A DNA stretch of 32,000 bases from assembly GCF_900289195.1 (NCBI RefSeq), contig NZ_OMOH01000009.1, forward strand, positions 54,069 to 86,068, written 5' to 3'. The translations under genes were made by a program, and so were the position numbers. Within the stretch, counting starts at the first letter, position 1, and the number at the start of each line of letters is the position of its first letter. The stretch is from Propionibacterium ruminifibrarum. GTDB taxonomy: Bacteria > Actinomycetota > Actinomycetes > Propionibacteriales > Propionibacteriaceae. This document shows positions 1-32,000 of the stretch, in pieces. The notes below the pieces were generated by a model. It was not told the DNA's origin. It did not search any database and was given only the letters and a program-made list of their open reading frames with translations.

Positions 1-91
1 GCCTGACGATCTCCTGGTCGTCCGCGATGAGCACGGTGATCGGCTCTGTGGCGTCGGGATCCGACTGGTCGTTGGCCGGGTCGCGCAGCAT
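1..91 (-). CDS. Response regulator, N-terminal fragment (receiver domain; gene continues beyond window start)
   Basis: Reverse-strand translation from ATG (91..89) gives MLRDPANDQSDPDATEPITVLIADDQEIVR. The VLIADDQxxVR block is the typical start of a CheY-like receiver in NarL/LuxR-type regulators. It is divergent from a HisKA_3 kinase. It is absent from the ORF track because it runs off the window. Confidence 0.5.
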   Translation of the reverse strand, partial: MLRDPANDQSDPDATEPITVLIADDQEIVR

Positions 92-335
92 CGTCCCTCC
101 CGTCCGTGCGACATGCCCTTGGCCCGCCCCGGTGCAGGGGCGGTGATCAGGTCCACGATAGGGCCGACCGGCCCGGTCCGGGAGGTGGGTTCACCGGCCA
201 GGGGGCTCCCGGCCACGAACGACGGCACCCGTCACCGGCCACGATTCGACACCGATCCTGCGTATGGTTCCGGTTGTAGGGTCCGCAGGGCTGCCAGCGG
301 ACCCGGACACGCGATCACGACGAGGGGTGGGGCGC

Positions 336-1529
336 ATGGTCATGACCCGGGCGTGCCACGCCGACCCGGCCGCGCGCCACGTCGCGCTGGCGACGATGCT
401 CGCCGGCGCGCTCACCGCACTCGCCGTGGTCGGCGGGTCGACCGGCCAGATCCTGGCCTGCGGCGGCGCGGCGCTCCTCGGCGTCATCTGCGCCCTGGCG
501 CTGCCGGCCCACCCTCTGCTGGCACTCACCGTCTGCCATGCGACCTGCCTGACGATGGCATTCGTGCAACACAACCCCTTTGCGACGCAGGCCCTGATCT
601 ACCTGCCAGTGGCCTACTGGGCAGGGCGCCGCGCACCGGCCCGGGTCGCCTGGGGCGTCGCGGGCCTGTTCACCGCGACCACGGTCCTCGTCTTCGTCCT
701 CACCCTGCGGGGCAGCGACTCCACGTCGGTCGGTGTGCGCGCGGTGATGGGGCTCGGCTCGGGAACCCTCTTCATCGCGGCGCCCCTCCTCGCTGGGGCG
801 TGGCTGCGCGTCGCGGACGAGCGGGCATCCGGGGCGCAGGCGCTGTTGCGGGCCGAACGCGCCGAACGCGAGGCGCGGATCGCCAAGGCCCTCGAGACCG
901 AGCGCGGCCTCATGGCCGGCGAGTTGCACGACGTGGCATCCCACCACATGACCGCCGTGCTGCTCGACGCCCGGCTCGCCCGGCGCAAGTTGGCCGAGGA
1001 CCCCGAGCGGGCAGGTGAGCTGCTCGACGAGCTGACCCGTGAGGCGACGGTCGCCAGCGAGAACCTGCACGAGGTGGTCGGCATCCTCCGGGCCGGCGCG
1101 CTGGCAGCCGTGACGCCCCAGCCGACACTCACCGATCTGCCCGAGCTGTTGCACACGGCCAGGACCATCAACCCGGACATCAGCCTCGACATCCCCGCCG
1201 TCCCGGACGTCTCGCCCGCCGTGGGGCTGGCCCTGTACCGGGTCATCCAGGAATCACTGACCAACGCCCACCGCCACGCCCCCGGGGCGCGCATCGACGT
1301 GCGTCTCACCGAGGCGGACGGCTGGGTGAGCCTGTCGATCACCAACACCCGTGCCACCAGGCCCGCCCCGGGCCTGGGCGGGTCGGGGCTGGGCGTCGAG
1401 GGCATGCGCATGCGCTGCGAGCTGCTCGGCGGGCAGCTGACGGCGGGCCCGAACCAGGACGGCTGGCAGGTCCTGGCCCGGCTGCCGCAGCGCTCCGGGC
1501 AGGACGGTCACCGCCCGGGTGGGACTTAA
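336..1529 (+). CDS. Sensor histidine kinase, HisKA_3 (NarL/DesK-type) with N-terminal multi-TM region
   Basis: H-box ELHDVASHHMTAVLLDARLA, N-box ESLTNAHRHAPG and G-box GSGLGVEGMRMRCELLGGQL, with a hydrophobic N-terminal half. The track ORF starts at 264. ATG at 336 is preferred because GAGGGG lies 8-13 nt upstream. Confidence 0.8.
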   Translation: MVMTRACHADPAARHVALATMLAGALTALAVVGGSTGQILACGGAALLGVICALALPAHPLLALTVCHATCLTMAFVQHNPFATQALIYLPVAYWAGRRAPARVAWGVAGLFTATTVLVFVLTLRGSDSTSVGVRAVMGLGSGTLFIAAPLLAGAWLRVADERASGAQALLRAERAEREARIAKALETERGLMAGELHDVASHHMTAVLLDARLARRKLAEDPERAGELLDELTREATVASENLHEVVGILRAGALAAVTPQPTLTDLPELLHTARTINPDISLDIPAVPDVSPAVGLALYRVIQESLTNAHRHAPGARIDVRLTEADGWVSLSITNTRATRPAPGLGGSGLGVEGMRMRCELLGGQLTAGPNQDGWQVLARLPQRSGQDGHRPGGT

Positions 1530-1615
1530 GGAGGAGGTCCTCGGTGCCCTGATGGACGATGACACGCCGACGTGCCGCCGGGCATCGTGGGAGCAGTCCC
1601 ACGAAGGAGCCCGTG

Positions 1616-2245
1616 ATGAACACCCGGCACCGCACCGTCCACCCCGCCGTCGGCTACGCCGTCACCGCGATCAGCCTGGCCGCGATGGTCTGCTACAGCC
1701 TGTGGTCCTGGGATGACATGCCCGCGCAGATCCTCACCCGGCAGGCCGCGGGACGCCACGGCGCCTCGGTGGTCTCGCGCGCCGTGGCGGCCGCGGCGAT
1801 GCCCGTCGCGCTCGCGGCCAGTGCCCTGCTGCTCCTGCTCATGCCCGTGTGGAACCGCCTCACCCGGCCCCTGGCGCCGCGCACCGTAGCGGGCCGGCGA
1901 CACGAACGGCTGGTCTGGACCGTCGTCTTGGTGATGCTCTCGGTGCTCATGCTCGCCCTGCACATCGGAATCATCGACATGTTCACCGGCAAGGGCCCGC
2001 AGCTGCCCCAGCTGGCCGCCTGGGCCATGGCCGCCCTGCTCATCGGCCTGGCGGTCATCTACCAAGTGCAGCGGGTGAGGGCCCGCCGGGCGATCACCGG
2101 CGTCCTCGTGACCGGCGGGGCGCTCGTGGCGGCGCTGGCCCACCCGCTGCCCGTGGCGGCCCTGATCGTGGGAGCAGTAGTCATGCTGGGCGCGATCGTG
2201 GCCGTCGCCGCGGCCCAGGTGCGCGACAGCGGCCTGCTGGGCTGA
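1616..2245 (+). CDS. Polytopic membrane protein, DUF1648/SdpI-like N-terminus
   Basis: ATG at 1616 is preceded by GAAGGAG (1603..1609). It has several hydrophobic helices. The N-terminal SLWSWDDMPAQILTRQAAGRHG resembles the DUF1648 'lP..ip.H' pattern (recalled from memory, not searched). Confidence 0.5.
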   Translation: MNTRHRTVHPAVGYAVTAISLAAMVCYSLWSWDDMPAQILTRQAAGRHGASVVSRAVAAAAMPVALAASALLLLLMPVWNRLTRPLAPRTVAGRRHERLVWTVVLVMLSVLMLALHIGIIDMFTGKGPQLPQLAAWAMAALLIGLAVIYQVQRVRARRAITGVLVTGGALVAALAHPLPVAALIVGAVVMLGAIVAVAAAQVRDSGLLG

Positions 2246-2342
2246 CGCCGCCGGGCCGGGCAACCAGCACACATCCTTGTTGACTGTCAACCTTTTCTCG
2301 CCCGGTTCGGCCGGAACCGCCCTTGTGGCGTAACTTTGTTCC

Positions 2343-3905
2343 GTGAGCACACGTGTATATGTTGCGTCCCCCGATGCCCAGGCCGATCTGAGCGCCGTTG
2401 CTCAGGCCATCGCCGAGGCCGCGGGCCGCCAGTCCGATCCCGTCGCAGTTTTCCACCCGCTGTCCACGCAGGCCGCCTCCGACGGTCTCGTCGGCGCCTC
2501 CTTCGAGGAATTCGCCAAGAATCCCGATGAGGCCAGCGCCGGCATCATCGAACGTTTCGAGGCCCTCGCCGCGAAGGGCCACGTCGTCGCCGTGGGCACC
2601 GACTACACCGGCGTCACCGCCCCCACCGAGCTGGCCCTCAACGGCCGGCTGGCCGCCGACCTGGCCGCCCCTGTGGTGCTGGCCATCGACGCATCCAAGG
2701 GGCCCGATCACACGCTCGGCGCGGCCCGCGTCGCACTCGACGGGCTGGCCGGCGAGTGCGCCACCGTTGCGGCGATCGTCGCCACCAACCCCTCGCACAC
2801 CGACGCCACCCGCACACTGCTGGCCTCGCTCGGCGTGCCGGCCGCCGTGCTCGGCGACGACCTCGCCGCCGTGCTCGCTGCCGCCTCGGAGCCGGTCGCC
2901 ACCCGCACCCCGGCCCGCTTCAGCTACGAACTCATGGCCCAGGCCAGGTCCGACCTGAAGACCATCGTGCTGCCCGAGAGCGAGGACCCCCGCATTCTCG
3001 AGGCCGCCTCGATCGTCGCGGCCCGCGGTGTCGCCAAGGTCGTGCTGCTCGGCGAGGCCGACGAGGTGCGGGCCGAGGCCGCCAGGCTTGGCTTCAACCT
3101 TGACGGCGTCGAGATCGTCTCGATGAACGACCCGGAGCGGATCGAGACCTACGCCGCCAAGTTCGCCGAACTGCGCGCCAAGAAGGGCGTCACCATCGAA
3201 CAGGCCCGCGAGACCATGACCGACGGCGCCTACTTCGGCACGATGATGGTCTACATGGGCGGAGCCGACGGCCTCGTGTCGGGCGCCAACCACACCACGG
3301 CCAACACCATCCGCCCGGCCCTGCAGCTCATCAAGACCAACCCGGGCATGAAGACCGTCTCGGGCGCCTTCCTCATGAGCCTCAAGGATCGTGTGCTGCT
3401 GTTCGCCGACTGCGCCGTCACCCCGAACCCGGAACCGGCCCAGCTCGCCGACATCGCCGTGGCCAGCGCCGAGACGGCCCGCATGTTCAACATCGACCCG
3501 AAGGTCGCCATGCTGACCTACTCCACGGGCACCTCCGGCAGCGGCCCGGACGTCGACCGGGTCCGCGCCGGCTACGAGGACGCCATCTCGCGCGTCCCGG
3601 ACGAGAAGATCGCCGGCCCGATCCAGTTCGACGCCGCCATCGACCCGGTCGTCGGCAAGAAGAAGATGCCCGACTCCGAGGTGGCCGGCAATGCGACCGT
3701 GTTCGTGTTCCCCGATCTCGAAGCCGGCAACATCGGCTACAAGATCTGCCAGCGCACCGCCGGCGCGGTGGCCATCGGCCCGCTGCTGCAGGGCCTGCGC
3801 CGCCCCGTCAACGACCTGTCGCGCGGCGCCCTCGTCGATGACATCGTCAACACCATCATCATGACCGCCATCCAGGCCCAGGGCACGAGCGGCCCGCTCG
3901 CCTGA
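2343..3905 (+). CDS. pta: Phosphate acetyltransferase
   Basis: The C-terminal PTA_PTB domain is readable (IVLPESEDPRILEAA, SGANHTTANTIRPALQLIK, DCAVTPNP, GNIGYKICQR). GTG start. It sits immediately upstream of ackA. Confidence 0.9.
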   Translation: MSTRVYVASPDAQADLSAVAQAIAEAAGRQSDPVAVFHPLSTQAASDGLVGASFEEFAKNPDEASAGIIERFEALAAKGHVVAVGTDYTGVTAPTELALNGRLAADLAAPVVLAIDASKGPDHTLGAARVALDGLAGECATVAAIVATNPSHTDATRTLLASLGVPAAVLGDDLAAVLAAASEPVATRTPARFSYELMAQARSDLKTIVLPESEDPRILEAASIVAARGVAKVVLLGEADEVRAEAARLGFNLDGVEIVSMNDPERIETYAAKFAELRAKKGVTIEQARETMTDGAYFGTMMVYMGGADGLVSGANHTTANTIRPALQLIKTNPGMKTVSGAFLMSLKDRVLLFADCAVTPNPEPAQLADIAVASAETARMFNIDPKVAMLTYSTGTSGSGPDVDRVRAGYEDAISRVPDEKIAGPIQFDAAIDPVVGKKKMPDSEVAGNATVFVFPDLEAGNIGYKICQRTAGAVAIGPLLQGLRRPVNDLSRGALVDDIVNTIIMTAIQAQGTSGPLA

Positions 3906-3929
3906 GACCCGGACCTGACAAGGAGAGAA

Positions 3930-5120
3930 ATGGCCAAGCCAATCCTGGTGCTGAACTGCGGTTCCAGCTCCCTGAAGTACCAGCTGATCGACCCCGAGTC
4001 CGAGGCCGTGCTGGCCAAGGGGCTGGTGGAGCGCATCGGCGACGCGAACGACGGCATCGTCACCCACGAGGTCGGCGACGACGAGTTCTCCGTCACCCCG
4101 AAACTGCCCGACCACACGGTGGCCCTCGAGGCCGTCTTCTCGATGTTCGCCGACCACGGCCCGTCCCTCGACGACGTCGCGGCCGTCGCCCACCGCACGG
4201 TGCACGGCGGTGACCGCTTCGCGGCCCCGACGGTGATCGACGACGAGGTGCTGGCGACCCTCGAGGAGCTCGTCCCGCTGGCCCCGCTGCACAACCCCGC
4301 GGGCATCAAGGGCATCCGCGCCGCCCTCGAGCTGCTGCCGGGCGTGCCGCACGTCGGCATCTTCGACACCGCGTTCTTCGTCAACCTCCCGGACGAGGCG
4401 TACACCTACGCCATCAACCGCGAGCTGGCGAAGAAGCACTCGATCCGCAAGTACGGCTTCCACGGCACCAGCCACCAGTACATCGCCGGCCTGGTGCCGG
4501 GCGTGCTGGGCGCCGACGCGGGTTCGCTGCGCCAGATCGTCTGCCACCTCGGCAACGGCGCCTCCATCTCGGCCGTCAAGGGCGGCCGGGCCATCGAGAC
4601 CTCGATGGGGCTGACGCCGCTCGCCGGACTGGTCATGGGCACCCGCTCGGGTGACATCGACCCGGGCATCTTCGCCTACCTGCACCGCGCCGAGGGCTGG
4701 GACGTCGACCGGATCGACGCCGAGCTCAACAAGAACTCGGGCATGCTCGGCATGTCGGGCGTCACCGACATGCGGGACGCCGAGGCCCAGTTCGAGGCGG
4801 GCGACGCGGACACGATCAACGCCATGAACGTGTACACGCACCGGCTGGCCTTCTACATCGGCGGCTACGCCGCCCTGCTCGGCGGCCTCGACGCGATCAC
4901 CTTCACCGCGGGCATCGGCGAGAACTCGTCGTTCGTTCGCAAGCTGGTCTGCGACAAGCTGGCCGGTATCGGCGTCGTCCTCGACGAGGAGTTGAACAGC
5001 AAGCGCGACAAGGCCCCGCACCTCATCTCGGCCCCCGACTCGGCGGTCAAGGTGCTGGTCATCAGCACCAACGAGGAACTGGCCATGGCGCAGCAGGCCG
5101 CGAGCCTGCTGGCCGGCTGA
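3930..5120 (+). CDS. ackA: Acetate kinase
   Basis: ILVLNCGSSSLKYQL N-terminus, HRTVHGG, PLHNPA, FDTAFF, GFHGTSHQY and NEELAMA motifs. SD AAGGAGAG lies upstream. Confidence 0.95.
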   Translation: MAKPILVLNCGSSSLKYQLIDPESEAVLAKGLVERIGDANDGIVTHEVGDDEFSVTPKLPDHTVALEAVFSMFADHGPSLDDVAAVAHRTVHGGDRFAAPTVIDDEVLATLEELVPLAPLHNPAGIKGIRAALELLPGVPHVGIFDTAFFVNLPDEAYTYAINRELAKKHSIRKYGFHGTSHQYIAGLVPGVLGADAGSLRQIVCHLGNGASISAVKGGRAIETSMGLTPLAGLVMGTRSGDIDPGIFAYLHRAEGWDVDRIDAELNKNSGMLGMSGVTDMRDAEAQFEAGDADTINAMNVYTHRLAFYIGGYAALLGGLDAITFTAGIGENSSFVRKLVCDKLAGIGVVLDEELNSKRDKAPHLISAPDSAVKVLVISTNEELAMAQQAASLLAG

Positions 5121-5137
5121 TCGCCTCCCTCCTCCTC

Positions 5138-5178
5138 GTGCAGGGGCCGGCGGGTGCCATCCCCACCGGCCCCTGCAC
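5138..5178 (+). terminator. GC-rich hairpin downstream of ackA (candidate intrinsic terminator, no U-tract)
   Basis: Perfect 13-bp inverted repeat gtgcaggggccgg (5138..5150) / ccggcccctgcac (5166..5178) with a 15-nt loop, starting 18 nt after the ackA stop. Confidence 0.45.
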
Positions 5179-5304
5179 GTGTGTCACCAACCCCACTCCC
5201 CGGCCCGGCGGCGCATCGCCCCCTGCCCCGGCCGCCCCACGCGGACTCGCCCGCATGGTGCGTACTGGTGGAGCCGATGCTGGGGACCGACTAGATTGGC
5301 TGCC

Positions 5305-6081
5305 ATGTCTACCGCACTCGTCACCGGGGGAAGTAGTGGCATCGGGCTGGCGTTCGCCCACGCCCTCGCGGCCCGCGGTGACGATCTGGTGCTCGTGGCG
5401 CGCGACGCCGCGCGGCTGGAGGAGGCGGCGCAGCAGCTGCGGGCCCGGCACCGGGTGGGAGTCGAGACCCTGTCGGCCGACCTGACCGCGGAGGAGGGCA
5501 TCCGCGCGGTCGAGGCCTTCATCGACGCCCACGAGATCGACACCCTCGTGAACAACGCCGGTTTCGCGGCGCACACCGACCTGCTCGAGGCCGACTGGAC
5601 CGCCCAGGCGGCGGCGCTCAACGCGATGGCGCTGGCCGTCCTCGTCCTGTCGGGCGCCGCCGCGCGCCAGATGGCCGGACGCGGGGCCGGCGAGATCATC
5701 AACGTCTCCTCGATCAACGCCCTCATCGACGCCGACGTCTACTCGGCGACCAAGCGCTGGGTGATCGGCTACACCGAGGCCCTGGCCGGCCGGCTCACCG
5801 GCACGGGGGTGCACGCCACCGTCGTCCTGCCCGGCTGGGTGCGGACGAACTACCACGCGGCGGCCGGCATGCGCCGCCCCCACCTACCCGGCTGGGCGTG
5901 GACCAGCCCCGAGCAGGTGGCCTCCGAAGCGCTCGCGGCGGCCGCGGCGGGCAGGGTCCAGGTGACCCCGAAGACCATCTGGAAGGTGGCGGGCTGGATG
6001 CTGCGTCACGGTCCGGCCTGGCTTCCCCGCCGCGTGGCAGCAGGGGTGCGTCGCGGCCATGACAGGCAGGGGGCCCGCTGA
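5305..6081 (+). CDS. Short-chain dehydrogenase/reductase (SDR)
   Basis: TGGSSGIG cofactor motif, NNAG, and YSATK (YxxxK) catalytic motif. Start moved to ATG 5305 (MSTALVTGG), which is preceded by TAGATT + 7 nt. Confidence 0.85.
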   Translation: MSTALVTGGSSGIGLAFAHALAARGDDLVLVARDAARLEEAAQQLRARHRVGVETLSADLTAEEGIRAVEAFIDAHEIDTLVNNAGFAAHTDLLEADWTAQAAALNAMALAVLVLSGAAARQMAGRGAGEIINVSSINALIDADVYSATKRWVIGYTEALAGRLTGTGVHATVVLPGWVRTNYHAAAGMRRPHLPGWAWTSPEQVASEALAAAAAGRVQVTPKTIWKVAGWMLRHGPAWLPRRVAAGVRRGHDRQGAR

Positions 6082-6851
6082 TGGATTTCGGACGCAACCC
6101 ACGCCTGTACAAGTCGACGGTGGCGGCCATCGCCCGCGACTCGGTGCGTTTCGGTCTCATCAAGCCCGTGCTCAACCGCGCCGTCAAGGTGCACGTGCAC
6201 GGCCTGGAGCACCTCGACGGGCTGCGGGCGCCGTTCCTCGTCACGCCCAACCACTCCGGTCACCTGGACGGCCCGCTCATCATGCTGACGATGCCGAACC
6301 GGCTCACCAAGGAACTGGCCACCGGCGCCGCGGCCGACTACTTCTTCGACAAGTGGTACACCGCCATGGGCACCCACCTGCTCATGAACGCGTTCCCCGT
6401 CGACCGCACCCGCAGCAAGGGCAAGAACCACCGGGGCATGGCCGGTGAACTGCTCGACGCCGGCGTCTCGCTGCTCATCTTCCCCGAGGGCACCCGTTCA
6501 CGAACCGGCGGCATGGGCCGCTTCAAGCCGGGCACCGCGGCCCTGGCGATCGCCCACAACGTGCCGATCGTGCCGGTCGCGCTCGTGGGCTCGTGGGCGG
6601 CGTGGCCGCCCACCGAGAAGCGGTGGCTGCCGGGCCGTCCCGACGTGCACGTCGTCTACGGCGCCCCGATGACCGCCGAACCGGGTGAGATCGCCCACGA
6701 GTTCTCCGAGCGGGTGCGCCGCAAGATCATCGAGATGCACGACGGCGTGGCCCGGGCCTACGGCATGCCCACCCAGGCCGAGATGATGCACCTGGCGGCC
6801 ATCGAGCGGGCCCGTACCACGCAGGAGAAGGACAAGAAGAGGGACGCCTGA
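6081..6851 (+). CDS. Lysophospholipid (1-acyl-sn-glycerol-3-phosphate) acyltransferase family protein
   Basis: HX4D motif NHSGHLD and FPEGTRS motif. The ATG overlaps the SDR stop codon (TGATG), which suggests translational coupling. Confidence 0.85.
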   Translation: MDFGRNPRLYKSTVAAIARDSVRFGLIKPVLNRAVKVHVHGLEHLDGLRAPFLVTPNHSGHLDGPLIMLTMPNRLTKELATGAAADYFFDKWYTAMGTHLLMNAFPVDRTRSKGKNHRGMAGELLDAGVSLLIFPEGTRSRTGGMGRFKPGTAALAIAHNVPIVPVALVGSWAAWPPTEKRWLPGRPDVHVVYGAPMTAEPGEIAHEFSERVRRKIIEMHDGVARAYGMPTQAEMMHLAAIERARTTQEKDKKRDA

Positions 6852-6921
6852 CCGCGGCACCGGGTCATGTTCGCCTGGCACCGCGGCCGGGGCGTCCCCT
6901 CCCGGTCAGCGGCCCCGGGGT

Positions 6922-8010
6922 TCAGGGCTTCACGGTGCCATCGGCGTAGCGCGTGATGGTTCCGTGCTCGAATTCCTGCGTGCAGGTGCCGTCCTCATCG
7001 CAGCTCGCGTCGCCCACCGGGGCACCGTACTGGCTCGACAGGCCACCTGCCGCGTACCAGGTCTCGTAAGTGGCGCCCTCCACGACGGATCTGCGGCCGT
7101 TGGAGTCGAAGTAGACGAAGCCGCCCTGGAAGTACTGGAACACCGTACCGTTGTCGAAGCCCGTGTCATCGAGCGGGTAGCCGAGGGGGCCGTCCCACCA
7201 GCCGTGGTCCTCCCAGTAGTTCGCGATATCGCGGAGGACGCCATGGGCACCGGTGCTGGGGCTCCAGGCGATCTGCCCGAACTGGAAGAGCTGGATGCAG
7301 CCCCCCTCCGGGGGGAGGCCGCAGACCTGATCGCTCACCGGGTACTCGAGGATGAGACTCAGGTCCTTCCCGTACCACGCATCCTTGATGGCACCGGCCA
7401 TGATGTAGGCGAAAAACCCGTCCCTGTTCTGGCGGACGATCTGCCCGTACTGGAAGTCCTGGATGCAGCCGTATCCATCGACCTCGCAGTCCTCATCACC
7501 GGTGGGATAGCCGAGGGAACCCTCCTCCTTGCCGGCGAGTTCCCATGCCTGGGCGATCCTGCCGGAGGTGGGGTGGGAGCCGGTAGCCGGAGACCAGTGG
7601 ATCTGCCCGCCCTCGAAGCTCTGGTAGCAGCCGCCGCCCTTGAGCCCGCAGACCTCGTCACTGGTGGGGTAGCCGAGGAAACCCCGGTGGGAATCCAACG
7701 AGACCCACTTGCCCCGGATGGACCCGACGCTGACGTGGGCGCCGGTCGCCTCGGACCAGTAGATGGCCCCGCCCTGGAAGTTCTGGTAGCAGCCGCCCCT
7801 CCTCAGCCCGCAGACCTCCTTGCTGGTGGGCTGGCCCAGACGACTGGAGGCGCCGCCATAGGATTCGTACTTCGCGCTGATCTCAGAGGCGGCAACGGCC
7901 TGGCCGGTGGGGACCAGCTGGATCAGGCCGACCAGCATCAGGAGCGCCGCGGTGAGCGCGGCCACGCGCCGGGCCGATGGCGCATGGACCAGTGTGCGGT
8001 GGTTCGTCAT
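6922..8010 (-). CDS. Secreted LGFP-repeat protein (six LGFP-like repeats, no catalytic domain seen)
   Basis: Signal-peptide-like MTNHRTLVHAPSARRVAALTAALLMLVGLIQLVPTGQAVA, followed by repeats of the form LGYPTSDEVCGLKGGGCYQSFEGGQIHWS. Start placed at ATG 8010 rather than the track start 8052. Confidence 0.8.
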   Translation of the reverse strand: MTNHRTLVHAPSARRVAALTAALLMLVGLIQLVPTGQAVAASEISAKYESYGGASSRLGQPTSKEVCGLRRGGCYQNFQGGAIYWSEATGAHVSVGSIRGKWVSLDSHRGFLGYPTSDEVCGLKGGGCYQSFEGGQIHWSPATGSHPTSGRIAQAWELAGKEEGSLGYPTGDEDCEVDGYGCIQDFQYGQIVRQNRDGFFAYIMAGAIKDAWYGKDLSLILEYPVSDQVCGLPPEGGCIQLFQFGQIAWSPSTGAHGVLRDIANYWEDHGWWDGPLGYPLDDTGFDNGTVFQYFQGGFVYFDSNGRRSVVEGATYETWYAAGGLSSQYGAPVGDASCDEDGTCTQEFEHGTITRYADGTVKP

Positions 8011-8325
8011 GGGGGTTCGTGTCCTCTCTCGTGGGCTCGGGTTGATGACCATCCACGGTCATCCCCCATCGGACGACCCGATGGGGCGGTGGGACGCCCA
8101 TCCCGAACGCCCCAGCAAGGCCGGCGTCACGAACAGCTCGAGCAATGACGTGCCTGCCGGTCGGCGCCTTTGGCAGCGGTGGGGTCGCTGCATGATAGGC
8201 CAGCAAGTTGAGAACCACCTGAGGGATTAACCCGCCTGTTGTCCGGGAATCCTGAGAATCACCTGAGTCATCGCTCGTCGGCACGCCCTGAGCACAGGAC
8301 CGCTGCCGCCAGATAACCTTGTGCC

Positions 8326-9297
8326 ATGACCGATCCCCACGCCCCAGGCGGTGCTGCCGCACCCCGCGTCGTCGCGGTCGTCGTGGCGTGGAATCGCGCC
8401 GAACTGCTCGGCCGCTGTCTCGACGGGCTGGGAGCGCAGACGCGCCGGCCCGACGCGCTGGTCGTCATCGACAATGCCTCGACCGACGAGTCGCCGCACG
8501 TGGCGGCCGAGCACCCGGCGGTCACCGAGGTCGTCACCATGGCGACGAACACTGGTGGCGCCGGCGGCTTCGCCTCGGGTATCGCGGTGGCCTGCAACCG
8601 CTACGACGCCGACCTGGTGTGGATCATGGACGACGACACGGTCCCCGGCCCCGGGGCGCTGCAGGCCCTCCTGGAGGTCCGTGACCGCTACCCGCGCCCT
8701 CCGGCGGTGCTGGCCAGCCGCGCCGACTGGCACGACGGCCGTGAGCACCCGATGAACACGCCGCGGGCCCGGGTCGGCGCGAGCCGCGAACGCAGACGCG
8801 ACGCCGCGCGCGTGGGGTGCCGCCAGATCCGTTCGGCATCGTTCGTCTCGATCCTGATCGACGCCCAGGCGATCCGCGCCGAGGGCCTGCCGATCAGCGA
8901 CTACTTCCTGTGGAACGACGACTTCGAGTACACGACGCGCCTGCTGCGCTTCCGCGAGGGCCTGTACGTCCCGGCCAGCCGCGTCCAGCACCTGACGAAG
9001 ACGTTCGGGGACACGAGCGCGGATCCGGGGCCGCGGTTCTACCAGGAGGTGCGCAACAAGGTGTGGATGTTCACCCGCTCGCCCGCCCTGGCGGCCTGGG
9101 AGCGCCTGCTCTACGGGGGCTCGACCCTGCGCCGCTGGGCTGCGACCGTCAAGGCCTCATCCGACCGCCGCATCCTGCGCAAGGGTCTGCGGGCCGGGCT
9201 GCGTGACGGCCTGCGCCACGGCCCGCGCAGCAATGCCCGGGTGCTGGCCGGCACGCCGGTCGAGGCCGACGTCCTCGCCATCGAGGGGGACAGATGA
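8326..9297 (+). CDS. GT2 glycosyltransferase, GlfT1-like
   Basis: VVAVVVAWNRAELLGRCLDGLGAQTRRPDALVVIDNASTDES, NTGGAGGFASG and WIMDDDTVP (DXD). This pattern matches my recollection of mycobacterial GlfT1 (Rv3782)-type GT2 enzymes. Confidence 0.75.
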   Translation: MTDPHAPGGAAAPRVVAVVVAWNRAELLGRCLDGLGAQTRRPDALVVIDNASTDESPHVAAEHPAVTEVVTMATNTGGAGGFASGIAVACNRYDADLVWIMDDDTVPGPGALQALLEVRDRYPRPPAVLASRADWHDGREHPMNTPRARVGASRERRRDAARVGCRQIRSASFVSILIDAQAIRAEGLPISDYFLWNDDFEYTTRLLRFREGLYVPASRVQHLTKTFGDTSADPGPRFYQEVRNKVWMFTRSPALAAWERLLYGGSTLRRWAATVKASSDRRILRKGLRAGLRDGLRHGPRSNARVLAGTPVEADVLAIEGDR

Positions 9298-10172
9298 CCG
9301 CCTTCAGCGTTCTGCTGCCCGTCTACGCCGGCGACGACCCGGCGTTCTTCACCCGCGCCCTGCGGTCGGTGAGCATCGACCAGAGCCTCAAGCCGGACGA
9401 GATCGTCATCGTCCGCGACGGCGAGGTGAGCGACGAGATCGAGGCGATCCTCGACGCCGCCATCGACGGCTCGGCGGTCGGCGGGGTGCCCGTCACCGTC
9501 GTGCGCATCGGCCACAACCGTGGCCTGGCGGACGCTCTCGTCGAAGGCCTCAAGGCCTGCCGCTACGAGATCGTCGCCCGCGCCGACGCCGATGACATCT
9601 CGCTGCCCCACCGGTTCGCCACACAGATCCCCGTCATCGTGGGCGACGGAGGTGAGCCACTGGACCTGTTGGGCGCGGCGATCCAGGAGTTCGAGACGGA
9701 AGCGGGCCCGCGGGGTGTGGTGCGGGTACTGCCCACCACCCCGGAGAAGATCACCGAGATGGCGCGTTTCCGCGACCCCTTCAACCATCCGACGGTCGTC
9801 TACCGCAAGGCCGCTGTGGCCCGTGCCGGGGGCTACCGCAGGCTCGCCAAGATGGAGGACTACTGGCTGTTCGTCCGCATGCTGCAAACGGGGTCCAGGG
9901 TGGCCAATCTGGCCGAGCCCCTGGTGCTCTACCGGGTCGGCGCCGGCGCCTACCAGCGCCGCGGCGGCGAGGAGATGCTGCGCAGCGAGATCGAACTGCA
10001 GCGGGCCTTCATGACATCGGGTTTCGTCACCCGGCGGCAGGGGCTGCGCAACATCGTCGTGCGCGGCGGCTACCGTCTCGTGCCCACATGGGCCCGCAAA
10101 CCGGCGTACCGGATCATGGTGCGACACGGCAGGGGCAGGGTGCAGACCAAGGGGCGGCCCGCATCCTGCTGA
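9294..10172 (+). CDS. GT2 glycosyltransferase
   Basis: FSVLLPVYAGDDPAFFTRALRSVSIDQSLKPDEIVIVRDG and ARADADDIS motifs. ATGA overlap with the upstream GT2 (9294..9297). Confidence 0.8.
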   Translation: MTAFSVLLPVYAGDDPAFFTRALRSVSIDQSLKPDEIVIVRDGEVSDEIEAILDAAIDGSAVGGVPVTVVRIGHNRGLADALVEGLKACRYEIVARADADDISLPHRFATQIPVIVGDGGEPLDLLGAAIQEFETEAGPRGVVRVLPTTPEKITEMARFRDPFNHPTVVYRKAAVARAGGYRRLAKMEDYWLFVRMLQTGSRVANLAEPLVLYRVGAGAYQRRGGEEMLRSEIELQRAFMTSGFVTRRQGLRNIVVRGGYRLVPTWARKPAYRIMVRHGRGRVQTKGRPASC

Positions 10173-10810
10173 CGTGCTCTGTGAAGCACTGCATCGGGGA
10201 AGCTGACAGCTTTTGCAGCTGCGGGCAGGCATGGGAGCTGGTCCTGTCCATTCTTCGTGCCATCGGGGCACTGGCCTACCCGAGCGGAGTCTCCGGGCAT
10301 CCCCAGACCATCTAGGTCACTCATTGCTACGTAGTAGAGACGTACCTACCTCGGGCCCGAGGGTACCGATTGGATACCTCCAAGCCTCTGGATTCGAACG
10401 CGGTCTGAGAACAGGAGGACTTGCGCAAAACTTATGTATCGTGTACCTTGTACTGCATACAGAAAAGGAGGTGCACCGCCAACTACTAAACACAACAACT
10501 ACTTGACGACTCCCAATGTGCTAAGCACCGCAGGAAGCAGACAGCACCGATGCAAGCGGCTTCGGCGCGGATCGCACGCGACCCAGTACCCGCCAAGTCA
10601 TTTAAAAGCGCTCAGGGTAAAAAGACTCGCTGAATGGATCGCCACGCAGGGGATCAAATTAGCACAGTGCGCACGCACTACTACCCACTCGACTCCTTGG
10701 GTTTGGGTCGAAGGCGGATTAATCAGTGTCTCCACCCACTGGTCAGGGAGGAACGTAAAAAAAAACCGCTCGTTAGAAACAGACAAACTCATTAAACAAA
10801 GGAGGTTAGA

Positions 10811-11998
10811 ATGACAGACAGTACCCTAGCTGCCGCAATTAAAGCGGCAGTCGAGGTGCAAGGCATAGCCTGGGGAGGTCGAACCCGCGTCGGCACTCCA
10901 GAACAGCTCGCCGATGGCTTATCCAATGCCCTGCAACACGCGGACGGCATGACCAGCCGCGAAGCCGTTGCCGCTATGATCGGTGAATCCGCCCAAGAAA
11001 CCGACTGGTACTGCAGCCTTGTCGAATATGGCGGCGCTAATGCATGGTATGCACCATACTATGGCCGAGGCTGCATTCAGCTCACGCATCAGAGCAACTA
11101 CAGCGCCTTCGGGGCATGGGCACAGAAACTCGGCTATGCCACAAGTTCCGCCGATATGGTATCCAACCCGAACAAGGTTGCCACGATGCCTTGGGCATGG
11201 CTTGCCTGCATCTGGTACTTTGCCGCGAACATCCCAGCCAGTTATTGGACAAACCGTAATTGGAACGCCATCAGCGGTCTTATTAACGCCGGTGACGCTA
11301 GCTACTACGTGCCAGCATTCGAACTGCGCACTCGATCAATCATCGCCGCACTCAACATTCTTAACCGAAACAATTGGACTTATGAAGGAGACGGACTCAT
11401 GGCAGTAACCCAGGATGACCTCAGGAAGATCCACGACGCAGTTTGGCACGGTGTGTCAGGTGCGAAACTCATCACTAATCGCCGCCTTGGTCGCGGTGAA
11501 TGGGCAGAGACCCTGCTCGGCTCCAATGAGCAGCGTCTAGAATCTCTTATCCCGAATTCGGTATGGGGTAAAACCGTCAAACGTGCTGGTTTGCCTTCAG
11601 ATGACCCTCGTGCTGATAAAGAAGTCTCAGTCGGCACCATCATGGCATATATGGACTCGTTCGTTCTTGACGTGAAGAACTCGATCGTTGCCGCAGTATC
11701 CTCCATTGCGACTGAAACTGATACTGAACAGATCATTAAAGCTGTCGACAACGCCATTAACGAATCTGTGGATCAATATGCCCAACTGCACGAACAGAAG
11801 CCCAGATCAGACGGATCCGCTCTACTCGACTCCGCCGTTCACGTCGTCTCATCCGGAGAAACACTGGATACTATTGCCGTAGAGCATAACACGACAACTG
11901 CCGAGATCATCGCTGCAAACCCAGACTTGGATTCCAATCTCCTCGAAGTTGGCCGAAAGATTGTTGTCCCTGTCACAGCCACCAAACAGAAAGATTGA
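10811..11998 (+). CDS. Phage-type endolysin: N-terminal GH19 (chitinase-like lysozyme) domain, uncharacterised middle region, C-terminal LysM
   Basis: GH19 hallmarks are GESAQETDWYCSLVEYGG...YYGRGCIQLTHQSNY and WAWLACIWYF. The C-terminal LysM is HVVSSGETLDTIAVEHNTTTAEIIAANPDLDSNLLEVGRKIVVP. A strong SD AAAGGAGG lies 5 nt upstream of the ATG. Confidence 0.8.
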   Translation: MTDSTLAAAIKAAVEVQGIAWGGRTRVGTPEQLADGLSNALQHADGMTSREAVAAMIGESAQETDWYCSLVEYGGANAWYAPYYGRGCIQLTHQSNYSAFGAWAQKLGYATSSADMVSNPNKVATMPWAWLACIWYFAANIPASYWTNRNWNAISGLINAGDASYYVPAFELRTRSIIAALNILNRNNWTYEGDGLMAVTQDDLRKIHDAVWHGVSGAKLITNRRLGRGEWAETLLGSNEQRLESLIPNSVWGKTVKRAGLPSDDPRADKEVSVGTIMAYMDSFVLDVKNSIVAAVSSIATETDTEQIIKAVDNAINESVDQYAQLHEQKPRSDGSALLDSAVHVVSSGETLDTIAVEHNTTTAEIIAANPDLDSNLLEVGRKIVVPVTATKQKD

Positions 11999-11999
11999 T

Positions 12000-12365
12000 A
12001 TGAGCTGTACCAGTGACATCCTCACAAGAGCTTTCTGGAAGGGGACTCTCGAGAGAGCTATTAAAACTGTTATTCAGACATTCGCCGCTCTCAGTTTGTC
12101 AGCCCTTGGTCTTTACCAGACGCCAAGTGGCTCTGAACTTGTCGCTGCTGCCAGAGCCGTGTCCGGTAACGCCATCCTGACTGTCATCGTCGCCGCGCTC
12201 CTCGCTGGTGCTGTCTCAGTCTGCACAAGTCTCCTCAATCCGTCCTTTGTCGCTGGGGACACCCTGTTGCCCGCAACCGACATGATGGCAGAGGTCGCTG
12301 CTGACCTTCAGCACTCCGCGTCCGAACAGGACGAGTCTGAACCTGGCACAGTCCCGGCGGTCTGA
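12000..12365 (+). CDS. Holin, phage r1t-holin-like family
   Basis: ATG at 12000, 1 nt after the endolysin stop. FWKGTLERAIKTVIQTFAALSLSALG plus a second TM helix (AILTVIVAALLAGAVSV) and an acidic C-tail match the actinophage r1t-type holin pattern (from memory). Its position directly after the lysin supports the call. Confidence 0.6.
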   Translation: MSCTSDILTRAFWKGTLERAIKTVIQTFAALSLSALGLYQTPSGSELVAAARAVSGNAILTVIVAALLAGAVSVCTSLLNPSFVAGDTLLPATDMMAEVAADLQHSASEQDESEPGTVPAV

Positions 12366-12375
12366 TCCTCCACAC

Positions 12376-12413
12376 GGGCCCCGCCCCTCACAGGGGGCGG
12401 GGCCCTTCCCTTT
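12376..12413 (+). terminator. Rho-independent terminator of the lysis cassette
   Basis: Perfect 12-bp stem gggccccgcccc (12376..12387) / ggggcggggccc (12394..12405) with a 6-nt loop, followed by ttcccttt. It begins 11 nt after the holin stop. Confidence 0.75.
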
Positions 12414-12528
12414 GATTGCTTAGAGGCACTTCCACCTCGGCTCAGACCCACTCATCGTGGGATACCCTTATTATTGGATTGAGCTGAGATTACTCGCTTG
12501 CAGTTTGTACGTAAGTTAAGCACGGAGA

Positions 12529-13056
12529 GTGACCAACCTGCTACCGAAAGGCATCATCGTGGTCGTGAACGAAGCGTTGCGAGACCTGCTCACCGAAGCA
12601 CAGCCCGGCATGGCTCTCGACGGACTCGTAACCAAGGCAAAACAGTCGGGCATCAGGATCAGCCGCAACACTATAGCCCGAGCTCGTCGCGGCGATCTGG
12701 TCAATCCGACGGAGACCACCTTGCAGGCATTAGCACAGCTATTCGGTATCGACGTCCGGCGGCTGCGCGAAGTAATCGGACGCAGGCCTGGCGAACGTGG
12801 TCTTGGCCCGTGGACACCTGACCCCCGATCAGCATCACTTACTCAAGCTCAGCGTGAAGCGCTGGACCGGTTGATCGTGACGATCGTTGAGCAACAGCAA
12901 GACGATGTCACACCGAAGGGCGAGGTGCCACTGCACGCTGTACCCGACTGGGCAGACCCAATCGCTGCTAGAACAGCAGACCGGACTACTGATCGCGTGG
13001 AACTCGATGAGGAAGACACGAGTCAAGATCCTGATGATTGGGAACATAAGCAATAA
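12529..13056 (+). CDS. XRE-family helix-turn-helix regulator (ImmR/CI-like) with acidic C-terminal tail
   Basis: NEALRDLLTEAQPGMALDGLVTKAKQSGIRISRNTIARARRGDLVNPTETTLQALAQLFGIDV fits the HTH_XRE layout. An in-frame TAA at 12517..12519 limits the start to GTG 12529 or GTG 12559; the latter has GAAAGG 7 nt upstream. Confidence 0.65.
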   Translation: MTNLLPKGIIVVVNEALRDLLTEAQPGMALDGLVTKAKQSGIRISRNTIARARRGDLVNPTETTLQALAQLFGIDVRRLREVIGRRPGERGLGPWTPDPRSASLTQAQREALDRLIVTIVEQQQDDVTPKGEVPLHAVPDWADPIAARTADRTTDRVELDEEDTSQDPDDWEHKQ

Positions 13057-13193
13057 GGCACATAACCTAATGATAATGATTGTCTTCTCGATTGCATGGC
13101 GCTGGCACAATCTTGACACGGTCAGAACTAGTATTCAGTGGCCCCGTACTTGCTCTCATGAGATTGTCAGCGGCTGGCTCTAATATTTAGGGT

Positions 13194-13610
13194 ATGTACC
13201 ACCCTTGGCAGCGCTTTAATGCTGAAGCGCAGTGGACTCTCCAAACTGCACACCTCCCACGCGGACACATGGGTCAAATTGACTGGCAAACACACACCGT
13301 CATCATCGACCGAAACCTCCTCCAAAGTGAACGGCGATGCACCATCACTCACGAACTGGTCCACATCGAACGAGGTCCCGTGCCCTCCGATCCATGGCTG
13401 AAACAGCGAGAGGAACAAGCCGTTGAGGCAGAAGCCGCTCGCCGTCTCATCACCCTTGAAGCTCTCGCCGATGCTCTCGCGTGGTCGTCCCAGCCAGCTG
13501 AGGTCGCCGAAGAATTATGGGTGGACATGCAAACCCTTGACGTAAGGATTTCCGGCCTCAGCGATACCGAACGGACATGGCTCGATCGTAGATTGGAAAT
13601 CGATCAGTGA
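13194..13610 (+). CDS. Minimal ImmA/IrrE-family (COG2856-like) zinc metallopeptidase
   Basis: HEXXH motif in ITHELVHIERG. It is small (138 aa) and lies directly downstream of the XRE gene in immR-immA order. The ATG is preceded by TAATAT (13181..13186) + 7 nt with no SD. Confidence 0.65.
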   Translation: MYHPWQRFNAEAQWTLQTAHLPRGHMGQIDWQTHTVIIDRNLLQSERRCTITHELVHIERGPVPSDPWLKQREEQAVEAEAARRLITLEALADALAWSSQPAEVAEELWVDMQTLDVRISGLSDTERTWLDRRLEIDQ

Positions 13611-13954
13611 GTACACGACCCCCTGCGACACAGAATGACAATCCGAGCCACCAGAGATGAATCCAAGCAAACTTGCATGTCGGGTTGCTGTCAGCTGGGT
13701 CATCGCGCGACTGACTCACACCAAACACAAACAACCATGTCGGCCACGCATGCGAAATCATTCAAGAAGTACTTACAACATGCTGGTCATCGAGATCATT
13801 TGACACTTACCTAAAGTTTAAAGAAGACGATCGAGCAAGCCAACGACAATTCTCATTCGGAGTCAGAGGCCTAAGGCTTTGCAATCGTCAGAGCTTCACT
13901 AAACTGTGTCGCGGAGTTGAACCCAACTCTCGTGACACTATCAATCGCATACTG

Positions 13955-15110
13955 TTATGCGGTGAAATACGTCATCATCCACCAGAAGAACAGAAAGCCT
14001 AGCGCAGAGTCAAGATTCAGCAGCCCGAATAATTCTCGCTGAATAACGACCAGTGCATCGGTACCGTTAATCCAGCGCAGACCGAGGTCTGGCACATAGG
14101 AGACATTTTCACCGCCAATTCCTGACATACCTTTGGAGATGAGGCAGCTTCATCGAGATGTTTGTTAATGAATCTCACATTATCAGACAACTTATCTGTC
14201 ATATAGAAATGGCTCAGGTTGTACTGGGCAATCAAGTAAACCAAGTTTACCCTGCAAGAGTTGACTATCACCGTTGCACCGAGATCCCCGTTGCCATTAA
14301 TCATGCTCCATGAGTGAGATCTAGTCTGAACTAAGAATGGTTGCGTTCTTCTGCATCAGGTATTGCTCACTTACCTCACCATCCAACCCAAGAACACGAG
14401 ACTAGATAGTGTATACCAAACCCCCAGTCAAGCTGCACATACGGGAAAATGAACACCAGCGCGAATAGCCCGAGCACAAATCTACTAATTACCGTTGCCC
14501 CGATGAATATCTTCAACAAAATCAGAAGTGGAAGCGGCTACATTGTAAGAACCGCAACCATCGTCACCGCATGGGTAGCCGTAATGACATCAAGACGCGA
14601 AAGAGAGGCAAGAGGGCGATACAGTCGTGAAAGATTACCGTGTAGAACATTGATCCGACCAGCAAGCCGAGATCCATGTCTGTGGCATTACCAGTGGGCA
14701 GAGCATAAACCGAGGCGCTCAAATGAAAAGCGATGTCTCACCGCTGGGAATGACGAGTGGATTCCCTATCGCTCATAGGATCCTTCGCCCAATACCCCTG
14801 CGACCAACACGATTCCGACCAGATAACAAAGAACGACAAGTTGTTCCCTGCTGGGCGCCCCTTCGGCAGGCAAGGGCGAAGCCATCTGAAAGTTCCAAGG
14901 GCTACAAACAACATTGCATAATCAAATATCCACCATGCCTCCACCACTTCCGAACACACTTGCTGGAAACGCTGATCGCTGTGAGGCTCAGAAGCGGGGC
15001 TAGCAGCAGCGCCAAGAAAGGCTTCTGGCACCACCCGGTAGCCACGATCACTTGGGCAAACAAAACAAGCAGAGCTGTGGCGAACCCGGGTATGAGATCT
15101 CACCACGTCA
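13955..15110 (-). pseudogene. Frameshift-riddled integral membrane protein gene (function unknown; possibly a polysaccharide-modifying or polymerase-type protein)
   Basis: Minus-strand membrane-like fragments read in alternating frames. 15099..14902: DLIPGFATALLVLFAQVIVATGW...LALLLAPLLSLTAISV. 14885..14766: MASPLPAEGAPSREQLVVLCYLVGIVLVAGVLG. 14677..14564: MDLGLLVGSMFYTVIFHDCIALLPLF. 14537..14376: PLPLLILLKIFIGATVISRFVLGLFALVFIFPYVQLDWGFGIHYLV. 14304..: MINGNGDLGATVIV. 14128..13955: MSGIGGENVSYVPDLGLRWINGTDALVVIQRELFGLLNLDSALGFLFFWWMMTYFTA. Confidence 0.4.
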
Positions 15111-15211
15111 TTGTGTTCTCAATTCAAGTTCTGGTTCGAACATTCTCAGCGCAGCCTCTGACATCATCATGGACTCCGAGCAACCATGAGGTGCGCAAAC
15201 AGTCATCATGC

Positions 15212-16120
15212 TCAGACCCGTTCTGCTGCGGTCAACGGCGGACCGCCGATACGCACCCGCACCGGAACCGCGGCCCGCTCCTCATCGGTGAACAGCCGCT
15301 TGGCCTTCTCCGCCTCGCTGAGCGGGGGCCGCTCCGGGTCCTCACTGCCGTCCAGGGCCCGGCCACGCAGGAACCGCACCGCCTGGTCACACGGGCCGTC
15401 GAAGACCAGCCTGCCGCGCTCCATGACCAGACCGCGCTTGCAGAACTTCTCGACCATGTCGAGATCGTGACTGACGATGACGATCGTCTTGCCATCGCGC
15501 ACCATCGAGCGGATGAGCGCCTTGCACTTCTCCTGGAAGGGCTCGTCGCCGACTGCGAGGATCTCATCGACGAGGAAGACGTCGGGGTTGGTGTGCACCG
15601 CGACGGAGAAGGCAAGACGCAGGTACATGCCCGAGGAGTAGAACTTCACCTCGGTGTTGATGAAATCGCCGATGTCGGCGAACTCCAGGATGTCGTCGTA
15701 GGCGGCGTCGATCTCCTCCTTGGTCATGCCGAGGATCGCGCCGTTGAGGTAGACGTTGTCGTGGCCGGTCAGGTCGGGGTGGAAGCCGGCGCCCACCTCG
15801 ATGAGGCCTGCCACCTTGCCCTTGATGCCGACGGCCCCGCCGTCGGGGTGCATGACGCCGCTGATGAGTTTCAGGGTCGTGGACTTGCCCGAACCGTTGA
15901 AGCCCATGAGGGCGACCGACTCGCCGTCGGCGATGTCGAAACTGACGTCGTCCATGGCCTGGAACTCGTTGGTGATGTCCTTCTTGCGGCCCTTGAACAG
16001 CCAGACGACGGCTTCCTTGATGGACCGGGTGTGCCGCAGCAGGAAGGTCTTGGTGACGTGCTGGGCGGTGACGACAACTCGTTCGTCACGAGGTTCGAGT
16101 GCGATCTTCCTGGCCATCAC
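15212..16120 (-). CDS. wzt: Polysaccharide ABC exporter, ATP-binding subunit (Wzt/TagH/RfbE-type)
   Basis: Walker A GFNGSGKSTT, signature YSSGMYLRLAF, Walker B VFLVDEILAVGD. The start (GTG 16120 or ATG 16117) overlaps the wzm stop. Confidence 0.9.
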   Translation of the reverse strand: MMARKIALEPRDERVVVTAQHVTKTFLLRHTRSIKEAVVWLFKGRKKDITNEFQAMDDVSFDIADGESVALMGFNGSGKSTTLKLISGVMHPDGGAVGIKGKVAGLIEVGAGFHPDLTGHDNVYLNGAILGMTKEEIDAAYDDILEFADIGDFINTEVKFYSSGMYLRLAFSVAVHTNPDVFLVDEILAVGDEPFQEKCKALIRSMVRDGKTIVIVSHDLDMVEKFCKRGLVMERGRLVFDGPCDQAVRFLRGRALDGSEDPERPPLSEAEKAKRLFTDEERAAVPVRVRIGGPPLTAAERV

Positions 16121-17010
16121 AGCTCCTGGGCGAACTTGCCCTCGAAGTGGCGGAACAGCAGGTCGCCCGCGAGCAGCAGGCCGAAGCTGACCACCAGCGC
16201 GATGGGCGTCCAGTACGAGAACAGGTGGGGCATCACGTGCCAGGTCTCATAAGGGACTTGGCTGGTGACGGTGGGCGCCCAGAAGGCGTCGTGGAAGAGC
16301 TCGACGGCGGTCGTCAGCGGGTTGAGCTTGTAGATCACCACCGCCCAGTGCGGCAGCGTGTTGGCCACCAGCACCCACATGTAGAGCACCGGGCTCAGCC
16401 AGGTGACCACCATGTTGATGAGGTCGACGAAGTTCTCCGAGTCGCGGAAGAAGACGTTGGCCGTGCCGAAGACCAGCCCGAGGGCCAGCGCGAACACCGA
16501 GACGATGACGAAACCGACGAGGAACGCCAGGATCTGCATGAGCGTGGGGTGCCAGCCCACGAGAAGGTCGACGACCAGCAGGATCGCCACCTGCGGGAAG
16601 AAGTGGATCCACGCCACCCACAGGCTCGAGACCGGGAACAACTCGCGCGGCAGGTAGATCTTCTTGATGAGATCGCCGTTGCCCACGATGATGCGTGCCG
16701 AGTTGCCGAAGACCTCGGTGAACAGGTTCATCACGACGATGCCGCTGAACATGTAGATCGCGTAGTTCGGCAGGCCCCGGTTGAGGCCGAGGAAGATGCC
16801 CATCGCCACGAAGAAGACGGCGAACTGGATGGCCGGCTTGATGTAGCTCCACACCAGACCGAGCACCGAGGCCCGGTAGCGAACCTGGATCTCCTTGTTG
16901 ACGATGCGCTTGAGCAGGAAACGGTTGGTGAAGACCTCACGGAGCCCACGCCCCTGTCCGGGGGCGTGGAACTCGAGCCGTGTCGTTGGGCTCTGCGACG
17001 AAGAACTCAC
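16117..17010 (-). CDS. wzm: Polysaccharide ABC exporter, ABC-2 permease subunit (Wzm/TagG/RfbD-type)
   Basis: FLLKRIVNKEIQVRYRASVLGLVWSYIKP ABC-2 N-terminal signature followed by about 6 TM helices. It begins 4 nt after the glfT2-like stop. Confidence 0.9.
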   Translation of the reverse strand: MSSSSQSPTTRLEFHAPGQGRGLREVFTNRFLLKRIVNKEIQVRYRASVLGLVWSYIKPAIQFAVFFVAMGIFLGLNRGLPNYAIYMFSGIVVMNLFTEVFGNSARIIVGNGDLIKKIYLPRELFPVSSLWVAWIHFFPQVAILLVVDLLVGWHPTLMQILAFLVGFVIVSVFALALGLVFGTANVFFRDSENFVDLINMVVTWLSPVLYMWVLVANTLPHWAVVIYKLNPLTTAVELFHDAFWAPTVTSQVPYETWHVMPHLFSYWTPIALVVSFGLLLAGDLLFRHFEGKFAQEL

Positions 17011-17014
17011 GGAT

Positions 17015-20316
<3,302 letters not shown>

Positions 20317-20430
20317 TCATCCGGACGTGCGCCAGCACACGGAGTTGGGCCGAAGAGCCCGGAGGGCGAAGGCCCTGCACCGGTGACGAGGAGCACCCAT
20401 GGATGACCCGCAACACCTAGACTCCCTCAC

Positions 20431-21732
20431 GTGAGTGATGAATCCAGTGCCTTGTCCGACGATGGCCCCGGGGCCCGGACAGCCTCCCCGGGACAGACCT
20501 CGGCCATCCTGGCGGCCTCGGTGGTCTCGGCGGCCGCCAGCCTGATCATCACCGTTCTCACCGCACGAGTCCTGTCGGTCGACGACAACGCGGAGTTCCT
20601 CGTCTTCTGGTCGCTGTACTTCGGGATCGTCGGCATCATCGCCGGGGTGCAGACCGAGAGCACCCGAGCGGTCACCGCCTCGCAGCTGCCCACCGGCCGG
20701 CCCGCAGGCGCTCACGTGCAGACGGCAGCGCTCATCCTGGGGCTGTCGGTGGGTGCGGTCATCGCCGCCACCTCACCACTGTGGCTCGAGGTCTTCCTGC
20801 ACCGCAGTTCACCGTGGGTCGTGCTGGCAGTCGTCGCCGGTGTGGTGCTCAGCGCGGGTCACTTCACCACCCTGGGGGCGCTGTCCGGCCAGAAATCCTG
20901 GTACACCTTCGCCTGGTTGATCGGCGTGGAGGCCATCGTGCGGCCCGTCGGAGCCCTCGTCGCCGGGCTGGTGCTGGCCCGGGCCCTGCTGCCGGTCCAG
21001 GTCAGCGTGGTGCTGCCCGCCGCAGTGTGGATCCTGTTCTGCCTGATCACCCCCTCCGGTCGACGCTCCTTCGCCGCCCGGGCCGACGTCCCGCTCGGAC
21101 AACTGCTGCGCAACAACATCATGACGATGCTGTCGTCGGCCTCCTGGGCGCTGCTGGTCACCGGTTTCCCCGCCCTGTTGCGGGCCACCGGTGGCGACGT
21201 CGACTCGGGCGTCCTGGCCGGGACGATCCTCGCCATCACCCTCACCAGAGCACCGATCATGATCCCGCTCCAGGCCGTCCAGGGGGTGGCGATCAACAAG
21301 TTCACCCAGGACCAGGGCCGCAACCTCGGGGTGATCTTCACATTCATGGCAGGCGTGCTGGGCATCGGTGTTCTCGGCGGAATCCTGGCAAGCCTCATCG
21401 GCCCATGGATCATCCGGGTCGTCTACGGGCCGGCCTACCAGGTGGCCCCGCTCACCGTCGGCGTGCTCACCGTCGCGGCCGCCGGGATGGGCTGGCTGGT
21501 GCTCACCGGCGCCGCAACCCTGGGCATCAGCGCCCACCGGGCCTACACCGGGGGATGGTTCCTCGCTGCCGTCTGCGCCTTCGGCATCGCCTCCCTTCCC
21601 CTGGATCTGGTGACCCGGGCAACCCTGGCCCTGGGTATCGGCCCGCTCCTGGGAGTCGCCGTGCACGTCATCACTCTGGTGCGGCACAGTCGTAGCTTGT
21701 CCGAGGAGGAAACGGCGTCGGTGCCGGGCTGA
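20431..21732 (+). CDS. Polytopic membrane protein, Wzx/MOP-type polysaccharide flippase-like
   Basis: 433 aa with about 12 predicted hydrophobic helices. The N-terminal SLIITVLTARVLSVDDNAEFLVFWSLYFGIVGIIAG resembles the polysaccharide biosynthesis protein family. GTG start is preceded by TAGACT + 7 nt. Confidence 0.5.
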   Translation: MSDESSALSDDGPGARTASPGQTSAILAASVVSAAASLIITVLTARVLSVDDNAEFLVFWSLYFGIVGIIAGVQTESTRAVTASQLPTGRPAGAHVQTAALILGLSVGAVIAATSPLWLEVFLHRSSPWVVLAVVAGVVLSAGHFTTLGALSGQKSWYTFAWLIGVEAIVRPVGALVAGLVLARALLPVQVSVVLPAAVWILFCLITPSGRRSFAARADVPLGQLLRNNIMTMLSSASWALLVTGFPALLRATGGDVDSGVLAGTILAITLTRAPIMIPLQAVQGVAINKFTQDQGRNLGVIFTFMAGVLGIGVLGGILASLIGPWIIRVVYGPAYQVAPLTVGVLTVAAAGMGWLVLTGAATLGISAHRAYTGGWFLAAVCAFGIASLPLDLVTRATLALGIGPLLGVAVHVITLVRHSRSLSEEETASVPG

Positions 21733-21872
21733 GTGTCACCGACGCCGGGCCGCACTCGGCGCCGAGACCCGCTCGCACTCGACTCATCGAATCGAGCCAT
21801 GATCGCCTTGGGGCGGCTCGGGTCGGGGCCGTATCCGATCGAGCGGCCAGGCCCGGCCGCAATCAGCGAGGG

Positions 21873-22850
21873 TCAGGCCTCCACCCCGTAGACCCGTGAG
21901 GCGTAGGCACCATAAAGCGTCGCATAGGGGCCGGGCAGCAGTTTCATCACCCCCGCCGCGACACCCAGCAGCGGGTGGGTGCGCAGCGCGTCAACGATCT
22001 CACCCCAGCTCAGTTCTCGGGTGCATCCGCGGACGTGGTCGATGCGCTCTGCGGCCGGTTTCGCGGTGATCCCCTGGTGGGCCACCGAGAGCCACGCGGC
22101 GGTCTTCGAGGTGGCCAGGGCGCGTTCGGTGACGGCATCGGTGTGCTCGGCCACTGCCTGGCGCAGCAGATCGACCAGGGTCGCGGTCTCCTGTCGGGTG
22201 GCGACGCGCCCCCAGGTCAGCGACGTGGGTGAGACGTGGTAGCGGATGCCCGGCTCGGACAGGTAGCGCACAGTGCGGGCCCGGGACAGCGCCGAGACGG
22301 TGAAGACGTTGTCCTCGGCCCGTCGGATGGGCGGGAATCGCAGATCGGTGATCGCCCTGGCGCGGAACAGCTTGTCCCACACGTAATTGGTTTGTTCTTC
22401 GGCGAGGGTCGCCGCTGCCGCCTCGGTCCCGGACAGGTCCCCGGTGCGCCGGGGGGTCCGTAGCCGTTCGGAGCCGTCGGTGGACACGATGAGGTGGGCG
22501 CAGGCCACGACGTCGGTGCGTTCGTCGGTGGCGGCGAGCATCATCTCCAGCCGATCGGGCAGGTATTCGTCGTCGGAGTCCAGGAATCCGATCCATTCCC
22601 CGGATGCCGCCTCCAAACCGATGTTGCGCGCCATCGCCGGGCCCTGGTTGGTGCTGGTGGACAACACCTTCAGTCGGCCGCCGAGCCTTGTGGCAAGGGA
22701 TTCCAGGATGGCGACGGTGCCGTCGGTGGAGCAGTCGTCAACGACGAGCAGCTCCCAGTCGTCCATGGTCTGGGCGACCACCGATTTAACGGCCCTGGTG
22801 ATCGTGGCCTGGGCATTGTGGGCGGCCACGATGACACTCACGCGTGGCAT
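21873..22850 (-). CDS. GT2 glycosyltransferase
   Basis: MPRVSVIVAAHNAQATITRAVKSVVAQTMDDWELLVVDDCSTDGT and FLDSDDEY (DXD). SD GAGAGGAG lies upstream. Confidence 0.85.
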   Translation of the reverse strand: MPRVSVIVAAHNAQATITRAVKSVVAQTMDDWELLVVDDCSTDGTVAILESLATRLGGRLKVLSTSTNQGPAMARNIGLEAASGEWIGFLDSDDEYLPDRLEMMLAATDERTDVVACAHLIVSTDGSERLRTPRRTGDLSGTEAAAATLAEEQTNYVWDKLFRARAITDLRFPPIRRAEDNVFTVSALSRARTVRYLSEPGIRYHVSPTSLTWGRVATRQETATLVDLLRQAVAEHTDAVTERALATSKTAAWLSVAHQGITAKPAAERIDHVRGCTRELSWGEIVDALRTHPLLGVAAGVMKLLPGPYATLYGAYASRVYGVEA

Positions 22851-22902
22851 CTCGACTCCTCTCGACCCACCGCAGGACGGGGGCAGCTGCGGGGCGGACC
22901 GC

Positions 22903-23270
22903 TCATCCGCCCACCGTCACGGTCGCCGGACGACGTGGCGGGCCAGATCGCACACGGCATCCCCAGTGCCCCTGGGCACCGCCTTCGGCGGCAGGATGTC
23001 GGCACGCAACCTGGAGGACGGGTGATTGCGTGCGACGGCCGGCGCCTTCGCCCGGGCCACGGTTGCCGTTGGCGCCCGGACTGGTCTCGTTGAACTCGTA
23101 GCCGACCCGCTCGACGCCCAGGGACCCGAACCATCCGGGGACCGAGTCGCCGGGACAGCCGTCGACGACGATCGACCGGAAGTCCGTGTAGGTCCGGGCG
23201 AGGACGCTGCGGCCGACGATTCTCATCGGATCGACGTCCCCGCAATGGAGAACAGGACGTCAACGGTCAT
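22903..23270 (-). pseudogene. Frameshifted and truncated GT2 paralog of the 24689..25570 gene
   Basis: ATG at 23270 gives MTVDVLFSIAGTSIR*, whereas the paralog reads MTVDVLFPYYGD. After a -1 shift it reads GDVDPMRIVGRSVLARTYTDFRSIVVDGCPGDSVPGWFGSLGVERVGYEFNETSPGANGN, against the paralog's GDVELMKLAVHSVLRQSYSDFNLIVVDDGYPDDSIPGWFASLNDARVSYERNEHNLGANAN. Only about the first third of the gene is present. Confidence 0.65.
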
Positions 23271-23294
23271 GGCAGTTCCTTCGCATTGGGTAGC

Positions 23295-23583
23295 TCACAC
23301 TCTAGATGCTGGAGAGCGCGTCCGTTTGGGTTCGTGGTCGCAGGCGGTCGGTGAGCGTTCGAGGAGGGCCTGGGCGACCTCCCGTTCACCGAGCCTGGGA
23401 TCGGCGGGTCCCCGGATGATCGGCATGCCCTCTGCGGTACAGATGGCAGGGCCTGAATCCCCGGAAGAACAGGGAGCGTGAGGCGCAGCAGCAGTGGCCG
23501 ACATGCACGGTCAGGAGGCTCTCCAGGTCATTGCCCACACACTGGTTCTTGAGGCCCTTCTTCCCCTGTCCCGGCACCGCCAC
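23295..23583 (-). pseudogene. Possible rmlC (dTDP-4-dehydrorhamnose 3,5-epimerase) N-terminal remnant
   Basis: Two overlapping minus-strand frames read ...LTVHVGHCCCASRSLFFRGF... and ...ICTAEGMPIIRGPAD... These loosely follow the RmlC N-terminal blocks (H/F)xD(E/S)RGxFxE and NxSxSxxGVLRGLH. It is divergent from rmlB. The similarity is weak and recalled from memory. Confidence 0.3.
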
Positions 23584-23616
23584 ACCAGCCCGACCAATTC
23601 GGACTCACTCCTCTAG

Positions 23617-24624
<1,008 letters not shown>

Positions 24625-24688
24625 CCTCAGCAGCCCTCGGGCGCCAAGTCGACCGTCCTGAGCGCCGGGTCCCGTAGGATGGCTCAGC

Positions 24689-25570
24689 TCACTTGACGAT
24701 GTGCCGGACGAAATTACGAGTACCGGTCATGTTGCCCTTCACCACGGCCCTTGGCAGCAGACTGCCCGCGTGCAGCCTCGAGGAAAGATGCAGACGAGCC
24801 GTGCGAGCAGCTCGCGCCCAGCCGAGTGCCTCCATCTCGTCAGCCATCGTGGTGAAGAAACGGCGTTCCTCGTCGAAACGGGTCCCGGACAAGGCCCGCA
24901 CGGAGGAGTCCGAGCCGGAGAAACGCCGGTACATGAATGCGAGCTCATCATCGAGCAGCAGACTGCCGCCCTGCATGGCGACGTCGAGTGCCAGACACAG
25001 ATCCTGAACGACGTCGTAGCCCTGGCGGAAACCAGTCCTCTTGACCATCTCGGTACGCCACCCGAGCGAGGGGAAGTACATCCAGTTGCCCCGGAGCAGT
25101 GAGATGGCCAGGGTCTCTCCCGACAACACGCGTGCCCCCGAACCCCTCGGCCGGTAGATGTCCTTCAGATTGTCGACGAGGCCGTGCCCGGAGGCGCCGT
25201 TCTGATCGATGACAACGACCCCGGGCTGGAAGATCACGGCCTCGGGGTGCGCCTCGGCCCGCGTGACGAGCCACTCGAGATAGTTGGGCAGCATGATGTC
25301 ATCAGCGCCCATCATCACCATGAGATCGTTGGTGGCCTTGTCAACGCACTTGCGGTAGTTCGCGTTGGCCCCCAGGTTGTGCTCGTTGCGTTCATAGCTC
25401 ACCCGTGCGTCGTTGAGCGAGGCGAACCAGCCAGGAATCGAATCATCCGGGTAGCCGTCATCGACGACGATCAGGTTGAAGTCCGAGTAGCTCTGGCGAA
25501 GGACGCTGTGCACAGCGAGTTTCATGAGCTCGACGTCGCCGTAGTAGGGGAACAGAACATCAACGGTCAT
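24689..25570 (-). CDS. GT2-like glycosyltransferase
   Basis: MTVDVLFPYYGDVELMKLAVHSVLRQSYSDFNLIVVDDGYPDDS and MGADDIMLP (DXD-like). It is the intact paralog of the pseudogene at 22903..23270. Confidence 0.75.
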   Translation of the reverse strand: MTVDVLFPYYGDVELMKLAVHSVLRQSYSDFNLIVVDDGYPDDSIPGWFASLNDARVSYERNEHNLGANANYRKCVDKATNDLMVMMGADDIMLPNYLEWLVTRAEAHPEAVIFQPGVVVIDQNGASGHGLVDNLKDIYRPRGSGARVLSGETLAISLLRGNWMYFPSLGWRTEMVKRTGFRQGYDVVQDLCLALDVAMQGGSLLLDDELAFMYRRFSGSDSSVRALSGTRFDEERRFFTTMADEMEALGWARAARTARLHLSSRLHAGSLLPRAVVKGNMTGTRNFVRHIVK

Positions 25571-25765
25571 GCGAAGAACCTTTCACGGTGGGACCAGGCC
25601 TCCACCAACCTACAAGAACCGGTATCACCGGGAAGCCCACGGGCGGTGCACGACGATGCCAGCCGTGCCCGCTGATGCCGGAGCACGCCTTCGCGAAGGC
25701 ATTGGCCGGCGCAGCGGTGCACCTGGTCGGACTCCATCGGACGGCCTGAGGCCCGGGCAACCGGC

Positions 25766-26761
25766 TCAGTAGCCGAGCATCTCCCTGCGCTTGGGCAGCC
25801 ATGCCAGGGCGTCGCGGATGCCGTCGGCGACGCTCAGCCGGGCGTGCCAGCCGAGCAGTTCCGCGGCCTTGTCGGTTCTGGCGTAGGCGCCGATGACGTC
25901 ACCGGGGCGGGCCGGGCCCTCGGTGATCCGCAGCGGGGCGCCGGTGGCCTGCTGGAAGGCGTCGGTGAGTTCGCGCACACTCATCGGCCGGCCGGTGCCG
26001 ACGTTGATCACCTGATAGGACTGCTCGTCGGTGACGAGTTCACGCAGGTGTTCCAGGGCGGCCACATGCGCCTGGGCCAGGTCCCATACGTGGATGTAGT
26101 CGCGGATACCCGTGCCATCGGGGGTGTCCCAGTCGCAGCCGGTGATGGTGAAGGTGCTGCCCTCGGACCAGGCGTCGAGCATCTTGCCCAGCACGTTCGT
26201 GGGGTGGGGGCGCTGCTGGCCGCTGCGCAGCGCCGGGTCGGCGCCCAGCGGATTGAAGTAGCGCAGCGCGACGGCCCGCAGCCGCGTGGCCCCGGCCGTG
26301 TCGGCGAGCACCTGCTCCATCATGAGCTTGGTCCGCGCGTAGGGGCTGTCCGCTGCCGTCGAATGGCCCTCGTCCACGGCGAAGCCGTCGGTGGGGTCGG
26401 CGTAGACCGAGGCGGACGAACTGAAGACGATGTCGTGCACGCCGTTGCGCAGCATGCCGTCCAACAGGTCGAGGGTCTTGCCGACGTTGTTCTCGTAGTA
26501 ACGCAGCGGCTGAGCGACCGACTCCGGCACCACGATGTGCGCGGCGCAGTGCACGACGGCGTCGACACGGTTCTCGCTGAAGACCTTGTCGAGCAGCTCC
26601 GCATCGCCGATGTCCCCCTGGTAGAAGGTGCGGCCGGCGCAGAACTCGGCACGTCCCTCGGACAGGTCGTCGATGACCACGACATCGTGACCGGCGTCGA
26701 GTGCCGCCGAGCCGATCGTGCTGCCGATGTAGCCGGCGCCGCCGGTGATGAGAATCCGCAT
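25766..26761 (-). CDS. galE: UDP-glucose 4-epimerase
   Basis: MRILITGGAGYIGS, SSSASVY, YARTKLMME (YxxxK), LRYFNPLGADP, DGTGIRDYIHVWDLAQAH. Confidence 0.9.
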   Translation of the reverse strand: MRILITGGAGYIGSTIGSAALDAGHDVVVIDDLSEGRAEFCAGRTFYQGDIGDAELLDKVFSENRVDAVVHCAAHIVVPESVAQPLRYYENNVGKTLDLLDGMLRNGVHDIVFSSSASVYADPTDGFAVDEGHSTAADSPYARTKLMMEQVLADTAGATRLRAVALRYFNPLGADPALRSGQQRPHPTNVLGKMLDAWSEGSTFTITGCDWDTPDGTGIRDYIHVWDLAQAHVAALEHLRELVTDEQSYQVINVGTGRPMSVRELTDAFQQATGAPLRITEGPARPGDVIGAYARTDKAAELLGWHARLSVADGIRDALAWLPKRREMLGY

Positions 26762-26870
26762 GGGTCAAGTATCGCAGCAGGCCATTCGGAGCGTCCGCGT
26801 GCCGCGCAGCGACGCGGACACCGGCTGGTAGGATCCCGCCGTACGCGCGTAGCACTTATTTGGGGGAATC

Positions 26871-27542
26871 GTGCTCACTGACGCCTGGCTGGTGGTGCCT
26901 CTGTTCAACGAGGGCCCCGTTGTCGGCGACGTGATCCGGGACGCCCTTGGAACCTTCCCGAAGATCGTCTGCGTCGATGACGGCTCCTCGGACGACTCTG
27001 CCAACATCGCCCGCAAGGCGGGTGCCGTCGTCGTCTCGCACCCCATCAACCTCGGTCAGGGCGCCGCGCTGCAGACGGGGCTGAGTTACGCGCTGCAGGA
27101 CAGGGCGGCGAACTACTTCGTGACCTTCGACTCGGACGGCCAGCACCAGGTCAGCGATGCTGCGGCGATGGTCGAACGGCTTCGCGCCGAACCCGATGTC
27201 GACATCATCCTGGGCTCGCGGTTCCTGGACGACGAGGTGGAGGCGGGCGCGCTCAAACGGCTCGTGCTCAAGACGGCAGTGCGTTTCGAGCGCTTCAGTA
27301 CGAAACTCGACGTCACCGACACCCACAACGGTCTTCGCGCGTTGAACCGCCACGCGGCGAGCACGATCCACATCCACCAGAACCGCATGGCCCACGGCTC
27401 TGAGTTCCTGCGCGAGATCGCCACCCACAAGCTCTCCTACCGCGAGCACCCGGTGCACGTCGTGTACACCGACTACTCGCGCGCCAAGGGCCAGTCCCTG
27501 TGGAATTCGGTGAACATCCTCTTCGACCTCATGTTCGGGTGA
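26871..27542 (+). CDS. GT2 polyprenyl-phosphate sugar synthase (GtrB/Ppm1-like)
   Basis: WLVVPLFNEGPVVGDVI...IVCVDDGSSDDSANIARKAGAVVVSHPINLGQGAALQTG...FDSDGQH. GTG start has GGGGGA upstream. Confidence 0.8.
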   Translation: MLTDAWLVVPLFNEGPVVGDVIRDALGTFPKIVCVDDGSSDDSANIARKAGAVVVSHPINLGQGAALQTGLSYALQDRAANYFVTFDSDGQHQVSDAAAMVERLRAEPDVDIILGSRFLDDEVEAGALKRLVLKTAVRFERFSTKLDVTDTHNGLRALNRHAASTIHIHQNRMAHGSEFLREIATHKLSYREHPVHVVYTDYSRAKGQSLWNSVNILFDLMFG

Positions 27543-27547
27543 GCATC

Positions 27548-27922
27548 ATGGCCAGTCAGATCGTCATCAAAATCATCCTGCTGCTCGCCTTCGGGCTGCT
27601 CGCGGTGCTGCTGCTGGTGCCCCGCCCCAACACCCGCGGGCGTGCGGTACGACGGATCATGCTCGTGCTGCTACTGCTCGCGGCCGTGGTGTTCGTGATC
27701 ATGCCCCAATGGCTCACCTCCATCGCCCATCTCGTGGGGATCGGCCGCGGCACCGACCTCGTGCTCTACGCACTCGCCGTACTCGTCGTGGGGAACATGG
27801 TCGCGGCGCGACGCACCGCGATCAGTCAGAACCGTGACATCACGCAGCTCGCCCGGACCCTGGCAATCACCCAGGCGCCTGATCCCAATGAGCTCTTCGA
27901 TCCGGGCCCGAGTGAGTCCTGA
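27548..27922 (+). CDS. Small membrane protein, DUF2304-like
   Basis: ATG at 27548, 6 nt after the GT2 stop. It has three hydrophobic helices and a VGIGRGTDLVLY motif. In my recollection this family typically partners GtrB-like GT2 genes in Actinobacteria. Confidence 0.55.
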   Translation: MASQIVIKIILLLAFGLLAVLLLVPRPNTRGRAVRRIMLVLLLLAAVVFVIMPQWLTSIAHLVGIGRGTDLVLYALAVLVVGNMVAARRTAISQNRDITQLARTLAITQAPDPNELFDPGPSES

Positions 27923-28085
27923 CCCGGGTTCGACCTGTGAGTCGTGTCACCGCGAACCACCATGAGGCGAGAAATAATTCTCGTCTCATCTTGATGACGC
28001 AAAAAACCAATGAACTACAAACCCAGAACCATGCGGTCGTCCTGACCGTATCGCTACGTATCGAGCAAGGAAACCGGGGCCACAG

Positions 28086-30131
28086 ATGAAATGGATCGGT
28101 TTGATACCGCTCACTGCCGTGATGGTTTTATGGCTGATCGCACCTGGCTACATCATTGGTCGGTGTGCACGGCTGAGCCGGGTCCACGCACTCGGTGCGG
28201 CAGCACCGGTATCCGTTTTCACCATCAGCGTGGCGGCAATCCTCGCTGACCGGGTTGGCCTCGCGTGGGGGCCGATCCCAGTCCTCATCCTCACTGCGAC
28301 CCTGGCCGTCATCCTCCTGCTCGTGTTCGGGGGCCATGATTATGTGAAAAAACACCGCCCCCAGTCGCCGAGCGACTGCACAACAAACCAAACCACAGCA
28401 TCTCACACACCGAGCAGAGCCGCTCTGACAGATTCTTCCTCCCGCGAGAAGGTGCTTCCTCGTCCGCTTCTGTGGGTTCTCACGTTCACTGGGGCCACAG
28501 CGTTGACCCTGATCAACCTGATGATTCTCCTCGGCCAGCCACGGAACTTCTCGCAAACATTCGACAATGTTTTCCATCTGAATGCCGTTCGATGGATTCT
28601 GGATCATCTCAATGGTTCAGCGCTGACGGTCTCAATGACATCCGGGGATCAAGCGCCCTCGTTCTACCCAATGGCTTGGCATGACACGATTTCCCTGGGT
28701 CTGCTCACATTGCATTCCTCAGATGTGACAGCCGGCACGAACGCCGCAATCCTATCGATTGGAGCAGTCGTGTGGATTCTCGGTTGTCTGTGTCTCGTCA
28801 ATGCTGCGTTCCGTTGCTCCTCGCTCGGGATAGTCGCCGCTGGATTCATCAGCGCTGGATTCCCCAGTTTCCCATTCGACCCGATCAGCTTCGGCGTCCT
28901 CTACCCCAACTTCCTTGGAATAGCATTGTTGCCCGGGACCATGGTGATCACGCTCCAGACCTTGGGGCTGGGAACGAGAAGAGTCCCGTCAGTACGCGGG
29001 ATAGTTCTGTGCATATTCGCCATCGGGGGCGTCGCCCTGGCACACCCGAATTCTTTCTTGTCCTATTGTCTTGTGCTTCTTCCCATCATGCTGATTTGGG
29101 CTCTGAAACTGGCGACACAGGGCTGGAACGAGAAATCGAGGCCAACTACTTGGGCTCCTTCCGTGTTGTTTCTTGTGACCTTGGTCGGAGTCGTGAAATT
29201 GTGGCCCGTGCTGCAACCCACAGCTTATCAAGACGCCTGGCCCCCTGTTCAGTCAACGGCTCAAGCAATAGGCGAAGCGCTCCTTGCCGCTCCCCTGGGC
29301 GCTGCTCCGGCGTGGATCATCGGGGTGCTGGCCATGGTGGGCTCCGTCAGGGTGATCGTGACAAGACAGCACGTCTGGATGATCGCCTGCCATGTGGTCA
29401 TGATTTTCTTCTGGATCGTCATTTCATCCTGGGAACTGAACCCACAACGAACGAGTCTCGTCGGAGGCTTCTACAGCGACCCGCACCGCATCGCTGACAC
29501 ATTGCCGGTCACCACCCTGCCCCTGGCCGCCCTTGGCGCCTCATGGCTGGGCGCCGGCCTGTCGGCCTGGGTCAAGAAGATGTGGCTCGCGCGGAAGCAC
29601 CAGAACACGACTTGGATTGACCCGGTCCTGATCATCATCGAAGTACTGGCGTTGCTTTATTTCACGCAGTACTCGGGCACTGTGAGACAGGCCGTTGGGC
29701 GGGGAATAATCACCTACCAGGCGACGAGCAATGCGCCGCTTGTGGATTCTGACGAGCTCGCACTCATCGAGAAACTGCCTGATCTGGTTCCAGCTGGATC
29801 GGTGATTGCCGTGACGCCATACAATGGCGCTTCAATGACCTATGCATTACAGGGCCTGGCAACCACGACGACGCATATCTCTTACGATTGGACCCACGAT
29901 CAAACAATCATCAATGAGCACTTGGACGAGGCCGCCACGGATTCTGAGGTCTGCACTGCCCTCAAGGATCTGAACGTCAACTATGCTCTTGATTTCGGGC
30001 CCGTTGAAATCAATGGCGGTACCCGTTCCACTGAGTATCCCGGGTTCGACTCGCTCGCCACCAGCCCCGGTTTCGAGATCGTGGACCGTGAGGGCCATGC
30101 CGTGCTTTACCGCATCACTGCCTGCGACTGA
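28086..30131 (+). CDS. Large polytopic membrane protein with C-terminal extracytoplasmic domain, GT-C-fold-like (DUF6541-type, unverified)
   Basis: 681 aa with more than 12 hydrophobic segments in the first about 520 aa, then a soluble about 150-aa tail. Composition is lower in G+C than the flanks (28561..28620 has 26/60 G+C by hand count). It sits after a polyprenyl-P-sugar synthase gene. Confidence 0.55.
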   Translation: MKWIGLIPLTAVMVLWLIAPGYIIGRCARLSRVHALGAAAPVSVFTISVAAILADRVGLAWGPIPVLILTATLAVILLLVFGGHDYVKKHRPQSPSDCTTNQTTASHTPSRAALTDSSSREKVLPRPLLWVLTFTGATALTLINLMILLGQPRNFSQTFDNVFHLNAVRWILDHLNGSALTVSMTSGDQAPSFYPMAWHDTISLGLLTLHSSDVTAGTNAAILSIGAVVWILGCLCLVNAAFRCSSLGIVAAGFISAGFPSFPFDPISFGVLYPNFLGIALLPGTMVITLQTLGLGTRRVPSVRGIVLCIFAIGGVALAHPNSFLSYCLVLLPIMLIWALKLATQGWNEKSRPTTWAPSVLFLVTLVGVVKLWPVLQPTAYQDAWPPVQSTAQAIGEALLAAPLGAAPAWIIGVLAMVGSVRVIVTRQHVWMIACHVVMIFFWIVISSWELNPQRTSLVGGFYSDPHRIADTLPVTTLPLAALGASWLGAGLSAWVKKMWLARKHQNTTWIDPVLIIIEVLALLYFTQYSGTVRQAVGRGIITYQATSNAPLVDSDELALIEKLPDLVPAGSVIAVTPYNGASMTYALQGLATTTTHISYDWTHDQTIINEHLDEAATDSEVCTALKDLNVNYALDFGPVEINGGTRSTEYPGFDSLATSPGFEIVDREGHAVLYRITACD

Positions 30132-30279
30132 CCGACGGCGCCACCTCAGCCCAAGCTCAACCCTCACCTGAGGGTCGAGACTCGGTCTTGCGACAGGTTG
30201 AAATGTTGACTGAAACTATCGTGGCTTGGTTCCGCCCCCAGCCAGGCGTACTTCTCATGAAGCACGGACTAGGAGTTCC

Positions 30280-32000
30280 ATGTCGGGCAGGACAACTCTT
30301 CGGCACGGGTGGGCAGTGTCGCTCGCGGTGCTCGCGACCATCACGCTGACGATCTCGCCGTTGGCACAGGCCGATCCCACACCATCCCCCTCGGACCAGA
30401 ACAGCGCACAGAGCCAACACCAGGACCAGACCGAGACAGCCGAGGACGTCTCCGGCCAGGCAGACGAAACCCCAGCTGAGGGCTCGGAGCCTCTCGAGAA
30501 CATCGAGACCGCCGAGGCCGTCGTCACCGAGACGGACAGCGCGGGACTCGTCACCTCGACGACCGTTGAGAACCCCTCCGACGAGTTCACCGTCAAGGAT
30601 GCGGACAGCGATCCGGGCACCGAAGCCAATGCGCCGGATGAGACCACCGCAGGGAGCGACCCTGTTCCGACAAGCCCTGAAGCGGAGCAACCCACCCCGG
30701 CTCAGAGCACCAGCAGTTCTGCAGAGCCATCCCAGGCCACTTCTGCGTCGCCAACGCCGACCAGCGCGCCCACTGCGGATGACGGCACAACCGTCCTGGA
30801 GGACATCCAGACCGACAGTGTCGGCGGGTTCTCGATGGTCGGCGTGACCTGGGACACCCTGACCGGCGACAATCTCGGTCTGCACATCCGGACCCAGACG
30901 GCCGGCGGCTGGAGCGAGTGGTACGAGGTCACTCCGGACCAGGAGGAGACCGAGCAGAGGGCCACCGGCGTCATCTACGTCGAGGACTCCACCGCGGTCG
31001 AGGTGCAGGCGACCGGTGCCGCAGGAGCCAGGGCCGAGGGCATGCGGGCGGTGCTCATCGACACGCCAACCCAGAGCCATGACCCGAGCACGGGTTCGGC
31101 CGCCGCTGCAGTGACCGGCGAGGCCACGGTGGGAACCGTGCTGGCGACGAACAGCTCCGTGTCGCAGCCGAACATGATCACCCGTAGTCGGTGGGGTGCC
31201 ATGGCCCAAGACGGCTGCGAGGCGAACTCCGACACGATCAAGGCCGTCGCGGTGCACCACACCGCGGGCAGCAACAACTACTCGTCGGGCCAGTCGGCGT
31301 CAATCGTGCGCGGTATTCAGTACTACCACGAGGTGACGCTGGGCTGGTGCGACATCGGCTACAACTTCCTCGTCGACCAGTACGGCCAGATCTTCGAAGG
31401 AAAGGGCGGCGGCCCAACCTTCCCCGTGCACGGCGCCCACGCCAGCACCTGGAACTGGGAGACCGTCGGGGTCAGCCTGATGATGAACTCCAACACGGCG
31501 CAGCCCTCCAATGCCATGCTGAACTCCCTGGAGGACCTCATCGCCTGGAAGATCGCCAACAACTACCTCAACCCGCTCGGCACCGTCACGCTCGGCGGCA
31601 AGAGGATCAACGTCATCTTCCGCCATGGCGACGTCATGAGTACCGAGTGCCCGGGCACGAACGTGACCAACCGCATGTCACAGATCCGCAGCGCGGTCGC
31701 ATCACGGGTGCAGGGCAAGACCTACTCCAACATCTACGACACCTGGCAGGCCAACGGCGGTGCCGGCGGCAGGTACGGGGTCGTCTACGAGATGGAGCAC
31801 GGTGTCTCGGGCGGGCGTCAGACCAACTTCGCGCACGGTTCGATCTACGCGGCGTCCAACGGCACGATCTATGCCGTGCACAACGCGATCGGGAACAAAT
31901 ATGCCGCGCTCGGCTACGAGCACAGTGTCCTCGGGGTCCCCACCGGGCCTGAGATCTGCGGCATCAAGGACGGCGGCTGCTACCAACTCTTCCAAGGCGG
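30280..32000 (+). CDS. Secreted N-acetylmuramoyl-L-alanine amidase (Amidase_2/PGRP) with C-terminal LGFP repeats; 3' end beyond window
   Basis: Hand-translated; it is absent from the track because no stop occurs in the window. The signal peptide is MSGRTTLRHGWAVSLAVLATITLTISPLAQA, followed by an acidic P/T/S/E-rich region. Amidase_2 motifs are RSRWGA, AVHHTAGSN, CDIGYNFLVDQYGQIFEGKGGG, HGAHAS, RHGDVMSTECPG. An LGFP repeat follows (LGVPTGPEICGIKDGGCYQLFQGG). AGGAG lies 4 nt upstream of the ATG. Confidence 0.85.
   Translation, partial: MSGRTTLRHGWAVSLAVLATITLTISPLAQADPTPSPSDQNSAQSQHQDQTETAEDVSGQADETPAEGSEPLENIETAEAVVTETDSAGLVTSTTVENPSDEFTVKDADSDPGTEANAPDETTAGSDPVPTSPEAEQPTPAQSTSSSAEPSQATSASPTPTSAPTADDGTTVLEDIQTDSVGGFSMVGVTWDTLTGDNLGLHIRTQTAGGWSEWYEVTPDQEETEQRATGVIYVEDSTAVEVQATGAAGARAEGMRAVLIDTPTQSHDPSTGSAAAAVTGEATVGTVLATNSSVSQPNMITRSRWGAMAQDGCEANSDTIKAVAVHHTAGSNNYSSGQSASIVRGIQYYHEVTLGWCDIGYNFLVDQYGQIFEGKGGGPTFPVHGAHASTWNWETVGVSLMMNSNTAQPSNAMLNSLEDLIAWKIANNYLNPLGTVTLGGKRINVIFRHGDVMSTECPGTNVTNRMSQIRSAVASRVQGKTYSNIYDTWQANGGAGGRYGVVYEMEHGVSGGRQTNFAHGSIYAASNGTIYAVHNAIGNKYAALGYEHSVLGVPTGPEICGIKDGGCYQLFQG

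Follow-up and report, generated by a model that had tools for sequence, protein, structure and literature searches.

A truncated temperate-phage remnant with intact lysis and immunity genes in a wall-polysaccharide locus of Propionibacterium

Background

In actinobacterial siphophages such as those carrying lysin A in Mycobacterium and Gordonia, or gp20-gp21 in Cutibacterium acnes, lysis cassettes have the endolysin gene followed by the holin gene. The same order is found in the genomic island described here, which lies in a Propionibacterium australiense-like genome. The glycosidase domains of Mycobacterium and Gordonia lysin A are of GH19 type, like that of the island lysin, to which they are 24-35% identical. 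C. acnes phages have a holin homologous to that of the island, and their lysins are annotated as amidases, not as GH19 enzymes. All these cassettes lie in phages, whereas the island cassette has no phage around it.

ImmR/ImmA-type switches are known from ICEBs1 and phage phi105 in Bacillus and, as IrrE/DdrO, from Deinococcus. What such pairs control, from a divergent promoter, is either excision and lytic genes or genes for DNA repair. As in these switches, a gene for an HTH repressor is followed in the island by one for an M78 (HExxH) peptidase. However, the island pair is located downstream of the lysis cassette and is co-directional with it, and neither a divergent cro-like gene nor an integrase gene is present.

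The endolysin Lys of the Pseudomonas aeruginosa pyocin locus causes explosive cell lysis (PMC4834629), and the holin-endolysin system of Bacillus subtilis PBSX leads to vesicle formation (PMC5589764). Like the island, these systems are phage-derived lysis genes retained in a non-infectious element and, by analogy with them, control by DNA damage is plausible for the island via its repressor/protease pair. However, the pyocin and PBSX genes are part of large elements that continue to produce a tailocin or PBSX particles, whereas only lysis and immunity genes, in 3.4 kb, are left in the island.

In type 10 secretion systems, a holin and a peptidoglycan hydrolase release Tc toxins, ChiA, or TcdA/B (PMC10847048, PMC10109510, PMC10516005, PMC9527704). 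An orphan holin together with a muralytic enzyme in a non-phage locus is common to these systems and the island. In contrast to them, the island has no cargo, spanin or dedicated activator, is found in a Gram-positive actinobacterial host, and carries a phage repressor and ImmA alongside. The island is a further case of a known class, that of retained or domesticated prophage lysis cassettes.

Results

The window, which is the whole stretch of DNA that was analysed (32,000 nucleotides), contains part of a locus for a cell-wall polysaccharide of galactofuran type, with genes for GT2 enzymes, a Wzm/Wzt exporter, GlfT2 and Glf. This locus is hypervariable and gathers foreign DNA. In its low-GC part, the island splits two convergent wall-polysaccharide genes, so that host genes border it on both sides: a GT2 gene (9294..10172, + strand) and a gene for a Wzt-like ABC ATPase (15212..16120, - strand). 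GC content is 46-60% inside the island and ~70% in its surroundings. The equivalent site is free of the island in the three nearest species genomes, where the spacer is ~27 bp (P. australiense) or ~130-140 bp (P. acidifaciens and a Propionibacterium MAG). The features are as follows.

10178..15210, no strand: low-GC island, ~5 kb, inserted in a short spacer between convergent host genes; delimited by the drop in GC, the empty site elsewhere and the junctions as read
10186..10782, no strand: leader of non-coding, low-GC DNA before the lysin gene; apart from one block of 39 bp, the two alleles do not align here
10436..10460, + strand: 25-bp palindrome GTATcgtGTAC-CTT-GTACtgcATAC, identical in both alleles; candidate operator or promoter element
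10798..10805, + strand: Shine-Dalgarno sequence AAAGGAGG, followed after 5 nt by the lysin ATG at 10811; AAGGAGG in allele L004
10811..11998, + strand: endolysin, 395 aa, uninterrupted; GH19-type domain (residues ~1-190), variable middle with repeat motifs (~195-330), LysM (344-387)
12000..12365, + strand: holin, 121 aa, uninterrupted; hydrophobic spans at ~20-39 and 56-80, acidic C-terminal tail
12376..12415, + strand: intrinsic terminator after the holin gene, with a hairpin at 12376-12405 and a T-rich tail; conserved in L004
12529..13056, + strand: Xre/cI-like HTH repressor, 175 aa (Pfam HTH_3, PHROG transcriptional repressor); start codon uncertain
13194..13610, + strand: ImmA/IrrE-type M78 metallopeptidase, 138 aa, with HELVH motif (PF06114, phrog_87)
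13944..15111, - strand: pseudogene of a DUF6541 membrane protein, a gene of the wall-polysaccharide locus; intact (654 aa) in allele L004

The phage-derived part of the island, ~3.4 kb, consists of the lysin, holin, terminator, cI-like repressor and ImmA protease. In the non-coding DNA (10173-10810, 12366-12528 and 13611-15211), tblastx and blastn searches against 11 phage and prophage loci revealed no integrase, structural or replication genes or remnants of them, and searches for att-like direct repeats at the flanks, for tRNA genes and for Rfam families also found nothing. Since no signal-less cargo candidate is encoded within the island or adjoining it, the locus does not qualify as a type 10 secretion system. 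PADLOC models of defence systems gave no meaningful match to the island proteins; the sole hit, to a type I specificity subunit at 13 bits, is noise.

With its phage-homologous genes, atypical composition, absence from sister genomes, and lack of structural, replication and integration genes, the island has the characteristics of a cryptic (defective) prophage remnant. The block is an old, truncated fragment of temperate-phage DNA with definite boundaries and four intact genes. It is not the edge of a larger prophage, given the host genes on both flanks within the window and the empty site in related genomes. The first-pass annotation had described the lysis genes as lacking any accompanying phage. 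The host flanks and empty sites agree with this, but two further intact phage-derived genes, those of the repressor and the protease, lie just downstream.

The product of the first gene was previously called a GH19-LysM endolysin paired with a holin, and Pfam, PHROG, PDB and Foldseek matches support both identities. The LysM domain is clear (PF01476, 40.2 bits against a cut-off of 20.9, 3e-10, residues 344-387), with Foldseek LysM matches at an rmsd of ~1 A. The GH19 domain (PF00182) scores 23.5 bits, just under the cut-off of 25.5, which several close homologues exceed. It is also supported by PHROG endolysin families (5e-15 to 1e-9) and by a PDB profile search that matches GH19 endolysins and chitinases. 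The best Foldseek matches of the lysin model (pLDDT 69) are the GH19 phage endolysins 8p8e, 4ok7 and 9ms7, with weak E-values of 3e-3 to 7e-3. Together these matches assign the lysin to the GH19 fold. The protein has no signal peptide.

The GH19 signature (Y/F)GRGxIQL(T/S)xxxNY is present as YYGRGCIQLTHQSNY at residues 83-97, where it aligns with 1wvu, 3w3e, 1dxj and 8p8e, and throughout the lysin family its residues G85, R86, G87, I89, Q90, T92 and N96 do not vary. Conservation of the catalytic glutamates had been proposed as a check, and the candidates E59, E63 and E72 prove invariant, both across 24 aligned family members and in the two island alleles. E63 and E72, which are 9 residues apart and upstream of the GRG motif, are a candidate acid/base pair; sequence alignments to solved GH19 structures cover the GRG motif and not the glutamate stretch, and the quality of the model is low over residues 68-86. 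The lysin departs from the phage consensus at 5 of 86 phage-invariant columns (range among phages, 0-7), and by this alignment it appears free of relaxation. No hidden compensating frameshifts were found in its divergent middle.

Among 5.8 billion proteins, the closest relatives of the two island lysins are each other, and the next best match is 55% identical. All other homologues (the closest at 48-55% identity) are encoded after tail genes and before a holin gene in contigs of uncultured phages. The architecture of a GH19 domain, a repeat-bearing middle and LysM is otherwise known from metagenomic phages only.

The lysin stop codon (TGA, 11996-11998) is separated by one base from the holin ATG at 12000, and the holin is probably translationally coupled to the lysin. 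The holin matches phrog_443 (holin) at 6e-13 and is 32-37% identical to annotated holins of C. acnes phages; a tblastn search with it matched annotated holins in 75 phages of Propionibacterium and Cutibacterium. Its identity reaches 60-62% with the holins that follow lysin homologues in two phage contigs. Being small, with two TMDs, a charged C-terminus and an adjoining endolysin gene, it resembles the phage holins of phrog_443 and the gp21-like class II holins of C. acnes phages. It does not reach the threshold of the Pfam family Phage_r1t_holin (PF16945; 18.2 bits against 26.9, residues 9-39 only).

Several expression signals accompany the cassette. The uninterrupted lysin and holin frames, the near-consensus Shine-Dalgarno sequence at 5-nt spacing, the 1-nt gap between the genes, and the GC-rich stem with T-rich tail after them are all as the first-pass annotation described. 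The terminator hairpin has a 13-bp stem with 12 G-C pairs (-33.7 kcal/mol, z = -4.2 relative to shuffled sequences), and L004 carries one compensatory change in the stem, from C-G to T-A. The ribosome-binding site, the terminator and the 25-bp palindrome are conserved amid otherwise unalignable DNA. The palindrome occurs once in the window, with 0.03 chance matches expected; searches around the repressor gene and in related prophages found no further copy. In the DNA before the lysin gene, no promoter of sigma-70 type was detected. The leader shows no homology to the phage genes that are found upstream of lysins. An ORF at 10434..10814 occupies the position of a 132-aa gene of the phages, but it is neither homologous to that gene nor conserved, and was rejected as a phage gene.

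The repressor scores 21.8 bits with HTH_3, slightly under the cut-off of 23, and its homologues are found in prophage lysogeny modules. ImmA matches PF06114 at 5e-7 (30 bits against 22) and phrog_87 at 3e-17, and its homologues with 65-75% identity adjoin integrases in Propionibacterium prophages. Since an HTH_3 repressor gene adjoins a gene for an HExxH M78 peptidase, the two are predicted to form an ImmR/ImmA-type pair. In prophage lysogeny modules, their homologues are found in the corresponding places. In the island, the lysis genes precede the repressor and ImmA genes on the same strand, whereas the two modules are convergent in the Propionibacterium prophages sampled. The juxtaposition of lysis and immunity genes may have arisen by chance through rearrangement.

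Another strain carries, at this same site, a diverged second allele of the island (L004), in which the four ORFs are likewise intact and the right junction is the same. The alleles share the truncated gene set and a left limit of homology ~28 bp before the lysin ATG. Scans of JGI metagenomes by protein and by DNA pattern found no further alleles, and a scan of IMG/VR yielded one distant lysin only (36% identity). The dN/dS values of the island genes compare this island with L004, the two known alleles, which are from one species-level group. The ratio is 0.06 for the GH19 domain (Fisher p = 1e-29), which is the strongest constraint among the island genes, 0.18 for the whole lysin, 0.27 for the holin (p = 2e-7), 0.27 for the repressor (p = 1e-4) and 0.26 for ImmA (p = 3e-4), and differences between the alleles of the four genes are concentrated at third codon positions. 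A test set beforehand for the lysin and holin thus gave ratios significantly below 1, not neutral ones. Judged from these codon comparisons, purifying selection has acted on all four genes.

The alleles differ at dS of 0.17-0.85, compared with 0.014-0.09 in the flanks. In the lysis half, dS is 0.6-0.85 and the upstream DNA is unalignable, whereas dS is 0.17-0.20 in the immunity half. Because the divergence of the alleles far exceeds that of the flanks and is uneven, recombination, possibly with phages, has shaped the island. By these distances the island is a mosaic, with a lysis half that is much older than the immunity half.

The DUF6541 pseudogene serves as an internal control. Read in the reference frame, it contains 6 stops; in addition, 12 indels shift the frame and 763 bp are deleted, with ~18 disabling mutations in 1.17 kb. 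Its differences are spread over the codon positions (50/58/62), and its dN/dS is 0.57. This copy decayed neutrally, over a divergence comparable to that of the intact genes. At the same rate, ~38 disabling mutations are expected in the four phage-derived ORFs (2.5 kb), and none is present (P ~2e-17). Therefore, with the low dN/dS values and the invariant candidate glutamates, selection has kept the four genes intact. DUF6541 could alternatively be a phage-borne conversion gene, but it has only two phage matches, both weak and both to unannotated "Bacteriophage sp." contigs from faeces, and one of the two lies at the end of its contig. Since these are few and weak, and paralogues are normal in Propionibacterium wall loci, we treated it as a gene of the host locus. 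The DNA around the cassette had been described as decayed; the right-hand DNA is a dead wall-locus gene, however, and not phage DNA.

Discussion

We think that the block, a small phage leftover, is probably kept for a use. The fuller proposal, in which we place about even confidence, is that a phage remnant beside the DUF6541 gene was retained in the chromosome as useful and works as a repressor-gated autolysis switch. Selection would then act in the chromosome, and the block would persist for its usefulness. The repressor would hold the lysis block silent until DNA damage led ImmA to cleave it. The two-TMD holin would open the membrane, and the signal-less GH19 enzyme, anchored by LysM, would cut glycan strands, and lysis would follow in a fraction of the cells. 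The weakest step of this proposal is the regulatory link from the repressor and ImmA to the lysis genes.

It is possible, though we consider it on the whole unlikely, that the island is a functionless cryptic-prophage remnant whose lysis genes were recently acquired or refreshed by phage recombination, in which case the low dN/dS would record selection in phages. The contrast in dS between the lysis and immunity halves is a phage-like mosaic pattern, and the dN/dS of the GH19 domain between free phages (0.04-0.10) is the same as that between the island alleles. A GC3 of 0.55-0.59 also resembles that of related phage contigs and is far from the host value of 0.90, and donor phages could be unsampled because the host species is rarely sampled. 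However, low GC is no proof of recent arrival, given that neutral decay in this genome runs toward AT (101 GC-to-AT and 57 AT-to-GC changes in the pseudogene). Also against a recent refreshment, the island lysins are each other's closest relatives, with nothing else above 55% identity in so large a protein set; the alleles share their truncated gene set and left homology limit; and no upstream fragment of a phage gene is present, as a recent crossover would leave. At least one allele must have held the cassette intact during the decay of its neighbour.

Part or all of the constraint could nevertheless have been exerted in phages rather than in the host. Domesticated prophage genes are reportedly recognized, by Bobay et al. 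in 2014, by purifying selection in the host together with vertical persistence. Because the alleles are far older than the flanks, the island is a mosaic, and the alleles number only two, selection in the host and selection in phages are not separable here. Of the earlier suggestion of purifying selection and domestication, the first part is upheld by dN/dS values of 0.06-0.27 and by the lack of lesions beside a neutrally decayed neighbour. The second does not follow, as allele dS far exceeds flank dS, the island is mosaic, and the dN/dS of GH19 is phage-like.

A bolder version of the autolysis switch, which we consider doubtful, is that the host owns the four genes as a suicide switch complete in itself. 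The holin and GH19 lysin would be set off by an ImmA/Xre pair that senses DNA damage or phage attack, possibly via the 25-bp palindrome, and the island would be an ancient polymorphism in a phage-receptor locus, that of the wall polysaccharide. In an actinobacterium, such a switch might provide an abortive-infection-like defence, or release eDNA, vesicles or public goods under regulation.

Somewhat more doubtful still is the idea that selection acts solely on the repressor/ImmA pair, for superinfection immunity against related temperate phages, with the lysis cassette as a silent passenger. Repressor-mediated immunity conferred by prophage remnants is an established phenomenon. The pair is homologous to genes of Propionibacterium prophage lysogeny modules, is under significant purifying selection, and has a strong terminator between it and the lysis genes. 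However, a silent passenger would decay as DUF6541 did, at whose rate ~24 disabling mutations are expected in the lysin and holin alone, where none is seen. Moreover, the most constrained part of the island is the GH19 domain (dN/dS 0.06), and both the ribosome-binding site of the lysin gene and the palindrome upstream are conserved.

Least probable, and indeed very unlikely, is export in the manner of type 10 secretion, with the holin and peptidoglycan hydrolase releasing a signal-less protein or a wall-associated product of the polysaccharide locus: although an orphan holin with such a hydrolase in a non-phage locus is the defining layout (PMC10847048, PMC10109510, PMC9527704), and although the cassette is co-directional with and downstream of two GT2 genes with no terminator-like site detected between them by a scan, the island has no cargo gene, the surrounding genes encode glycosyltransferases and a Wzm/Wzt exporter, which have an export route of their own, the closest species have the same locus without the island, and its companions are phage immunity genes rather than a dedicated activator. 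The link that the first-pass annotation drew between the cassette and the wall glycopolymer likewise reduces to co-location, in a locus that is hypervariable and collects foreign DNA.

Conclusions

Lysis genes are normally among the first to be lost from incomplete prophages (PMC7744054). They are dangerous to their carrier, yet this remnant keeps a killing pair and an immunity switch in two old alleles while the neighbouring gene decays, which offers a clear-cut natural setting in which to ask why phage lysis genes are retained by bacteria. In a limited literature search, we found no example of regulated autolysis or holin/hydrolase-based release in Propionibacteriaceae. If the host uses the island, it would extend such regulated autolysis or release to this family. 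If the host does not, the island would be a classic illustration that dN/dS measured on prophage remnants can record the past of the phage and not a benefit to the host.

Gene content of the low-GC island

GC content drops from ~70% to 46-60% across 10178-15210. The features of this island, and two related DUF6541 genes, are as follows; L004 is an assembly (SRR30827662) that carries a second, diverged island allele.

Features of the island and related genes (window coordinates unless stated)
10798-10805 (+), lysin ribosome-binding site AAAGGAGG, 5 nt ahead of the ATG
10811..11998 (+), lysin (endolysin), 395 aa, uninterrupted ORF
12000..12365 (+), holin, 121 aa, uninterrupted ORF
12376-12415 (+), terminator closing the lysin-holin unit, 13-bp stem with 12 G-C pairs, T-rich tail
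12529..13056 (+), Xre/cI-like HTH protein (repressor), intact, past the terminator
13194..13610 (+), ImmA/IrrE M78 peptidase, intact, HELVH motif
13944..15111 (-), DUF6541 pseudogene, decayed large membrane-protein gene
28086..30131 (+), intact DUF6541 paralogue, 681 aa, Pfam 4e-162
L004 8814-10778, intact DUF6541 gene, 654 aa

The first-pass annotation correctly described uninterrupted lysin and holin ORFs, a Shine-Dalgarno sequence with 5-nt spacing, a single base between the lysin TGA and holin ATG, and a GC-stem terminator. The terminator hairpin folds at -33.7 kcal/mol (z = -4.2). A LysM domain is unambiguous at the lysin C-terminus (Pfam 3e-10). The N-terminal domain scores slightly below the Pfam GH19 threshold (23.5 versus 25.5 bits), and is assigned to GH19 on three grounds: PHROG endolysin families are matched at 5e-15, the (Y/F)GRGxIQLT..NY signature seen in PDB GH19 chitinases and endolysins can be aligned to it, and the AlphaFold model of the lysin (pLDDT 69) has GH19 phage endolysins 8p8e, 4ok7 and 9ms7 as best fold matches. 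Two hydrophobic spans precede an acidic tail in the holin, which matches phrog_443 (6e-13) as well as proteins annotated as holins in 75 Cutibacterium and Propionibacterium acnes phages. By homology, the predicted products are shown to be a canonical holin-dependent lysis pair. The GH19 glycosidase would be cytoplasmic, let out by the two-TMD holin and anchored to peptidoglycan via LysM; no signal peptide or membrane span was found in the lysin sequence.

The lysin middle (window 11430-11680; L004 6270-6500; family alignment columns 200-300) contains one or two copies of a ~40-aa motif, VW..V.R.GLP..DPR.GK.V..G.I..Y.D.FV, in unequal number between the two alleles. This motif, which has no database match and lies where the structure model is low-confidence, may be a wall-binding repeat.

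The DNA around the cassette had been considered non-coding or decayed. The ~600 bp 5' of the lysin are non-coding, and a search there for phage-gene relics found none. The segment at 13944..15111 is a pseudogene, but not of phage origin: related Propionibacterium species have DUF6541 orthologues in their wall loci, and a reading as decayed phage DNA was rejected. This family has no known function. The intact paralogue is 29% identical to the island copy and resides in a second low-GC patch (27500-30200, 55-59% GC). Overlooked at first were the two intact phage-type ORFs right of the cassette, HTH and ImmA. Their homologues (56-75% identity) are found in Propionibacterium prophage lysogeny modules beside integrases; unlike these prophages, the island has no integrase.

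Insertion into a wall-polysaccharide locus

To the left of the island lie two GT2 glycosyltransferases. A Wzt/Wzm-type ABC exporter, GlfT2 and UDP-galactopyranose mutase follow to its right, encoded on the other strand, and the host locus is one for a galactofuran-type wall polysaccharide. In three genomes, those of P. australiense, P. acidifaciens and a Propionibacterium MAG, the GT2 gene directly adjoins the ABC gene, with only ~27-140 bp separating their stop codons, so the island is an insertion. No tRNA gene or Rfam family was found to mark it, nor were direct repeats found at its flanks.

The nearest genome is that of Propionibacterium australiense, which is 95-98% identical to the window at pta-ackA (about 3000-5000) and only 64-90% identical in other parts of the wall locus, which is thus hypervariable. 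GlfT2 (17015-19009, -) and the LGFP-repeat protein region (6922-8052, -) have 64-69% and ~73% nucleotide identity to P. australiense NML98A072; set against pta-ackA, this implies very old allelic variation in the wall locus, within or near one species. Another presence/absence polymorphism of the locus is a ~3.2-kb segment of normal GC (20410-23612), in which a 433-aa ORF that matches no Pfam family (20431-21732) and a GT2 gene (21873-22850) lie. Its flanks join directly in L004 and the MAG (L010), both of which lack it.

Relatives of the cassette

Among 5.8 billion proteins searched, all lysin homologues except one are at most 55% identical. Those examined for context (P0003, P0004, P0005, P0006 and P0009) come from phage contigs in which the lysin lies 3' of tape-measure and tail genes, with a homologous holin directly 3' of it. 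In related phages, a conserved 132-aa protein directly 5' of the lysin overlaps its start (contigs L005, 9606-10004, and L022, 313-711). By eye, its N-terminus looks hydrophobic, and its middle is charged and heptad-like. Its gene, which the island lacks, could be a further lysis-accessory gene.

The sole closer homologue, 69% identical, is in L004 and occupies the identical chromosomal site; 3' of it come holin (72%), HTH (90%), ImmA (89%) and intact DUF6541. The window is matched at 99.5-99.9% identity by three further assemblies (DRR848947-9), which are uninformative except that L001 and L002 have two bases fewer in an A-run at 10749-10758, 53 nt before the lysin start. This difference near the ribosome-binding site is either assembly error or homopolymer length variation.

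Purifying selection on the island genes

Pairwise comparison of two alleles, window and L004 (Nei-Gojobori)
GH19 domain: dN/dS 0.06, dN 0.056, dS 0.85
Whole lysin: dN/dS 0.18, dN 0.214, dS 1.20
Holin: dN/dS 0.27, dN 0.164, dS 0.62
HTH: dN/dS 0.27, dN 0.045, dS 0.17
ImmA: dN/dS 0.26, dN 0.053, dS 0.20

Every ratio is significantly below 1 (Fisher p 1e-37 to 3e-4); differences are mostly at third codon positions, and no coding indel shifts the frame. HTH and ImmA are thus also under purifying selection (dN/dS ~0.27). Candidate catalytic residues E59, E63 and E72, whose acid and base roles are assigned putatively, are invariant in 24 lysin family members, as is the GRG..Q..T..N motif. Of 86 columns that are invariant in phages, the window lysin departs from 5, which is within the leave-one-out range of the phages themselves (0-7).

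The window DUF6541 copy, compared with the intact L004 gene, serves as an internal control. It has lost 763 bp to a deletion and carries 12 frameshifting indels as well as 6 stops in the reference frame, and its differences number 50, 58 and 62 at the three codon positions (dN/dS 0.57, dS 0.26). At this rate of disabling mutations, lysin plus holin should have ~24 and the four ORFs together ~38; they have none. GC3 is 0.55-0.59 in the island versus 0.90 in host genes, which was rejected as a sign of recent arrival because neutral change in the pseudogene is AT-biased (101 changes towards AT versus 57).

The lysin ribosome-binding site is kept between the alleles, and so is the terminator, in which a single compensatory change has turned C-G into T-A. 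Within ~600 bp that otherwise cannot be aligned, 25 bp forming the perfect palindrome GTATcgtGTAC-CTT-GTACtgcATAC (window 10436-10460, +; L004 5346-5370), followed by AGGAGGTG, are 100% conserved and may serve as operator or promoter. The adjacent repressor/ImmA pair might gate the lysis genes with the palindrome as operator. Counting against such a link, no second operator copy lies near the repressor gene, no sigma-70-type promoter was detected 5' of the lysin, and lysis and lysogeny modules are convergent in sampled prophages but co-directional here.

Domestication or phage history

The first-pass annotation took selective retention to suggest domestication. The genes are indeed intact and constrained, but this is not yet proof: the island alleles far exceed their flanks in age (flank dS 0.014-0.09), GH19 dN/dS equals that among free phages (0.04-0.10), and the island is a mosaic of differently diverged stretches. 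The leader 5' of the lysin cannot be aligned, and nucleotide identity is 84% in the GH19 domain, ~48% in the lysin middle, 78% in the holin, 91-93% from terminator through ImmA and ~80-85% in the DUF6541 region.

The lysis half might have been replaced repeatedly from phages. Alternatively, an ancient truncated island might have been kept in the chromosome, with recombination homogenising one segment or another at different times, which is plausible since the wall locus also carries very old GlfT2 alleles. Retention of an ancient island is favoured because each island lysin is by far the closest relative of the other, the two alleles have their truncated gene set, right junction and left homology limit in common, no phage fragment lies 5' of the lysin, and at least one lineage must have held the cassette intact throughout. 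Overall, we give even odds to host-level retention with lytic function. A functionless remnant, recently imported or refreshed, is a less probable account, and selection on immunity alone and a secretion role share what is left.

The known systems closest to the island are of three kinds. Actinophage lysis cassettes share common ancestry with it. Pyocin-locus Lys and PBSX are defective-prophage lysis modules used by the host (PMC4834629, PMC5589764), whereas the island lacks any particle genes. Type 10 secretion systems are release devices built on a holin and hydrolase (PMC10847048, PMC10109510, PMC9527704); the island cassette lacks the cargo that would place it among them. No PADLOC defence model matched the island. 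The cassette represents no new kind of system, but because lysis genes are preferentially lost from prophage remnants (PMC7744054), its retention is unusual for so minimal a remnant.

What the first reader, a model, noticed from the sequence alone, without database searches (positions are those of the whole stretch)
12414..13610. XRE repressor + minimal ImmA/IrrE protease pair directly downstream of an orphan lysis cassette: candidate signal-gated lysis switch
Seen in sequence: an HTH_XRE protein (12529..13056) is followed in the same direction by a 138-aa HEXXH protein (13194..13610, THELVHIERG). This is the immR-then-immA gene order. Established knowledge: ImmA-type proteases cleave their cognate XRE repressor on a damage or infection signal. 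Known examples are ICEBs1 ImmR/ImmA, Deinococcus DdrO/IrrE and the CBASS-associated CapH/CapP regulators. Here the only intact potential effector genes in the island are a holin and an endolysin; I found no integrase, replication or structural genes. Inference: the pair may gate expression of the lysis cassette, giving regulated autolysis, vesicle or eDNA release, or abortive-infection-like suicide. Alternatively it may be only a residual superinfection-immunity module. The protease is unusually short, with no obvious sensor (GAF-like) domain. The XRE protein carries a long acidic tail (DEEDTSQDPDDWEHKQ).
Basis: partly seen in the sequence, partly recalled or inferred. Interest (0 to 1): 0.72.

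Follow-up and report, generated by a model that had tools for sequence, protein, structure and literature searches.

The report
Conserved prophage remnant: lysis genes plus switch
A 5-kb leftover of bacterial viruses has stayed intact under selection in two Propionibacterium lineages: two cell-bursting genes, then a repressor and the protease that normally destroys it; the parts probably still work, but it is unproven that the switch controls the bursting genes.

Summary
Window 10811-13610 encodes, on one strand, an endolysin (GH19-like + LysM), a holin, an XRE-type repressor and a 138-aa M78 (ImmA/IrrE-type) HExxH protease. They lie in a low-GC island with no integrase or structural genes.

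The repressor-protease pair is the ordinary lysogeny module of temperate actinophages. In about 100 comparison loci it follows a Cro/repressor switch and is usually followed by an integrase. The protease is not unusually short: 135-150 aa is the family norm, and it occurs in 263 phage records. The acidic tail of the repressor is a conserved motif of a small clade.

The closest relatives of the lysis genes sit in intact siphoviruses without this pair, so the island is a mosaic.

A syntenic locus from a related strain (L008) carries the same four genes. All are intact, with dN/dS about 0.2-0.27, while a neighbouring host gene has decayed. This argues for retained function.

Regulatory coupling is not shown. 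A strong terminator separates the two units, and they share no operator. One 25-nt palindrome ahead of the endolysin gene is perfectly conserved and is the best candidate operator.

Verdict: a domesticated prophage remnant. The gated-lysis reading is plausible (about 0.4) but untested.

The parts
10173..10810 (+). Non-coding leader between the glycosyltransferase stop codon and the endolysin start; the left edge of the low-GC island
   Evidence: GC is 54% against ~70% in the flanks. Identity to L008 is at random level (30-40%) except for one block. No Rfam family matches, and no phage-gene remnant is detectable.
10436..10460 (.). Perfectly conserved 25-nt imperfect palindrome GTATCGTGTACCTTGTACTGCATAC; candidate operator overlapping a -10-like TACCTT
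   Evidence: This is the only block of 10 nt or more shared between the window and L008 leaders. It is unique in the window, with 0 expected by chance. It does not form a stable or conserved RNA hairpin. Exact matches elsewhere are chance hits in unrelated low-GC contigs. The promoter reading was made by eye only.
10811..11998 (+). Endolysin, 395 aa: GH19-like catalytic domain, variable linker and C-terminal LysM
   Evidence: Family hits are. It is 48-55% identical to endolysins that directly follow the tail genes in intact siphovirus contigs L012-L015. Against L008, dN/dS is 0.18, p = 2e-25.
12000..12365 (+). Holin, 121 aa, starting one base after the endolysin stop codon
   Evidence: PHROG 443 holin gives 7e-13. 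It is 62% identical to the holin of phage contig L012. The junction was read directly. dN/dS is 0.26, p = 3e-6.
12376..12405 (+). Strong intrinsic terminator closing the lysis cassette
   Evidence: The stem has 13 pairs (12 G-C) and is followed by a T-rich tail. The fold energy is -33.7 kcal/mol, z = -4.2. It is conserved in L008.
12501..12523 (.). Repressor-proximal remnant of a Cro/repressor intergenic region (AGTTTGTACGTAAGTTAAGCACG)
   Evidence: It aligns with the second operator-like site of prophage L009, TTTGTGCGTATCGTGCGCAC. The distal operator and the cro gene are absent.
12529..13056 (+). XRE-type repressor, 175 aa (probably 166 aa from GTG 12559), with a disordered acidic C-terminal tail ending ED-x-SQDPDDW
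   Evidence: Homologues sit at the divergent switch of prophages, upstream of the M78 gene. The tail motif is conserved across repressors with different HTH domains. dN/dS is 0.27, p = 2e-4.
13194..13610 (+). Short ImmA/IrrE-type M78 metalloprotease, 138 aa: peptidase core plus a helical HTH-like part, no GAF domain
   Evidence: Invariant residues R47, R48, T50, H53, E54, H57, E59, R60, E73 and E74 are all present. dN/dS is 0.26, p = 4e-4.
13611..13943 (.). Non-coding stretch at the position where relatives carry the integrase
   Evidence: No integrase similarity was found. Identity to L008 is 81-83%, which is the local neutral level.
13944..15111 (-). DUF6541 membrane-protein pseudogene (a host cell-wall-locus gene); the right part of the low-GC island
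   Evidence: tblastn matches to the intact 654-aa L008 protein are spread over several frames, and about 240 aa are missing. The window lacks 740-780 bp relative to L008.

Best explanation
The 5-kb low-GC island sits inside a cell-wall polysaccharide locus. It is a chromosomally fixed mosaic of two phage modules and has no integrase. One module is a siphovirus lysis cassette (endolysin and holin). The other is the repressor/anti-repressor half of a temperate actinophage lysogeny switch (XRE repressor and a short ImmA/IrrE-type M78 protease). Both modules are kept functional by selection.

Proposed mechanism:
1. The XRE repressor keeps its target promoter(s) silent.
2. A DNA-damage-type signal makes the M78 protease cleave the repressor.
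3. Derepression follows. The target most likely includes the lysis-cassette promoter, through the conserved 25-nt palindrome at 10436-10460.
4. The result is regulated lysis of the cell, or of a subpopulation.

Shown here: the identity of the four proteins, the mosaic origin, conservation in two lineages, purifying selection and the conserved palindrome.

Inferred: that the protease cleaves this repressor, the nature of the signal, and that the repressor binds the palindrome.
For: - Protein identities.
- The same four genes, all intact, occur at the same chromosomal site in L008.
- Flanking genes have dS of 0.014-0.05. Island genes have dS of 0.17-1.2 and dN/dS of 0.18-0.27. Each gene is significantly below neutrality, with p from 4e-4 to 2e-25.
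- XRE and M78 coding DNA is 88-96% identical. The adjacent non-coding and pseudogene DNA is 79-83% identical. The neighbouring DUF6541 gene has decayed in the window.
- The protease keeps every invariant catalytic residue. Selection on the protease implies that inducibility, and not only repression, is maintained. The lysis cassette is the only possible effector in cis.
- A holin-endolysin pair kept intact must be tightly repressed. Its otherwise unalignable leader holds one perfectly conserved 25-nt palindrome.
- Precedent: the Listeria monocin cI-like/MpaR (DUF955) pair controls a cryptic element that has its own lysis module, and deleting the repressor is lethal (PMC6872733).
Against: - A strong terminator separates the lysis cassette from the XRE gene.
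- No copy or half-site of the palindrome occurs near XRE or M78, and no conserved motif is shared between the regulatory regions.
- In all relatives the pair belongs to a Cro/repressor-protease-integrase module. The lysis cassette belongs to a late operon with no such pair.
- The lysis block and the switch block differ in divergence depth (dS 0.6-1.2 against 0.17-0.2). They have therefore recombined independently.
- Only two lineages are available, and they share ancestry.
- There are no expression or binding data.
Confidence: 0.4

Rival explanations
1. The two modules are independent. The XRE-M78 pair is retained for superinfection immunity, or as a trans-acting repressor/anti-repressor for other prophages in the genome, as with Listeria MpaR. 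The lysis cassette is controlled separately by a host regulator that binds the palindrome, for wall remodelling, secretion or autolysis.
For: - The two units are separated by a terminator and share no operator.
- The repressor-proximal promoter remnant is homologous to a prophage operator region.
- MpaR acts in trans on prophages that lack their own protease (PMC6872733).
- The two blocks differ in divergence depth.
- Domesticated holin/endolysin pairs with their own regulation are known (PMC9527704, PMC10847048).
Against: - Pure immunity does not explain purifying selection on the protease.
- The rest of the genome could not be searched for dependent prophages.
- No other regulator is encoded in the island.
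Confidence: 0.3
2. The XRE-M78 pair persists selfishly, as a toxin-antitoxin-like or addiction module (XRE-COG2856 pairs have been predicted to be such). It stabilises the island without serving the host. The lysis genes are carried along or retained for another reason.
For: - The monocin pair was previously predicted to be a toxin/antitoxin system (PMC6872733).
- The pair is retained without an integrase or any excision function.
- It matches no defence-system family.
Against: - Where tested, pairs of this family act as repressor-protease switches (PMC6872733; 10.1101/2022.04.27.489752; PMC10904395).
- Addiction does not explain purifying selection on the endolysin and holin.
Confidence: 0.12
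3. The island is a non-functional remnant. The low dN/dS reflects selection that acted earlier in phage genomes, with the blocks brought in or refreshed by recombination with infecting phages.
For: - GC3 has not moved towards the host value: 0.55-0.58 against about 0.9.
- The mosaic divergence shows that recombination has occurred.
- Related lysis cassettes exist in phages of similar GC content.
Against: - The same truncated four-gene architecture sits at the same site in both lineages.
- The XRE/M78 block has the same neutral divergence as the adjacent chromosomal non-coding DNA and host pseudogene. Even so, its coding sequence is conserved and free of indels.
- A neighbouring gene did decay over the same period.
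Confidence: 0.1

Closest known systems
Lysogeny modules of temperate actinophages, e.g. Gordonia phage Dorito gp39-gp36-gp34 and Rhodococcus phage Mbo4 gp33-gp32-gp31
   Same: The protease belongs to the same short M78 family (47-49% identity, 97% coverage). The repressor lies upstream on the same strand.
   Different: In those phages the pair lies between a divergent Cro-like gene and an integrase/attP, opposite in orientation to the lytic genes. Here cro, integrase and att are missing, and a lysis cassette lies directly upstream on the same strand.
ICEBs1 ImmR/ImmA and phage phi105
   Same: The gene order is repressor then HExxH protease. The expected logic is derepression by cleavage of the repressor (as summarised in 10.1101/2022.04.27.489752).
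   Different: Those pairs control excision and transfer genes of a mobile element. This island has no mobility genes. Cleavage and signal are untested here.
Listeria monocin regulatory module (cI-like repressor + MpaR, DUF955) with its lysis module
   Same: It is a cryptic, vertically inherited phage-derived element. A repressor-metalloprotease pair controls induction, including a holin/lysin module (PMC6872733).
   Different: The monocin keeps tail structural genes and divergent early genes, and its pair is transcribed divergently from the lytic genes. This island has lysis genes only, co-oriented with the pair and separated from it by a terminator.
Deinococcus DdrO/IrrE (PprI) and CBASS CapH/CapP
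   Same: The peptidase and HTH-like parts share the fold: IrrE/PprI are the top matches, with TM-score 0.56-0.62 normalised to the query. The partner is an XRE-type repressor.
   Different: IrrE and CapP have a C-terminal GAF domain and are activated by single-stranded DNA (PMC10904395; 10.1101/2022.04.27.489752). This protein ends after the helical part. No defence operon is adjacent.
Domesticated holin/endolysin systems (type 10 secretion; regulated-lysis cassettes of tailocins)
   Same: A phage-type holin and endolysin are kept in a chromosome without a virion (PMC9527704, PMC10847048).
   Different: No cargo gene or tailocin structural gene is present. The neighbours are glycosyltransferases and an ABC transporter.

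Membership tests
Peptidase_M78 / ImmA-IrrE (COG2856) metalloprotease | Profile match above the curated threshold | tested here: met
   PF06114 scores 30.0 bits against a 22-bit cut-off. PHROG 87 gives 2.6e-17.
Peptidase_M78 / ImmA-IrrE (COG2856) metalloprotease | HExxH zinc site with conserved downstream acidic residues | tested here: met
   H53, E54, H57, E59, E73 and E74 are invariant in 30 homologues and present in the window and in L008.
Peptidase_M78 / ImmA-IrrE (COG2856) metalloprotease | IrrE-like fold (peptidase domain plus HTH-like helical domain) | tested here: met
   The model has pLDDT 94. The top PDB matches are 3dti, 3dte, 8sln and 8slm. The sequence-profile search of PDB found nothing.
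IrrE/CapP subtype | C-terminal GAF sensor domain | tested here: not met
   The protein is 138 aa, and the model ends after the helical domain. The whole family is 125-160 aa.
ImmR/ImmA-type switch | Protease cleaves the cognate repressor on a signal | not testable with these tools
   This needs a co-expression or in vitro cleavage assay.
ImmR/ImmA-type switch | Repressor gene directly upstream of the protease gene on the same strand | tested here: met
   The spacer is 137 nt. The same order is found in L009, L024, L028 and L081.
ImmR/ImmA-type switch | Resides in a mobile element with integrase/excision genes under its control | tested here: not met
   No integrase or remnant is present in the island. 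Relatives do have one: at least 41 of 80 genome loci.
XRE/cI-type HTH repressor | HTH_3-type DNA-binding domain | tested here: inconclusive
   Pfam HTH_3 scores 21.8 bits, below the 23-bit cut-off. The predicted fold of residues ~10-85 matches XRE HTH domains with probability 0.99-1.0 but E-values of 0.02-0.1 and pLDDT 73-87.
XRE/cI-type HTH repressor | Occupies the repressor position of a divergent Cro/repressor switch in relatives | tested here: met
   This holds in L001-L007, L009 and L100-L102.
CapH/CapP defence regulators | Adjacent to a known anti-phage defence operon | tested here: not met
   No credible PADLOC match for any of the four proteins; the only hit is a weak one for XRE, E = 0.0065. 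The neighbours are polysaccharide-synthesis genes.
Phage lysis cassette | Endolysin with catalytic and wall-binding domains, homologous to endolysins in phage genomes | tested here: met
   PHROG endolysin families score down to 5e-15, and LysM gives 3e-10. Pfam GH19 is sub-threshold, 23.5 bits against 25.5. Identity to endolysins of intact siphovirus contigs is 48-55%.
Phage lysis cassette | Holin adjacent to the endolysin | tested here: met
   PHROG 443 gives 7e-13. Identity to the L012 holin is 62%. The holin starts one base after the endolysin stop codon.
Tailocin / monocin-type domesticated element | Tail structural genes | tested here: not met
   No tail-gene similarity was found in the island.
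Type 10 secretion system | Holin/endolysin next to a dedicated cargo gene | tested here: inconclusive
   No obvious cargo is present. The neighbours are glycosyltransferases, a DUF6541 pseudogene and an ABC transporter.

The most novel reading that the evidence does not exclude
The island is a free-standing, chromosomally fixed 'lysis-on-signal' cassette. The short ImmA-like protease responds to DNA damage or phage infection and cleaves the XRE repressor bound at the conserved palindrome. This fires the holin-endolysin pair as altruistic suicide, or to release DNA, vesicles or wall material. The conserved acidic tip of the repressor (ED-x-SQDPDDW) would serve as the docking or recognition element. 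It would be the smallest known version of a monocin- or pyocin-like regulated-lysis element: no particle genes, embedded in a variable cell-wall polysaccharide locus.
Probability: 0.3. Interest if true: 0.6.

Novelty: new variant of a known kind. Interest (0 to 1): 0.38.

Why it matters
If the switch does control the lysis genes, this would be a minimal, genetically tractable example of a host capturing only the 'decision' and 'burst' parts of a phage. That bears on regulated autolysis, DNA or vesicle release, and abortive infection in rumen Propionibacteria.

Even if it does not, the locus shows with sequence evidence alone that a repressor-protease pair and a lysis cassette can be kept by selection long after integrase and virion genes are gone.

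It also gives one precise, testable cis element: the palindrome at 10436-10460.

Tried and rejected
- **Island boundaries.** No tRNA genes and no convincing att-like direct repeats.
- **Integrase remnants.** None found with 2 and then 78 query proteins.
- **Structured RNA or riboswitch in the 640-nt leader.** No Rfam match, even at E up to 1. The palindrome is not a stable or conserved hairpin.
- **Operator shared between the lysis leader and the XRE/M78 regulatory DNA.** None found. The only overlap is a weak, non-significant one: TGTAC occurs twice in the palindrome and once in the window's XRE-proximal site, where L008 has TGTAA.
- **Palindrome in public collections.** No viral hits. The four metagenome hits are chance matches in unrelated contigs of 35-44% GC.
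- **An intact phage carrying lysis, XRE and M78 in one orientation.** Not found in phage records, IMG/VR or 80 genome loci.
- **Defence-system membership.** No credible PADLOC match. NCBIfam gave nothing useful.
- **Acidic tail motif beyond the close clade.** Absent from the 80 more distant genome loci. The whole-library search gave only three hits.
- **Exact-protein look-up of the window's own contig.** Not on record.

Full report
**Observation.** The window is about 70% GC, with a 49-58% GC island from about 10.2 to 15.1 kb. On the + strand the island encodes four proteins:
- an endolysin (10811-11998; LysM 3e-10, GH19-like, PHROG endolysin families down to 5e-15);
- a holin (PHROG 443, 7e-13);
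- an XRE-type protein (12529-13056; HTH_3 21.8 bits, just below the 23-bit cut-off);
- a 138-aa HExxH protein (13194-13610; Peptidase_M78 30 bits against a 22-bit cut-off; PHROG 87 metallo-protease 2.6e-17).

The M78 model is confident (pLDDT 94). It best matches IrrE/PprI over the peptidase and helical HTH-like parts. The XRE model has an XRE-type HTH at residues ~10-85 and a disordered C-terminal third.

There is no tRNA, no att-like repeat and no detectable integrase remnant.

Small corrections:
- The holin starts at ATG 12000, one base after the endolysin stop codon.
- The XRE start is more probably GTG 12559, by alignment with homologues.

**Source and setting.** The M78 and XRE proteins are identical to proteins of *Propionibacterium ruminifibrarum*. 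The island lies inside a cell-wall polysaccharide locus. This locus holds LGFP-repeat protein, glycosyltransferase, ABC-2 permease and ATPase, GlfT2-like and UDP-galactopyranose mutase genes. The right part of the island is a host-type DUF6541 membrane-protein gene. In the window it is a pseudogene with several frameshifts and about 240 aa missing.

**What the XRE-M78 pair is.**
- The M78 protein has 279 homologues. Of the 120 listed, most are 125-160 aa. It also occurs in 263 phage records: 217 Gordonia, 38 Mycobacterium and 4 Rhodococcus.
- In Gordonia phage Dorito and Rhodococcus phage Mbo4 the order is Cro-like gene, divergent repressor, M78, then integrase and attP.
- The closest relatives (65-73% identity, L001-L007) show the same order at a prophage edge, with the integrase gene overlapping the M78 stop codon.
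- Among 80 reference-genome loci, at least 41 have a tyrosine (35) or serine (6) integrase directly downstream of the M78 gene. None has a lysis gene in that position.
- XRE homologues are rare: 9 in the large database. Where context is available outside L008, they sit at the repressor position upstream of a short M78 and an integrase. This holds for L009, L024, L028, L081 and L100-L102.

The pair is therefore the ordinary repressor/anti-repressor half of a temperate actinophage lysogeny module. The protease is not unusually short. It matches IrrE/CapP without the GAF domain, and that is the norm for this family.

The repressor's acidic tail is not an oddity either. The tip ED-x-SQDPDDW is conserved in repressors whose HTH domains differ (L001, L002, L005, P0126-P0129). 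It is confined to a small clade. Its role is unknown.

**What the lysis cassette is.** After L008, the endolysin's next relatives (48-55% identity) lie in intact siphovirus contigs. There they directly follow the tail genes and are followed by a holin 62% identical to the window's. No XRE or M78 is nearby. Two of these contigs have 56-57% GC, like the island.

In every canonical arrangement seen here, the lysogeny module is opposite in orientation to the lytic genes. In the window the two are co-oriented and adjacent. So the island is a mosaic or a rearrangement, not a one-step deletion of a known prophage type. No intact phage with this order was found.

**Evidence for retained function.** L008 is a 16-kb assembly from a related strain or species. 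It is syntenic with the window and carries the same four genes, all intact, between the same host genes.
- Flanking genes are 97-100% identical, with dS of 0.014-0.05.
- The island is far more diverged, and unevenly so:
  - the leader is at random-level identity;
  - the endolysin has dS of about 1.2 and the holin 0.62;
  - XRE has dS of 0.17 and M78 0.20;
  - the adjacent non-coding and pseudogene DNA is 79-83% identical.
- dN/dS is 0.18-0.27 for all four genes. Each is significantly below neutrality, with p = 2e-25, 3e-6, 2e-4 and 4e-4.
- XRE and M78 have no indels, while their non-coding surroundings do.
- The XRE/M78 block has the same neutral divergence as the neighbouring chromosomal DNA. 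The selection therefore acted while the genes were resident in the chromosome in this truncated form.
- Over the same period the adjacent DUF6541 gene decayed in the window.

Selection on the protease, with all invariant residues intact, implies that inducibility is maintained, not only repression.

**Evidence on coupling.**

Against:
- A strong terminator (-33.7 kcal/mol, z = -4.2) closes the lysis cassette before the XRE gene.
- No motif is shared between the lysis leader and the XRE/M78 regulatory DNA.
- Repressors of this kind do not directly control late genes in the parent phages.
- The two blocks have different divergence depths.

For:
- The 640-nt leader cannot be aligned between the two lineages except for one perfectly conserved 25-nt imperfect palindrome, GTATCGTGTACCTTGTACTGCATAC (10436-10460). 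It is followed by AGGAGGTG.
- The palindrome is not an RNA hairpin and matches no known RNA family.
- By eye, it overlaps a -10-like TACCTT placed 17 nt after a conserved TTGC(G/A)C.
- XRE is the only regulator encoded in the island.

The XRE-proximal promoter region is homologous to part of the operator region of prophage L009. The distal operator and the cro gene are gone.

**Mechanism and probabilities.**

| Reading | Probability |
|---|---|
| XRE represses the lysis promoter through the palindrome until M78 cleaves it on a DNA-damage-type signal, causing regulated lysis | 0.4 |
| Independent modules: the pair serves immunity or acts in trans on other prophages, like Listeria MpaR, and the lysis cassette has a host regulator | 0.3 |
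| Selfish, toxin-antitoxin-like persistence of the pair | 0.12 |
| Non-functional remnant | 0.1 |

Cleavage, signal and DNA binding are all inferred from the family (PMC6872733; 10.1101/2022.04.27.489752; PMC10904395).

**Comparison and novelty.** The components are ordinary members of known families. A cryptic phage element whose repressor-metalloprotease pair controls a lysis module is already known from the Listeria monocin (PMC6872733). Domesticated holin/endolysin pairs are known too (PMC9527704, PMC10847048).

What differs here is the minimal content: no particle, integrase or early genes. The co-oriented arrangement behind a terminator, and the location in a variable wall-polysaccharide locus, also differ. 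I rate it a new variant of a known kind, of moderate interest. Its main value is a clear evolutionary signal of domestication and one sharply defined element to test.

Noticed in passing
window 28086-30131 (+): A second, intact DUF6541 gene (681 aa, Pfam PF20176, E = 4e-162) lies in another lower-GC patch (57%). This paralogue may explain why the copy inside the island could decay.
   Followed up: partly
window 13944-15111 (-), compared with L008 8814-10778: The island's DUF6541 gene is a pseudogene with several frameshifts. It lacks 740-780 bp relative to the intact 654-aa gene in L008.
   Followed up: yes
window 20409-23613: About 3.2 kb is absent from L008, whose sequence jumps from window position 20409 to 23613. 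The stretch holds an ORF with no Pfam match (20431-21732) and a family-2 glycosyltransferase (21873-22850). It is a second variable segment of the polysaccharide locus.
   Followed up: no
window 12931-13053 (XRE C-terminus); also L001, L002, L005, P0126-P0129: The C-terminal motifs LHAVPDW...AAR and ED-x-SQDPDDW are conserved in prophage repressors whose HTH domains differ. In every case with known context, a short M78 gene lies downstream. The region is predicted to be disordered, and its function is unknown (possibly a docking or cleavage element).
   Followed up: partly
window 13332-13343 (M78 residues 47-50, RRCT): A near-invariant Arg-Arg-Cys-Thr motif lies one helical turn before the HExxH motif across the short M78 family. 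Its role is unknown, and it differs from the cysteine-switch loop described for CapP.
   Followed up: no
window 10150-15100 compared with the flanks: The island has roughly ten times deeper divergence from L008 than the flanking genes (dS 0.17-1.2 against 0.014-0.05). Its GC3 of 0.55-0.58 has not moved towards the host value of about 0.9. This suggests allelic exchange of the whole variable segment by recombination in the conserved flanks.
   Followed up: partly
window 11380-11575 (endolysin linker); L008 endolysin: The central part of the endolysin is replaced between the two lineages (about 40% identity). L008 carries two copies of a ~38-aa repeat (VW.YSV.R.GLP..DPR.GK...), and the window carries one.
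   Followed up: no
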